Positions 1 through 64,000 are shown, counted from the first letter of the stretch. The stretch: DNA of 64,000 nt from Candidatus Eiseniibacteriota bacterium (GCA_005893265.1 VBOX01000085.1:5017-69016), one strand, 5' to 3'. Notes: generated by a model not told the origin, from the sequence alone. A program made the numbers and translations.

Positions 1-295
1 CGGTAGAGCTCCCGACTTCCGCAGTTGGGGCAAGGCGAAAGGCTGTTCATCGTCGATCACCCCCCCTTTGTCCCTCGATCTGCCGTCAGAACCCGATCCG
101 GATCGGGTGCGGCGGTGCGGCAGGTCGGAGACCGGCCACCACGTAACCTCGCCCATGAGTTCACGCTCCCCCGGGTCGGGGTTGCCCGAGGAGTCTGCCA
201 CGAACCGATCCGCGCGTACGAGATAGAAGTATTCCCGCTCGGCTCGGGTCTCGCCGGCCCGTGGTCGCGCGGGAGTTTGGTAATCTGGCTGGGTC

Positions 296-1180
296 ATGCG
301 GATCGCGACCTGGAACGTGAACTCCCTGGCAGCGCGGATGGAGAGGGTCTCCTGGTGGCTCGAGCGCGCCCGGCCGGACGTGCTCCTGATGCAGGAGACG
401 AAGCTCACGGACGCGGACGCGCTGGTCGCGGCCTTCCGCGAGGCGGGCTACGAGCTGGCCCATCACGGGGAGGGCCGCTGGAACGGCGTGGCCATTGCCA
501 GCCGCGGTGGGATCGAGGCGGTCGTCACCAACTTTGGTGAGCCGCTGCGCCCCGCGGCAACCCCGGACGTCGGCGACGACGAGCCGCTGGCCGAGGCGCG
601 GATGATCGCGGCCACTTGTGAAGGCGTCCGTGTCGTGTGCGTGTATGCGCCGAACGGGAGGAAGGTCGGATCGGAGTTCTATGAAGCCAAGCTCGCCTGG
701 TACGAGCGGCTCTTGGCTTGGCTCGAGACTTCAACGGATCCGGACGAGCCTCTCGTTCTCGGCGGTGACTTCAACGTCGCCCCAGCGGACGAGGATGTCT
801 GGGATCCGAGGCTCTGTCGTGGGGGAACGCACGTGTCGCCGCGGGAGCGTGAGGCGTTCTTTCGTTTGTGCGAGTGGGGGTTGGTCGATGTCTACCGCCG
901 GCATCATCCCGAGTCCGGCCGCTTCACGTGGTGGGATTACCGCGCCGGAGACTTCCACAAGAATTTCGGGATGCGAATCGACCACCTGCTTGCGACGCGC
1001 CCGGTCGCTGAGCGGGCGGTTTGGGCGGAGATCGATCGGGAGGCCCGGAAAGGCAAGCCCACCCCCTCGGACCATGCGCCGGTCGTCATGGATATCGACC
1101 GGCCCGGTCATCCCTTAGACGCGGGTTGGGCGTCCGCCGAGGAGCGAATCGCCGCAAGGCGGGGGAAGGCGAGGTCATGA
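296..1180 (+). CDS. xthA: Exodeoxyribonuclease III (AP endonuclease)
   Basis: 294-aa ORF starting MRIATWNVNSL, with LMQETK and DHAPV motifs typical of the ExoIII/EEP family. G/C-rich codon third positions. Confidence 0.9.
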   Translation: MRIATWNVNSLAARMERVSWWLERARPDVLLMQETKLTDADALVAAFREAGYELAHHGEGRWNGVAIASRGGIEAVVTNFGEPLRPAATPDVGDDEPLAEARMIAATCEGVRVVCVYAPNGRKVGSEFYEAKLAWYERLLAWLETSTDPDEPLVLGGDFNVAPADEDVWDPRLCRGGTHVSPREREAFFRLCEWGLVDVYRRHHPESGRFTWWDYRAGDFHKNFGMRIDHLLATRPVAERAVWAEIDREARKGKPTPSDHAPVVMDIDRPGHPLDAGWASAEERIAARRGKARS

Positions 1181-1852
1181 CGCCGCCTTGTCCGACCCGG
1201 AGCGCTTGCGCAGGTAGACATGCGTGGCGCGCTCGCCCGCCACGGACTTCCAGCATTCGTAGGCCAGCGCGCGCATGTCGATGTCGTGCAGGAGATGCTC
1301 GCCGGTGCCCAGCACGACCGGCCGGATCGCGAGGATCAGCTCGTCGACAAGACCGGCGCGCAGGAACTGTCGGATCGTGAACACGCCGCCGCCCAGGCGG
1401 ACGTCGCGAGCGCCCGCGGCGGCTTTCGCCTGCTCAAGAGCCGCATGGATGCCGTTGGTGACGAAGCGGAATTCGGTGCCGCCCTTCATGGGGATCGGCG
1501 CGCGCGGATGATGCGTCAGCACGAACACCGGCGTGTGATAGGGTGGCTCGTCGCCCCACCACCCCTTCCAGTTCTCGTCCGGCCACGGGCCGCGGATCGG
1601 GCCGAACATGTTCCGCCCCAGGATCCAGGCGCCAAGCCCGGACAGGCCTTGCTCGGCGATTCCGTTGTCGATCCCGGTCTCGCCGTCGGGCAAGCCGTGC
1701 ATCGAGCGCCAAGCGCGGGTGTGGAAAAACCACTCCATCAGCTCGGGGCCGCGCACGCCGAGGGGGTTATCGATGTCCTGGCTCGGGCCGGCGCCGAACC
1801 CGTCGATAGAGATGGCGAAGCTCTGGACGCGGAGTTTAGGGTCGGCCGACAC
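1175..1852 (-). CDS. Dihydrofolate reductase-family protein (RibD C-terminal domain-like)
   Basis: 225-aa ORF with a RibD_C/YyaP-like signature (ISIDGF...GGG.L...L...GLVDEL..V.PVVLG). Its end overlaps the xthA stop on the opposite strand. Confidence 0.7.
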   Translation of the reverse strand: MSADPKLRVQSFAISIDGFGAGPSQDIDNPLGVRGPELMEWFFHTRAWRSMHGLPDGETGIDNGIAEQGLSGLGAWILGRNMFGPIRGPWPDENWKGWWGDEPPYHTPVFVLTHHPRAPIPMKGGTEFRFVTNGIHAALEQAKAAAGARDVRLGGGVFTIRQFLRAGLVDELILAIRPVVLGTGEHLLHDIDMRALAYECWKSVAGERATHVYLRKRSGSDKAAS

Positions 1853-2424
1853 TAGGATTCCGATTCGCTCGCGACCGGCTCCGCCGCCGCGGCCTTGTCC
1901 CAGTGGGTCCGATGGTGAGCGGTCAAGGGCCTCAACACCAGCAGGGCGAACTGAAGGCCGGCAATGATCAGGAGGAGAAGGAGGCCCAGAACATACGGAC
2001 CCGGCTCACGATGAAAGAGAATAGAGATTGCGTTCAGGAGCTGGAGCAGGGCTGCCACCCCGGACGACGCCCACACGACGACCGAGGCCCGAGCCGAGAG
2101 CACCCCGGGGTGCTTGAGTATGAGGTGCTGCCAGTTTGGAACCAAGTTCACGATGTACGCCACGCAGTAGCCACACAGCAGTAGACGGGCAACCGCCCAG
2201 AGGTCAGAGCCGTGAAGGTGAAGCAGTACTCCGACCGTGGGAAGAAAAGCGAACAGGCAGGCGCCGAGTGATGTGGCCAGCATGTTCGTGAGGCGGAATC
2301 GGTCCTCGAGAAACCATTCTCCGTGGGCGCGACGGCCAAAAACCGCGACGACTCCGCTGAATCCGGCGAAGGTCGCCGCGACCCCGGCGAAGCCGAGGAG
2401 GATGAGGACTGTGCGTTCATCCAT
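1852..2424 (-). CDS. Hypothetical polytopic membrane protein
   Basis: 190-aa ORF with about 6 hydrophobic segments and good codon bias. No recognisable family. Confidence 0.5.
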   Translation of the reverse strand: MDERTVLILLGFAGVAATFAGFSGVVAVFGRRAHGEWFLEDRFRLTNMLATSLGACLFAFLPTVGVLLHLHGSDLWAVARLLLCGYCVAYIVNLVPNWQHLILKHPGVLSARASVVVWASSGVAALLQLLNAISILFHREPGPYVLGLLLLLIIAGLQFALLVLRPLTAHHRTHWDKAAAAEPVASESES

Positions 2425-2443
2425 TTAGACCCTCCGGCGCCTT

Positions 2444-2833
2444 TCAGCCCTTGCGCGACTGTATCTCATAGAGCTTGCCCCCAACCCAGCACTGCGGAAT
2501 GGCCAGCACGGCGAGCGCGATAGGATACCATCGGGGCCCTAGCTCCAGATTCCAAGTCGCCAGAACTCCCACGAGCCCCAAGACCACGCCCACGCAGCCG
2601 AGGATTATGGCGTGTTTCATGGGCTTTTCCGGGGCGAGCCGTGCGGTGACCCAGGCGCCCCCGATGCTGATGACGACGCGATAAGAGGTCGCAAGCAGGG
2701 CGAGCGCGTCGTTGATCGGCTGGTCCATGGGCGGGAAGATGCCGGTCACGTGCAGCACGATGTCGACCAGGGTCGTGACGGCGATGATGACGAGCACGCC
2801 CGCGACCACCGCCCAGATCGATTTCTTCTTCAT
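2444..2833 (-). CDS. Hypothetical membrane protein (4 TM segments)
   Basis: 129-aa ORF starting MKKKSIWAVVAGVLVII, with hydrophobic helices. Lies in the same minus-strand gene string as its neighbours. Confidence 0.5.
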   Translation of the reverse strand: MKKKSIWAVVAGVLVIIAVTTLVDIVLHVTGIFPPMDQPINDALALLATSYRVVISIGGAWVTARLAPEKPMKHAIILGCVGVVLGLVGVLATWNLELGPRWYPIALAVLAIPQCWVGGKLYEIQSRKG

Positions 2834-2834
2834 C

Positions 2835-3194
2835 CTACATATCCTCCAAGGGCCGCACCTCAGACTCCCCCTCGAACTCCGGCCAGTGGACCCGGTGCAG
2901 CTCCATGAATTGCCGCGCGAAGTGGAGGGCTTCCTCTTTCGAACTCACCTCGACCAGCGCGTAGCCGCCTATGATTTCCTTGGCCTCGGTGAAGGGTCCA
3001 TCCGTCACCTTCAACTTGCCGCCGCTCGAGCGAACTCGCAGCCCCTCGACGGTCCCCTTGAGTCCGGCGGTGTCCTTGAGAACGCCACTCTTGAACCCTT
3101 CGGTGACGAACTCCCCCATGGCGTCCAGCAGCCCTTGGGGGATGGGTTGGGAACGATAGCTTTCGGCATGTTTGATGAGCATCAGGTATTTCAT
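2835..3194 (-). CDS. YciI-like / DGPF-domain protein
   Basis: 119-aa ORF starting MKYLMLIKHAE with a conserved DGPFTE...GGY.L.E..S.EEA motif of the YCII-related (DGPF) family. Confidence 0.65.
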   Translation of the reverse strand: MKYLMLIKHAESYRSQPIPQGLLDAMGEFVTEGFKSGVLKDTAGLKGTVEGLRVRSSGGKLKVTDGPFTEAKEIIGGYALVEVSSKEEALHFARQFMELHRVHWPEFEGESEVRPLEDM

Positions 3195-3433
3195 GACCTG
3201 GCCTCCAAGGTACGGGAAGGAATTTGCCTTATCGGCGTTACGCGACGCGGGCGGTCACCACGAAGTGTGGCGATTCGTGGTCGCCCTCATCAAGACGACG
3301 ATCGAGGAGGGCCGAAATCGACAGCGTCAACGGCAGGTGGCTCTATTGACCAAGCAGGATGGTCACGCTATCGCTCTCGAGGTTACTTGCGGCCACGTCG
3401 GGTTTGCCTGGCCACTGCTAACGCCACAGGAGA

Positions 3434-3991
3434 TTAGTCCGCCTTACCATCGATAAGGCGTCGTTGATCGCGAATGCTGTCGACGCGAGACAATTTCCAG
3501 CCCTCAGAAGTCCTCCTCCAGATCTCGCGCTGCGTGACCCATGTCTCCACGTGGTGCACCAGACCGTCATTCCGGCGCGCGATTCGATCGGCATGCTGGC
3601 GTACGACAGCACGCGCGAGGTCGCCGGAGACCTCGAGGCTGTCGATCTCGAAGGTCAGCGAAATCCAGCGGTCGATTCCATCAAGGAGCGCGCGGGTGGA
3701 CTGCTCCATCTCGGCGCGGTAGTGCAGCACGCTGTCCGCGGTCACGGCGTGAAAGTCATCTGTTCGGAGCGCCATGATGGCATTGAAATCCTTTGCGAGG
3801 AAGGCGCGTCGATTTTCGTCATACCGGTGCTGCAGCTCGCGTCGAACGGCGGCCGAATCTAGTGCGCTCAGGTGCTGTGAGGGGGGTGACTTAGCAGTAC
3901 CAGCGCAACCCATCGCGCAGAGCATGGCGATCGCCATGAGGAAACGCATCGCGAGCACTATGCACCTGGGAAGTCTGGTCATGCAGGGCAC
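3434..3991 (-). CDS. Lipoprotein with NTF2-like (SnoaL/DUF4440-like) fold
   Basis: Signal peptide with a lipobox (LCAMGCAG). The true start is probably the internal Met near 3949 (MRFLMAIAML). The C-terminal W..E.W motif is typical of the NTF2-like superfamily. Confidence 0.5.
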   Translation of the reverse strand: MPCMTRLPRCIVLAMRFLMAIAMLCAMGCAGTAKSPPSQHLSALDSAAVRRELQHRYDENRRAFLAKDFNAIMALRTDDFHAVTADSVLHYRAEMEQSTRALLDGIDRWISLTFEIDSLEVSGDLARAVVRQHADRIARRNDGLVHHVETWVTQREIWRRTSEGWKLSRVDSIRDQRRLIDGKAD

Positions 3992-4044
3992 GAATCATAC
4001 GATCTGATCACCCACCAAGAAGATAGCAAAACGCCCTTGACAAC

Positions 4045-4058
4045 TGCACAAATGTGCA
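4045..4058. promoter_or_regulatory. Candidate LexA operator (SOS box): perfect palindrome TGCAC-AAAT-GTGCA
   Basis: The perfect 14-bp palindrome TGCACAAATGTGCA lies 15 bp upstream of the lexA ATG. From memory it fits the TGCNC-N4-GTGCA LexA-box class reported for Fibrobacteres. No second copy was found by eye elsewhere in the window. Confidence 0.55.
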
Positions 4059-4072
4059 CTATCCTATGTGTC

Positions 4073-4813
4073 ATGAGCAAGCCCAATCCGCCCAAGACGC
4101 CGGGGGGTGCCCGGAAGCGCAAGCCCAAGCGATTTGCCGCGATCGACGTGGGGGCCGATCGCGAGCAGGCGGTCCTGGACATGATTGCGGGGTCGCTTCG
4201 CGAGCAGGGACGGCCGCCCACGATCCGAGAAATCGGGGAGGCCTTCGGGATCGCCTCGACCAACGGGGTCCGCTACTACCTGGACCGCCTCGAGCGGGCG
4301 GGGAAGATCCACCGGGATCGCTGGACCTCGCGTGGGATCGGGCTCAAGGCGATTCCGGGAGGCGCCGCCGCGAGAGCATCCATCCCCGCGGTCCGCCCCA
4401 TTCCCGAGCACTCCACGCCACGCAACGCGATCGAAATTCCATTGCTGGGCCGCGTGGCCGCCGGCGCGCCGATTCTCGCCGAGGAAAATGTGGAGGACGT
4501 GCTCATCGTAGACGGCGCGTTCGTGCGGCCCGGCAAGCATTTCGCTCTCCGCGTGCGTGGGGACAGCATGAAGAACGCGGGGATCCTGGACGGCGACATC
4601 GCGATCGTGCACCACGACGCGCCGGTCAAGAGCGGAGAGATCGCGGTCGTGGTGATCGGCGAAGAGGCGACGGTGAAGCGCTTCTTCCCGCGTCGCGACA
4701 AGCTCCTCCTGATTCCCGAGAACGAGGACTACGAGCCGATCGAGGTGCGCCCGTCCGATCCCGATGTTCGGGTCGCGGGCAAGGTGGTGGGGGTTTTCCG
4801 GAGGCTTGGCTGA
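4073..4813 (+). CDS. lexA: LexA repressor (SOS regulator)
   Basis: An N-terminal wHTH (REIGEAFGIASTNGVRYYLDRLERAG) is followed by a linker and an S24 peptidase domain with catalytic Ser in the RVRGDSM motif and a Lys (KRF). The start is set at MSKPNPPK; the ORF-track start at 4037 would overlap the operator. Confidence 0.9.
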   Translation: MSKPNPPKTPGGARKRKPKRFAAIDVGADREQAVLDMIAGSLREQGRPPTIREIGEAFGIASTNGVRYYLDRLERAGKIHRDRWTSRGIGLKAIPGGAAARASIPAVRPIPEHSTPRNAIEIPLLGRVAAGAPILAEENVEDVLIVDGAFVRPGKHFALRVRGDSMKNAGILDGDIAIVHHDAPVKSGEIAVVVIGEEATVKRFFPRRDKLLLIPENEDYEPIEVRPSDPDVRVAGKVVGVFRRLG

Positions 4814-4815
4814 TG
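4799..4815 (+). repeat. 17-bp direct repeat copy 1 (CGGAGGCTTGGCTGATG), spanning the lexA stop and the next gene's start
   Basis: Exact 17-mer found again at 5232-5248. Contains a GGAGG RBS and ends in ATG. Confidence 0.8.
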
Positions 4816-5199
4816 ACACAGAGTCCAGTCGATACGGTCCGCCGGCTCGTCGCGGCGATCAACGCGGGTAACCTGGACGCCGCGGTCGCTCTCTACGAGC
4901 CTTCGGGAGTTCTCCTTTCCCCGGAGGGCGCCCCGGCCCGCGGTACGGCCGAGCTTCGCGCCGCGCTCGGAGGATTCATCGCGATGAAACCCAGGCTCGA
5001 GTCTCAGGCGGAGCGCGTCTTCGAATCGGGGGATCTCGCGCTCTACCTGAGTCGGTGGAGTCTCCACGGAACGGATCCCGGCGGGAAGCCGATCGCGCTC
5101 GCCGGGGAATCCACCGACGTGCTGCGGCGCCAGGCGGGCGGGAACTGGCTCATCGCGATCGACAATCCCTGGGGAGTGAAGACGCTGCCGCCCGCGTAG
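4813..5199 (+). CDS. NTF2-like / SnoaL-like (ketosteroid isomerase-like, DUF4440-type) protein
   Basis: 129-aa ORF whose ATG overlaps the lexA TGA (ATGA). Its pattern (VRRLVAAINAGNLDAAVALYEP...G....G) is typical of the NTF2-like superfamily. Confidence 0.6.
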   Translation: MTQSPVDTVRRLVAAINAGNLDAAVALYEPSGVLLSPEGAPARGTAELRAALGGFIAMKPRLESQAERVFESGDLALYLSRWSLHGTDPGGKPIALAGESTDVLRRQAGGNWLIAIDNPWGVKTLPPA

Positions 5200-5231
5200 G
5201 GAGGCTGACCGGGTTACTCGGGCTGGCATAT

Positions 5232-5248
5232 CGGAGGCTTGGCTGATG
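5232..5248 (+). repeat. 17-bp direct repeat copy 2 (CGGAGGCTTGGCTGATG)
   Basis: Identical to 4799-4815. Supplies the RBS and ATG of the small ORF at 5246. Confidence 0.8.
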
Positions 5249-5542
5249 GTCCATGCGAACTCATTTCCCAAGGCAAGCGACGGTTACTTCATGATCGAGT
5301 CGATCCACGATCCCATCGAAGTCATCACGATGTTCGGAAACGGAAAGATGCGCCCCATCCGATTCCGCTGGAAGAACAAGATCGTGAAGGTGGCCAAGGT
5401 GACGGGTGATTGGGTCCGCCACGAGGGGCAGAACAAGATCCACTACTTCGCGCTCCTGGCGGACAGCTCGGATTATTACGAGATCTGCTACAACGCGAAG
5501 GATATGACCTGGCAGCTCACCCGCGTCTGGATGGAAGGGTGA
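5246..5542 (+). CDS. Small uncharacterised protein (98 aa), AT-richer than its surroundings, immediately upstream of dinB
   Basis: An intact ORF with RBS+ATG supplied by the repeated 17-mer. It ends 6 nt before the dinB GTG start. Its composition is visibly less GC-rich than flanking genes. No family recognised. Confidence 0.45.
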   Translation: MVHANSFPKASDGYFMIESIHDPIEVITMFGNGKMRPIRFRWKNKIVKVAKVTGDWVRHEGQNKIHYFALLADSSDYYEICYNAKDMTWQLTRVWMEG

Positions 5543-5548
5543 CAGGCG

Positions 5549-6745
5549 GTGCGGGTCGTGCTGCACCTCGACATGGACTCGTTTTTCGCCTCGGTCGAAG
5601 AGAAGCTGAACCCGCGCCTCAAGGGGAAGCCGATCCTCGTCGGTGGCACGGAGCGGCGCGGTGTCGTCGCCTCGGCGAACTACGCGGCGCGCCCGTTCGG
5701 GATTCACGCCGGGATGCCCATGGCGGAGGCAAGGCGGCTCTGCCCGCACGCGGTCTTCGTCGAGGGTAATCCCCAGAAGTACGTCCACACGTCGCTTCAA
5801 TTCCTCGACGTATTGAAGAGCTTCACCCCCGCGGTGGAGCCGTTTAGCATCGATGAGGCGTTCCTCGATCTCACCCAGGTGCCTTATCCAGGCCGCCCCT
5901 CTCCCGAGGAACGCGACCCGGCGGTGATCCTCGACTCCGCGATCCCGGTCGCCCACGCGATCCAGCGCGCGGTCCAGCGACGCGTCGGGCTCACCGCCAC
6001 GATCGGGATCGCGCCCAACAAATACATCGCGAAGATGGCGAGCGGGGTGCAGAAGCCCCGGGGGCTCACAGTGTTGACCCTCGAGCGCTACCGTGAGCGG
6101 TTTTGGGAACGTGGGGTCCAAGAATTATGGGGGATCGGCGAAAAGACGAAGGAAGCGCTCGCCAAGCTCGGCATACGCACGATCGGACAGCTCGCGAAGT
6201 TTCCGCGTGAGTTCCTCACCTACCATTTCGGATTGAACGGCGAGCGGATGCAGGAGGCTGCGCTGGGACGCGACGAGAACCCGGTCATTCCGTACTACGA
6301 AGGGGTGCCAGTAAAATCGATGGGGCACGAGATCACGCTTTCGGAGGACGTCTCGGACAAAGAGGCGCTCAAGGCGCAACTGCTGCGTCTAAGCGACATG
6401 GTAGGCCGGCGGCTCCGCGCGGACGGCTACCTGGGAAGAATCATTTCCGTGAAGATCCGCGACTCGAAATTCCGTACCACGATCCGCCAGCGCGCGCTCC
6501 CGGAGGTTGTGGACGATGAGCACGAGATTTTCCACACGGCCGCATTGCTCCTCGAGGAGCATTGGGACGGGAGGCCTCTGCGGTTGATCGGAGTTTCCGT
6601 CTCGGGGCTGGTTTCCGCAGCGGGACACTACCAGCACAGCCTCTTCGGCCAGGATGAGCATCGTAGGAAGTTGCTCGAGGCGGTGGATTCGTTGAGAGAT
6701 CGCTTTGGGGAGACCTCGTTGGTGAAAGCTGGGGTGTTGCGGTGA
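5549..6745 (+). CDS. dinB: DNA polymerase IV (Y-family translesion polymerase)
   Basis: Starts VRVVLHLDMDSFFASVE (Y-family catalytic DMD motif), with a little-finger domain C-terminally. Length 398 aa; the start codon is GTG. Confidence 0.9.
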   Translation: MRVVLHLDMDSFFASVEEKLNPRLKGKPILVGGTERRGVVASANYAARPFGIHAGMPMAEARRLCPHAVFVEGNPQKYVHTSLQFLDVLKSFTPAVEPFSIDEAFLDLTQVPYPGRPSPEERDPAVILDSAIPVAHAIQRAVQRRVGLTATIGIAPNKYIAKMASGVQKPRGLTVLTLERYRERFWERGVQELWGIGEKTKEALAKLGIRTIGQLAKFPREFLTYHFGLNGERMQEAALGRDENPVIPYYEGVPVKSMGHEITLSEDVSDKEALKAQLLRLSDMVGRRLRADGYLGRIISVKIRDSKFRTTIRQRALPEVVDDEHEIFHTAALLLEEHWDGRPLRLIGVSVSGLVSAAGHYQHSLFGQDEHRRKLLEAVDSLRDRFGETSLVKAGVLR

Positions 6746-6782
6746 CATGCGCGTGGGTGGGCTTTACGGTTGGGACGGCGCG

Positions 6783-7643
6783 ATGATTCTCCTGGGCACT
6801 TCCGGCTACTCCTATCCTGATTGGGACGGCGTCTTCTATCCGCCGGGACTCGCTCGCGCAAAGCAGCTCGATTTCTACGTCCGCCAGTTCAAGACGGTCG
6901 AGGTCAACTCTACCTATTACCGGATCCCGCCGCCTTCGACCTTCGCCGCCATGGAGCGGAGGTCGCCGGCGGATTTCGAGTTCGTGGTGAAGGTGCACCA
7001 CGACATGACCCACGCCCAGACGCGCGACCCCGAGGCGTACGCTGCGTTCCATTCCGCCCTGGAGCCCCTGCGCCGCGCGCACAAGCTGAGCGGCGTGCTC
7101 GCGCAGTTCCCGCAGGCGTTCCACCGCTCGGAGGACCACGAGCGCTTCCTGACCGAGCTCCAGGAGCGGATGGAGGGCGCGCCGCTCTTCGTGGAGTTCC
7201 GGCACAACTCGTGGATGCACGAGGACGTGTTCGAATTCCTGGAGCGCGCGAGCCTGGGGTACGTGAGCGTGGACGAGCCTTCGCTTCCCGGGCTCCTGCC
7301 ACCGGTGGCGCGCGCGACAGGGGGGCTGGCGTATGTACGGTTCCATGGAAGGAATGCCAAGAGCTGGTACGCCGGGGACCAGGGCAAGGACTCGGACACC
7401 CCAAATGGTGCTCCCGCGCGTCCTGCCCGCGATCGCCGGCTTCTTCGCTACGACTATCTCTACTCCGAGGCGGAGCTCAAGGAATGGGCGGACAAGATTC
7501 GCGAGCTGAACCAGAAGACGCAGAAGACATTCGTCTTCTTCAACAACTGCCACGCGGGGCAGGCCGCGACAAGCGCCAAGCTCATGCGAAAGCTCCTCGA
7601 TATGCCGGAGCCCAGTTTCGCCGAGCAGACTGGATTGTTGTGA
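6783..7643 (+). CDS. DUF72 (YecE-like) family protein
   Basis: LLGTSGYSYPDW..FYP ... YVRFHGRN...WY...YDYLYSEAELKEW are signature DUF72 motifs. The ORF could begin at 6747, overlapping the dinB stop; the internal Met at 6783 is preferred. Confidence 0.75.
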   Translation: MILLGTSGYSYPDWDGVFYPPGLARAKQLDFYVRQFKTVEVNSTYYRIPPPSTFAAMERRSPADFEFVVKVHHDMTHAQTRDPEAYAAFHSALEPLRRAHKLSGVLAQFPQAFHRSEDHERFLTELQERMEGAPLFVEFRHNSWMHEDVFEFLERASLGYVSVDEPSLPGLLPPVARATGGLAYVRFHGRNAKSWYAGDQGKDSDTPNGAPARPARDRRLLRYDYLYSEAELKEWADKIRELNQKTQKTFVFFNNCHAGQAATSAKLMRKLLDMPEPSFAEQTGLL

Positions 7644-7691
7644 TCATGGCTCAGCTGCCTCCTCATCACCACCCCGTGACAAGGTGTTTCC

Positions 7692-8912
7692 ATGCAGAAC
7701 TACGCGCTGACCCATGTTGGTGATGAAGTCCTCCTTCGCGATCTGGCGGCGATTGTGGTTCGAGATCGCGCCACCACGGCGACCCTCTTGGCCTGTATCG
7801 CCGAGGTCGACGCCCGCCGGTTGTATGTCCCGGCGGGCTACTCATCCATGCATGCCTATTGCGTGGGCGAGCTACGCCTGTCAGAGGATGCGGCAAAGAA
7901 ACGCATTCAGGCGGCTCGGGCGGCTCGGCAATTCCCGGCCATCTTCCATGCTATCGCTGAAGGCAGACTTCATTTGACTGGGGTCTGCCTGCTTGCGCCG
8001 TATCTCACGACGGAAAACGCGAGGGGATTGATCGAGTCAGCGACCCACAAGCGCAAGACCGAAATCGAGGAGCTGCTTGCGAGGCACTTTCAGCTTCCAG
8101 ACGTGCGAGTGCGGCCCACGACACCAATTCATTCGGAGCTCCAGCTGGATGTGCCATCGCATAGCGGAGGAGATCCCGCACACGACGACAGCGCGCTCAG
8201 CCAAGGTGCGCCAGAGCACATCCCTAAATTACAAAGTGCGGTGCTACCTACTACCGCCGAGCGATTTCTCATGCAGCTCATTATTGCCAAGAGCACCCAC
8301 GACAAGCTACTGCACGCCCAAGCTTTACTGAGCCATGCCCTCCCCACCGGAGATGTTGCGCAGGTGCTCGACCGGGCGCTTGATGCTCTGATCGCACAGC
8401 TCGAGAAGCGCAAGCTCGGGGTCGTCACCCGTCGGCCTCGACGATCGACTGCAGGAAATCGCCCGGCCCCCCGGGGCCGCTACGTCCCGGCCCCTGTCCG
8501 GCGCGCCGTCTGGGAGCGGGATCGGGGTCAATGCACCTTCGTGAGCGCGAGCGGGACCCGCTGCACGGCACGCCGCTTCCTGGAATTCGACCATGTCGAC
8601 CCCGTGGCGCTAGGGGGACAGGCGTCCGTAGATCGAATGCGGCTGCGATGCCGCGCCCATAACCAGTACGAAGCCGAGCGGGTGTTCGGCGCGCGTTTCA
8701 TGAGACGAAAGCGACACGATGCACGGCTCGCGGCGGCAGAAGGAAGCGCGCGGCCCTCCAAAGAGCACACCGAGGCCGTGTTGGCCGGCCTACGCGTCCT
8801 CGGATGTAAGGCCAACGAGGCGCGCCGTGCGGTTGCGTTATCGGAAACCATCCCAGGCACCACGCTCGAGGAGCGCATGCGGCTCGCTCTCAAATCTCTC
8901 CGACCAGGGTGA
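7692..8912 (+). CDS. HNH endonuclease of the DUF222 (13E12-like) family with a RuvA-C-like tail
   Basis: An N-terminal DUF222-like region is followed by an HNH motif (C..C....FLEFDHVDP....G......L.C..HN). The C-terminal segment (EAVLAGLRVLGCKANEARRAV) resembles RuvA domain III. The 5' third of the gene is visibly AT-richer. Confidence 0.7.
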   Translation: MQNYALTHVGDEVLLRDLAAIVVRDRATTATLLACIAEVDARRLYVPAGYSSMHAYCVGELRLSEDAAKKRIQAARAARQFPAIFHAIAEGRLHLTGVCLLAPYLTTENARGLIESATHKRKTEIEELLARHFQLPDVRVRPTTPIHSELQLDVPSHSGGDPAHDDSALSQGAPEHIPKLQSAVLPTTAERFLMQLIIAKSTHDKLLHAQALLSHALPTGDVAQVLDRALDALIAQLEKRKLGVVTRRPRRSTAGNRPAPRGRYVPAPVRRAVWERDRGQCTFVSASGTRCTARRFLEFDHVDPVALGGQASVDRMRLRCRAHNQYEAERVFGARFMRRKRHDARLAAAEGSARPSKEHTEAVLAGLRVLGCKANEARRAVALSETIPGTTLEERMRLALKSLRPG

Positions 8913-8919
8913 TATTCGC

Positions 8920-11337
8920 ATGAAGACCAATCCCGTACGTTCGAGCCAGCAAGTCGGCCTAGGGGATCTGCTCGAACCTCAGCCGCGGCAGGCGGCGTCA
9001 CCCGCCGTCGAGTCGATCGAGGAATTCAAGACGCTCCTTCTCTCGCTGCAAGACGCTCGCGGCCGCGGCGAGCCCGAGCTGGTGCGCGCCCAGAGCCTGC
9101 CCGCTCGCCCTGCCCGCTACGGAGAGCTGGCCGAGCCGCTGCCTCGTGCGCTCGCGCACGTCCTCGATGCGCAGGGGATCGGGCGGCTCTACTCGCACCA
9201 GGCCGAGGCGATCGATCGCGCGCGCGCGGGGAAACACGTGGTGGTCGCGACCGGCACCGCCTCGGGGAAGTCGCTCGGGTATCACATTCCCGTTCTTGAG
9301 CGGCTCCTCCTCGAGAGGGAGGCCACCGCGCTCTACCTCTTCCCCACGAAGGCGCTCGCGCAGGATCAGCTCCGGGGGCTGCATCGCTTTGCGGACGCCT
9401 CGCGCGAGCTCGCCCTTGCCCTCGCGACCGGCACGTACGACGGCGATACGCCCGCCCCGGCGCGCCGGAAGCTTCGCGAGCGCGGGAACGCCATCCTCAC
9501 GAATCCCGACATGCTCCACCAGGGAATCCTGCCTTACCACGCGCGGTGGAGCAGGTTCCTCTCGAATCTGCGCTTTGTCGTCGTCGATGAGGTGCACACC
9601 TATCGGGGCATCTTCGGGTCTCACGTCGCGAACGTGCTCCGCCGCTTGAGGCGCATCGCCCGCCATTACGGCGCCGAGCCCCAATTCCTTCTCTCCTCGG
9701 CGACCGTCCGGAATCCACAAGAGCTGGCCGAGATTTTGGTGGGAGACGATGTCCACATCGTGGACAACGACGGCTCGCCGCGGGGCCCGAAACTCTTCGT
9801 CCTCTGGAACCCGCGCACCTTCGGCCCCGATTCGCCCGAGCGGCGAAGCGCCTCCGTCGATGCGGAGCGGATCCTGGTGGCCCTCATGAAGCGCGGGGTC
9901 CAGTCCATCGTCTTCACCAAAGCGCGCGTCGTCGCCGAGCTGATCTACCGCTACGCCCGCGAGCGGCTGGAGCGTGAGTCGCGGGGCCTGGCGGATCTCT
10001 TGAGCCCCTATAGAGGCGGGTACCTGCCCGAAGAAAGACGCGCGATCGAGCGACGGTTGTTCGACGGAGAGCTGCGCGGCGTCATATCGACCAACGCGCT
10101 CGAGCTTGGGATCGACGTCGGCTCGCTCGATGCCTCCATCCTCGTGGGATTCCCGAACACGATCGCGAGCACGTGGCAACAGGCGGGGCGCTCGGGCCGA
10201 AAGCAGGCGCCTTCGCTCGCGGTCGTGGTCGCATACGAGGACCCGGTCGACCAGTACCTCATGAGGCATCCTTCCTACTTCTTCGGCCAGTCGCCGGAAA
10301 ACGCGGTCCTGGATCCCGAGAACCCCTACGTGCTTGCCTCGCAGCTCTCGTGCGCCGCCTACGAGCTTCCTTTGAGGGAGGAGGACGAAGCGGTTTTCGG
10401 TCGCCGCGCCACGGCGATCGCCGAGCTTCTCGAGGAGGAAGGCTCGTTCAAGTCGCTCGACGGGCTCCGCTACTGGTCCTCCGCGGAGTACCCGGCGGGG
10501 AAGGTGAATCTGCGAACGATCTCGGACGACACATTCACCATCCTCGACCAGACGCGCGAGAACGCGGTCCTGGGCACGGTCGATTCGATCAGCGCGCCGG
10601 AGCTGTTGTATCCAGAAGCGATCTATCTTCACGAAGGCGACACCTATTTCGTCCGCGATCTTGATTTGAAGCAAAAGATTGCCTACGTCGAGCCGCGAGG
10701 GGTGGACTACTACACACAACCCGTGCTCGACACGCACTTGAAGCTCGAGGAGACGCGCGAATCGAAGAAGCTCGGAGGCGAGACGATCGGACTCGGGCCG
10801 GCGGCGGTTTCGTGGGCGACCGTCGCGATGAAGAAGATCCGGTTCCGGAGCCTCGACGCCATCGGCTATCACCCGCTGGATCTTCCACGGCAGAAGCTGG
10901 ACACCGTGGCGCTCTGGATCCAGCCGGGAGAGGGAACGCGAAATCAGGTCAAGATCGCCGGAATGAACCCGCGCGAGGGGATGTCGGGACTTCGCAACCT
11001 TCTCATCACTATTCTTCCGCTTCACGTCATGTGCGACCGGCCCGACATCGGCGGGATCCTGGACAGTGCGAATCTTGGAGAGCCCACGATTTTCATCTAC
11101 GACCGGTATCCGGGCGGACTGGGGTACGCCGAGCGCGGGTACGCGATCATCGGGGAGCTTTTGAGCGCTTCGCTCCGGCTGGTCGAGGACTGCCCGTGCG
11201 AGCTGGGATGTCCCTCCTGTGTCGGGCTACCTGTGCTGCGCCCCGCCCAACAGCAGGACCCGGATCTTTACGGAGGCTGGCCGATCCCGAGCAAGGCGGC
11301 GACCGTAGCGCTGCTGCGGCGGATGCTCGGCCGGTGA
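8920..11337 (+). CDS. mrfA: DEXH-box helicase with C-terminal DUF1998 zinc-finger domain (MrfA/YprA-like)
   Basis: Walker A (GTASGKS), a DEVH box (VVVDEVHTY) and helicase C motifs (QQAGRSGR) are present. The C-terminal Cys cluster DCPCELGCPSCVG is typical of DUF1998. The start is set at MKTNPV (ATG 8920), in frame with the longer track ORF. Confidence 0.8.
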   Translation: MKTNPVRSSQQVGLGDLLEPQPRQAASPAVESIEEFKTLLLSLQDARGRGEPELVRAQSLPARPARYGELAEPLPRALAHVLDAQGIGRLYSHQAEAIDRARAGKHVVVATGTASGKSLGYHIPVLERLLLEREATALYLFPTKALAQDQLRGLHRFADASRELALALATGTYDGDTPAPARRKLRERGNAILTNPDMLHQGILPYHARWSRFLSNLRFVVVDEVHTYRGIFGSHVANVLRRLRRIARHYGAEPQFLLSSATVRNPQELAEILVGDDVHIVDNDGSPRGPKLFVLWNPRTFGPDSPERRSASVDAERILVALMKRGVQSIVFTKARVVAELIYRYARERLERESRGLADLLSPYRGGYLPEERRAIERRLFDGELRGVISTNALELGIDVGSLDASILVGFPNTIASTWQQAGRSGRKQAPSLAVVVAYEDPVDQYLMRHPSYFFGQSPENAVLDPENPYVLASQLSCAAYELPLREEDEAVFGRRATAIAELLEEEGSFKSLDGLRYWSSAEYPAGKVNLRTISDDTFTILDQTRENAVLGTVDSISAPELLYPEAIYLHEGDTYFVRDLDLKQKIAYVEPRGVDYYTQPVLDTHLKLEETRESKKLGGETIGLGPAAVSWATVAMKKIRFRSLDAIGYHPLDLPRQKLDTVALWIQPGEGTRNQVKIAGMNPREGMSGLRNLLITILPLHVMCDRPDIGGILDSANLGEPTIFIYDRYPGGLGYAERGYAIIGELLSASLRLVEDCPCELGCPSCVGLPVLRPAQQQDPDLYGGWPIPSKAATVALLRRMLGR

Positions 11338-12221
11338 TCTCCTCCACGCTTCGGCAACGGATCGGGGAGATGCTCCGCGGCGAGGCTGCAGCTGGTCGCG
11401 CTGGCACGACGCTTGACCCCGCCGTGCGCCGTCCGCGCGAGCAGCGGATCGTACCCACTTCGATCGAGGACATCCTTCCCGGGGGCATGTTGATCGGTCG
11501 GGAGGGAGCCGTCTTCGTTCACGAACGGCTCTACACGGAGCTGAACGAGCGCCCGACCCCTCTGCTCAAAAAGTACGAGCAGATCGGGAGGCTGCCGGAC
11601 CCCGACGAGGCTCCCGTGCCCCACACGCTCCCTGAAGCGATCGAGGCGCTGGATCCGCCCGAGCGAGGACTCTTCCGGAAGTTCGGGCATCGCCGTATGC
11701 TGTTCCTCGATATCGAGACGTGCGGGCTTCAGTCGCAGCCTGTCTTTCTCGTCGGGCTCTGTCATGTCGGGGAGAGGAATCTCGTCTTGAGGCAGCTCTT
11801 CGCCCGCGACTACGCCGAGGAGCGTTCCCTGATCGCGGAGGTGGAGCGGGTTCTGGGCGAGCACGATTTTCTCGTCACCTACAATGGGAAGACCTTCGAC
11901 CTTCCGTTCCTGCGCCACCGCGCCGTGTACCACCGGCTGCGCTTCGAGACCCGGATCCCGCACCTGGACCTTCTCTGGATGGTGAGGCGCCGATGGAAGG
12001 ATCGTCTGCCCGATTGCAGACTCAAGACGCTCGAATGGCGCGTGCTGCGACGCCTGCGAGCAGGGGACATCGACGGCTCCGAGATTCCCGGCGCCTATCA
12101 CGAGTACGTGAAGCACGGCCAGCCGCACCGGCTCCTCCCTGTGTTCCACCACAACCTGCTCGATGTGGTCGCGATGGTTGAGCTTCTTCCGAGGCTCTTC
12201 GAGCCGGAGGAGGAGAGGTGA
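11334..12221 (+). CDS. mrfB: DEDDh 3'-5' exonuclease, RNase H-like (MrfB/YprB-like)
   Basis: Exo motifs I (FLDIETCGL), II (YNGKTFDLPFL) and III (HHNLLDVVAM) are present. The in-frame GTG at 11334 overlaps the helicase TGA (GTGA coupling); the alternative ATG is at 11370. Confidence 0.65.
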   Translation: MISSTLRQRIGEMLRGEAAAGRAGTTLDPAVRRPREQRIVPTSIEDILPGGMLIGREGAVFVHERLYTELNERPTPLLKKYEQIGRLPDPDEAPVPHTLPEAIEALDPPERGLFRKFGHRRMLFLDIETCGLQSQPVFLVGLCHVGERNLVLRQLFARDYAEERSLIAEVERVLGEHDFLVTYNGKTFDLPFLRHRAVYHRLRFETRIPHLDLLWMVRRRWKDRLPDCRLKTLEWRVLRRLRAGDIDGSEIPGAYHEYVKHGQPHRLLPVFHHNLLDVVAMVELLPRLFEPEEER

Positions 12222-12676
12222 AGCAAATCCGACTAGTAATTCTTGTCCTGGTTACTCTATTCGCGGGGTGCTCGGAGCAGCGATCAGGGTCACCCGTATC
12301 GAAGGCCCCCGACTCAACTAAGGCAGGTGGTCCCGCCGAAGATTGGTTGGCAACCACTAGGAGAGAGCGCGCGCTGAGTCCGCACCCCATACCGCAGTCG
12401 GATGTCGATCGCCTCAGGAGCCTCGGTTTCAAGAACCCAATCCGAGACATCATTGCGGACCTTCAAAGACACCCGGAGGTATTGCCGTTCCAGCCTCCGA
12501 AGGGTGGGAGCCGATTCGGGTTTTACGATTCGACCCAGATTCGGATCCTAACGGACGACTGGGTATACGCATACACTGAGGACGGCCATGTTGCGCGGCC
12601 GGTTCTGTTGAGATACCGGGTCCAAGAAGGCGGTCAAATTGAATGGAAGGTCATCGCGACGGATGGCGGCGAGTAG
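12218..12676 (+). CDS. Hypothetical lipoprotein
   Basis: Signal peptide plus lipobox (LFAGCS). Starts at an ATGA overlap with the exonuclease stop. AT-richer composition. Confidence 0.45.
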   Translation: MKQIRLVILVLVTLFAGCSEQRSGSPVSKAPDSTKAGGPAEDWLATTRRERALSPHPIPQSDVDRLRSLGFKNPIRDIIADLQRHPEVLPFQPPKGGSRFGFYDSTQIRILTDDWVYAYTEDGHVARPVLLRYRVQEGGQIEWKVIATDGGE

Positions 12677-12813
12677 TTCCATGGTCGACCCTGGATAGAA
12701 CTACTTGACCTGTCGATTCCGGGAACCCTCGTTCGTCGCATAGGTAGATGCGGAGGTACTACAGACCGAAATGAGGCCCGGGCGTTGACCGATGGGCCCG
12801 TTGGGCTTGAGAG

Positions 12814-12845
12814 CCTAAGACCCTAGGACCCTAGGACCCTAAGAC
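12814..12845. repeat. Tandem octamer repeat (CCTARGAC x4: CCTAAGAC CCTAGGAC CCTAGGAC CCTAAGAC)
   Basis: Read directly from the sequence. Lies 27 bp upstream of the ATG at 12873 and just 5' of the AAGGAGGA RBS. Units contain the CCTAGG palindrome. Confidence 0.6.
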
Positions 12846-12872
12846 TTTGTATCCTGAACAAGGAGGATCACA

Positions 12873-13373
12873 ATGAAAGCAATCAACCCCTGCTTGTGGT
12901 TCGACAACCAAGCCGAAGAAGCCGCGCGTTTTTACACCTCCATTTTCAAGGATTCCAAGATTGGGACCATTACCCGCTATGGAGATTCGGCGGCAGCGGC
13001 CGCCGGAAGGCCGAAGGGATCGGTGATGACCGTGACCTTCAAGCTCGATGGCCAGGAGTTCATGGCGCTGAACGGCGGCCCGATCTTCAAGTTCTCGGAG
13101 GCGATTTCGTTGATGGTGAACTGCGAAACGCAGGAAGAGATTGACCACTTCTGGACGAAGCTTTCGGAAGGTGGAGAAGAAGGGCCGTGCGGTTGGCTCA
13201 AGGACAAATTCGGCCTTTCCTGGCAAATCGTTCCCGCGATCATGGCCGAATGGATGAAGGACAGGGATACCACCCGATCCGAGAGGGTGATGGAGGCTCT
13301 CCTCAAGATGAAGAAGCTCGACATTAACGCCTTGAAGCAAGCGTACGAGGGCGAAAAGGCCGGAGTCCGCTGA
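12873..13373 (+). CDS. VOC-superfamily protein, PhnB / 3-demethylubiquinone-9 3-methyltransferase-domain type
   Basis: MKAINPCLWFDNQAEEAARFYTSIF...V.F.L.GQ.F.ALNGGP...F.EAIS are hallmarks of the PF06983 glyoxalase-like family. A strong RBS is present. Confidence 0.75.
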   Translation: MKAINPCLWFDNQAEEAARFYTSIFKDSKIGTITRYGDSAAAAAGRPKGSVMTVTFKLDGQEFMALNGGPIFKFSEAISLMVNCETQEEIDHFWTKLSEGGEEGPCGWLKDKFGLSWQIVPAIMAEWMKDRDTTRSERVMEALLKMKKLDINALKQAYEGEKAGVR

Positions 13374-13719
13374 CGGGGACCGCCAGCCCGGCCATCTGAC
13401 GCCGTCAGCGATTCGTCGCACGGGGGCCACCCGAGAGGCGTCTAGACGAAGTCAGATGCACGCTCGCCCAACGGCACGCGGTTTGCAAAGCCGCAGTATT
13501 GTGCCGCGGCCGGTGCGCCCCTGCTTGCGTGACGAGCACGCGGATCACGACCCGCTGGATGGGTAAGCCCGTGGACGGGGTGGTCGGAGGGGGAGGTGGA
13601 CGGCGCGGTGGAACCCGGCGCCGTCGCTCCCAGGGTGTGGTGGAGGGACCGCGCCTTGAGGTGTTGGGAAGCATCGTCCGCGACGGCCCCGGTCCACGCG
13701 GGACCGAACGAAGACTGGA

Positions 13720-13768
13720 AGGGCCCGGCGCCCACACATCTGCCTGAGCCGGGCCCTCTGTCTTTTTC
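13720..13768 (+). terminator. Rho-independent terminator-like hairpin (10-bp GC stem AGGGCCCGGC/GCCGGGCCCT, 18-nt loop, then CTGTCTTTTTC)
   Basis: Perfect inverted repeat read from the sequence, followed by a T-tract. Lies about 350 nt downstream of the gene ending at 13373. Confidence 0.5.
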
Positions 13769-13787
13769 GAGGCAGTGCCGTGCGGGC

Positions 13788-13931
13788 GGCCCGTCGCCGC
13801 GAGGCCCGGCCCGTCGCCGCGGGGCCCGGCCCGTCGCCGCAGCCTGGCCCGTCGCCGCGGGGCTCGGCCCGTCGCCGCGAGGCTCAGCCCGTCGCCGCAG
13901 CCTGGCCCGTCGCCGCGGGGCCCGGCCGCAG
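13788..13931. repeat. Tandem direct repeat, about 7 copies of a ~18-20-bp unit (GCCCGTCGCCGCGRGGCYCG)
   Basis: GCCCGTCGCCGC recurs every 18-20 nt. It sits between the convergent genes ending at 13373 (+) and 13937 (-). The track ORFs that span it encode reiterated low-complexity peptide and are judged non-coding. Confidence 0.6.
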
Positions 13932-13936
13932 TGCTT

Positions 13937-15994
13937 CTAGTAGACCCGTACCGGGAGAATCACCATGGGTAAGCCATGGAACGCGAGCCGCCGCTGCAGC
14001 GCGGGACAGGTCTGGTTGTGGAGCCAGCGGACGATCGCTCCTTCCTTCTGGAACACGAGCTGGCCGCCGAACGTGACCGAGCGCGGGTAGTCCTTGCTCG
14101 CCTCGAGGCAGAGCGCCTCCAGCTCGTCCACGATGTCGGTTCCGATCGAGTAGCGATACTCGGCTGGGATCCCCAGCTTCCGCGCGAAGTCGACGTACTT
14201 TTGCAGCTCCCTCTCGGTGCTCGTCCGCAATGACTCGATCTCGTCCGCCCCCTTGAACCTTCCTGAATCGATCGCGCCCACCGATATGAAGACGATCTGC
14301 TTGAACTGATTCGGGAAGATCCGGAACTGGTTCAAGAGCGAGTGGATGCCCAGCCCTCCGAAATTCGTCACCGTCAGGATCGCGGTCTGCGCGTGTCGCT
14401 GCATGGGGGCGGCCGTGGGCTCGCCCCGGGGGAGCGGAACCGTGGTCAGCGTGTCGTCCAGGCGGTGCAGGCTTTGCGCGGTCCGGATGTAATGCCGCCG
14501 GATCGCGACGCAGCACATCGCGAGGATCGTCGTGACCAGCAGCGTGGCCCAGCCTCCCTCACTGAATTTGAATCCAACCGTTCCGATCAGGAGTAGGCCG
14601 GTGACGAGGAACCCGAGGCCGCTCACCGTCAGAGGCTGGCGCCAAGGCTTACCCTCGCGTCTCAAGTTCAATGCGTCGCGAATCATCCCCAGCTGCGCGA
14701 GCGAGAACGTGAGAAAGACGTTGATGCTGTAGAGTACGACGAGAACGTGCACAGCCCCGCCGGTGATGGCGAGGACGGCGGCGGCGGCGATCCCCATGAA
14801 CATGACGCCGTTCGAGCTGACCAGCCGCTCGGAAAGGTTGGCGAACCGCGACGGGACCCAGCGGTCGAGCGCCATGTAGACGAGGACCCGGGGTCCGCCG
14901 AGAAAACCGGTTTGCGCCGCGACGAAGAGCAGGGCGCCCGCCGAAAGCAGGACGATGGCTACGAGGGCGCTCCCAAGATGGCTCCCGGGTGGAAAGAGCT
15001 GCCCGGCCACCGCGTACCACAGCACTGCGTTCAGGGTCTTTCCCGGAACCGGGTGAACCTGGTACAGCAGATACCCGAACAGGATTCCCCCGGCGATGAA
15101 CGCGAGCGAGAACGCCATGTACCGCATCGTCGCTTTCGCCGTCTCGACCTTCGGCTCGCGCAGCATCGGCACGCCGTTGCTCACCGCCTCGATCCCTGTG
15201 TAGGTGCCGCCGCCCAGCGTGAAGGCTCGGAAAAGCAGCATGAGGAGCGCGATCCACCCGGTCTCTTGCACCGCCCGGCTTGATTGCTCCCGCAGATGAT
15301 TCACCTCGACGGGGATCTGGTGGAGGTTCAAGACGACCGCGGCCACGATCGCCCCCACGTGGCTCACGATGAAGATCAGGAAGATGGGGGAGATGACCGC
15401 GACCGACTCGCGGACGCCCCGCAAGTTCAGCAGGGTGAGCGCCCCGAGAAGGAGAAACGTGAACGGGATCCTGAGCGCCTGCAGCGAGGGCGGAAACAAG
15501 CTGAAGATCGACTCGGAGCAGCTCGCGAGCGAGATCGCGATCGTGAGCACGTAATCGACGAGGAGGGCGGTCCCGGACATGAGGCCGGCCCCCGGGCCGA
15601 GAAGCTTCGTCGCGACGACGTACCCGCCGCCTCCCGCGGGAAAGCGCTCGATGATCCGCATGTAGCTGACCGCGATGACAACGACCGTGAAGGCGGTGAG
15701 GATCGAGAGCGGGATCGCGAGAAACGTGTTTTCCCCTAGCGCGCGGAACGCGGCTTCGGGACCGTAGGCCGACGACGAGAGCCCGTCCGCGCCCAAACCG
15801 ACCCAAGCCAGAAACGCCGCGAGCGAGATTTTATGGAATAGTTGGGGATCCGTGATCCGGCGCGCGGGCCCTACGACGATCTCGAACGCGCGCTGGAGGA
15901 ACCGCGTCACGCGGGAGACCTGGACCGGCCCTCCCTGGTCGGGAGGTAGCTCGGGGATGCTGGGCGTGGGTCCTTCCGGCAGGTGCTCAGCCAT
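13937..15994 (-). CDS. APC-superfamily transporter with a C-terminal cytoplasmic domain (possibly KimA-like)
   Basis: 685-aa ORF with about 12 TM helices of amino-acid/polyamine/organocation-type topology, plus a soluble C-terminal domain of about 180 aa. Any KimA (K+ importer) relationship is inferred from the architecture only. Confidence 0.65.
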   Translation of the reverse strand: MAEHLPEGPTPSIPELPPDQGGPVQVSRVTRFLQRAFEIVVGPARRITDPQLFHKISLAAFLAWVGLGADGLSSSAYGPEAAFRALGENTFLAIPLSILTAFTVVVIAVSYMRIIERFPAGGGGYVVATKLLGPGAGLMSGTALLVDYVLTIAISLASCSESIFSLFPPSLQALRIPFTFLLLGALTLLNLRGVRESVAVISPIFLIFIVSHVGAIVAAVVLNLHQIPVEVNHLREQSSRAVQETGWIALLMLLFRAFTLGGGTYTGIEAVSNGVPMLREPKVETAKATMRYMAFSLAFIAGGILFGYLLYQVHPVPGKTLNAVLWYAVAGQLFPPGSHLGSALVAIVLLSAGALLFVAAQTGFLGGPRVLVYMALDRWVPSRFANLSERLVSSNGVMFMGIAAAAVLAITGGAVHVLVVLYSINVFLTFSLAQLGMIRDALNLRREGKPWRQPLTVSGLGFLVTGLLLIGTVGFKFSEGGWATLLVTTILAMCCVAIRRHYIRTAQSLHRLDDTLTTVPLPRGEPTAAPMQRHAQTAILTVTNFGGLGIHSLLNQFRIFPNQFKQIVFISVGAIDSGRFKGADEIESLRTSTERELQKYVDFARKLGIPAEYRYSIGTDIVDELEALCLEASKDYPRSVTFGGQLVFQKEGAIVRWLHNQTCPALQRRLAFHGLPMVILPVRVY

Positions 15995-16049
15995 GCAAGG
16001 CGTGGACTATATAGGGAAAAGTGAATCCGGGCCACAGCCGGAAATAGTT

Positions 16050-16077
16050 CGCCCCGGCGAAGGTGCGCGCCGGGGCG
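16050..16077 (-). terminator. Hairpin (CGCCCCGGCG / CGCCGGGGCG, 8-nt loop) downstream of the csp gene
   Basis: Perfect 10-bp inverted repeat 27 nt past the csp stop codon. Only a weak T-run (CTATTTCC) follows on the minus strand. Confidence 0.4.
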
Positions 16078-16103
16078 GCATTCTATCGATGAATGGGACG
16101 GCT

Positions 16104-16307
16104 TTACACCGTCGTCACGTTGGCTGCTTGTTTGCCCTTCGGGCCCTCGACGATCTCAAACTCCACCGCCTGCCCCTCCGCGAGGGTCTTGAAGCCCTCG
16201 CCCTGGATGGCCGAGTAGTGTACGAACACGTCCTCGCCGCCCGGCTGCTGGATGAAGCCAAATCCCTTCGACTCATTGAACCACTTCACGGTTCCGCGCT
16301 TGCGCAT
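16104..16307 (-). CDS. cspA: Cold-shock protein (CspA family)
   Basis: Starts [19 protein letters not shown] with RNP1/RNP2 motifs. Strong RBS GGAGGAGG. The longer track ORF (to 16412) is an upstream in-frame extension lacking an RBS. Confidence 0.85.
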
Positions 16308-16773
16308 TGAATCTTCACCTCCTCCCGATTGCGGCTGCTTCGAGCTGAGACACAAGCCGATAGAGAGGCCCCGGGCCGATGCCCATTCGCGCGCGTGTGG
16401 GCCGCTCCGCATCGTGAGGCTCCGGCACCCTCGTCATTTGTCTTTTTCTAGGGGATTGCTTCAGCGTATCGACACCGATCGATGCTTTGAACCTTGCCGC
16501 GTGCCAGCGCTGAAGCCGAGATCCTAATGCGAGGCAACACCATTGCAGGTTTCCAAAGCGAGCCTTGACTGGCCGTTCTTGCCGGCCCGAAGACGCGCGT
16601 ACGTTAGCCTCGTAACGGTAGCGTGTCAACGTAAACTTGGCTCGACCGTCGCCCGGCGGTGTACGATTAGGACACCGCCCGTCGCCCGCGATTCTTGACC
16701 GCGCCACGCCAGCGCCGTAACGTGCGCCTCATACGAGAGAAACACCCAAACCGGTAACGCACCAGGAGGTCGA

Positions 16774-18138
16774 ATGGCCGGGTTCCGGCAGATCGTTCCC
16801 ACCCTCCTATCGATGCTCCTTATGGCGCTTCCCAACGCGGCGCACGCAGTGTTGGCCCAACGCGCGCCCGGCCGGGCGGAGCTCGTCATCTACAACAACG
16901 ACCTCGCCCTCGTGCGCGAGCCGTACGCACTGAAGCTCTCGCGCGGCCGAAACGAGGTGACGCTCGAGGGTGTGCCTCGCCGGATCGATTCAACCTCCGT
17001 GCGGCTCGAAGGGTACGGATTTCGGGTTCTGAGGCAGAGCTTCGATTACGACCTCTGGAGCGGTGACCGCGCCTTCCGCCGCTTCCTCGGCGACTCGATT
17101 GGGTACCGATATGGCGGCAGGACGTACCGCGGACGCCTCGTGGGAATCGAGGGAGACGATCTCTTCATCGAACGCCGCGATTCGGTCGGGGTCCTCACCA
17201 TGATGAACCGGCGCTCGCTCAGCGAGCTCGAGTTCCGGTCGAGTCCTGGCCTGGCCACCCGCCCCTCGCTTCGATGGCAGGTAGAGAGCGCGAAAGGCGG
17301 GGCTCTGCCCGCAATGCTCTCCTATCTGACCTCGGGGATCGAGTGGACGGCGGAGTACTCCGCGGAGATCGATCCGGGGGAGAAGGAAGTCGAGCTGTCA
17401 GGCTGGGCCACCATCGTGAACCGCACCGGGACGACCTACGAGGATGCCAAGGTGGCCCTGGTCGCCGGGGAGCTCCATCGCGCGGGGGAGACCCCCGACC
17501 GCGGTCCGGCCGCGGAGGAGGCAACCCCGGGGGCGCAGGCACCAGGCGCCCAGGATCTCTTTGCCTACCACTTTTACCCCGTCGCGGGCGCCATGGACCT
17601 TCCCTACCTCGAGACGACGCAGGTTCCCCTCGTGGGGCCGACACGCGTCCCCGCGCGTCGAGCCTACGTATATGACGCGGCGCGGGATGGATCGCGCGTT
17701 CGCGTGCGTCTCGAGCTCGGAAACGAGAAGTCGCAGGGTCTGGGAGTGACGCTCCCGGCGGGACGCGTGCGCGTGTACGAGGCTGGCCCGGGCGGGATGC
17801 GCGCGCTGGTCGGCGAGGACGCGATCGGCCACACCCCGGCCGGGGAGAAGGTCAAGATCCTGGCCGGTACCGCGTTCGATCTCGTGGGTGATAAAACCCG
17901 CCTATCGCACTCCCGCGTCTCGCGGAACGTGACCGAGGACGCGTACAAGATCACGATTCGAAACCGCGGCGAGAAGGCCGCGACCGTCACGGTCATGGAA
18001 ACGCTGTACGGGAACTGGGAAATCACCGCGAAATCCTCCGAGTACAGAAAGAAGGACGCCGATACGATCGAGTTCGACGTCGCGGTGGCCCCCGGCCAGT
18101 CGGCGGCCCTGACCTACACGGTTCGGTTCACGTACTAG
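16774..18138 (+). CDS. Secreted hypothetical protein (DUF4139/DUF4140-like)
   Basis: Signal peptide (LLSMLLMALPNAAHA) on a 454-aa beta-rich protein. The family assignment is from memory of the DUF4139 architecture and is uncertain. Confidence 0.45.
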   Translation: MAGFRQIVPTLLSMLLMALPNAAHAVLAQRAPGRAELVIYNNDLALVREPYALKLSRGRNEVTLEGVPRRIDSTSVRLEGYGFRVLRQSFDYDLWSGDRAFRRFLGDSIGYRYGGRTYRGRLVGIEGDDLFIERRDSVGVLTMMNRRSLSELEFRSSPGLATRPSLRWQVESAKGGALPAMLSYLTSGIEWTAEYSAEIDPGEKEVELSGWATIVNRTGTTYEDAKVALVAGELHRAGETPDRGPAAEEATPGAQAPGAQDLFAYHFYPVAGAMDLPYLETTQVPLVGPTRVPARRAYVYDAARDGSRVRVRLELGNEKSQGLGVTLPAGRVRVYEAGPGGMRALVGEDAIGHTPAGEKVKILAGTAFDLVGDKTRLSHSRVSRNVTEDAYKITIRNRGEKAATVTVMETLYGNWEITAKSSEYRKKDADTIEFDVAVAPGQSAALTYTVRFTY

Positions 18139-18147
18139 AGGAAACCG

Positions 18148-19899
18148 TTGGTGCCTTCCCCGCGCGCTTGGTGGAACGTGGCCCGGCTTCCCGCGGCGCT
18201 CGTCGCGTGCGCGGTCGTGGCCTTCGCAATCTCGACGCGAGCGCGAGCCAGCATGATCACGCCGGTCCCCGTGGCGCCGGCCGCCGAAGTGGCACAACCC
18301 AGCTGGGTCTTCTTCCGTGATCGCGGCGACCTGGCGAAGCCGGGACCCGCGCGCGACGCGGCGCTCGCCGAGGCCTCCCGGCGGATATCGCCGCGCGCGA
18401 TGATCCGACGCGCGAAAGCCGCCAGGGAAAGGGACCGCATCGCGCCGAAAGGAGCGGTCGCGACCGACCCGCTCGTCGGCGACCAGGACTTGGGGCCCGA
18501 TCCCACCTACGTTGCCGCCGTCTCCGCCCGCGGAGGCGTGATCCGCACGCGCTCGCGCTGGCTCAATGCCGTAAGCGTCGACGCATCGTCCGAAGCGCTC
18601 GAGCGGATCGGCGCGCTTCCATTCGTCGCGGGGATCCGTCCGGTCGCGTGCGAGTCGCGCGATGAGGCCGCCGCGACCGAGGCCGAATTCAACGCCGGTC
18701 CTTCCTACCTTCAGATCGACATGCTCCACGTGCCCGAGGTCCATGCGATGGGCCTTCACGGAGAGGGGATCCTCGTGTGCGTGCTCGATTCGGGATTCGA
18801 GCTCGACCACGAATCGCTGCGACAGCTCGAAGTCCGCGGGGTCCGCGATTTCGTGAACGGAGACAACGACCCGTCCTACGATCCGCGCACGGACCTGCCG
18901 ACCCAGTCGGTCCACGGCACCGCGGTTCTCTCAACGATCGGGGGCTACGCGCCGGGGAAGCTGATCGGCCCCGCGTACCGCGCCGACTATCTGCTGGGGA
19001 TGACGGAGCGCGTTGGTTCGGAGCGTCCGGTCGAGGAAGACTTCTGGTGTGCGGGGGTGGAGTGGGCCGAGGCCGAGGGGGCGGACCTGCTCACGAGCTC
19101 GCTCACCTACCACGCGTGGTATCGATGGCGCGATCTCGACGGCGGCACGGCGGTGTCGACGCGCGCCGCAAACCTCGCGCGTTCCAACGGGCTCCTCATC
19201 GTGAACGCGATCGGGAACGAAGGGCAACGGGAGGGAAGCATCGGTGCGCCCGCCGACGCCCCGGGCGCCATCTCGGTGGGCGCGGTGAACGGGATCGGCA
19301 ATCTGGCTGGGTTCAGCTCGGTGGGCCCAACTTACGACCGCCGGGTGAAGCCCGACGTGGTCGCGCCGGGTGTGGCCGTGCTGACCGCGGTGGCCCGCAC
19401 CAGGGACGCCTACGCGCGCGTGAACGGCACGTCCTTCTCGACGCCGCTCGTGGCCGGCTGCGTGGCGCTCATCATGGAGCGACATCCCGATTGGGGCCCG
19501 GAGATGGTGCGCGACGCGCTCACGATGAGCGCAAGCCGCGCCGAGAGGCCGGACACTCGATTCGGCTGGGGCGTCGTGAACGCCCGCGAGGCGGTCCTCT
19601 ATCCCCTGATCGAGGGGGTGGTCACGGACTTCCACACCCGCGAGCCGCTTGAGGGAGCGACCGTGCGATGGGAGCCCGCGGGAAGCGTCGACTCGCTCGA
19701 CGCCGCGGCCGGCGATTCGCCTCCGCGGGGCTCGGTCGAGACCGATTCCGCCGGCGCCTACGTCATCCCGAGCCTTCCGCGCGGATCCTTCAAGATCACG
19801 ATCTCGAAGACGGGATACTTCGACGCCGACGCCGGACCCTACGACGTGCCTCCGAATCTAGGCGACGCGAACGTCGCGCTTCGCTACCGGGAGAAGTGA
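18148..19899 (+). CDS. Secreted subtilisin-like serine peptidase (S8) with a C-terminal CarbopepD_reg-like beta-sandwich
   Basis: Catalytic triad motifs are present: D (VCVLDSG), H (HGTAV) and S (GTSFSTPLVAGCVAL). The N-terminal signal peptide starts at TTG 18148 or GTG 18151. A C-terminal domain of about 90 aa follows. Confidence 0.85.
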   Translation: MVPSPRAWWNVARLPAALVACAVVAFAISTRARASMITPVPVAPAAEVAQPSWVFFRDRGDLAKPGPARDAALAEASRRISPRAMIRRAKAARERDRIAPKGAVATDPLVGDQDLGPDPTYVAAVSARGGVIRTRSRWLNAVSVDASSEALERIGALPFVAGIRPVACESRDEAAATEAEFNAGPSYLQIDMLHVPEVHAMGLHGEGILVCVLDSGFELDHESLRQLEVRGVRDFVNGDNDPSYDPRTDLPTQSVHGTAVLSTIGGYAPGKLIGPAYRADYLLGMTERVGSERPVEEDFWCAGVEWAEAEGADLLTSSLTYHAWYRWRDLDGGTAVSTRAANLARSNGLLIVNAIGNEGQREGSIGAPADAPGAISVGAVNGIGNLAGFSSVGPTYDRRVKPDVVAPGVAVLTAVARTRDAYARVNGTSFSTPLVAGCVALIMERHPDWGPEMVRDALTMSASRAERPDTRFGWGVVNAREAVLYPLIEGVVTDFHTREPLEGATVRWEPAGSVDSLDAAAGDSPPRGSVETDSAGAYVIPSLPRGSFKITISKTGYFDADAGPYDVPPNLGDANVALRYREK

Positions 19900-21608
19900 A
19901 GCAGATCGCGCGTCGGGAACGAACCTTCCCACCGGATCCGGCCGCGCTTCTTGAATTCGTAACCGGGGTGTTTGCGAAGGAAGTCGATGGCGGCGTCCCG
20001 CGTGAAGATCCCGGTATCCTCGGCCGGTCCCGCCTTCTCGAACATCGTATAGCCGTCGCCGCCCCCGTACAGGAAATCGATCGTCGCGACGCGGTACACG
20101 CAATCGCTCTCCAGAATGGTGCCCCCCACGCGAATCTCCGCCGCCCGCCCGCGGCGGATCACGAACTGCACACCCGAGACCTGGGCGAATCCCCGCTTGC
20201 CCAGCCGGACCGCGATGAAATCGAGGAGCTCCCGCACCTGCCACCCCTTCATGGGGACGGTCACGACCGTGTTATCGAACGGGACCACGGTGTAGATGTC
20301 GCCCACGGTCACGGGGCCCTGGGGCAAGGGCGCGCGGATCCCGCCCGAGTTCATGATCGCGAGGTCCGCGCGCGCGGTCTCGAGGATGACGTCCGCGACA
20401 AAGTCCCCGAGGGGGGTTTCCCCTCGCTCGAGCCCGGACATGCTCACCGGGGCCGGGCTCCGGAAGACCGGCTTGTCCATAGCGGTCGCGATCGAATCTC
20501 GGAAGGGCTGGAGCATCGTCGCCACCTGGCGGTCCTCCCCATCGCCCGGACGGACGGGGATGAGCGCGCCGGTCAGGCCGCCGATTCCGCCCGGGCCGAT
20601 CGCGAGCGCGACACGCCCTACCCGCTCTCCCCAGCGGCCGGCCTGCACGATCGGCGTGCTCCGGGCCCCATTCGGATCTCGATGGGAAACGAACACGGGC
20701 TGCCAGAGAAATGTATGGCTGTGTCCTCCGACGATGAGATCGATCCCCGGGACGCGCGAGGCCAGGGCGCGGTCCACCTCGACTCCGACGTGGGTCAGGG
20801 CAACCACGAGGTCTGCTTTGGCCCTGAGCTCCGGGACGAGCGCCGACGCGACCTGAATCGGGTCGGATACCGCGACGCCCTGATTCCTGGCGCGGCTCAC
20901 GATCGATACGATCTCGCTCGTCGTGAGGCCCAGGATCGCGATCTTCAGGCCTCCCACCTCGCGCACAACGTAGGGCGTCGCGAGGTAACGGAGGGGGGCA
21001 TCGTCGGGGACCGGCGCCCCGCCGATCCACCGTGCGCCCCGGCGGACCCCGACCTGCACGGGGGAAAGCCCTTTGGCCCACGCGCTGTCCCCCGCGACGA
21101 ATACGTTGGCGCTGAGGATCGGGAATGCCGCCTCGGAACGGGTGCGAAGCCAGGCCGAGGGCCCGTCGTCCAGCTCGTGATTGCCAAGCGCGCCCGCGTC
21201 GTAGCGCATGAGGGTCATCGAGCGATAATCTGGGACTCCCCTGAAGAAGTTGTAGAGAGGAGTGCCCTGGAACACATCTCCGGCGTCCAGAAGCAGCGAT
21301 CTCCGGCTTGGGACACGCATCCGCTCGATCAGCGCGGCCCGCGCCGCCGCTCCGCCCACGACCGCCCCCTTCGAATCGTCGAAGGGAAGCAAATGCGCGT
21401 GGATGTCGTTCGTGTGAAGGATCACGAGGGAATCCGGATGGTCCGGCCAGGCCGCGAACGAATCCGGCCCGTGGGATGCCTGGAGGAGGAAGAGAGCCGC
21501 GAGAGTCGCGACGACTCGATACACGCGCCCGAGTGGGCGCACGGAGAGCGCTCCAATTTGGCGGCAGGTCGAGGGTTCCGGATGGGGGCGGCGCAAATCC
21601 CTTGACAC
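19884..21608 (-). CDS. Bifunctional metallophosphatase / 5'-nucleotidase (UshA-like)
   Basis: The metallophos motifs (ILHTNDIHAHL, DAGDVFQG, GNHELD) are followed by a 5'-nucleotidase C-terminal domain. An N-terminal signal-like segment is present. Its 3' end overlaps the convergent S8 gene by 16 nt. Confidence 0.85.
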   Translation of the reverse strand: MSRDLRRPHPEPSTCRQIGALSVRPLGRVYRVVATLAALFLLQASHGPDSFAAWPDHPDSLVILHTNDIHAHLLPFDDSKGAVVGGAAARAALIERMRVPSRRSLLLDAGDVFQGTPLYNFFRGVPDYRSMTLMRYDAGALGNHELDDGPSAWLRTRSEAAFPILSANVFVAGDSAWAKGLSPVQVGVRRGARWIGGAPVPDDAPLRYLATPYVVREVGGLKIAILGLTTSEIVSIVSRARNQGVAVSDPIQVASALVPELRAKADLVVALTHVGVEVDRALASRVPGIDLIVGGHSHTFLWQPVFVSHRDPNGARSTPIVQAGRWGERVGRVALAIGPGGIGGLTGALIPVRPGDGEDRQVATMLQPFRDSIATAMDKPVFRSPAPVSMSGLERGETPLGDFVADVILETARADLAIMNSGGIRAPLPQGPVTVGDIYTVVPFDNTVVTVPMKGWQVRELLDFIAVRLGKRGFAQVSGVQFVIRRGRAAEIRVGGTILESDCVYRVATIDFLYGGGDGYTMFEKAGPAEDTGIFTRDAAIDFLRKHPGYEFKKRGRIRWEGSFPTRDLLHFSR

Positions 21609-21831
21609 AAGTACCTGGAATTCTATATAGTTATCGTGTGTGTCGCCAAACCTCCGCGAGGCGGAGGCGTCTCCCGTAGCAACGAGCGGAACCCAGTGTA
21701 TCCTCTCTACCCCGATTCAACCTTTCCCGCATCGTCCCAACGAGCCTTTCGTTTGCTTCATCTTTGCCCCTGGCGTTACTCGCCCGCCGGGGGTTTCGTG
21801 TTTTCAAAGGCGAGGACGTCTCGGAGGCTTC

Positions 21832-22176
21832 ATGCTGGAGAACGATAAGGTAATCAAGTGTAGGGACTGTGGGGAGGAGTTCGTATTCACTGCGGGGGAG
21901 CAGGCCTTCTACAAGGAGCGCGGGTTCCAGCATGAGCCTACCCGCTGCCGGCGCTGCCGCGACGAAAAGAAGCGGCAGGGCGTGGGTGCGGTGGCGGGAG
22001 GACTCAGCGCGTCCCCGATGTCGGGTGGGATGTCCTCGCGTGAGTTTCACGAGGCGGTCTGCTCCTCGTGTGGTGTGACAACGCAGGTTCCGTTCAAACC
22101 GACGGCAGGCAAACCGGTCTACTGTCGGGACTGTTTCCAGTCTGTGCGTGCGGGAAGGGGGGTTGGAGCCTCGTAG
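21832..22176 (+). CDS. CxxC-x17-CxxC zinc-ribbon protein (two copies of the motif)
   Basis: MLENDKVIKCRDCGEEFVFTAGEQAFYKERGFQHEPTRCRRCR and ...VCSSCGVTTQVPFKPTAGKPVYCRDCF show two CxxC-x17-CxxC units. RBS GGAGG 6 nt upstream of ATG 21832. A roughly 220-nt untranslated leader precedes it. Confidence 0.6.
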   Translation: MLENDKVIKCRDCGEEFVFTAGEQAFYKERGFQHEPTRCRRCRDEKKRQGVGAVAGGLSASPMSGGMSSREFHEAVCSSCGVTTQVPFKPTAGKPVYCRDCFQSVRAGRGVGAS

Positions 22177-22225
22177 AGCCATCGAAGGTCCAATCGTACC
22201 AGGTCCGAAAGGAGGGGCCCTGGAA

Positions 22226-22435
22226 TTGAAGCACCACGGCTCGGTCAAGTGGTTCAACGAGACCAAGGGGTATGGGTTCATCCGTGAAGATTCCGGTGAG
22301 GAGTTCTTCGTTCATCACTCCGCGATTCAATGTGAGGGCTTTCGAACGCTCGCGGAAGGGGAGGTCGTCGAATTCGAATCGGTGGAGGGCCAGAACGAGA
22401 AGCAGGCCGCCAACGTCGTGAAGGTCCGGTCCTAG
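22226..22435 (+). CDS. Cold-shock protein (CspA family), probable TTG start
   Basis: GSVKWFNETKGYGFI with RNP motifs. No in-frame ATG is available; TTG at 22226 lies 10 nt after AAGGAGG. It overlaps the 3' end of the zinc-ribbon gene, suggesting co-transcription. Confidence 0.8.
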   Translation: MKHHGSVKWFNETKGYGFIREDSGEEFFVHHSAIQCEGFRTLAEGEVVEFESVEGQNEKQAANVVKVRS

Positions 22436-22459
22436 CCCGGACGGGACGAAAATCTGCGA

Positions 22460-22497
22460 CCCCGACGGGAATCCCCTCCGTCGGGGTTCGTTTTTTT
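22460..22497 (+). terminator. Rho-independent terminator (9-bp stem CCCCGACGG/CCGTCGGGG, 9-nt loop, then TTCGTTTTTTT)
   Basis: Read directly from the sequence, 25 nt after the csp stop. Confidence 0.65.
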
Positions 22498-22525
22498 CGG
22501 CCAATGCGATAGAGTTCCTCGGTCC

Positions 22526-25306
22526 ATGACCACCCGGCCGCTCGCGCTCTCGGAGGTCGTTCATCGAATGCGTCCCAACCCAGCGTTGCTCCTCCTTGCT
22601 CTGCTCCTTTGCCCGGCCCACGAGGCCGCCGCCCTGCCCGATCTCGTTCGGACACTCCCCAACAAGATCACGGTCGTCGTGCGCGAGGTTCACACCCGCC
22701 GGATCGTCTCGATCCAGGCATGGGTTCGCGCCGGAACGCGCGACGAGGCGCCGAAGGACCGCGGTCTGGCGGTCGGGACCTCGCAGTGCATGATGCAGGC
22801 GACCGCGGACCGCGATCCGGGAGCGATGCAGAAGGAGGTCTATGCGCTCGCGGGCACCTACGCGAGCGAGGCGGGCTACGATTATTCCTACTTTGACCTC
22901 ACGGTTCCGGCGCCTTCCTTCGCAAAGGGACTCAAGCTTCTCGCCGAGGGCCTGATTCACCCGCGCCTCGACGCGCCGGTCGTGGATCTGGCCTTCGGCA
23001 GGGCGAAGAGCCTGGCCCGCACGGTCCTCGCCCAAGCGGATCAGGCAGCGGTGAACGTTGTGCGCGCGCAACTGCACGACGGAACGCCGCTCGTCTCACC
23101 CCTTGCGATCCACGAGCACGAGTTTTCCGGGACGACCCCGACCCTCATCCAGCGGTTCCATCACGACTACTACGTCGCCGAGAATTTGACGCTCGTGGTC
23201 ACCGGAGACGTGGATGCGGAGGAGGTGGTCACGAAGGTAGGCGCGGCGTTCAGTGAGATGCCGCATGGGAGGGCCTCATCGCGCTCGCGTTTCAACGAGC
23301 GAGCGTTCGACGGCCCGCGCGCCGTTCTCGCGCACAATCCCCAGGATACGAACGGGGCGGCGGTCACCATCGGCTTCCGGGCTCCCGCCTGGGGAAGCGC
23401 CGACGCGCTCGCGCTCGACGTTCTCATGGCCGTGCTGGTGGACAGCCCGTCCTCACGGGCTCAAAAGCGGCTCGATTCCGGGAATGCCGAGTTCCTTCGC
23501 GCCTCGGCCATTCGACAATACGAGACGGACGGCGGCACGGTCGTGCTCTCGCTCGCGGCCGATGCCGACAGCTTGCAGGATGCGGAGGGCGCGATCTTGA
23601 CCATGGTCGAGCAGGCGCGCTCGACGCCGATCACCCCAGAGGAGCTCGAGGCCGCCGTCAGGTCCGTGTTGATGCGCGACATATTTGCGCGCATCGATCT
23701 GAGCGGGGTCGGACGCGCCACAGCGCTTGCCTTCCTGCGCGGCGCCCCCGGTTCGGAAGACGTCTACGTGCAACGTCTGAAGGCGCTCCACCCCGCGGAT
23801 CTGATCGCGGCCGCCCGAAAGTACCTCGACATGAAAGGGGCGGTGGTGGTGGAGATGGGCCCCGCCGACGTCATCGCCAAGACGAAGCAGAGCGATTTCG
23901 AGCGACGGGTTCGCGAGAAGCAAGCCGTGTATACGGCCGCCTACCGCAGCGGGCCCCAGGTGACGGCGAGCGTAGAAGCCGAGCGCCAAGCACGCGTCGA
24001 CGCGCCGCTCAAGCAGATCCCCACAAAGCCGGAGAGCGCGGGACGCGGCCGCGTCGTGCGAACGGCCCTTTCGGGAGGGGTCAGGCTCCTCACCGGCGAA
24101 GATCACAGCGCGCCGCTGGTCACGGTGGGGGTCTATCTCCTGGGAGGGGTGCGGTACGAGAACGACAAGTCGAACGGGATCACGGCGCTCGTGCGCGAGA
24201 CGCTTCTCAACTCCAACGATCCACAAGGCAAGGGGCGTAGCTACCGCCAGACGCTCGGAGCGATGGGGAAGCTGGTCTCCTACCAGGACAAGGACATGTG
24301 GGGTTGCGCGATCACGCTGCCTTCCGATTCCTGGCAGGATGCGCTCAGTCGAATGGGCACGATGTTCGCTCACCCCGATCTCGATACGGTGACCGTGGAC
24401 GCGACCCGGATCTACGTCCTCGACGAGCTCGACAACTGGCTCCACGACGACGAGGCGCAGCGCGAACGGCTCATTTTTTCGACCAAGTATCTCGTCAGCG
24501 GCTATCGGCTGCCGGCGTTGGGCTCGCACCGGACGCTCGTGAGCATCCAGCACTCGGAGATCGAGGGCTACTACCGCAAATTCGTGGTCCAGCCGAACAT
24601 GGTCGTCTGCGTCTTCGGGGACATCAACCCTTCCTCGACCCCGTCCTCTGTAGAAGCAGCGATCCGCGACGTGTCGGCGAAGCCGTTCCAACCGGGAACC
24701 GTGGCCCAAGAGGGCGATTTCGATGGATTCCGCGAGAAGTGGGAGCTGGGACAGGGCCCGAACTCGACCGTGACGCTCGCGTTTGCCGGACCGCCGGCGC
24801 GAAGCCCGGATGTCCCGGCTCTGTACGTCTTCGCCTCACTGCTGTCGGGCCCCAAGGGATGGTTCGAGCAATACATCACCAAGACGGGTGGTTCCAAGGG
24901 CACGAACGCCATCCTGTCGCAAGCCGTGGACGAGTGCCCCGTCATCGCGACCTTGACGGTGGGAGGCCCTCTTCAAGAAGAGGACATGGTCAAGCTCCTG
25001 TTCCGGCAGTTCAAGAAAGCCGCGCTCCTCCCGCTTCACGGAGATTTCGCGCCCGACCTCGTGAACGCGAAAATACTGGCCTCCGGCGGCTACCTGATGA
25101 TCCTCGATTCCAACCCGACTCGGGCCCTCCAGTTCGCACGGTCGGAGCTCTTTGGGTTGGGGATCGATTATCCGATCCTCCTGCCGGCGAAGATTGACGG
25201 CACGACCAGCGACGATATGCTTCGCATCGGGTCCAGGTATTTCCAAAAGAGTCAGTGGGATCGGGCGTCGTACGCGATTTGCGAGACGCGCCCCGGCGGC
25301 TGGTAG
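22526..25306 (+). CDS. M16 (pitrilysin/insulinase)-like protein, two tandem M16 units, zinc-binding HxxEH motif apparently absent
   Basis: 926 aa with a signal peptide. The M16 fold is recognisable, but the position expected to carry HxxEH reads GLAVGTSQCMMQAT. A non-catalytic M16 homologue or subunit is therefore likely. Confidence 0.65.
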   Translation: MTTRPLALSEVVHRMRPNPALLLLALLLCPAHEAAALPDLVRTLPNKITVVVREVHTRRIVSIQAWVRAGTRDEAPKDRGLAVGTSQCMMQATADRDPGAMQKEVYALAGTYASEAGYDYSYFDLTVPAPSFAKGLKLLAEGLIHPRLDAPVVDLAFGRAKSLARTVLAQADQAAVNVVRAQLHDGTPLVSPLAIHEHEFSGTTPTLIQRFHHDYYVAENLTLVVTGDVDAEEVVTKVGAAFSEMPHGRASSRSRFNERAFDGPRAVLAHNPQDTNGAAVTIGFRAPAWGSADALALDVLMAVLVDSPSSRAQKRLDSGNAEFLRASAIRQYETDGGTVVLSLAADADSLQDAEGAILTMVEQARSTPITPEELEAAVRSVLMRDIFARIDLSGVGRATALAFLRGAPGSEDVYVQRLKALHPADLIAAARKYLDMKGAVVVEMGPADVIAKTKQSDFERRVREKQAVYTAAYRSGPQVTASVEAERQARVDAPLKQIPTKPESAGRGRVVRTALSGGVRLLTGEDHSAPLVTVGVYLLGGVRYENDKSNGITALVRETLLNSNDPQGKGRSYRQTLGAMGKLVSYQDKDMWGCAITLPSDSWQDALSRMGTMFAHPDLDTVTVDATRIYVLDELDNWLHDDEAQRERLIFSTKYLVSGYRLPALGSHRTLVSIQHSEIEGYYRKFVVQPNMVVCVFGDINPSSTPSSVEAAIRDVSAKPFQPGTVAQEGDFDGFREKWELGQGPNSTVTLAFAGPPARSPDVPALYVFASLLSGPKGWFEQYITKTGGSKGTNAILSQAVDECPVIATLTVGGPLQEEDMVKLLFRQFKKAALLPLHGDFAPDLVNAKILASGGYLMILDSNPTRALQFARSELFGLGIDYPILLPAKIDGTTSDDMLRIGSRYFQKSQWDRASYAICETRPGGW

Positions 25307-25338
25307 CGAGCGGATTCGCGTCTTGACCGCCCACTGAT

Positions 25339-26160
25339 TTGGAGCCGGTCACCGTCATCGCCACCGTCCGAAACGAAGCCGCGTCGATCGGCGCTCTCCT
25401 CGATTCGATCCTCTCGGGTACCCGCCTTCCGGACGAGATCGTCGTGGCGGATGGCGGATCCACCGATCGAACCCTGGAGCTGCTCCGTTCCCGCGCCGCC
25501 GCGGATCCGCGGATTCACGCGGTTTCCGCTCCCGGCAACCGCTCGATCGGCCGGAACGCCGCGGTCAGGGCTTCACGCTCCCCGATCATCGCCTGTACCG
25601 ACGGCGGCGTGCAGGTCGAGCCGGAGTGGCTGGAGCGGATCACCCAACCGTTCGACGCCGACCCGGGAACCGACGTGGTCGCGGGTTTCTATTCCCCGGT
25701 GGGGACGACCTGGTTCGAGCGCGCCGCGGGCGTGATCTCCGCCCCTCGTGTCGAGGAGATCGACCCCGCGAGATTTCTCCCCTCGACGCGCTCCATCGCG
25801 TTTCGCCGCTCGGCGTGCCGCTGGCGTCCGCGTGGCGACGTGCGGTCCTTTTTCCGCCAACACAGGCGATTCGGTTTCGGGGACGGCGAGTCCCGCGTGC
25901 AGGGCTGGTTTTATGCGACCCTGGCCGCGAAGTACGTCCTGGGCGCGACTCTGTTCCTGGCCGGCTTTCCATTCCGCGCGGCGTGGTGGCTGCTCGGACT
26001 CGGCGTGCTCCTGTTCGCGGCGGGCCAGGCGCGGCGAGGGGCGGGAAGGGTAGGAATTCTGGTGTCGGCGCTGGTCGTGCCGTCCTTGAAGGTGGTCTAC
26101 GACGTGGCCTATTTGAGCGGGTACGTGCGCGGAAGGTTGAAGCCCCGGCCACCCGGCTAG
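25339..26160 (+). CDS. Family 2 glycosyltransferase-like protein with C-terminal TM helices
   Basis: VTVIATVRNEAASI....VADGGSTDRT is a GT2 N-terminal signature. The start is TTG at 25339 (ATG absent); C-terminal hydrophobic helices follow. Confidence 0.55.
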   Translation: MEPVTVIATVRNEAASIGALLDSILSGTRLPDEIVVADGGSTDRTLELLRSRAAADPRIHAVSAPGNRSIGRNAAVRASRSPIIACTDGGVQVEPEWLERITQPFDADPGTDVVAGFYSPVGTTWFERAAGVISAPRVEEIDPARFLPSTRSIAFRRSACRWRPRGDVRSFFRQHRRFGFGDGESRVQGWFYATLAAKYVLGATLFLAGFPFRAAWWLLGLGVLLFAAGQARRGAGRVGILVSALVVPSLKVVYDVAYLSGYVRGRLKPRPPG

Positions 26161-26213
26161 GCGGCTGGGCCCGGGCGGAAGAGTGCCCTCGGCCGGCGAA
26201 GGTCCGCCTACCC

Positions 26214-27008
26214 TTAACCTTCTTGTCCGACCTCTTCCGGGCCCGGACTTTCCTCGGGCCTCGGGTTGAAGATCCCGGCGAGCTCGCTTCGAAGCTGTCC
26301 CGAGTCGAGCTTCCACTTCAGCTCTCCTTTGTACGCGATCGAGATCGCACCGGTCTCCTCCGACACGACGATGACGACCGCGTCGGTCTCCTCGGCCAGG
26401 CCCAACGCGGCGCGATGCCGGGTGCCGAGAAGGGGCGAGAGCCCGCGCGTCTGGCTCAGGGGTAGGATGCAGCCGGCCGCCACGATTTGATCGCCGCGGA
26501 TGATGGCCGCGCCGTCGTGGAGGGGGGAGTGCGGTGTGAAGACCGTCTCGAGCAGCTCCGAGCTGACGCGCGCCTCGAGCTTGGTGCCGGTCTCCACATA
26601 ATTGCGAAGTCCCATGTCCCGCTCCACCACGACGAGCGCCCCGCGCCGTTCCTCGCTCATCTCCTCCACCGATTTCAAGATCTCCCCGACGACGCCGTAA
26701 CCCTCGACGCGGATGAGCGCGCGGAGAAGGCGGTTTTGGCCGATGTGGGTCAGGAGCGCGCGCAGCTCGGGCTGGAAGAGGATGACGAAGAGGATGACCC
26801 AGACCGTCTTCACGCTGTTGATGATCCAGTTCAAGGCATTCAGGCGGAACCATTGCGCCACAATCGAGACAAATCCAATGACGATGAGCCCCACGAACAT
26901 CTGCGAGGCGCGCGTGCCCTTGATCATCGCGAACAGACGGTAGAAAAGAAACGCCACGATGAGAATATCGAGGACGTCGAGGAGGATCTGAGGCTTGATC
27001 GCGATCAT
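26214..27008 (-). CDS. cdaA: Diadenylate cyclase (c-di-AMP synthase), CdaA type
   Basis: Three N-terminal TM helices precede a DAC domain with DGA (HDGAAIIRGD) and RHRAALG motifs. The ATGA overlap links it with upstream folP. Confidence 0.8.
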   Translation of the reverse strand: MIAIKPQILLDVLDILIVAFLFYRLFAMIKGTRASQMFVGLIVIGFVSIVAQWFRLNALNWIINSVKTVWVILFVILFQPELRALLTHIGQNRLLRALIRVEGYGVVGEILKSVEEMSEERRGALVVVERDMGLRNYVETGTKLEARVSSELLETVFTPHSPLHDGAAIIRGDQIVAAGCILPLSQTRGLSPLLGTRHRAALGLAEETDAVVIVVSEETGAISIAYKGELKWKLDSGQLRSELAGIFNPRPEESPGPEEVGQEG

Positions 27009-28018
27009 GCGCCGGCTCCCTGCCCGGCGGTTCCCACCAAGGTCGGATTCAGGAGCGTCTCGGCGAGGCGAAGGGCGGCCACGGTCTCGCGAACGTCGTG
27101 CGTTCGAAAGATCCTGGCGCCGAGAGCGTAGGCGGCGACAGCCGCTCCGAGGCCTGCGGCGAGCCTGCCTTCGAGCGGCGAGTCCGTCAAGGTGCCAAGG
27201 AACGACTTTCGGGAGAGGCCGACGTAGACCGGGCGACCGAGCGACTTGAGCCCCGGAATCCCGCGCAGCGCATCGATGCTCTGCTCGGCGCGCTTCGAGA
27301 ACCCGATCCCCGGATCGATCGCGATCCGCTCGCGCGGGACGCCCCGCGATTCCGCGAGCTGGATTCGCTCGGCGAGGAACGCGCGCACGTCGGCGGCCAC
27401 GTCGGCATAGTCACGCCGCGCGTGGAGCGCCCCCGGCGCGCCGAGCGAATGCATGAGCACGAGGCCCGCCCCCGCGCGCGCGGCCTCATCCGCCACGGTG
27501 GGCGCGACTCCCAGCCCGCTCACGTCGTTCACGATCGCGGCTCCGCATTCGAGCGCGCGACGCGCGACCTCGGGATGGTAGGTGTCGATCGAGACCGGCA
27601 GAGGGATGCGCGACACGATCGAGCGGAGCGCGGGTTCCACGCGGTTCCATTCCTCTCCGGACCCCACCGGAGCGCTGCCCGGGCGCGTGCTCTGCCCGCC
27701 GACGTCGATCGCGTCCGCCCCTTCGGAAGCCATCGCTTCCGCACGGGCGATCGCCGAATCGACGCTCTCAAAGCGGCCGCCGTCGTAAAAGGAATCGGGG
27801 GTCAGGTTCAAGATGCCCACCACGCGCGGGCGGTCGTTCAGGTCCCAGACGCCGGTGCGGTGGACGAAGGTCAGCGGCTCAGTCGGGACTCGCTGCGGGG
27901 AGATTTCGATACGCGGAGCATCGGGATCCAGGCGCACGGGATCACGCCAATCCCGGGCTCTCGCTGGGTGCGATCCGAGGCGCGTGCGCCCCATCGCGCG
28001 CGGACTCCTTGTTGTCAT
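27005..28018 (-). CDS. folP: Dihydropteroate synthase
   Basis: The pterin-binding domain shows VVGILNLTPDSFYDGG and DIGGQSTRPG. The true start is probably internal (near the Met at 27994 or further in), because the track ORF overlaps the ftsH 3' end. Confidence 0.8.
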   Translation of the reverse strand: MTTRSPRAMGRTRLGSHPARARDWRDPVRLDPDAPRIEISPQRVPTEPLTFVHRTGVWDLNDRPRVVGILNLTPDSFYDGGRFESVDSAIARAEAMASEGADAIDVGGQSTRPGSAPVGSGEEWNRVEPALRSIVSRIPLPVSIDTYHPEVARRALECGAAIVNDVSGLGVAPTVADEAARAGAGLVLMHSLGAPGALHARRDYADVAADVRAFLAERIQLAESRGVPRERIAIDPGIGFSKRAEQSIDALRGIPGLKSLGRPVYVGLSRKSFLGTLTDSPLEGRLAAGLGAAVAAYALGARIFRTHDVRETVAALRLAETLLNPTLVGTAGQGAGA

Positions 28019-30029
28019 CCGATTCCTGCGTGAAGCCGCTCTCGTCCTGACCGTCGGTCGAGGAGCGCGGGCGCGGGAGCGGCTCGAGCTTCTCCCCGCG
28101 CAGCACCTTCTCGACTTGCTCGCCGTCCAGCATCTCGCGCTCGAGGAGGGCCCCCGCCAGGAGATGAAGCTTGTCCACGTTGTCGACGAGGAGCTGGCGG
28201 GCGTGGTTGTAGGCGCCGTCCACCAGGCTACGCACCTCCTCGTCGATCATGATCGCGGTCTTCTCGCTGTAATCGCGATGCTGTGAGATCTCGCGACCCA
28301 GGAACACGAACTCTTCCTTGGTTCCGAACGTCAGCGGGCCCAGCCGTTCGCTCATGCCCCACTCGCAGACCATGCGGCGGGCGATGTTGGTTGCGCGGCG
28401 TATGTCGTCCTGCGCCCCCGTGGTGAGCTGATTCAGCACGACCTGCTCGGCGGCGCGCCCTCCCATCAGGTGGGTGAGAACCATGAGCCAGTATTCGCGC
28501 GAGAAGGAGTGGCGTTCGTCCTGGGGCAGGTACGCGGTCAATCCGAGCGCGCGACCCCGTGGGATGATCGTCACCTTGTGAACCTTGTCGCTCCCGGGTT
28601 GCAACCACGCCATGAGCGCGTGTCCCGCCTCGTGGTAGGACGTGCTTTTCTTCTCGGCATCCGAGATGACGAGGCTGCGCCGCTCGGTCCCCATCATCAC
28701 CTTGTCTTTCGCGTCCTCGAAATCCGGCGCGGAGACCCGCTTGTGGTTGCGCCGCGCCGCGAGGAGCGCGGCTTCGTTCACGAGATTGGCCAGGTCCGCG
28801 CCCACCATGCCCGGGGTGCCGCGCGCGATGGTGTTCAGATTGACGTCCTCGCCGACGGGAATGTTGCGCGTGTGCACGCGCAGGATTCCCTCACGCCCGC
28901 GCACGTCCGGAACGTCGACCACGATCTGGCGGTCGAATCGGCCCGGGCGCAGGAGCGCCGGATCGAGCACGTCCGGACGGTTCGTGGCCGCGATCAGGAT
29001 CACGCCGTCGTTCGATTCGAAACCGTCCATCTCGACGAGGAGCTGATTCAGTGTCTGCTCGCGCTCGTCGTGCCCGCCGCCCAAGCCCGCGCCGCGGTGG
29101 CGTCCGACAGCGTCGATCTCGTCGATGAAGATGATGCAAGGCGCGTTACGTTTGCCCTGGTCGAAAAGGTCACGGACCCGCGAGGCGCCGACCCCGACGA
29201 ACATCTCCACGAAGTCGGAGCCGGAGAGTGAGAAGAACGGCACGTTTGCCTCGCCCGCGACCGCCTTGGCGAGGAGCGTCTTTCCCGTTCCCGGTGGGCC
29301 GAGCAAGAGCGCGCCCTTGGGAATCCGTCCGCCGAGCCGCTGGAACTTCTTCGGGTCGCGAAGAAACTCGATGATTTCCTCCAGCTCCTGCTTCGCCTCG
29401 TCCGCGCCGGCCACGTCCTTGAAGGTGACCTTGGGGCTGTTTTCCATGAGCACCTTGGGCCGGCTCTTCCCGAACTTCATCGCGTTCGCGCCGCCCGACT
29501 GAATCTGCCGGATCATGAACATCCAGAGAACGAGGAGCGCCACGAACGGCAGGTAGGAGAGTGCCAGGCTCCACCAATTCATCCCGGGGGGCTTCGAGTT
29601 GACCGTCGCGTCGGGGCTCTTGGCGAGGACCGCTCTTCCGAGATCCTTGTCCTCGGCGGGAAGATAAACTTTGAAGAAGACGTAGGAGGCCGGCCGCCCC
29701 TCCTCGTGCGTGAGGGCGCTCTGCTTGAGCTCGCCCACGACCTCGCGGTCGACGATGGTGACGGCCTTGAGGTTGCCGGAGTCCACCTGCGCGAGGAACT
29801 CGGAGTAGGGAATCTCGTGCGTTTTGGCCTTGATCTCACCGTAGATCTGCACGAAGAGAATCACGCCGAGCACGAGGATGAGCCAAAGTAGCGCGGTGCG
29901 GATCGGCCGTGCCGGTCCGAAGGGCGCGGACTTCCGCTGCGGCATCCTCGGCGGGCGACCCTTCCGGGGCGGCGGACCGGCGGACTTGCGGAGCATGGTG
30001 AGCGCCTTCTCGTTGTCGATTCGAATCAT
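27942..30029 (-). CDS. ftsH: ATP-dependent zinc metalloprotease FtsH
   Basis: N-terminal TM and periplasmic region, then AAA+ Walker A (GPPGTGKT), Walker B, SRH, and a HEAGH zinc motif. Confidence 0.9.
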
Positions 30030-30095
30030 AGGCTGGCTAGGTCCTGTCTGGGTTCGAGGGCGTCGACCGGGATATCGGCCCGAACGCCCGGTTAC

Positions 30096-31169
30096 TCAAG
30101 TCTTGGATGGCGATTCGGCGCGCTCCGGTTCCGCTTCGCGCTTCCTCAGCACGAGTGTTTCCCGCCCGCGGCGAGCCTGGATCCCCAACGGGATGTCCGC
30201 GGACCGGCCGGCGTGTGACGTGAGGAGCGAGTGGAGGGCGTCGATGTGAGCCGTCGAGAATTCGAGGATGTCCCCGTTCAACTCCTGCAAGACGCAGCGG
30301 AAGAGGTACTTCCGCAGAAGCTCAGGGTAGTGGAGCATCCCGGCCGCATCAAGCTCGATTTTCCCGGAATCGCTTGCTCGGACGAGGCTCGGCAGGATCC
30401 GACGAGCCTCCACGGTCAAATAGGCGTCCGCTTCGCGAAAAAGCGCCGCCTCTCGGACCAGGGATTGAGAGATGGATGGGTTCATGGCCTCCCGGATGCG
30501 CGGCAGGATCTCGAGCCTCAAGAAATTCCGCCGGGCGTCCGGCACCAGATTGGATGAATCCAGCCTGTGCGCGAGAGCGCGGCGCTTCAGGTAGTCGAGG
30601 ACCTGCTCCCGTGTGGTTGTGAGGAGCGGGCGCACCAGATAAAGGCCATGCAATTTCCTTACCGGCAACATCCCGGAGAGCCCTGTGAGCCCGGCGCCGC
30701 GGATCAACCGAAGGAGCACGGTCTCGGCCTGATCATCCGCGGTGTGGGCGACGGCCACCCGGTCCGCTCCGACCTCCTCCGCCATCTTACGGAGCGCCTC
30801 GTAGCGTACCACCCGGGCCGCAGCCTCCTTGGATTCGCGGCGTTCGCGCTGCCTGAGCCCTGGCAGGACCCGTGTCGAAAGGCACCGGACGCCGAGCTGC
30901 TCCGCGGCCCGCTCCACAAATGAGGCATCCTCCTCCGACTCGGTCCCTCGGAGCCCGTGGTTCACATGCCCCGCGACGAGCTTTCCCGCCGGAATTCCCG
31001 AGCGCTCGCGGTATCCGGCAAGGAAATCGAGGAGCGCGATCGAGTCGGGCCCCCCCGAAACGCCCACCAGCAGGGTTGATTCCCGCGGAATGAGCCCATG
31101 CGCGACGATGAGGCGCTCGGCGTTGAGCTCCAGGCGCTGATCGAGTGGGTTGGGGCGGGCCGCCTTCAT
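30096..31169 (-). CDS. tilS: tRNA(Ile)-lysidine synthetase
   Basis: PP-loop SGGPDS (LLVGVSGGPDSIAL) and a TilS substrate-binding C-terminal region. The start is set at MKAARPNPLD (ATG 31169); the track ORF extends to 31241. Confidence 0.85.
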   Translation of the reverse strand: MKAARPNPLDQRLELNAERLIVAHGLIPRESTLLVGVSGGPDSIALLDFLAGYRERSGIPAGKLVAGHVNHGLRGTESEEDASFVERAAEQLGVRCLSTRVLPGLRQRERRESKEAAARVVRYEALRKMAEEVGADRVAVAHTADDQAETVLLRLIRGAGLTGLSGMLPVRKLHGLYLVRPLLTTTREQVLDYLKRRALAHRLDSSNLVPDARRNFLRLEILPRIREAMNPSISQSLVREAALFREADAYLTVEARRILPSLVRASDSGKIELDAAGMLHYPELLRKYLFRCVLQELNGDILEFSTAHIDALHSLLTSHAGRSADIPLGIQARRGRETLVLRKREAEPERAESPSKT

Positions 31170-31263
31170 GCCCCGGGGCCGTCGTGTCGGAAAGGGAGCC
31201 ACCCAAGGAGTATACCGGAGGGCGCAAAAAGCGCGGGGCAAAGCCCCGCGCCCAAGCGCAAGA

Positions 31264-31339
31264 TGGTGGCGGCGCAGGGATTCGAACCCCGGACCAAGGG
31301 ATTATGATTCCCCTGCTCTACCAGCTGAGCTACACCGCC
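31264..31339 (-). tRNA. tRNA with CAU anticodon (elongator tRNA-Met, or tRNA-Ile2 whose CAU is lysidinylated by TilS)
   Basis: 76 nt (GGCGGTGTAGCTCAGCTGGTAGAGCAGGGGAATCATAATCCCTTGGTCCGGGGTTCGAATCCCTGCGCCGCCACCA) folds as a cloverleaf with a 7-bp acceptor stem, a D-arm, an anticodon loop AUCAUAA, TPsiC GTTCGAATC and an encoded CCA. The G1-C72 pair argues against an initiator tRNA. Confidence 0.85.
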
Positions 31340-31488
31340 AGCGAGAATAGGATCGTAGTCACGCGACCCCGCAGTGTCAAGGCGGGCCGGTTGACATGGC
31401 CGGATGCCGATTCGTATACTCAAGAATTACCATTTCGCAGGCCGGCTCCACCGGCGCACCGGCGCCTTCAGGGAGATCTCCAAACCTC

Positions 31489-33662
<2,174 letters not shown>

Positions 33663-33670
33663 AAGCGCGG

Positions 33671-33693
33671 CGCCCCGCCGGGGGAGCGGGGCG
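33671..33693 (+). terminator. Hairpin (CGCCCCGC/GCGGGGCG, 7-nt loop) after guaB
   Basis: Perfect 8-bp inverted repeat 9 nt after the guaB stop. Only a weak T-run (TGGTGTTCG) follows. Confidence 0.35.
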
Positions 33694-33784
33694 TGGTGTT
33701 CGACCGCGTTTGTTCAAGGGGTGCGTGCCCTCCGGGGGTGAGTCGGTCGGGGGACGAAGGGCACGCGGGGGATCGGTGCTCCCG

Positions 33785-34566
33785 CTAGGGGCCTCCTGCG
33801 GGCAACGAAAAGTGGAAATCGGGCGACAGCTGACGGATCTCGCGAGCGAGTCCGCGCATCTGATCCAGGAGCTTCCGCTCGCCGGTCCGCTTCCATTCCG
33901 AGTAGGCATCAAGCAACAGGTCCTGCATATCCCGAAGCGATTGTTCCTTCGCGTCTTCGTCGACCTTGCGCTCGAGCCGAATCACATGCGCCTTCCGGAA
34001 CCGCTTCGAGACGCTCCAGTACTCGCCCTTCATGTGCGAGAGAAGCTTGTGGTAGCGCTCCAGCCCGAGCGTCAGCTTCTCCAGCACTGACGCGATCGTC
34101 TCGGCCGGATTCTCGAGCAGCTCGCCGTACGTATACGTGAAGTGATACCAGTTGGGGCTCCGCCCCACGTCCGCTTCCTCACCGGGGAGCATGCCGTCGC
34201 GTCGGCTCGGCACGTTGGGCCCGTGGTGCTCGAAGATGCCGATCGAGATGAGCAAGAGGTCGTCGGGCGTGCGAAGGATGAGGTATTTCAGGGCGCCGTG
34301 ATTCGAGTTGGCCAACCGGCGCCAGGCGCCGATGTCGTACCGGGAGAGAAGCCGGGTGCGCTCCGACGGTAGGGGCACCTGCGCCTCGAACTGGTCGCGC
34401 AACGCGCTCAAGTAAGCATCCACATCCTCCTGAGGAAGCGGGTCGCCGTTCTGCGGCGTGCCCTCCGCTTTCGTGAGGAGGAGGCAGTTCATCGTGAAAT
34501 AGAGTGTCGGCTGCAGCTTCCTCTGCACCGCCTTGCCTGCGAGATACTTTCGCGCTGCCGACATTG
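33785..34566 (-). CDS. Hypothetical protein
   Basis: 260 aa from the Met at 34566 (the track ORF extends to 34711). Composition is AT-richer than its neighbours. No confident family; a faint sulfotransferase-like motif (LILRTPDD) is too weak to call. Confidence 0.4.
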
Positions 34567-35050
34567 CCGTACTCCTTGGAAGGGCATCCCCTGCCCGGAC
34601 CGCATCCCATCCACATTCCGAATCGAGTACCACTGCATCCGGCGTGCCGCATGGGATGGGCCGTGTACGCATGGGGTGGCAACTCCTGCTGCAGCATGGA
34701 GATCGGGCCAAGTGAGATCGCGCGCGACATCGGGGTCACACGTGCCGATGTGTCGCGGTGTGGCTTGAAGGAACCGAGGAAACGGGCGTAAGCACCCATT
34801 TATATAGATGGGCCCGATCTTGCGTTTTGCGGTCCTACAAGCCTTTTGCAATTCGGACGGCGCCAAGCACTCTGCATTCGTTGGAGAAGCGGTCCGAAGA
34901 GACGAGGAGAAGTCACCCAATGTGCAAACGTACCCAGGCCTGCGGGCAGGATTTACACGAAACAGGTGGCACAGTATTTGCGGTTCATTCCGATTTCGCC
35001 ATAGCCACCGCATCAACGTCGCAACGGATCGAGGAGAAGTCGACGTGAAC

Positions 35051-35533
35051 ATGAACCTCGGCACGAGGGGCGCGCTTACCTTCCGGCTCGGTGATTTCTC
35101 GTTCGCCGTCCGTGTCGAGGAAGCCGGCGGAGTCCTCGACGCCGAACGGCTCGCGCATTTGCCGTGCGTTGCCGAGTCTGTCGCCGGGGTCGCAGCCTTT
35201 CGCGGCGAAATGGTCCCGGTCGTGGACCTCGCCGTATACCTAGGCATCGAGACCCAGGGCCTCCCGGGCCCCCGCTACGCACTCGTGCTCACCCGCGGCG
35301 TGGACCGATTCGCGCTGCTCATTCCTGAGATCCCCAAGCTGGTCCTGGGCCGCGACCTTCGCGAAGCGCCCGCTTCCGCTGTGGATCCCGAGCTGGGCGA
35401 GCTTTTCGAATCGGAGCTGGAGACGGACCAGGATCACTTCCACTGCCTCAACTACTGGAAGATTTTCGAATCCATGATTCCGCCCAGCGGCGCCGCTGGC
35501 CCGGGCCGGTCTTCCACGGAACGGGGGAACTAG
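35051..35533 (+). CDS. cheW: CheW-like coupling protein
   Basis: LTFRLGDFSFAVRVEEAGGV ... VAGVAAFRGEMVPVVDLA matches the CheW domain. The ATG is at 35051; GTG at 35045 is an alternative. Confidence 0.8.
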   Translation: MNLGTRGALTFRLGDFSFAVRVEEAGGVLDAERLAHLPCVAESVAGVAAFRGEMVPVVDLAVYLGIETQGLPGPRYALVLTRGVDRFALLIPEIPKLVLGRDLREAPASAVDPELGELFESELETDQDHFHCLNYWKIFESMIPPSGAAGPGRSSTERGN

Positions 35534-35535
35534 AG

Positions 35536-36858
35536 ATGCTAGGGCGGAGGGAAGACGACCGCGGGGGCAGTGCAGGACCGTCCGCGGTCCTCGTTACGTT
35601 CGCCACGGCAGTCCTGGCCGGGGCCGCCGGAATCATCCTTGCGGGGCTGGCCGCCTGGGTCTGGGTTGGGGCGATTACGTTCGGCGGCGCGTACCTCGCC
35701 TCGAGGACATCCAGGGGGGTGAAGGCCGAAAGCCCCCTCAAGGCGCGACGACTCCTCCTCATGCTCGACCGCGGTGGGTCCCAGGAGGCGAAGGCGCCGG
35801 TGGAGTTCACGGAGGAATGGGGGACGCTCTATGAGCGTCTGAACAAGATGGCCCTCGAGGCGCGGACCAGCTCGACCGCCCTTGCCGAGCTCGAACGATT
35901 CCGCCAGCAGGCCAATCTCGCCGCCTCCATTCTGAGGGACGGCAAGGACCCGCTGACCGAAGCGCCCGAGCTGCGCGTCGGACCGCTCCAGTCCCTGCTC
36001 GAAGGCATCAAGAGCGCGGCATCCACCCCGGTCGTGAGCCGGCTTCCGCTCGGGGAGGAAGAATTGATCGGCACGGACGGGGAGGGGCTGCCCCCGACCT
36101 GGCCCAAACCGACCGGGGAGTCATCCCCTCGCGGCCCCGCGATCGCGGAGGGAGTCGCGCGCGGGCTCCGGAACCTCGTTCAGGATCTCGAGGCGCTTGG
36201 CGCCACCCTGGGGGGCGAAGGCCGGAGGCCGACCACGCCGGGGGGCGAGAACCCGGATCTCAGGAGCCCAGCTCAGCTGGTGGATGCCGTCGTGCTCACC
36301 GCCGCGGACGGAATCGAGGACCTCGCGGCGGGCCTCATGCGGGCGAATGAGCTGGCGTCCGTCGCGGAGCGCGTGACCAATCGCGCAACCCTGCTCGCGT
36401 TGAACGCGGCGCTCGAGGCGACCCGCTCCGGCAGCGAAGCGTTCGCCGCCATCGCCGAGGAGACACGGCGGCTGGCCGAGTTCGCGCGGGAGGCCACCGA
36501 CACGATCTCGCGCCTTGCGTCCGAGATCGAGTACAAGGTCGGCGAAACGATCACCGCGATCCACGCCACCAGCGAGCACGCGAAGACGTCGTTGGCGGAG
36601 ATGTCCGGCGCCGCCACACCCCTCCCGGCGTCGGCACGGAGCGCGCGAGCCCAAATCGGGAAGCTGCTCGATCGGGCCCGCGAGCTTCAGCGAGCGCTCA
36701 ACACCCCCTCCTCCGACCGGGTCGGTGGGGACCCCATGGCCGGCCCGAATTCGGTGCAGGAACACGTGGAGAACGATCCGCCACCCGCCGACAAATTGCC
36801 TGCGGAGGGGATCTTGCTGATCGAAGGGCTGAAGCCCGGAGCCCGCCTCGAGAGCTGA
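35536..36858 (+). CDS. Methyl-accepting chemotaxis protein-like transducer (2 TM, MCP signalling domain)
   Basis: N-terminal TM helices precede a coiled-coil MCP signalling domain with a highly conserved tip (TNRATLLALNAALEATRSGSEAFAAIAEETRRLAE). Confidence 0.75.
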   Translation: MLGRREDDRGGSAGPSAVLVTFATAVLAGAAGIILAGLAAWVWVGAITFGGAYLASRTSRGVKAESPLKARRLLLMLDRGGSQEAKAPVEFTEEWGTLYERLNKMALEARTSSTALAELERFRQQANLAASILRDGKDPLTEAPELRVGPLQSLLEGIKSAASTPVVSRLPLGEEELIGTDGEGLPPTWPKPTGESSPRGPAIAEGVARGLRNLVQDLEALGATLGGEGRRPTTPGGENPDLRSPAQLVDAVVLTAADGIEDLAAGLMRANELASVAERVTNRATLLALNAALEATRSGSEAFAAIAEETRRLAEFAREATDTISRLASEIEYKVGETITAIHATSEHAKTSLAEMSGAATPLPASARSARAQIGKLLDRARELQRALNTPSSDRVGGDPMAGPNSVQEHVENDPPPADKLPAEGILLIEGLKPGARLES

Positions 36859-36886
36859 CCCCTCGCCCAGGCCATCGAGAGGCAGC

Positions 36887-38620
36887 ATGAGAACCGCCGC
36901 GTCCGAGTACCTAAGCCAAACTCAAATCATGTCTCGTCTGGGCGCGACCTTCGGTGCGCTCATTCACGAGCAGGTCGCGGCCGTACGCCGCTTCCTCGAC
37001 GATGAGACCAACTACGACTCGAGCGACTTCCTCCCGATCGCCGAGCTTGCGGTGCGGCTCGTCGAGCGGAGCGCCGAATGGCTCGAGGTCAGCGAGATCG
37101 CGAGCTTAGCCTTCGAGATGAGAGAGACATTGGCGCAATTGGGCCAGCTACGGCCCGCCGAGCGTCAGGACGTGGTCACGCAGTGCCGGGTCGCGCTGGA
37201 GGCCGAGGAGCGCCTGGTCGAGCGCCTGCGCTCCGACGGGTTCGCGGCCCTGGTCGATCACGCGGGCCTCGTGAGCGACGCCCTGGACGGTCTGCGCGCG
37301 AATCTGAAGCAGGCACGCGCGCAAGAGCTCAACTCGGCCCGCGGCATGATCGACGATGCCACGCCGGACGTGGGGAGCCAGGAAAACCTCCTTGCCCTTA
37401 CCTTCGAGATCAAGAACTCGCTCATTCATCAGAATGAACGGATCGGCTCGATGAGCGAGGTCGTCGGCGAGACGCTGGACGCCGCGCACTCGGCGCTGAC
37501 CGAGTGGGACATCGTCCAAAAGGCTGTGGAGCGCCAGCGGATCTCGCATGGAAAGAAGGCGAGCCAGCACCCGAGCCCCCTGGAGGGGAGGTCGCTGACC
37601 ATCAACCAGCGCCTCCAAGAGACGGCGTCGGGGCTCCGCACCATCTCCCATGAGCTGAACATGCTGTTGGGCCTTCAGTACTCGCTCGAGCGAAGGGCCC
37701 GCGATCTGGACGAGCATCTCCTGTGGGAATTCCTGGATCCACTCGACCGCTATCTCGACGACATGTATACCGCCGCCCAGTGCGGAAGCCGCGGCCAGAG
37801 GATGGGTCTCTCGATTCAGACCGGCGGGGTCGGTTTCGAGCCTGAGATCGGGGCGATCCTACTCCCGCTGGTGCTGCGGCTCCTCGAGACCATGCAGCCT
37901 TTGACCGAAGCCGGTGAGACGCTCGAGATCCGGATCACGGCTGCCCGGGAAGGGCTCGAGGCGCGGCTTCAAATCGAGGGTCCTATCACGCTCGATCTGG
38001 AGCCGGTCCGGCTCCTCGAGAACGCTCTGGAAAGCCTCGGGGGCTTTGCCTCGCTGAACGAATCGCCCGGCGCGGGGACGAGCCTGAGGTTGCAGTTCCC
38101 CATGGCGAGATCCCTCCGGAGCTTCTTGATCGTGGAAGCGGGGGGGCAACGGATCGCGCTCCCGTGGAGTGCGGTGGAGCGAATCTATTCGAGCGATTCC
38201 GATCCAGCCTGGACGTCAGCCGGCAGCCCCAGGCGAATCTACTCGCTTGCGGCGCTCTTCGGCCGCGATCCGGACGGGGCGCGGTCGGAGGCGAGTCCGT
38301 CGACGGGCACCGCGGGCCGCGGCTCGAGAACGGAGAACGGCGGCGAGGGGCATCCCCTGGCTGTGCTTCGGTCCGGGAGCGGGTCGGCGGTGGTCAGCTT
38401 CGACCGGCTCGTGTGGCGCGAGAACGCGCGTTTGAAGCCCCTTCCTCCGAGACTCTTTCCCGTCGAGGAAGTCCTCGGAGGCATCATGACTCCCGATTCC
38501 GGCATCACGCTCGTATTGAACCCAAGCGCCCTCCTGAAGCGCACGCGCGCGGAAGGCGACCCGCCCACGGACGCCGGGGGTCCCGACGCGCACGCCGACT
38601 CGGGAGGCGCCGCCTCGTGA
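36887..38620 (+). CDS. CheA-like protein with C-terminal CheW-like domain; ATPase region degenerate and no clear HPt histidine motif
   Basis: The domain order resembles CheA P3-P4-P5, and a C-terminal CheW-like domain is present (SFLIVEAGGQRIALPWSAVERI). The P4-like segment lacks a recognisable N-box Asn and DxGxG G1 box (LVLRLLETMQ...IEGPITL). No H..KG HPt motif was seen. Read by eye. Confidence 0.55.
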   Translation: MRTAASEYLSQTQIMSRLGATFGALIHEQVAAVRRFLDDETNYDSSDFLPIAELAVRLVERSAEWLEVSEIASLAFEMRETLAQLGQLRPAERQDVVTQCRVALEAEERLVERLRSDGFAALVDHAGLVSDALDGLRANLKQARAQELNSARGMIDDATPDVGSQENLLALTFEIKNSLIHQNERIGSMSEVVGETLDAAHSALTEWDIVQKAVERQRISHGKKASQHPSPLEGRSLTINQRLQETASGLRTISHELNMLLGLQYSLERRARDLDEHLLWEFLDPLDRYLDDMYTAAQCGSRGQRMGLSIQTGGVGFEPEIGAILLPLVLRLLETMQPLTEAGETLEIRITAAREGLEARLQIEGPITLDLEPVRLLENALESLGGFASLNESPGAGTSLRLQFPMARSLRSFLIVEAGGQRIALPWSAVERIYSSDSDPAWTSAGSPRRIYSLAALFGRDPDGARSEASPSTGTAGRGSRTENGGEGHPLAVLRSGSGSAVVSFDRLVWRENARLKPLPPRLFPVEEVLGGIMTPDSGITLVLNPSALLKRTRAEGDPPTDAGGPDAHADSGGAAS

Positions 38621-40377
38621 GAGCCCTCCAGATCGAGCGCTTGGGACCGCGGGACGATTTCCATTTCGCGCTCCGGGGAGTCATCGATGCGGAAGGGGCG
38701 CGCTCGATCGACCGCCTCCTCCTGAATTGCCAGGGACGAAGCGCGCCGTGCGTGCGACTCGATTTGGCGCAAGTCGAGAGCATCTCGACCCTCGGCATCT
38801 CCGTCTTGAGCCGTTGGGGCCGCGTCTACGAGAAGACCGAGCGCCGAATCGAGCTGAACGGTTTGGCGCCGGAGGTCCAGGCGACGCTTCAGCAGTCTGG
38901 GGCGATCGTCTACGTCGCGAACACGATGCCCACGGCGGGCGCCATCGCCGTCGCGGCTGAGACCGCTCCAAGTCCCCCCGTTCCAAGGCCGCCCGACCGT
39001 CTCGTCGAGCCTCCGGGGATCACGGTCGATCCGGATCCCGCGAGGCGTTTTCAGGCCACGCCGCTCGATGCCCCCACCGGCCCGGAGCTGGCTTCGCTCC
39101 AATCGAAGCTCAAGCGGAAGATCGTCGAATTCCGAAATCTGTTCGAGATCACCCAAGCGCTCAACCTGGCGCAAGACCTGGACGAGGTTCTGAACCTCTT
39201 CGGCCTGAGCGTCATGGGCCAGTTCGGCTTGGAGCGGCTCGCGCTCTTTCTCAGCGATCCCGACAAGGACGGCCACTTGGTCCCCCGCCACGTGCGCGGG
39301 TTCGCACAAAACCATTTTCAGGATTTCACCGTTCCGTGGACCGCGTTTCGAAGGTTCGCCCCCGATCGCTCGTTCGTGGCCCTTCACGAAATGGAGGGCA
39401 AGCAGAGCGGCTCCGAGGAGATCGAGGCCTTGCGGGAGTCGGGGTTCGAGTGGGCGATCCTGCTCTGGGTCCGTCGCGATCTGGAGGGGGTGCTCTTCCT
39501 CGGGGGCCGCGGCAGCCGGAAGAAATTCGAGGAAGATGAGCGGGACCTCTTGACCATTCTCTCGCACCAGGGAGCCGTTGCGATCTCGAACGCAAGGGTT
39601 CAGCGGGCCCAGGAGGAGCGGAATCTCGGGCTCGTGCGCGGGATGATGGCGCTGATCGAGAGCCGCGATGGATACGCGAAGGGCAGCACCGAGCGCGTCG
39701 TCCGGTACGTGAGCGCGGTGGCTCGCCTTCTCGATTATCCGAAGGAATACCTGAAATCGCTCGTGTACGGAGCGGTGCTTCGCGACATCGGGATGATCAC
39801 GGTGAGCGGGCTCATCTTGAAGAATCCCGCGCATCTCTCGGAAGAGGAGTGGGCGCTCATCAAGCAGCACCCCCTTCGCGGGGCCCAGATCCTCGAGGAG
39901 ATGAACTTCCCCAAGGAAGTGATCGCGATCGTCTTGAATCACCACGAGCGCTGGGGCGGGGAAGGATACCCGAACGGGATCCGCGGCCAGGAAATCCCGC
40001 TGGGTGCGCGGATCGTCTCGCTCGTGGACGCCTACGTCGCCATGACGAGCGAGCGGCCCTATCGCCGGGCGCTCCCCTACGAGAAAGCGCGTCAGGTGAT
40101 CGCGGAAAACTGGGGGAGTCCCTTCGATCCGAGCGTCATCGAGGTGTTCCTGACCGTTCTCGACAAGATCGAACGCCGTACGCGCTTGCGCGAAGGCCAA
40201 CCCCTGCCCGAAGCGGCCGGAACCGCGGCGGGCGCGGAGCCCGGGCCAGCAGGCGGCTCGGCGGCTCTGGATCCTCTCGCCTCGGGCGCCACGATTCCCC
40301 TTGAGAAGGACCCGGCTCCGGACCGCTCTACCAAGTTCGGGTCCGGGCCCGCGATGGAAGCGGAGACACGCCGATGA
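38617..40377 (+). CDS. STAS - GAF - HD-GYP domain protein (HD motif apparently degenerate: RD instead of HD)
   Basis: The GTG start overlaps the previous stop (GTGA). An N-terminal STAS/anti-sigma-antagonist-like domain is followed by a GAF domain and an HD-GYP domain with HHERWGGEGYP. The HD dyad reads LRDIGM and the first His-containing motif reads KGSTERV. Confidence 0.75.
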   Translation: MRALQIERLGPRDDFHFALRGVIDAEGARSIDRLLLNCQGRSAPCVRLDLAQVESISTLGISVLSRWGRVYEKTERRIELNGLAPEVQATLQQSGAIVYVANTMPTAGAIAVAAETAPSPPVPRPPDRLVEPPGITVDPDPARRFQATPLDAPTGPELASLQSKLKRKIVEFRNLFEITQALNLAQDLDEVLNLFGLSVMGQFGLERLALFLSDPDKDGHLVPRHVRGFAQNHFQDFTVPWTAFRRFAPDRSFVALHEMEGKQSGSEEIEALRESGFEWAILLWVRRDLEGVLFLGGRGSRKKFEEDERDLLTILSHQGAVAISNARVQRAQEERNLGLVRGMMALIESRDGYAKGSTERVVRYVSAVARLLDYPKEYLKSLVYGAVLRDIGMITVSGLILKNPAHLSEEEWALIKQHPLRGAQILEEMNFPKEVIAIVLNHHERWGGEGYPNGIRGQEIPLGARIVSLVDAYVAMTSERPYRRALPYEKARQVIAENWGSPFDPSVIEVFLTVLDKIERRTRLREGQPLPEAAGTAAGAEPGPAGGSAALDPLASGATIPLEKDPAPDRSTKFGSGPAMEAETRR

Positions 40378-42041
40378 CCCCCGAGAGCTTGAAACCCGCT
40401 CTCGAGACCCGCGAGGGCAAGCAGAAGCGGACGATCCTCGTCGTCGACGACGACCGGCGCGTCGTGGATCTCCTGCAAATCTCCCTGTCGCAGAACGGCT
40501 ACCGCGTGACGACCGCTTCCACCGGCGAGGAAGCGCTGGAGGCGGTGCGCCGGGAGACTCCGGATATGGTGATTCTCGATTTGAGGCTCCCGAAGAAGAA
40601 CGGGTATGAAGTCTGTGCCGCGCTGAAGAGCTCGAAGGAGACCTCCGCGATCCCGGTCATCATGGTCTCCGCGACCGCCGAGGTCGACGCGCGTCTCCAG
40701 GGCCTCATGCACGGCGCGGACGACTACCTGACGAAGCCGTTCTCGCCGAAGGAACTCCTGATCAAGGTGCGTCGCATTTTCGAGCGGATGGAAAAGGCCG
40801 AGGTCCTGAGCACCAAGAACCGGGAGCTCGAGACGGAGGTGGCCCGGAACCGCGAGGACCTGGTCGTTCGGAACAAGGAGCTCCGCTTCCAGGTGTTCAG
40901 CCTCGAGACCCTGATGGGCCTCACCCACCAGCTCAATTCCTCGCTCGATCTCGACTCCCTGATGGGTACGGTCATTCTGAGCGTAGTGGGCCAGCTCCGC
41001 GTCAACTCCGCCTGCCTCTTCCTGACCGACTCGCGCGAAAATCCGAAACGGCTGGATGCCTGGACCTTCAAGGGCGTGAAGGAGGAGCTGGTTCGTTCGA
41101 TCACGTTCGCATACGACGATGATTTCGCCCACGCGATCCGGCCGGTCGACGGCGAGGAAGCGCGTCCGATCCGGCTGCAAGACCTGTCGGAGGACCCCTC
41201 CCTCGAGCACGACGTGGGGCCACTCTACGCGGCCGGATTCACGCTTGCATGCCCGGTCATGATGAAGGAGAAGCTCACCGCCATTCTGGCCGTCGGCGAG
41301 AAGGTGAGCGGACAGGACTTTCAGTCCACCGATCTCGAGATGGTGAAAGCGCTCTCCGAGTCGGCGGGCATCGCGATCGAGAACGCTCGGTTGTTCAAAG
41401 ACCTCCAGGATACGTATCTCGCCACCGTCCGGGTCCTGGTCTCGACGATCGAGGCGAAGGATCCCTACACGCACGGGCACACCGAGCGCGTGGCGCAGTA
41501 CGCGGTCGGGATCGCGAGGGCGATGGATTTCGGCTCGGACGAGATCCAGACGATCCAGTTGGGTGCGATCCTCCACGACATCGGCAAGCTCCACACGAGC
41601 GACTCGATCCTGCATAAGCCCGGAGCGCTCACCGACGAAGAGTGGCGCCTCGTCAAGGCACACCCGGTTCGCGGCGCGCAAATGCTCCAAGGAGTGAAGT
41701 TCCTCGAGAAGGCGACCGACCTGGTCCGCCACCACCACGAGCGCGTCGATGGAAAGGGCTACCCGGACGGGCTGCGCGGCGACGAAATCACCATCGGGGC
41801 GAAGATCGTGAACGTGGCGGATGCGTTCGACGCGATGACGACGGAGCGTCCCTATCGCGCGGGCCTGACCATCGAGCAGGCTGTCGATCAGATGCAGCAA
41901 AAGGCCGGCACCCAATTTGCCGCCGAAGTGGTCGAGGTGCTCGTGCGCGCGCTCCAAGACGGGAGCATCCAGTTGATCCGGAATCCCACGGTCTTCGACG
42001 ATTCGGTCAGGGCAACCACCTCCTTCGACCGCGGCCAGTAG
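40374..42041 (+). CDS. Response regulator: REC - GAF - HD-GYP (c-di-GMP phosphodiesterase, motifs intact)
   Basis: REC domain (ILVVDDD..., phospho-acceptor D in MVILDL, and K in LTKP). GAF domain. HD-GYP domain with HGHTERVA, LHDIGK and HHHERVDGKGYP all present. The ATGA overlap links it with the upstream gene. Confidence 0.85.
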   Translation: MTPESLKPALETREGKQKRTILVVDDDRRVVDLLQISLSQNGYRVTTASTGEEALEAVRRETPDMVILDLRLPKKNGYEVCAALKSSKETSAIPVIMVSATAEVDARLQGLMHGADDYLTKPFSPKELLIKVRRIFERMEKAEVLSTKNRELETEVARNREDLVVRNKELRFQVFSLETLMGLTHQLNSSLDLDSLMGTVILSVVGQLRVNSACLFLTDSRENPKRLDAWTFKGVKEELVRSITFAYDDDFAHAIRPVDGEEARPIRLQDLSEDPSLEHDVGPLYAAGFTLACPVMMKEKLTAILAVGEKVSGQDFQSTDLEMVKALSESAGIAIENARLFKDLQDTYLATVRVLVSTIEAKDPYTHGHTERVAQYAVGIARAMDFGSDEIQTIQLGAILHDIGKLHTSDSILHKPGALTDEEWRLVKAHPVRGAQMLQGVKFLEKATDLVRHHHERVDGKGYPDGLRGDEITIGAKIVNVADAFDAMTTERPYRAGLTIEQAVDQMQQKAGTQFAAEVVEVLVRALQDGSIQLIRNPTVFDDSVRATTSFDRGQ

Positions 42042-42582
42042 GCTACGGCGGCGCTCCTCCCGTTGACGCCCGGCGAAGCCGCCGAGCACCAGCCGTTTGA
42101 CTCACCCCACGAGATCCCGGTCCGCCTCCTCGCGTCAACAAGCGTCGCCATCGTCCAATGCGGCCTCCCGCGGCCGGGGCTCCTCCGCCCCCCGTTAGTC
42201 CCTGTGGCATAGAGGCTTCCTCGCGGTGTGGGCTGCCAGCCGGTGATCGGCACGCCCGTTGCGATGCTGCGATGGCGGCGGGACGCTCTGTTTGGGGGAG
42301 AGCACTGCGGAGTCGGGGCCGCGGTGTGATGAAGCCGAGGAGGCAAAGAGGCGTCCCGCCTTGAAGTTATAGTGGGGGTAGGCGCGGTCGGTAGACTCGG
42401 CATTGGCGTTTCCAGCCGGTCCTCCGTGGTCGCGCCGCCCTCATTTTTCGTTGACCCATCCCGCCGCGTTCGATATCTTCTTCCGCTCGAAGTCGACGGT
42501 ACTATTCCTCCTGCAAACATGGACGTTGGGCCTTCTGCGGCGTTCCGTTCGCCGCCGCGAGTTCGGCGCGCGGAGATCCCAG

Positions 42583-42813
42583 GTGGCCGGGAAGACACCG
42601 AAAAAGGTCACGGGCTGGCGGCAGGTGGGGCTGCTTTCGTCGATTCCGTTCATTCTCGCCCTGGCACCGATCATCGGACTTGTCATCGGGCAACAACTTG
42701 AGCGGCGCTTTCGGACACCTTCCTGGCTGACCTACGTCTTGTGCGGCCTGGGATTTGTCGCGGGAGTGCGCGAAACGATCAAGATCGTCAAGCTTTCGCA
42801 ACAGGAGGACTGA
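42583..42813 (+). CDS. atpZ: AtpZ-like small membrane protein (putative ATP synthase operon protein)
   Basis: A two-TM peptide of about 76 aa immediately upstream of atpI, with GTG start at 42583 10 nt after GGAG. The longer track ORF (from 42403) has a non-hydrophobic N-terminus and was judged an extension. Confidence 0.45.
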   Translation: MAGKTPKKVTGWRQVGLLSSIPFILALAPIIGLVIGQQLERRFRTPSWLTYVLCGLGFVAGVRETIKIVKLSQQED

Positions 42814-42821
42814 CCCCCGAT

Positions 42822-43256
42822 ATGGATCAGGCCCGCCCCGGGCGCGACATCCTGGATCGTGCGCTCCGGACCTCGTGGCTCGCGGCGCTCGCGCTTGCCG
42901 CGACCGTGGCGCCCGGCCGTCCGCGCGATGCGGCGGCGATCCTCGCGGGCCAGCTCCTCGCGTTCCTCCACTTCACTTCCCTCCGCAAGATTGTGAAACT
43001 CTTCACAGAGGGGAGAAGGGATCGGCGCCTGGCGCTCATGATCGCGGCCAAGGTCACGCTCGTGTACGGGGGGCTTGCCGCGCTGATCACTCTGGGTGGC
43101 GTCCGCTATGTGCCGCTCTGCGCCGGCTTCGCGCTCCCGTTTCTCATGCTTTTCCTCAAATCCATCATGCTGGCCCTGGGTGCAGGGCCAGCCTCGCTTA
43201 CCGCACGGCGGGCAACCGAAACGGCCCGTTCCCTAGGGAACGCGGCCAAGCCCGCC
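42822..43256 (+). CDS. atpI: AtpI-like ATP synthase protein I (no stop codon; reads in frame into atpB)
   Basis: A 4-TM hydrophobic peptide in the position and size expected for AtpI, with ATG 42822 after GGAGGA. No stop codon exists between here and the atpB region; the end coordinate is nominal. Confidence 0.45.
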
Positions 43257-44216
43257 GTGTTTCTCCTCCTCCTTGGTGTGGCGGCGCTCCTCGCATTCTC
43301 GGCGCTGCCCGGGGTGGCGCTCGCGGACGAGGCGGCGCATGGCGCGCCGGCGACCCATGACGCGGCGGTTGCCCATGGGGGCGCGGCGGTTGCCCATGGG
43401 GACGCGGCCCAGCACAACGAGGAAGGCGCGGCGGAGCTTCCCAACTGGCTCGTGATCCTCCACGATTTCAACCCTGGGAACCCGCTCGTCAGCTGGCTCG
43501 AGAAAAACCAGGTCATCGTGTTCGCGTGGATCGCGGGGCTCCTCTTCCTCCTCGTGAGCTGGCTCGCGATGCGCAAGCCGAAGATGGTGCCGGGCCCCTT
43601 TCAGAACGCCGTCGAGTGGATGGTCGAGAGCATGGAGGAAGTGTGCGGGGGGCTCCTTGGACCGCAGATCGACAAACACTTCCCGCTCATCGGGGCGCTC
43701 TTCTTCTACATCCTTACGATCAACATGCTGGGGATCATCCCTGGGATGAAGTCGGCGACTTCCTCGCTCGACCTGACCCTGGCCCTGGCGCTGATCACGT
43801 TTCTCTACGTGCAGTTCTGGGGGATCTGGAATCTCGGGATCGTCGGCTACCTGGACCACCTCGCAGGGTCGCCCCGCGACGCGATCGGCTGGGCCATGCT
43901 CCCGGTGATGCTTCCGGTCCACGTCCTAGGAGAGCTCGCCAAGCCCGTGAGCCTCTCCTGCCGACTCTTCGGCAACATTTTCGGCGAGGACACGCTGATC
44001 GTGGTGTTCGTCGGGGCCACGGCGCTCTTGATCAAGGCTTCCCTCGTCGCGCTCGCGGTACCGCCCATGGCCGGTATTACCGCGCTCTTCATGATGCTCC
44101 AGACGCTCACGAGCATCGTGCAGGCGCTGATTTTTTCCCTCCTCGCGACCGTGTACCTCTACATGATGCTGCCGCACGAGGCGCACGCGCACGAGGAGGC
44201 ACACGAGACGCACTGA
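43257..44216 (+). CDS. atpB: F0F1 ATP synthase subunit a
   Basis: The conserved C-terminal helices include the essential Arg (SCRLFGNIFGEDTL). The N-terminus is taken from an in-frame GTG giving a signal-peptide-like VFLLLLGVAALLAFSALPGVALA followed by a His-rich segment. The start is uncertain. Confidence 0.75.
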   Translation: MFLLLLGVAALLAFSALPGVALADEAAHGAPATHDAAVAHGGAAVAHGDAAQHNEEGAAELPNWLVILHDFNPGNPLVSWLEKNQVIVFAWIAGLLFLLVSWLAMRKPKMVPGPFQNAVEWMVESMEEVCGGLLGPQIDKHFPLIGALFFYILTINMLGIIPGMKSATSSLDLTLALALITFLYVQFWGIWNLGIVGYLDHLAGSPRDAIGWAMLPVMLPVHVLGELAKPVSLSCRLFGNIFGEDTLIVVFVGATALLIKASLVALAVPPMAGITALFMMLQTLTSIVQALIFSLLATVYLYMMLPHEAHAHEEAHETH

Positions 44217-44230
44217 ATCGAAACCGTTGA

Positions 44231-44479
<249 letters not shown>

Positions 44480-44493
44480 GTTCGAAAGGGCCC

Positions 44494-44985
44494 ATGGAAA
44501 AGCTCGTTCATCTGAATCAACTCCTCGCCCACGCGATCAGCTTCATCATTTTCCTCTTCCTCGTCCGTGGGGCGTTCAACGCGATCATCTTCCCCCCGAT
44601 GCGCGAGCGCCGCGAGCGGATCCGCGCGGAGTTCGAGCGCATCGAGCGGGAAAAGGCGGAGGTCCAGAAGATCCGCCAGGAGTACGAGGCGCACTCGAAG
44701 AAGCTGGACGCCGAAAGCCGCCAGCGGATCCAGGAAGCGGTCGCCGAAGGCCAACGGGTGGCGGGCGAAATCCGCGAGGCGTCGCGCAAGGAAGCCCAGG
44801 AGATGATCACCCGCGCGCGCCAGGAGATCGGGATCGAACGGGACAAGGCCCAGGCCACCCTCCGGAACGAGGTGGTCGATCTGGCGGTCGAGATCGCGGG
44901 GAAGGTGATCAGGGAAGAGCTGACGGCCGAGAAGCACCGGAAGCTCGTGGATGAGTTCCTCGCCGAGGTCGAAGAGGTCAAGTGA
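44494..44985 (+). CDS. atpF: F0F1 ATP synthase subunit b
   Basis: One N-terminal TM helix and a long charged coiled-coil (E/R/K/A-rich). Confidence 0.85.
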   Translation: MEKLVHLNQLLAHAISFIIFLFLVRGAFNAIIFPPMRERRERIRAEFERIEREKAEVQKIRQEYEAHSKKLDAESRQRIQEAVAEGQRVAGEIREASRKEAQEMITRARQEIGIERDKAQATLRNEVVDLAVEIAGKVIREELTAEKHRKLVDEFLAEVEEVK

Positions 44986-45527
44986 TCTCCGCCGTCCTCG
45001 CGCGCCGCTACGCCCGCGCCCTTCTCGGTCTCTCCCAGCGCCTCGGAGATCTAAAGGAGACACATCAGGATCTCCAGGGGGTCGCGGGCATCTTCGAGAG
45101 CGACCCGCGCGTCCGGCGGTTCTTCGAGGCGCCGAACATCGCGCGCACCGAGAAGGAAGCGTTCCTCGCCCGGAGATGGAAGCCCAAGCTCAACCGGAAC
45201 GTGTACGGGCTGCTGGTGCTCCTGCTCCGCCGCCGGCGCTTCGACCATCTGGTCGCGATCGGGGCTGAGTTCCACAAGCTCGCGGAGGAAGCACAGGGGA
45301 TCACCCGCGCGGTCGTCCGGACCGCGGTCGCGATCAGCGACCGGCAGGCGGACGCCCTGACGCGCGCGCTCAACAAGCGCACCGGCAGGAAGGTCACGCT
45401 CACCCGCGAAGTGGATCCCGCGCTCCTCGGGGGCGCGGTCCTCTCGTTGGATCACAAAGTCATCGACGGCACCTTCGCGACGCAGCTTTGGCGCATTCGC
45501 CGGCAGCTGCGTGAGGCGAGGGTCTGA
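44982..45527 (+). CDS. atpH: F0F1 ATP synthase subunit delta (OSCP)
   Basis: Starts [16 protein letters not shown], typical of the delta subunit. ATGA overlap with atpF. Confidence 0.85.
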
Positions 45528-45543
45528 GGCCAGAGGTCAACGC

Positions 45544-49682
<4,139 letters not shown>

Positions 49683-49727
49683 TAACGGCGCCCGAGATTC
49701 CAGTATCACCCAACTTGGAGCGGAATC

Positions 49728-50309
49728 GTGGCCCGCTCGACGGCCTTCCTCCCCACTCTCCTCCTTTTCACATTAACTGTCTTTGGCTGCATTCCTGAAG
49801 CCAAGGCGAACCTCAGCACTACCGGGAACGTCAACTTTCTCCTGGGTGCGAAGCACGTGGAGTACAGCCGTACGGATGACCAACTTGCGGCTTCACTCGA
49901 CGTCACGTGTGGGGTCCGAGGATGTCCTGTGCTTCTGGATGCCTATTCCAGCGGCTCCTGGGGCGAGGGTCAAAACTCATTCGATGACCCCATAACCGAG
50001 GCGAGATATGAGACGGGAGGAGGACTGATGGGTATCTGGCGCTTTGGATCCTTCTTCCCTCACCTGGGGTTTGGGTGGGGGCGCATCACGAGGAAGGCTC
50101 ACATCGGGCCAGGAGGTGAGAGTGGGGAACGGAGGTTCCAAGAGACCGAACCCCAGCGCTGGGTATCGTGGGGTGGATTCTGGCGCTTCCCGTCCGGGGT
50201 CAATCTAGGTCTAGCGGTCCGTTCGAGCGCAGGGCATCAGCGGTATCCATCACTCGGCGGAACCCATTACGGTCTTACATTGGGCTGGGGGTGGCCAGGG
50301 AAGCCGTAG
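49728..50309 (+). CDS. Hypothetical lipoprotein / outer-membrane-like protein (Gly/Trp-rich)
   Basis: Signal peptide plus lipobox (LTVFGCIP). Aromatic/Gly-rich repeats GFGWG, LGWGW. AT-richer composition. Confidence 0.45.
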   Translation: MARSTAFLPTLLLFTLTVFGCIPEAKANLSTTGNVNFLLGAKHVEYSRTDDQLAASLDVTCGVRGCPVLLDAYSSGSWGEGQNSFDDPITEARYETGGGLMGIWRFGSFFPHLGFGWGRITRKAHIGPGGESGERRFQETEPQRWVSWGGFWRFPSGVNLGLAVRSSAGHQRYPSLGGTHYGLTLGWGWPGKP

Positions 50310-50336
50310 CACCCTCCGATTTCGTACAATCCCACC

Positions 50337-51347
50337 ATGCGCATCCTCGGCATCGAGACCTCATGCGACGACACAGGTGCCGCCGTCGTCGAAGACGGCC
50401 GCATTCTCTCCAACATCGTCGCGGCACAGGATATCCACCTCGAGTACGGAGGCGTGGTCCCGGAGCTGGCGTCGCGGGCCCACATCACGCTGCTTCCGCG
50501 TGTCGTGCAGCAGGCTCTCGACACAGCCCAAGTTACGGTGGATCAGATCGAAGCCGTCGCGGCCACGGTCGGACCCGGGCTCGTCGGCTCGCTCCTCGTC
50601 GGGATCGAGTTCGCCAAGGGATTCGCGCTAGCGCGCGGGATCCCCTGGGTGGGGGTGAACCACGTCGAGGCGCACCTCGTCTCCGCGGGGCTCGAGGCGG
50701 ACCTCCAGGCACCCTACGTCGGCATGGTCGCCTCTGGAGGGCACACCGAGATCTATCACGTGCCGGAGCCGGGCGTCTTCCGTCGCGTCGGCTCGACCCG
50801 TGACGACGCGGCGGGGGAGGCATTCGACAAGATCGGGAAACTCCTCGGGCTGCCTTACCCGGCGGGCCCCCATCTGGATCGGCTCGCGCGTGAGGGGAGG
50901 GCGGATGCGATCCCCCTCCCCAGGGCACGCCTCAAGGGAGACACCCTCGACCTAAGCATGAGCGGGCTCAAGACCGCGGCGAAGCTCTTCCTCGAGCGCG
51001 AGCCTCGCCCGATCCCGGACCCGAGAATCCGTGACATCGCGGCTTCGGTCGAGAAGGCGATCGTGGACGTTCTCGTCGAGCGGCTGGGGCAGGCGCTTTC
51101 GCGGTTCGAAGCCCGCGCCGTGACCGTGGCGGGTGGCTGCGCCTGCAACACCCTCCTCCGTGAGGAGACCGCACGACTGGCCGCGGCCCGCGGGATTCCG
51201 GCGCGGTTTCCCTCGCCAAAGCTCTGCCGGGACAACGGGGCGATGATCGCCCACGCCGGCTCCCTCGCGATCCAGCGCGGCCAAACGACCCCCTTCAGCG
51301 CGACCGCCATCGCTAACCTGGACTCGTTTTCGCTGCTGCCGGTCTGA
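50337..51347 (+). CDS. tsaD: tRNA N6-adenosine threonylcarbamoyltransferase
   Basis: MRILGIETSCDDTGAAVV, HLEGH-like metal-binding motifs, and the GGV.AN sequence. Confidence 0.9.
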   Translation: MRILGIETSCDDTGAAVVEDGRILSNIVAAQDIHLEYGGVVPELASRAHITLLPRVVQQALDTAQVTVDQIEAVAATVGPGLVGSLLVGIEFAKGFALARGIPWVGVNHVEAHLVSAGLEADLQAPYVGMVASGGHTEIYHVPEPGVFRRVGSTRDDAAGEAFDKIGKLLGLPYPAGPHLDRLAREGRADAIPLPRARLKGDTLDLSMSGLKTAAKLFLEREPRPIPDPRIRDIAASVEKAIVDVLVERLGQALSRFEARAVTVAGGCACNTLLREETARLAAARGIPARFPSPKLCRDNGAMIAHAGSLAIQRGQTTPFSATAIANLDSFSLLPV

Positions 51348-51698
51348 ATTCTTGAGTTTCGACGACCCTCGGGCCGCGGGTACCCGCCTATTTCTCCACC
51401 TCCGCAACTCGCCCCGGGGCGAGTTGAACGTGCGCTGGCGCACGTAGGTCGTCGCATCGCGGGCAAGCAGCTCCTCGACTTCCGACTTCCCCCTCGAACT
51501 TCCCCTTCCGATTTCACCTCCTGGGCTGCCCCCGCCGTGCAAATTGCAACGTTCTCGTCCGCACGCCGTATTTGTCCCTCCGTGGCTCAAGAATGACGCG
51601 GGCGAGGCCGAACAATTCGAAGAGCGGTACCAAGTTCCGCCCTTTGGCGGTTCCGGGATCCGACCGCGCGGGCCGCGGCGCATGCAACGGAATTCGAG

Positions 51699-52736
51699 GT
51701 GTCACGCGTGAACCAGTCCTCACCCACGCCCGAGACTGGACGAATCCTCGTCATCGAGGACGATCCCAAGCTCCGGTTCATTCTGGAGAAGCAACTAAGC
51801 GACGCTAAGGACGCGCAGTACGAAGTGCGCACCGCGGAGGACGGGGTGCGCGGGCTGCAGGAAGTTCGTCGCGACGCACCCGAGCTGATCCTGCTCGACG
51901 TGATGATGCCCGGTCTCGACGGGTACGAGGTGTGCCGGCAGCTCAAAGCGAATCCGCTCACGTCGCGTATCCCGATCATCTTTCTCACCGCCAAGTCGAC
52001 GTTCGAGGATCGGATCCACGGTCTCGAGCTTTACGCCGACGACTACATCACGAAACCGTGGGCGCAGAGCGAGCTTCTCTTCCGGGTCAGGAATCAGCTC
52101 AAGACCCGGCGAGCCCAGCTCCAATCCAACGCCCTGACCGGGCTGCCCGGAAACGTGCTCATCGAGACGGAGCTCTCGCGCAGGATCGCGCAAGGAGAGA
52201 AGTTCGCGTTCCTGCACATCGACCTGGATTACTTCAAGGCCTACAACGACTACTACGGCTACGCGCGCGGCGACGCGGTCATCCGCTTCGTGGCCGCGCT
52301 GCTCCACGAGCAGATCCAGCGCTACGGGATCGTGGGGGACTTCGTGGGTCACATCGGCGGAGACGACTTCGTCGTGATCACGATGCCGGATCGCGCCCAG
52401 CTCGTCGCGGACGCGGTTCACGCGAGCTTCGACGCCCGGATCACGGAACACTACGACGACCTGGACTTGAAGCGCGGCCACATCACCGTCCTTTCGAGCC
52501 GGCAAGGGGGTATCAAGAAGTTCGGCATGATGTCGATCACGATCCTGATCGTGAGCAACGTGGGCCGGGACATCCAGCACAGCGCCCAGGTCAGCGACAT
52601 CGCGAAGGAGCTCAAGAAAAAGGGCAAGGCGATGGTTGGGAGCGTGGTCGTGCCCGACAGGCGACTGGACGGCACGCCGATCATGCCCGCCGCCGAGCTC
52701 CCCGCGTCCGACGGGTCGGAACCACCGGCATGTTGA
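51699..52736 (+). CDS. Response regulator REC - GGDEF-family domain (motif GGDDF)
   Basis: REC domain with D in ILLDVMMPGLDG and K in ITKP, followed by a GGDEF-type domain with the signature HIGGDDFVV. The start is GTG at 51699. Confidence 0.8.
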   Translation: MSRVNQSSPTPETGRILVIEDDPKLRFILEKQLSDAKDAQYEVRTAEDGVRGLQEVRRDAPELILLDVMMPGLDGYEVCRQLKANPLTSRIPIIFLTAKSTFEDRIHGLELYADDYITKPWAQSELLFRVRNQLKTRRAQLQSNALTGLPGNVLIETELSRRIAQGEKFAFLHIDLDYFKAYNDYYGYARGDAVIRFVAALLHEQIQRYGIVGDFVGHIGGDDFVVITMPDRAQLVADAVHASFDARITEHYDDLDLKRGHITVLSSRQGGIKKFGMMSITILIVSNVGRDIQHSAQVSDIAKELKKKGKAMVGSVVVPDRRLDGTPIMPAAELPASDGSEPPAC

Positions 52737-55111
52737 GCCGCCCCGATGAGAATCCCGGCCGCGGCGCCGGCTCGGCCATCCGACTCCTCCCGGGACTCTC
52801 CAGCCTCAGCTTCGCCGTTCAATCCGCGTTCGACGCGCAGGGCCTCGTGGCGGCGGTGGCGCGGCACGTCCTGGAGCTCGCGCGGGCCGACTCATTCTCG
52901 CTCCTTCTGCTCGACTACGAAACCGGCGAGCTGCACGGGGATCACTTCGAGCACGGCACGCACGGGCCCACGGGAACGTGCCGGGTCACGCCGCGTCCCG
53001 GTGGCTTTCTCGCGCAGGTGCTGCGACGGGAGACGCTCATCGTCGAGGACGCGCTCCGCATGGAGGCCGCCGATTGGAAGGAGCTCCATTGGGGCGGGCG
53101 GGTGCCCCACGCTCTCGTCGGGGTACCGATCATCGTGGGTACCTCGCTCCTGGGCGTAGCGCTCTTGGGCTTCAACCGGCCGCTCAAGGCGAGTGCGCGC
53201 AGGCGCCGGGCGCTGCTCTTCCTCGCCGATCAGATCGGTCTCGCGGTCGACCGGATCCGCACGCACGCGGAGCTCGAGCAGAAGACGGTCCAACTCGAGG
53301 AAGCCAGCGTGTCTCTCCGGCGGATCGACGAGATGAAATCGGAGCTGATCTCGGTCGTGTCGCACGAGCTTCGGACTCCCCTGACCTCGATCAAGGCGTA
53401 TACCGAGACCCTGCTCGACAACGTGCACAATCCCGCCTTCACGATGCACGAGAAGTTCCTCGGGATCATCAACGAGGAATGCGACCGCTTGACGAGAATC
53501 GTGAACGACGTGCTCGACCTGAGCCGGATGGATTCCGGGCGGCGGAGGCTCAAGTCGGAACCGGTCGCGCTGGACCGCCTGCTCGACGAGGTCCTGCCGA
53601 CCGTAGGGCCGCAGCTCGCGCCCAGGCGCCTCTCCGTCGTGCCCGACTTCGCCCCTGGGCTCCCTCTGATCGAGGCGGATCCCGATCTACTGAAGCAGGT
53701 GCTGGTGAACCTCATCACCAACGCGGCCAAGTTCTCCCGCGAAAGCTCCCCCATCACGATTCACGCGAGGACTGTGGCCGATCGAATGCACATCGTCGTC
53801 GAGGACCATGGGATGGGGATTCCCGCCGACAAGCTGAACCGCGTGTTCGAGCGCTTCTTCCGGGTCGAAGAGGGAGGAGCGGAGCGGATCGGCGGATCGG
53901 GGCTGGGGCTCGCGATCGTGAAGAGCGTCGTGGAGCTTCACGGCGGCACCGTTCGCGTCGAGAGCGACCTGGGACGGGGGAGCCGGTTCGTGATGGAGCT
54001 TCCCTTGGTCCAGCGCGGATTCCGGAATCTGATGCGCTCGCTCGAGCCGTTCTTCGAGATGCCGGAGCTGCGCACCCTTCTCTCGAGCGCGGTCGAGATG
54101 GTGGCCGAGGTGATGGAGGCGCGGAACGTCTCGATCATGTTCTTCAACGAGGACGGCACCGAGCTTCACATCCGCGCGGCGCACGGCCTCGACCCGGACA
54201 TGGTGGCGAGGGCCCGGGTCAAGACCGGGGCGTCGATTGCGGGGTGGGTCGCCCAGACCAACGAGAACCTCCTCGTGAACGACATCGAAAACGACCGGAG
54301 ATTTCGCAAGCTGAACCATCCGCAGTACGAGACGAAGTCGCTCCTGTGCGTGCCGCTCCGGATCTCCGGCGAGACGGTCGGGGTCGTGAACGTGAGCAGC
54401 AAGTCGACGGGGCTTCCGTTCGATCCCGACGATCTGAGTCTCCTGGTCGCGATCTCGAAGCGGGTTGGCACCGCGCTGGAGCGCGTGCGGTCGGCCGGTT
54501 CCTCCGGGGACGTTTACACGACCCTGAATACCATCCGCACCGTCATCCGCGCCAAGCGGAGCTACTCCCTCTGGAGCTCGCGCCGCGCGTTCAAGCTCGC
54601 GACCGACCTCGGCCGGAAGCTCGGACTCGCGGAGGAGGAGCTCGAGGTTCTCGGCTACGTGGCGCGCGTCCACGACGTCGGCATGCTCGCGGTGGGCGAG
54701 GACCTCGTCTTGAGCTCACGGCGGTGGACGGAGCAGGAGCGGCGCCGCGTCGAGACGCATCCGCGCGACGGCGTTCGCGTGCTTCAGCCGATCGAATTCG
54801 CCTCTCGCGCGAACGAAATCATCCTGAGCCACCACGAGCACTTCGACGGCCACGGCTATCCGCGTGGCCTCGCCGGGGAGGAGATCCCGCTCGCGGCCCG
54901 TATCCTGGCGGTCGTGGACGCGTTCGAGGCCATGACGCTGGGACGGCCCTACCGCGATTCCATACCCGAGGCTGAGGCGCTCGCCGAAGTGAGGCGGTGC
55001 TCCGGGACGCAGTTCGATCCACGGGTCGTGAAGGAGTTCGAGCGTCTGATCGCCCGGAAGGGGACGGTCCGCGCCAGCTCCTTGCTGGCGCACCGGAAGG
55101 TATCCACATGA
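52730..55111 (+). CDS. Hybrid sensor: GAF - HisKA/HATPase_c histidine kinase - GAF - HD-GYP
   Basis: HisKA H-box (SHELRTPLTSIKAY), HATPase N/G boxes (NLITNAAKF, DHGMGI, GGSGLGLAI), a second GAF, then HD-GYP (ARVHDVGM, HHEHFDGHGYP). The start ATG 52730 overlaps the previous stop (ATGTTGA). Confidence 0.8.
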   Translation: MLSRPDENPGRGAGSAIRLLPGLSSLSFAVQSAFDAQGLVAAVARHVLELARADSFSLLLLDYETGELHGDHFEHGTHGPTGTCRVTPRPGGFLAQVLRRETLIVEDALRMEAADWKELHWGGRVPHALVGVPIIVGTSLLGVALLGFNRPLKASARRRRALLFLADQIGLAVDRIRTHAELEQKTVQLEEASVSLRRIDEMKSELISVVSHELRTPLTSIKAYTETLLDNVHNPAFTMHEKFLGIINEECDRLTRIVNDVLDLSRMDSGRRRLKSEPVALDRLLDEVLPTVGPQLAPRRLSVVPDFAPGLPLIEADPDLLKQVLVNLITNAAKFSRESSPITIHARTVADRMHIVVEDHGMGIPADKLNRVFERFFRVEEGGAERIGGSGLGLAIVKSVVELHGGTVRVESDLGRGSRFVMELPLVQRGFRNLMRSLEPFFEMPELRTLLSSAVEMVAEVMEARNVSIMFFNEDGTELHIRAAHGLDPDMVARARVKTGASIAGWVAQTNENLLVNDIENDRRFRKLNHPQYETKSLLCVPLRISGETVGVVNVSSKSTGLPFDPDDLSLLVAISKRVGTALERVRSAGSSGDVYTTLNTIRTVIRAKRSYSLWSSRRAFKLATDLGRKLGLAEEELEVLGYVARVHDVGMLAVGEDLVLSSRRWTEQERRRVETHPRDGVRVLQPIEFASRANEIILSHHEHFDGHGYPRGLAGEEIPLAARILAVVDAFEAMTLGRPYRDSIPEAEALAEVRRCSGTQFDPRVVKEFERLIARKGTVRASSLLAHRKVST

Positions 55112-57687
55112 TTCCGTCCGTGGAGCTGGTCTGGGCCCTCGCGGCCGCCGTGCTCCTCATCATGGAGCAGCTGCGCCATCGCCGCTCGCTTCGGCACGAG
55201 CTCAAGTCGCTCCGCTCGTCCTACGACGCCGTGATCCACCGGAACGAGGAGCTGACCCAGGCAAGCGACAAGATGAGCGACCTCTACCGATACCAGCTCC
55301 TCACGAGCCGCAAGCGCGCGGCCAGGATCAAGAAGGTGCTGGAGATCGCGACGAGCATCAATTCGAACCTCTCGTTGGACAAGGTCCTCCATGAGATCGT
55401 GCACGCGGTCTCGGACGCGGCGGGGTTCCGGATGGTCCTGCTGCGCGTCCTCAATGAGTCGAGCGGGGCGTTCGAGGCTCGGGCGTTCGCGGGGCTGAAC
55501 CGAGAGGCGATCCGAAAGCTCGAGCAGCATCGAATCCCACGCTCCGAGTTCGACAGCTGGCTGAAGGAGGAGTTCCGGGTCAGCCGCTCCTACTTCATCA
55601 GCCACGACCGGAAGTTCTGGGGGAAGGAAGACGACGAGGGCTTCACGCCGGACTTGGGGATCCGCAAGGAGGGGGAGTGGCATCAGGAGGACGTCCTCTT
55701 CGTCCCGCTCTATACGAAAGACGGCGCGACGATCGGCTACCTCTCCGTCGACGATCCGGTGGACCGCCGGCTCCCTTCCCGGGAGACCGTCGAGACCTTG
55801 GAGATCCTCGCGACCCATGCGGTCGTGGCCATCCAGAACGCGAGCCTCTACGAGCGTCTGAACCAGAGCATGGGTCAGCTCGAGGAGGCGACCGAGCGCG
55901 CCGAGGAGCTGAACGACCTCAAGTCCTCCTTCGTCTCGACCGTTTCCCACGAGCTCCGGACGCCCTTGACCGCGATCCGCGCGTACGTGGAAGCGCTCCT
56001 CGAGAGCGTGGGCTCACCCAACATCGAGATGCAGCGTCAGTTCTTGGGCGTGATCGACGACCAGAGCCTGAAGCTCCGGCGACTCATCGATTCCGTTCTC
56101 GAGCTGTCTCAGCTCGAGTCGGGCCGGTTCCGCATGAACCGCGAGCCGTTCAACCTGGTCGCCCTGACCGACGAGGTCGTCGAGGCTCTGCACCCGATGG
56201 CCGATCCGAAAAGGATCACGATCCGGACCGAGTCGGAGGTGCCCGAGATCGTGGTCGAGGCGGACCGCGCGCTGATGAAGCGCGTCCTCAACAACCTGGG
56301 AAGCAATGCGATCAAGTTCACCCACGAGGGCGGGACGGTCACCTTACGGACGAAAAACGAGGGGCGCGCGGTGCGCATCCAGGTGGAGGACACGGGGATC
56401 GGGATCCCGAAAGAGGAAATCGAGAAGATCTTCGACAAGTTCTATCAGATCGACAGCTCCCTGTCGCGCGAGTATCCGGGCGTGGGCTTGGGCCTCACCG
56501 TCTCGAAGAGCATCATCGAATGGCACGGTGGGGAAATCCTGGCGGAGAGCGAGACGGGTGTGGGATCGCGCTTCACCGTGCTCATGCCGGTCACCCCCGG
56601 GGACGCGAACGTAATCACCCACGCCACCTGGACTCCCTCCCGCTCGGTCTCGGATCACTTGACCCGGCTCACGGTGGAGATGATCGCTGAGGTCATGAAC
56701 GCGCGCACCGCGTCCTTCATGCTCGTGGACGAGGAGAAGTCCGAGCTCTACATACGCGCCGCCCGCGGCCTGCGTGAAGAAGTGGTCTGCGGCACCCGCG
56801 TCAAGATCGGCGACTCGATCGCCGGGTGGGTGGCGAAGCACGGCCAGCCGCTCCTCGTCACCAACATCGAGGAGGACCCGCGGTTCGGCAGGCCGAACGG
56901 CCATCAATACGAGACCAAGTCGCTCCTTTCGGTCCCGGTCAAGATCGGGGGACGGGTGGTCGGCGTGATCAACATCAACAACAAGGTCTCGTGCACTCCA
57001 TTCACGGAGGACGACCGCGCGCTCCTCTCCTCCCTCTCGGATCGGGTCGCCTTGGCCTGGCAGCGCGTCTCCGACCACGAACGCACGTCCGACCGAACCG
57101 AGGAGACCGCGAAGGCTCTGGCCGCGATCATCGAGAACGCGCGGCGCAGCCGGCTCAAGCTGAGCTCCGGCTCGATGGCGGGCCGGGCGGTGGCGCTGGC
57201 GCGGAAGATGGAGCTCAAGGATGAGGACGTGGAGGTGCTCGCCTACGTCGCGAGCGTCCACGACGTCGGGATGTCGCAGATTGACCTTTCCGTCCTGCAG
57301 GAGCCGGGCAAGTTGGACGACGAGGCCTGGGCCGAAGTGGCGCTCCATCCCCTGCGCTCCGCGGAGATCGTGAAACCGATCGAGTTCCAGGAGCAGGTGA
57401 CCGAAATCATTCTGGCGCACCACGAGCGGATGGATGGACGTGGATACCCACGGGGCATCAAGGGGGACCGAATTCCCCTCGGCGCCCGGATCATCGCCGT
57501 TCTCGACGCCTACGAGTCGATGACGATGGGGAGGCCCTACCGGCACGCGATGAGCCACCAGGACGCGGTCCAAGAGCTGCGTCAGTGCAAGGGAACCCAG
57601 TTTGACTCGAGGGTGGTGGAGGCGTTCGCGCAACTTCCTGAGTTTCAGGAGAATACAAAGCTAGTTCGGGCTGGAGAACCGGCTTAA
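55108..57687 (+). CDS. Paralogous hybrid sensor: TM - GAF - histidine kinase - GAF - HD-GYP
   Basis: Same architecture as the upstream gene, with an N-terminal TM helix. H-box SHELRTPLTAIRAY, G-boxes DTGIGI/GVGLGL, HD-GYP (ASVHDVGM, HHERMDGRGYP). ATGA overlap at 55108-55111. Confidence 0.8.
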   Translation: MIPSVELVWALAAAVLLIMEQLRHRRSLRHELKSLRSSYDAVIHRNEELTQASDKMSDLYRYQLLTSRKRAARIKKVLEIATSINSNLSLDKVLHEIVHAVSDAAGFRMVLLRVLNESSGAFEARAFAGLNREAIRKLEQHRIPRSEFDSWLKEEFRVSRSYFISHDRKFWGKEDDEGFTPDLGIRKEGEWHQEDVLFVPLYTKDGATIGYLSVDDPVDRRLPSRETVETLEILATHAVVAIQNASLYERLNQSMGQLEEATERAEELNDLKSSFVSTVSHELRTPLTAIRAYVEALLESVGSPNIEMQRQFLGVIDDQSLKLRRLIDSVLELSQLESGRFRMNREPFNLVALTDEVVEALHPMADPKRITIRTESEVPEIVVEADRALMKRVLNNLGSNAIKFTHEGGTVTLRTKNEGRAVRIQVEDTGIGIPKEEIEKIFDKFYQIDSSLSREYPGVGLGLTVSKSIIEWHGGEILAESETGVGSRFTVLMPVTPGDANVITHATWTPSRSVSDHLTRLTVEMIAEVMNARTASFMLVDEEKSELYIRAARGLREEVVCGTRVKIGDSIAGWVAKHGQPLLVTNIEEDPRFGRPNGHQYETKSLLSVPVKIGGRVVGVININNKVSCTPFTEDDRALLSSLSDRVALAWQRVSDHERTSDRTEETAKALAAIIENARRSRLKLSSGSMAGRAVALARKMELKDEDVEVLAYVASVHDVGMSQIDLSVLQEPGKLDDEAWAEVALHPLRSAEIVKPIEFQEQVTEIILAHHERMDGRGYPRGIKGDRIPLGARIIAVLDAYESMTMGRPYRHAMSHQDAVQELRQCKGTQFDSRVVEAFAQLPEFQENTKLVRAGEPA

Positions 57688-57733
57688 GGCGCCGATAGAA
57701 CCCATGCCGGGCAGGCAGGAGGAGGTGAGTCGG

Positions 57734-58135
57734 ATGTCCAAAGGGAAAATCCTGGTCGTGGATGATGAAATCTACATTGTCCACATCCTGGACTTCAGTT
57801 TGGGGATGGAAGGCTACGAGGTCGTAACGGCACTGGATGGCGAACAGGCGCTCGAAAAGGTGAAGAACGAGAAGCCCGACCTCATCGTGCTCGACATCAT
57901 GATGCCGAAGCTGGACGGATACGAAGTTTGCAAGAGCATCAAGTCGAGCGCCGCGACCCAACATATTCCGGTGATCCTCCTCTCGGCCAAGGGACGAAAC
58001 GTCGACCAGAAGCTCGGCTTCGACGTGGGCGCGGACGATTACATCACGAAGCCGTTCAGTCCCCGAAAGCTGGTCGAGCGCATCAACCAGCTGCTCGGCC
58101 AGACCGTCACCGAGCGACCCGCTCCCTCCGCGTAG
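57734..58135 (+). CDS. Single-domain response regulator (CheY-like)
   Basis: MSKGKILVVDDE ... DLIVLDIMMP ... ITKPF. RBS GGAGGAGGTGAG. 133 aa. Confidence 0.75.
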   Translation: MSKGKILVVDDEIYIVHILDFSLGMEGYEVVTALDGEQALEKVKNEKPDLIVLDIMMPKLDGYEVCKSIKSSAATQHIPVILLSAKGRNVDQKLGFDVGADDYITKPFSPRKLVERINQLLGQTVTERPAPSA

Positions 58136-58248
58136 GCTCCCCTCGGCTCCACGAGTCGAGCTTGAGGGGACGCCGCGCGCGTGCCCATCGGCTCTGTTGA
58201 GGGCTCCCTCCAGGTCTTTTCCCTCCGCGAGTGCTACCATGCGTCGCT

Positions 58249-60267
58249 ATGGCCTTGGTCCGCGTCGCAGTTCCCATCCCTCTTGCCCGCGAAGAGTCGC
58301 TCGTCTATGAGATCCCGGAGGAAGACACCCCGGAGGTAGGGCTCCGCGTGCTCGTGCCGGTCGGTCCGCGGCGCGTCTGGGGCACGGTGCTTGGGGTCGA
58401 AAAGACCCGGCCGGAATTTCGGGTACGCCGCATCGCCGGAATTCCCGAGCCCCGCCTGGTGGTCACGCCGGAGCTTCTCGGGCTTTGCCGCTGGGTGGCG
58501 GACTACTATGCCGCCAATCTGAGCGACGTGCTGCAGGCGGCCGTGCCGTCCCCGATCGGGCTCACGCGACGCGCGGTGCGCGCCCCGGAGGAGGGGGAGG
58601 CTGCGTGGCTCGCGGTCGCTCCCCCGCGTCGGGAGGAGTTGAACGAGGAGCAGCACGCGGCGCTCACCGCGTTGGAAGAAGCGCTCCGCACGCGCGAGTT
58701 CCGCGCCTTCCTTCTTTTCGGTGTAACCGGAAGCGGAAAGACGGCGGTTTACCTCCACGCCGCCGCCGAAGCGTTGAAGCTCGGCGGACAGACACTCATT
58801 CTCGTTCCCGAGATCGCGCTCTCCCCCCAGACGCTCGACTCCTTCCGCCGCGCGGGATTCGAGCGGGTGGCGCTCTACCACAGCACGCTTCGTCCCCGGG
58901 AGCGCGCCGACGTGTGGCGGGCCGCGGCCATGGGGGAAATCGACCTGGTCGTCGGTACCCGGTCGGCGGTATTCCTGCCCTTCCGGAACCTCCGCCTCGT
59001 CGTCGTGGACGAGGAGCAAGACGGAGCCTACAAGCAGGATGATTCTCCGCGGTACCACGCGCGCGACGTGGCGCTCGTGCGCGCCCAGCGGCTGGGCGGG
59101 ACCGTCATCCTCGCGTCGGCGACTCCCAGCCTGGAAAGCTTCGCGCGCGTAAAGCGCGGGCAGTGCGGGCTCCTTCGCCTTTCGAGGCGGATCGACGGAA
59201 GGCCGCTCCCGACGGTGCGAATCACCGATCTACGGCACCGCGCGGCGTCCACCGCCCCTTCCGGCGGGTCGCGCTACATCACCCCACCCCTCGTCGAGGC
59301 GATGGCGAAGACGCTCGAGAGGCGCGAGCAGGCGATCCTTTTCTTGAACCGCCGGGGCCACTCCACGTATCTACAGTGCCGGGGTTGTGGGGACGTGGCG
59401 CGGTGCAAGCGCTGCGACGTTTCGTTTACGGTGCACTTGGATGACGGGTCGCTCCGGTGTCACTACTGCGGCGCGGAGCGGAAGCTCATGCCCACATGCG
59501 CCGGCTGCGGCGCCTCGAACCTATGGTTCGGAGGCGTCGGAATCCAGCGCATCGAGCGCGAGGTTGGAAAGCTCTTCCCCGAGGCCCGGATCGCGAGGCT
59601 CGACTTCGACGCCACGCGGAAGCGCGGCTCCGCGGCCGCGATCCTGAGCGCGTTCCGTGCGGGGGAAACCGATTTCCTCCTCGGCACGCAGATGGTCGCG
59701 AAGGGATTCGATTTCCCCATGGTCACCCTCGTGGGGATCATCGTGGCGGACCTGCAGCTGTATCTGCCCGATTTCCGCGCCGCCGAGAGAACCTTCCAGC
59801 TCCTGACCCAGGTTGCCGGCCGTGCGGGACGCGGGGCACGAGCCGGAGAGGTGATCCTCCAGACTTACGATCCCGACCATCCGGCGCTGCGGTGCGCGGC
59901 GGCTCAGGATTTCGAGATGTTTTTCGATCAGGAGGCCGCCGAAAGAATGGAGCTTCACTATCCGCCCTTCGGCCATCTGGTGGAGGTGGAGATCCGCGGC
60001 GCGAAGAAAGAACGCGTCATTCGGGCGGCCGGCATGATCCGGGACGCCCTTGGCGTGCTCGCGCGCCAGCTCGACGTGGAGCTTCTCGGCCCCGCCCCCA
60101 AGCCGATCGCGCGAATCCAGGGGGCGGAGCGGTGGCACATCCTGATAAGGAGCGGCTCGCGGAAAACGCTCCAAGCCTATTTGAAGGGCGCGGTTCCAGT
60201 CCTCCGCACCCGAACCTGGCCGGGCGTTCGAGTCAGCGTGGATGTAGATCCCAGGCACGTGTTGTAA
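58249..60267 (+). CDS. priA: Primosomal protein N' (replication restart helicase PriA)
   Basis: Walker A (GVTGSGKT), a DEEQD box, and a double Cys cluster (CRGCGDVARCKRCDVS...CHYCGAERKLMPTCAGCG) typical of PriA. Confidence 0.85.
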   Translation: MALVRVAVPIPLAREESLVYEIPEEDTPEVGLRVLVPVGPRRVWGTVLGVEKTRPEFRVRRIAGIPEPRLVVTPELLGLCRWVADYYAANLSDVLQAAVPSPIGLTRRAVRAPEEGEAAWLAVAPPRREELNEEQHAALTALEEALRTREFRAFLLFGVTGSGKTAVYLHAAAEALKLGGQTLILVPEIALSPQTLDSFRRAGFERVALYHSTLRPRERADVWRAAAMGEIDLVVGTRSAVFLPFRNLRLVVVDEEQDGAYKQDDSPRYHARDVALVRAQRLGGTVILASATPSLESFARVKRGQCGLLRLSRRIDGRPLPTVRITDLRHRAASTAPSGGSRYITPPLVEAMAKTLERREQAILFLNRRGHSTYLQCRGCGDVARCKRCDVSFTVHLDDGSLRCHYCGAERKLMPTCAGCGASNLWFGGVGIQRIEREVGKLFPEARIARLDFDATRKRGSAAAILSAFRAGETDFLLGTQMVAKGFDFPMVTLVGIIVADLQLYLPDFRAAERTFQLLTQVAGRAGRGARAGEVILQTYDPDHPALRCAAAQDFEMFFDQEAAERMELHYPPFGHLVEVEIRGAKKERVIRAAGMIRDALGVLARQLDVELLGPAPKPIARIQGAERWHILIRSGSRKTLQAYLKGAVPVLRTRTWPGVRVSVDVDPRHVL

Positions 60268-60327
60268 GTCACGCCACAGTATCATGTTATGTAGAACTGT
60301 CCCCATCCGTGGATCCGGTGAACCTGC

Positions 60328-60356
60328 TTGACAGGCCGGGCATCGGAGGCTCTAAT
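60328..60356 (+). promoter_or_regulatory. Sigma70-like promoter candidate (TTGACA - 17 nt - TCTAAT)
   Basis: Read from the sequence about 80 nt upstream of the TPR gene ATG. A TATATATAG run follows at about 60393. Confidence 0.35.
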
Positions 60357-60434
60357 CGAACGATGGGCGGAACGAGGGCCGTAGCGGACGGTATATATAG
60401 TAGACGTCGAACGAGCACCAGTCTCGGAGGTCGG

Positions 60435-62069
60435 ATGCAACTCGTTACCATGAAAGTGAAACGTTGTCTGGCTTCGGCGGGAATCGCGAGCCTCGCCGTC
60501 TTTTCCGTCCAGCCGGCTTCCGCCAGCGTCTGTTTCACGAGCGGCAAGGTCTACGTCCAGCAAAAGGTCTACGACAAGGCCGCCTATTTTCTCGAGTGCG
60601 CGCGAAAAGGGGAGCCTACGAACGTCGAGGCGCTGTCGCTCCTCGCGTTCGCCCGCGCCCAACAGCGTGAGTACATTTCCGCCGGGGCCGCCTTCCAGCT
60701 CGGCCTCGACGCCGCGAACAAGAAGGGTGACAAGAAGAAGGTGGAGGACTTGCAGCGAAACCGGCTCGCGGTGAACGCGCAGCTGTTCAACGCCGGAATC
60801 GGGGCGCTGAACCGCGCGGGCGGCGTTGAAGTGGAGAACGATCGCTCCTCAGGGGACGAGGGGACGCCGCAGGGCAAGATCGAGAAGCAGTACGGTCCGC
60901 CGCGCGAGTACTCGCGATTCAAGGAGGCGGGGCGTGTGCACGAGTTCTGGTACTACCCTGACTCGGGCCTGACCTTCCACTTCGCTCCCAGCTCGGATGA
61001 GGCGACGAGGCTGGAATACAAGCCCTACGAGGGGCTCGGGGATCTGCAACGCGCGGTTACCGACACGACCCTCTTCCCGCTCTATTCGGGCGGCTCGTAC
61101 GTGGCCGAGGCCGCGTACGATTTCCAGCTGGCGTCGTACGTTGATCCCACGTCGCTCGAGACCTACCAAAACCTCGCCTACGTACTGAGCCTCATGGGAA
61201 GAACCGAGGACGCGATGCGCGCCGCGCAAGCCGGGCTCGCGATCAAGCCGGACGACGAGAGGCTGCATAACAACCTGCGGGCCGCCGCGATGTCACGGGG
61301 GAACCGGCTCTACAACGCGAAGAAGTACCCCGAGGCGATCAAGGCGTACCGACAGGCCATGCTCGTCGATCCGAAGAGCGCGCCGGGATATGTCCTCAAG
61401 ATCGCGGACGCCTGGTACGCCATTGCGCAGCCGCTCGCCAAAGGATCGCCGGCGCAGAAGGCTGCCTACGACAGCGCCGCGGTCGGGTACGCCGCCGTCG
61501 TGGAACAGCCGGGAGCCTCCGACGAGGTCAAGCAGAACGCGCTCTACAACGCGGCCGTGATCTACGCCAATCAGGAGATCTATCCCAAGGCCATCGAGAT
61601 CCTTGACCGGGCCTGCGGGCTCTATCCCAAGTACAAGGAGATTTGGGCCCTGGCAGGGCAGGCGAAGTACCACGCGAAGGACGGGAAGGGCGCGGAAGCG
61701 GCCTTGCGCCACGCCCTCGAGCTGGACCCCCAAGACCCCGACAACCACCAGTACCTGTTCCTGACCTTGAACTTGCTGAACAGGAAGGAAGAGTCGGTCG
61801 CCGAGTACACGATCTACAAGGCCTTGAGCGAAGGCACGAAGAAGACGGAGGTCAAGGTCTGGGTCGATTCCGCCGATAACCGTCTGGGCGCCGCCAATCA
61901 GCTCAAGACCGTGGTCAAGACCGAAGGCGTCCCGGAAGAGGTCTACACGTACAGCGAAGGGGACAAGCGGTTCGAGACCTGGTTCTACTGGTCCAAGGGA
62001 AAATCGTTTACGTTCATGGAAGGGCAGATTTTCTCGAAGGGTGCCTTCCCTCCGAAGAAGTCGAGTTAG
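60435..62069 (+). CDS. Secreted TPR-repeat protein
   Basis: Signal peptide (VKRCLASAGIASLAVFSVQPASA) and multiple TPR-like helical repeats (AYRQAM..DPK..., ALELDPQDPDNH). The long track ORF from 59457 overlaps priA; the start is set at ATG 60435. Confidence 0.65.
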   Translation: MQLVTMKVKRCLASAGIASLAVFSVQPASASVCFTSGKVYVQQKVYDKAAYFLECARKGEPTNVEALSLLAFARAQQREYISAGAAFQLGLDAANKKGDKKKVEDLQRNRLAVNAQLFNAGIGALNRAGGVEVENDRSSGDEGTPQGKIEKQYGPPREYSRFKEAGRVHEFWYYPDSGLTFHFAPSSDEATRLEYKPYEGLGDLQRAVTDTTLFPLYSGGSYVAEAAYDFQLASYVDPTSLETYQNLAYVLSLMGRTEDAMRAAQAGLAIKPDDERLHNNLRAAAMSRGNRLYNAKKYPEAIKAYRQAMLVDPKSAPGYVLKIADAWYAIAQPLAKGSPAQKAAYDSAAVGYAAVVEQPGASDEVKQNALYNAAVIYANQEIYPKAIEILDRACGLYPKYKEIWALAGQAKYHAKDGKGAEAALRHALELDPQDPDNHQYLFLTLNLLNRKEESVAEYTIYKALSEGTKKTEVKVWVDSADNRLGAANQLKTVVKTEGVPEEVYTYSEGDKRFETWFYWSKGKSFTFMEGQIFSKGAFPPKKSS

Positions 62070-62362
62070 CGACCGCGCGTCCGGGGGTACGTTGCCTACC
62101 AGATCCCACGCGTTGATCTGCGCGCCTCGGACGTTTTCAGAATAGACCTTGACACCTTCCGGGGAGATCAGTAGTCTAAGTATACGGACCAGCAGGGGGT
62201 CCCTAGGGCCGGGATGGCGCCGACCCTGAGCAAGTTCCCCGATGATCGGATCGCCTGTGTGCGGTCCCGCGCCAAGCCACACCGGAATCAACCAACAACC
62301 CTCTGACGTAATAACGATTCCCGGGCTCCCTCTACCTTGAGGACCGCAGTGCGGTTAGCATA

Positions 62363-63766
62363 ATGTCCCGCTCAACAACCCCGACCCGGCGACGCGGCGT
62401 AGATGCGCCGAGCGCCACAATCAACACCGAGGAGCCGCAGAACGATATGGAACAGCAAACCCAAACGCCGCCTACCCCAGCTCCAAGCAGCGCACCGCCG
62501 TTGCCCTCCCAGAAGGGCCTCGACATCATTCAGCTCAAGAGCAAGACCATTGCCGAGCTGATGGAGCTCGCGCACTCGCTGGGCATCCAGGGTACGAGCG
62601 GCCTCAGAAAACAAGAGCTGATCTTCAAGATCCTGGAGGGGCAGACCGAGAAAAACGGTCTCATCTTCGCGGAAGGGGTGTTGGAGATCCTCTCCGAGGG
62701 GTACGGGTTCCTCCGTTCCCCCGACTACAATTATTTGCCGGGCCCGGACGACATCTATGTGTCCCCGTCCCAGATCAAACGTTTCGATCTGAGGACCGGA
62801 GACACCGTCTCGGGTCAGGTCCGCCCGCCGAAGGACGGCGAGCGTTACTTCGCGCTTCTCCGGGTCGAGGCGGTCAACTTCGAGCCACCCGAGGCGGCGA
62901 AGGACAAGATTCTCTTCGACAACCTCACGCCGCTCTATCCTCAAGAAAAGCTCAGGCTTGAATCGAGAGCGGAGGATATGCCGACGCGGATCATGGACCT
63001 CCTGACGCCGATCGGAAAAGGGCAGCGCGGACTCATCGTGTCGCCCCCGCGCGCGGGGAAGACGGTCCTGCTGCAAAAAATCGCGAACTCGATCACGGAC
63101 AATCATCCCGAGGTGATGCTCATCGTGCTCCTGATCGACGAGCGCCCCGAGGAAGTCACCGACATGGAGCGATCGGTCAAAGGAGAGGTTGTCTCCTCGA
63201 CGTTTGACGAGCCCGCGGAGCGGCATGTGCAGGTGGCGGACATGGTCATCGAAAAGGCGAAGCGGCTCGTGGAGCACAACCGGGACGTCGTGATCCTTCT
63301 GGATTCGATCACTCGACTCGCGCGCGCCCACAACACCGTGGTGCCCCACTCGGGCAAGATCCTCTCGGGAGGCGTGGACGCGAACGCTCTTCAGAAGCCG
63401 AAGCGCTTCTTCGGGGCGGCCCGCAACATCGAGAACGGCGGGAGCCTCACGATCGTCGCGACGGCGCTCATCGAGACCGGGAGCCGCATGGACGACGTGA
63501 TCTTCGAGGAGTTCAAAGGCACCGGTAACATGGAGGTCGTGCTCGATCGCAAGCTCGCCGACAAGCGCATCTTCCCGGCCATCGACATCAACCGCTCGGG
63601 AACGCGCAAGGAAGAGCTCTTGATGAGCCAGGAGGAGTTGAACAAGGTCTGGATCCTCCGGAAATTCTTGAACGAACTCAACCCAGTCGAAGCCATGGAA
63701 TTCTTGATCGGCAAGATGAGCCAGACCAAGACGAACAAGAAATTCCTGGCGATGATGAACACGTAA
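62363..63766 (+). CDS. rho: Transcription termination factor Rho
   Basis: N-terminal extension, then CSD-like OB domain ([14 protein letters not shown]) and RecA-like ATPase (Walker A PPRAGKT, Q/R loops). 467 aa. Confidence 0.9.
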
Positions 63767-63780
63767 GAGGGAGCGGCGCC

Positions 63781-64000
63781 ATGAAACGAGGAGTTCACCC
63801 CGGCTACTACAACACCAAGATCGTCTGCGTCTGCGGCAACGTCATCGAGACGCGCGCGACCGTGAAGGACACCGTACACGTGGAAATCTGCTCGAACTGC
63901 CACCCGTTCTTCACGGGCAAGCAGAAGCTCGTGGATACCGCGGGCCGGATCGAGCGATTCCGCCGGAAATACGGGATCAAGGACAAGAACGCCGAGGCCG
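63781..64000 (+). CDS. rpmE: 50S ribosomal protein L31 (3' end runs to the window edge)
   Basis: [49 protein letters not shown]... is canonical zinc-binding L31. No stop before position 64000. Confidence 0.85.

Follow-up and report, generated by a model that had tools for sequence, protein, structure and literature searches.

A conserved c-di-GMP signalling operon of Candidatus Eisenbacteria encodes two histidine kinases fused to HD-GYP domains with altered active sites

Gene content and organization of the operon

The operon described here lies in a 64-kb stretch of DNA, which as a whole is called the window. It is a two-component and c-di-GMP system, deeply conserved in Candidatus Eisenbacteria and related candidate phyla, in which two kinases (HK1 and HK2) are co-encoded with a WspR/DgcR-like regulator carrying a GGDDF motif (REC-GGDDF) and with a CheY-like regulator (Table 1). 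The ATG of HK1 lies within ATGTTGA, shared with the TGA stop of the REC-GGDDF gene, and the HK1/HK2 junction is an ATGA overlap. The CheY-like gene is preceded by GGAGGAGG, and another possible ATG, at 57704, would give a product of 143 aa. By gene calling, Pfam searches and motif inspection we recovered all the features that a preliminary description had given for this region, that is, the order of the domains, the start codons that overlap the preceding gene, and GGDDF.

Upstream of the operon, an alignment of the window with five Eisenbacteria loci, covering the interval between tsaD and the regulator gene, showed three conserved non-coding blocks: GTGCAAATTGCAACG (51537-51551), CTCAAGA (51586-51592), and CCGAACAATTCGAAGAGCGGTACC (51608-51631). 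They may act as promoter or operator; the blocks matched no Rfam family, and no sigma-70 consensus was found in them.

Table 1: Location of the operon genes, modules, and upstream blocks in the window.
Feature	Position	Strand	Description
Candidate promoter or operator	51537-51631	+	Non-coding conserved blocks 5' of the operon; intergenic alignment
REC-GGDDF response regulator	51699-52736	+	GTG start, 345 aa
HK1	52730-55111	+	GAF-HisKA-HATPase-GAF-HD-GYP, 793 aa
HK1 HD-GYP domain	54539-55027	+	PDB-sequence alignments, motif coordinates
HK2	55108-57687	+	GAF-HisKA-HATPase-GAF-HD-GYP, 859 aa
HK2 GAF2 + HD-GYP module, PmGH-like	56620-57687	+	AlphaFold model, Foldseek, residue table
CheY-like single-domain response regulator	57734-58135	+	133 aa; Pfam Response_reg

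The Pfam E-values of the four proteins lie far past chance. For HK1 they were 2e-20 (HisKA), 9e-30 (HATPase_c), 9e-29 (GAF, two stretches), and 3e-34 (HD_5), and for HK2 5e-20, 5e-28, 2e-28 (again two stretches), and 4e-33. HK1 is formed by a GAF-like domain (aa ~28-185), HisKA (202-270, with H212 in SHELRTP), HATPase_c (317-427), GAF2 (446-584), and HD-GYP (604-766). The corresponding limits in HK2 are ~95-260 (GAF1), 272-339 (HisKA, with H281), 386-496, 517-651, and 680-836. Hydropathy indicated a hydrophobic helix at aa 1-19 of HK2, with a possible coiled coil after it, and no strong hydrophobic segment at the N-terminus of HK1. The two proteins have the boxes expected of HisKA sensor kinases, which are conserved in their orthologues: the H-box SHELRTP with its ExxT, the N box NLITNAAKFS/NLGSNAIKFT, the G1 box DHGMGIP/DTGIGIP, the F box FERFF/FDKFY, and the G2 box GGSGLGL/PGVGLGL. 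Judged from these motifs, HK1 and HK2 are paralogous HisKA-type kinases with catalytic boxes predicted to be intact; in NCBIfam the kinase cores were PnpS/WalK/PhoR-like, all under the equivalog cut-offs. They are not hybrid histidine kinases, given that Pfam found no Response_reg match in either one, and this domain occurred in just 1 of 57 family members. Neither is the layout that of the RpfG family, since according to Pfam a GAF precedes the HD-GYP, with a kinase as the N-terminal half.

The REC-GGDDF protein (Response_reg 9e-28, GGDEF 2e-16) had PleD as its top match in both NCBIfam and the PDB, and the best fold matches of its AlphaFold model (pLDDT 86) were WspR, PleD, and DgcR (3bre, 2wb4, 6zxb); Pfam and the model coincide in a REC, coiled coil, and GGDEF fold of this type. 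The REC domain (~aa 16-130) holds the phospho-acceptor D67 in LLDVMMP and is followed by the coiled-coil linker and by a GGDEF-like domain (~aa 145-320) with the motifs LTGLPGN, DLDYFKAYNDYYGYARGD, and HIGGDDF (nt 52350-52370); this last domain also has a hairpin insertion, SSRQGG, and the residues K306 and K310. The active-site motif [GAS]G[DE]E[FY] was not matched in this protein; its place is taken by GGDDF (aa 220-224, nt 52356-52370), which is invariant in 43 orthologues and is found too in a Latescibacteria-type locus. In the alignment with PleD, LTGLPGNV stands in place of LTGLxNRR and HIGG in place of RxGG, and the inhibitory I-site RxxD, five residues before GG, is absent, with IVGD there. 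D175, N183, D192, K306, and K310 are invariant in the 43-sequence alignment; their PleD counterparts are the Mg ligand D327, the guanine residues N335 and D344, and the phosphate contacts K442 and R446, the last of which is thus a Lys here. The same alignment has no Hypr Ser at the D344 position, where Asp192 (RGD) is kept, so GTP/c-di-GMP specificity would be expected. It had been suggested that GGDDF could denote a weak or inactive cyclase. The motif is certainly there, and activity is not a matter that sequence can decide; the ligands are invariant, and GSU1937 of Geobacter, a GGDDF Hypr-GGDEF and the sole GGDDF enzyme so reported, is active in vivo (PMC8835794).

The CheY-like protein (Response_reg 2e-31) presents DD at positions 10-11, D54, S84, and K106. 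Its gene is the most conserved of the cluster; identity is 88-100% across nine related loci, the majority of them titled Eisenbacteria, and its product is 65% identical to the counterpart in the Latescibacteria-type locus L081.

Distribution of the kinase-HD-GYP fusion

The order tsaD, REC-GGDDF, HK1, HK2, cheY, priA recurs in nine contigs of species representatives, the majority titled Eisenbacteria, and also in two from a branch labelled Latescibacteria/Krumholzibacteria, from which HKa and HKb were the reciprocal best hits of HK1 and HK2, respectively. In L082 the first kinase gene was called merely as a 415-aa C-terminal fragment. The two kinases are indeed tandem paralogues, as previously noted, with the qualification that the duplication, given the synteny shared by Eisenbacteria and this branch, is ancient and not a local event. 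The operon is present in at least two uncultured phyla, and probably in three. At least 120 clusters at 90% identity are HK2 orthologues, about 100 further clusters belong to the Krumholzibacteria/Latescibacteria branch, and the fused architecture occurred in 56 of the best 150 representatives of 50%-identity clusters. The fusion had been regarded as rare, which holds among characterised proteins; in sequence space it makes up a sizeable conserved family. It is recurrent, yet without a characterised member, and the text of the HD-GYP census of Galperin & Chou, its Table 3 apart, does not mention a kinase fusion.

A fused protein of this kind could also arise from a frameshifted or mis-assembled junction between kinase and HD-GYP, or carry a neutrally drifting domain. 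In seven loci elsewhere (Planctomycetota, Deltaproteobacteria, Spirochaetales, Aminicenantes) the kinase and the HD-GYP are separate neighbouring genes, five of these loci having a CheY-like gene in between, and read-through could mimic a fusion. Such an origin is extremely improbable and was rejected on conservation: although the assemblies are independent, the length is almost fixed (855-867 aa) in nearly all of the 120 HK2-orthologue clusters listed, no stop interrupts the reading frames, kinase and HD-GYP are separated by a conserved GAF, 52 HD-GYP positions are invariant across 119 HK2 orthologues, and the arrangement is identical in a phylum of 51% GC.

As regards the rest of the window, five HD-GYP proteins had been counted in it; tblastn and a profile HMM on the six-frame translation (E ≤ 10) detected four such domains, at 38164-40377, at 40374-42041 (whose product is a canonical REC-GAF-HD-GYP protein), in HK1, and in HK2. 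The chemosensory genes placed upstream do exist (CheW-like, 34808-35533; MCP-like, 35536-36858).

The HD-GYP modules of the two kinases and their possible role

Each kinase carries a PmGH-type GAF and HD-GYP module placed after the ATP-binding domain. That these are HD-GYP and not generic HD domains was supported by HD_5, which covers profile positions 5-170 and 20-170 (HK1 and HK2), by the closest PDB sequence matches (V-cGAP3, PA4781, DvhD, and PmGH), all of them HD-GYP proteins, and by the fold. The AlphaFold model of the C-terminal module of HK2 (pLDDT 84, pTM 0.85) had PmGH (4mcw) as its top Foldseek match, with 349 columns spanning GAF and HD-GYP, followed by DvhD (9rbz) and then by PA4781 and the cAMP-GAF of Lcd1 (5w10); Bd1817 was also among the HD-GYP fold matches. 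The arrangement of the PmGH family, with a GAF right before the HD-GYP and a helical stalk, corresponds to the C-terminal module only. In sequence and fold matches GAF2 resembles cyclic-nucleotide-binding GAFs, and in the 119-sequence HK2 profile it was the most conserved domain, the conservation of the HD-GYP being equal to that of the kinase core.

In PmGH numbering, HK1 keeps VHDVGM (54668-54685), THP with the H250 equivalent, HHEHFDGHGYP (54830-54862), DAFEAMT with the D305 equivalent, and RPYR, while D183 is replaced by Arg, E185 by Tyr, H189 by Ser, K225 by Met, and KPG by SSR. All the retained ligands are invariant in the nine aligned sequences (eight loci and the window), and the H189 position varies among Ser, Asn, and Ala. 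HK2 presents VHDVGM (57256-57273), LHP, HHERMDGRGYP (57418-57450), DAYESMT, and RPYR, has EPG where KPG would stand, and is without equivalents of D183, E185, H189, and K225; its first-His position is Ser in some alignments and Met in others, where canonical domains have GH(S/T)ERV. The helix bearing H189 is poorly conserved, and its alignment is less certain than that around HD. Of the residues that would contact the substrate, both kinases have the GYP Tyr and RPYR. HD and HHE..GYP are thus maintained and the first His is lost, as had been proposed; the loss appears to extend further, to D183, E185, and K225, which the preliminary description had missed. The residue set of a competent class II phosphodiesterase (H189, H221, D222, H250, H276, H277, and D305, together with D183 and K225, and with E185 optional) is incomplete in HK1 and HK2; all 120 HK2 orthologues likewise lack H189, K225, D183, and E185 equivalents.

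The same residues were counted in 55 kinase-fused representatives. H189 was kept in 3 and K225 in 1, the others having Met or Leu, and D183 and E185 were almost always missing; the H221 position was occupied by His in 21 and by Tyr in 24. Conversely, E278, G284, and P286 were kept in all 55, H277 and D305 in 52, Y285 in 51, D222, H250, and H276 in 49, and R314 in 48, with K or R at 317 in 47. HD..M without H189 was found in 120 of the 120 HK2 orthologues listed and YDLGL in 99 of 99 sequences of the Krumholzibacteria/Latescibacteria branch. P0344 is a kinase-fused representative with a fully canonical site. As a control, the unfused GAF-HD-GYP proteins of the same search showed canonical DxYTHGHSxRV, HDxGK, and KPG motifs, which indicates that the active-site change is specific to the fusion. 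By sequence comparison, then, the fused HD-GYP is predicted to have lost the H-site and catalytic residues (D183, E185, H189, K225) and to retain the G-site metal ligands (D222, H250, H276, H277), D305, the GYP Tyr, and RxY(K/R), and the loss appears as a family-wide signature of kinase-fused HD-GYPs. This loss in domains fused to kinases is the new point; the parts themselves were already known.

Taking into account that the loss of catalytic residues is family-wide, the role of the domain likely moves from enzyme to sensor. We tentatively propose, giving it a little less than an even chance, that the PmGH-like module acts as a pseudo-enzyme, sensing the c-di-GMP made by the GGDDF cyclase of the operon and acting back on the kinase. 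Through GAF1 the kinases would sense cytoplasmic cues, and their phosphorylation targets would be the REC-GGDDF cyclase and the CheY-like regulator, a pairing suggested by gene order. The cyclase, as the RxxD I-site is absent, would yield c-di-GMP free of product inhibition. The kinase-borne HD-GYP, non- or barely hydrolysing, would bind this c-di-GMP, GAF2 might bind a cyclic mononucleotide, and a conformational change via the helical stalk would shift the kinase/phosphatase balance, so that feedback would act on the kinase itself. Receptor or regulatory roles have been described for the degenerate HD-GYPs DvhD (PMC13090378) and PA2572, a YN-GYP (PMC3411652), and PmGH with G-site iron alone still binds c-di-GMP (PMC4159591). 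Several points go against a sensor: the predicted retention of G-site ligands and D305 would fit an active binuclear enzyme equally, the proven receptor DvhD is without any metal ligands (PMC13090378), KPG is lost from HK1, and it is uncommon for a sensor domain to follow the ATP-binding domain.

The fused HD-GYP might instead still hydrolyse c-di-GMP (or pGpG, or cGAMP) at a remodelled binuclear G/M site, the polypeptide activating the cyclase by phosphorylation and degrading its product as a push-pull controller gated by GAF2. This bifunctional kinase and phosphodiesterase seems rather doubtful to us. It would account for the conservation across phyla of the G-site ligands, D305, E278, GYP, and RxYR and for the canonical site of P0344, and it is in agreement with what is described for RpfG-type proteins: RpfG has no equivalents of E185 and H189, proteins of this type were proposed to be binuclear (PMC4159591), and a close Lysobacter homologue without that His was reported to hydrolyse c-di-GMP robustly (Galperin & Chou). 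GAF-HD-GYP enzymes activated by cAMP are also known, for example Tlr0485 (Galperin & Chou), and the likeness of GAF2 to cyclic-nucleotide-binding GAFs points the same way. However, D183, E185, H189, and K225 are lost jointly in nearly all the fused members, and in PmGH the mutations H189A, K225A, and D183A abolish activity and E185 substitution strongly reduces it (PMC4159591). Moreover, the HD His is Tyr in half of the family, H221A of PmGH is inactive (PMC4159591), PA2572 had no detectable activity (PMC3411652), and the unfused relatives are canonical.

It is also conceivable, with a low probability, that the degenerate HD-GYP binds no nucleotide and acts as a scaffold, its GYP surface docking the GGDEF of the regulator or another partner and co-localising cyclase and kinase. 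HD-GYPs that act through protein-protein interactions include RpfG, HnoD, and ECA3548 (Galperin & Chou), GYP is nearly invariant, and a GGDEF protein is always encoded directly upstream or one gene off. Nevertheless, the metal ligands and RxY(K/R) are conserved like GYP, which is more than pure docking would require.

Comparison with known systems

PmGH of Persephonella marina (4MCW) resembles the C-terminal half of HK1 and HK2 in its GAF and HD-GYP, with a sequence match for each domain separately. It differs in being an active tri-iron phosphodiesterase that stands alone and has all eight ligands, whereas in HK1 and HK2 the module stands behind a histidine kinase and is devoid of D183, E185, H189, and K225 equivalents. 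The RpfC/RpfG system of Xanthomonas also couples a two-component kinase to an HD-GYP, and RpfG, which shares the missing E185 and H189 equivalents (PMC4159591), acts partly via protein interactions (Galperin & Chou). There, the response regulator carries the HD-GYP, and REC phosphorylation controls it; in HK1 and HK2 it is covalently on the kinase, GAF-linked and with no intervening REC. DvhD of Desulfovibrio vulgaris (PAS-HD-GYP, 9RBZ) is likewise a degenerate HD-GYP, which binds c-di-GMP without hydrolysing it and signals through a helical stalk (PMC13090378). In DvhD, unlike the kinase-fused domains with their G-site ligands, HD is SQ, HH is MN, and no metal is bound, and its output is the control of a protease and not a kinase.

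Binding of c-di-GMP sets kinase activity or localisation in SgmT, CckA, and RavS, and SgmT has at its C-terminus a degenerate GGDEF, that is, a domain of c-di-GMP-metabolising type, as in HK1 and HK2. The receptor in SgmT, CckA, and RavS is a GGDEF I-site, a CA domain, or a PAS domain, and not an HD-GYP, and we know of no tandem kinase pair in an operon with a cyclase for any of the three. RavS is covered in PMC6707612. GSU1937 has the GGDDF motif in common with the REC-GGDDF protein but produces cGAMP and carries the Hypr Ser where PleD has D344; the REC-GGDDF protein keeps Asp (RGD) there. The PleC/DivJ-DivK-PleD module of Caulobacter contains, like this operon, a pair of kinases together with a single-domain regulator and a regulator that is a cyclase. 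Its kinases are not orthologous to HK1 and HK2, PleD differs in its second REC domain, its GGEEF motif, and its I-site, and there is no HD-GYP, so the likeness would be an analogy of wiring only.

Organization of the operon and its surroundings

The window has a GC content of about 65% and contains, between tsaD and priA, four co-directional genes that were delimited by codon-position GC and ORF structure. The ORFs, their junctions and their Pfam architectures (E-values of 1e-16 to 1e-34) bore out the preliminary description of a cluster in which overlapping genes encode a response regulator with a variant GGDEF domain (REC-GGDDF) and a tandem pair of histidine kinases fused to HD-GYP domains (HK1 and HK2), followed by a CheY-like protein. 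The first two junctions are the overlaps ATGTTGA and ATGA, and the third is a 46-nt gap with the ribosome-binding site GGAGGAGG. No NCBIfam equivalog was found; the kinase cores were PnpS/WalK/PhoR-like and the first regulator PleD-like, all under the family cut-offs.

Features of the window, and of two Latescibacteria/Krumholzibacteria-type contigs (L081, L082) in their own coordinates
Feature	Position	Strand	Length	Domains or remarks
tRNA gene	31267-31339	-		Rfam gathering-level match
ORF between MCP-like and STAS-GAF-HD-GYP genes	36887-38620		577 aa	coding-like GC3
STAS-GAF-HD-GYP	38164-40377
REC-GAF-HD-GYP	40374-42041
tsaD	50337-51347
Leader blocks	within 51537-51631			near-palindrome GTGCAAATTGCAACG; CTCAAGA; CCGAACAATTCGAAGAGCGGTACC; conserved among Eisenbacteria loci
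REC-GGDDF regulator	51699-52736	+	345 aa	Response_reg + GGDEF
HK1	52730-55111	+	793 aa	GAF-HisKA-HATPase_c-GAF-HD_5
HK2	55108-57687	+	859 aa	GAF-HisKA-HATPase_c-GAF-HD_5
CheY-like protein	57734-58135	+	133 aa	Response_reg alone
priA	58231-60267
Extra kinase, L081	4140-4961			H-box HELKRPT
Extra kinase, L082	4143-4976			H-box HELKRPT
CheY-like protein, L081	11319-11696

The leader between tsaD and the operon is 352 nt long, and its conserved blocks may be a promoter or an operator. A riboswitch or other known RNA in this leader was rejected, as the Rfam gathering-level search of the whole window returned the tRNA gene alone. Scanning 51200-58400 found no sigma-70 promoter and a single terminator-like hairpin, inside cheY, fewer than shuffled sequences gave. 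The housekeeping neighbours are the ATP synthase operon, tsaD, priA, a TPR protein and rho.

A chemosensory-like cluster further upstream comprises CheW-like, MCP-like, unknown, STAS-GAF-HD-GYP and REC-GAF-HD-GYP genes; the unknown ORF had no Pfam match at E<=0.001. Five HD-GYP proteins had been counted in the window, and tblastn together with the family HMM on its six-frame translation yielded four. The STAS-GAF-HD-GYP protein is also degenerate, having RDIGM for HDIGK and Ser in place of the first His, and it keeps HHE..GYP and RPYR. As annotated, its ORF begins about 450 nt inside the preceding one, so translation probably starts at a later codon. The active site of REC-GAF-HD-GYP is canonical throughout (DPYTHGHTERV, HDIGK, KPG, HHHERVDGKGYP) and, judged by these motifs, this protein is the likeliest real c-di-GMP phosphodiesterase of the window.

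Conservation of the locus and distribution of the fusion

HK2 is represented by at least 120 clusters at 90% identity, 65-100% identical over the full length and nearly all of 855-867 aa with an identical Pfam set, the few named ones being mostly Candidatus Eisenbacteria. An assembly artefact or a pseudogene was ruled out by this conservation of length and sequence. Species-representative genomes gave nine full-length matches, mostly Eisenbacteria MAGs, with one complete 3.1-Mb chromosome among them; two are titled Dormiibacterota and Hyphomicrobiales, which we take to be binning errors because they are 71-83% identical to the Eisenbacteria protein. The gene order of the operon was kept in all nine loci as far as the contigs reach, with priA downstream in 9/9 and tsaD upstream in all five contigs extending there. 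Orthologues across these loci are 61-97% identical, and HK1 and HK2 share about 42% identity.

A distant branch of about 1,100-aa proteins (about 100 clusters in the homology search) carries the names Krumholzibacteria and Latescibacteria. In two contigs of this type, one of them with 51% GC, the order is tsaD, REC-GGDEF, a small extra kinase, two fused kinases (HKa and HKb), cheY, priA, TPR and rho; L082 has three additional genes after tsaD, and its gene call for HKa covers just a C-terminal fragment of 415 aa. In reciprocal best hits HK1 goes with HKa and HK2 with HKb, so the tandem duplication is older than the split of these phyla. The extra kinase is soluble, has 273-277 aa and is encoded after the GGDDF regulator and before the first fused kinase; neither the window nor any of the nine related loci, which are mostly from Eisenbacteria, has it. 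The CheY-like protein is 88-100% identical among the window and these nine loci, against 61-97% for the kinases, and 65% identical across phyla, against 35-39%. Such conservation, far above that of its neighbours, suggests a highly constrained partner. In at least two, and probably three, uncultured phyla the operon occupies the same place, with tsaD before it and priA after it, which points to a central role in regulation.

An exhaustive HMMER search was carried out against 1.84 billion representatives at 50% identity, and domains were parsed in the best 150 matches. Kinase and HD-GYP occurred in one chain in 56 of these 150, nearly always as (GAF)-HK-GAF-HD-GYP. The Pfam scan of 57 sequences, that is HK1, HK2 and 55 of the 56 fused representatives (P0361, an atypical HD-GYP-HD-GYP-HK-HK protein, was omitted), detected HD_5 in 57/57, HATPase_c in 55, HisKA in 53 and GAF in 55-56. 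Giant proteins of 1,500-3,500 aa were also frequent among the best matches (P0245, P0248, P0254 and some 70 further representatives); in these a tandem array of 6 to 12 GAF domains ends in a kinase core. Seven candidate fusions (L014, L058, L059, L067, L073, L077, L080) proved to be separate neighbouring HK and HD-GYP genes, matching both halves, from Planctomycetota, Deltaproteobacteria, Spirochaetales and Aminicenantes; a CheY-like gene lies between the two in five of them. Kinase-EAL fusions have been reported in Alphaproteobacteria, and in their census of HD-GYP architectures Galperin & Chou mention no kinase fusion in the text, Table 3 apart. Taking into account the count, the separate genes elsewhere and the silence of the census text, the fusion is uncharacterised and taxonomically restricted, yet not rare in sequence space. 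The rarity claimed in the preliminary description holds for characterised proteins, and its interpretation as a whole found partial support. The family to which the locus belongs is conserved, uncharacterised and assembled from known parts.

Active site and possible role of the fused HD-GYP domains

Of the c-di-GMP phosphodiesterases, the HD-GYP class is the less well understood and, to our knowledge, a role has been assigned to only a few of its degenerate members. The best PDB sequence matches of the fused domains were V-cGAP3, PA4781, DvhD and PmGH, the tri-iron GAF-HD-GYP phosphodiesterase of Persephonella marina (4MCW). The AlphaFold model of HK2 residues 505-859 (pLDDT 84, pTM 0.85) matched PmGH best across GAF and HD-GYP, with DvhD and PA4781 next, and its GAF part (GAF2) matched the cAMP-bound GAF of Lcd1. 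A generic HD domain, which would have refuted the first assignment, was ruled out by HD_5, the GYP motif, the PDB matches and the fold.

Residues were compared in PmGH numbering, and the reading by eye that both fused domains lose the first His and keep HD and HHE..GYP was confirmed. HK1 and HK2 retain H221, D222, H250, H276, H277, E278, G284, Y285, P286, D305, R314 and the Arg at 317. D183 is replaced by Arg and K225 by Met in both, E185 by Tyr in HK1 and Ser in HK2, and H189 by Ser in both (Met in HK2 under an alternative alignment); KPG becomes SSR in HK1 and EPG in HK2. The K225-to-Met change is common to the STAS-GAF-HD-GYP protein. Among 55 fused representatives, H189 was kept in three and K225 in one, the H221 position was His in 21 and Tyr in 24, and the remaining ligands, GYP and RxxR were near-invariant. 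HDxGM was present in 120/120 HK2 orthologues and YDLGL in 99/99 members of the Krumholzibacteria/Latescibacteria branch. As a control, unfused GAF-HD-GYPs from the same search were canonical (DxYTHGHSxRV, HD(I/V)GK, KPG). Invariant positions over 119 HK2 orthologues numbered 52/160 in HD-GYP, similar to the kinase core, and 74/146 in GAF2, the most conserved domain. By this conservation the fused HD-GYP domain is under purifying selection, and the family-wide, fusion-specific loss of the catalytic H-site is to us the most interesting feature of the locus.

In both kinases the H-box reads SHELRTP, which includes the phosphatase motif ExxT, and the boxes N, G1, F and G2 are present. All are conserved in their orthologues, and by these motifs the kinase halves look active. 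An N-terminal hydrophobic helix is found once in HK2 and not in HK1, and Latescibacteria-type orthologues have four to six such segments.

In PmGH, H189A, K225A or D183A abolishes hydrolysis and E185A lowers activity; H189 lies in the H metal site, E185 bridges the M and H sites, and the c-di-GMP complex was obtained with the G-site iron alone bound (PMC4159591). Considering these mutants and that complex, the fused domains would retain a site adequate for binding but lack the residues on which turnover depends. Three degenerate HD-GYPs give precedents: DvhD binds c-di-GMP without metal or hydrolysis, its helical stalk moving upon binding (PMC13090378), PA2572 (YN-GYP) has no detectable activity and retains a regulatory role (PMC3411652), and Xanthomonas RpfG likewise lacks the E185 and H189 equivalents. 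Against this, a Lysobacter RpfG without that His has been reported active, and full retention of the G-site ligands would also fit a binuclear enzyme; set against the residue pattern and the precedents, a residual phosphodiesterase seems possible but rather unlikely, and a pure docking domain improbable. Over both we favour a sensing pseudo-enzyme, which we consider only a little short of an even chance.

With this locus a large uncharacterised family can be defined, whose members carry HD-GYP on a histidine kinase and have systematically lost the catalytic H-site, the rest of the pocket being retained. Were these domains receptors, they would represent a new mode of c-di-GMP reading by two-component kinases, and the signature (H/Y)DxG(M/L) with no upstream His would separate sensors from enzymes in annotation, where the fused proteins are at present labelled 'HD domain-containing phosphohydrolase'.

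The GGDDF regulator and a putative feedback circuit

The AlphaFold model of REC-GGDDF (pLDDT 86) showed the WspR/PleD/DgcR layout. Read against PleD over 43 orthologues, the Mg ligand D175, the guanine contacts N183 and D192, the phosphate contacts K306 and K310 and the REC phospho-acceptor D67 are PleD-like and invariant. Equally invariant are GGDDF itself, LTGLPGNV for LTGLxNRR, HIGG for RxGG, an SSRQGG hairpin insertion and the absence of the RxxD I-site. LTGLPGN, HIGGDDF and SRQG are likewise present in the regulator of a Latescibacteria/Krumholzibacteria-type contig, and a search with the GGDDF domain only returned nothing but close orthologues among the best 120 matches. Activity in vivo has been demonstrated for the GGDDF domain of GSU1937 (PMC8835794). 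GSU1937 is a Hypr enzyme, from which REC-GGDDF differs by the Asp retained at the specificity position; a Hypr-GGDEF/cGAMP synthase was ruled out by this diagnostic residue and, because of it, c-di-GMP is the expected product.

In the mechanism we propose, the kinases would phosphorylate the REC-GGDDF cyclase and the CheY-like protein, and the cyclase would produce c-di-GMP free of product inhibition. The HD-GYP pseudo-enzyme on the kinases would read this c-di-GMP, GAF2 possibly adding a cyclic-mononucleotide input, and the reading would reset the kinase/phosphatase balance. The complete proposal, a metal-containing pseudo-enzyme acting as built-in c-di-GMP receptor in a core feedback circuit that spans Eisenbacteria, Latescibacteria and Krumholzibacteria, is tentative and more doubtful than probable. 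Its wiring would resemble PleC/DivJ-DivK-PleD with a c-di-GMP-sensing kinase (CckA, SgmT, RavS), using different domains; the CckA/PleD/DivK circuitry of Caulobacter would be its functional counterpart, built from different parts.
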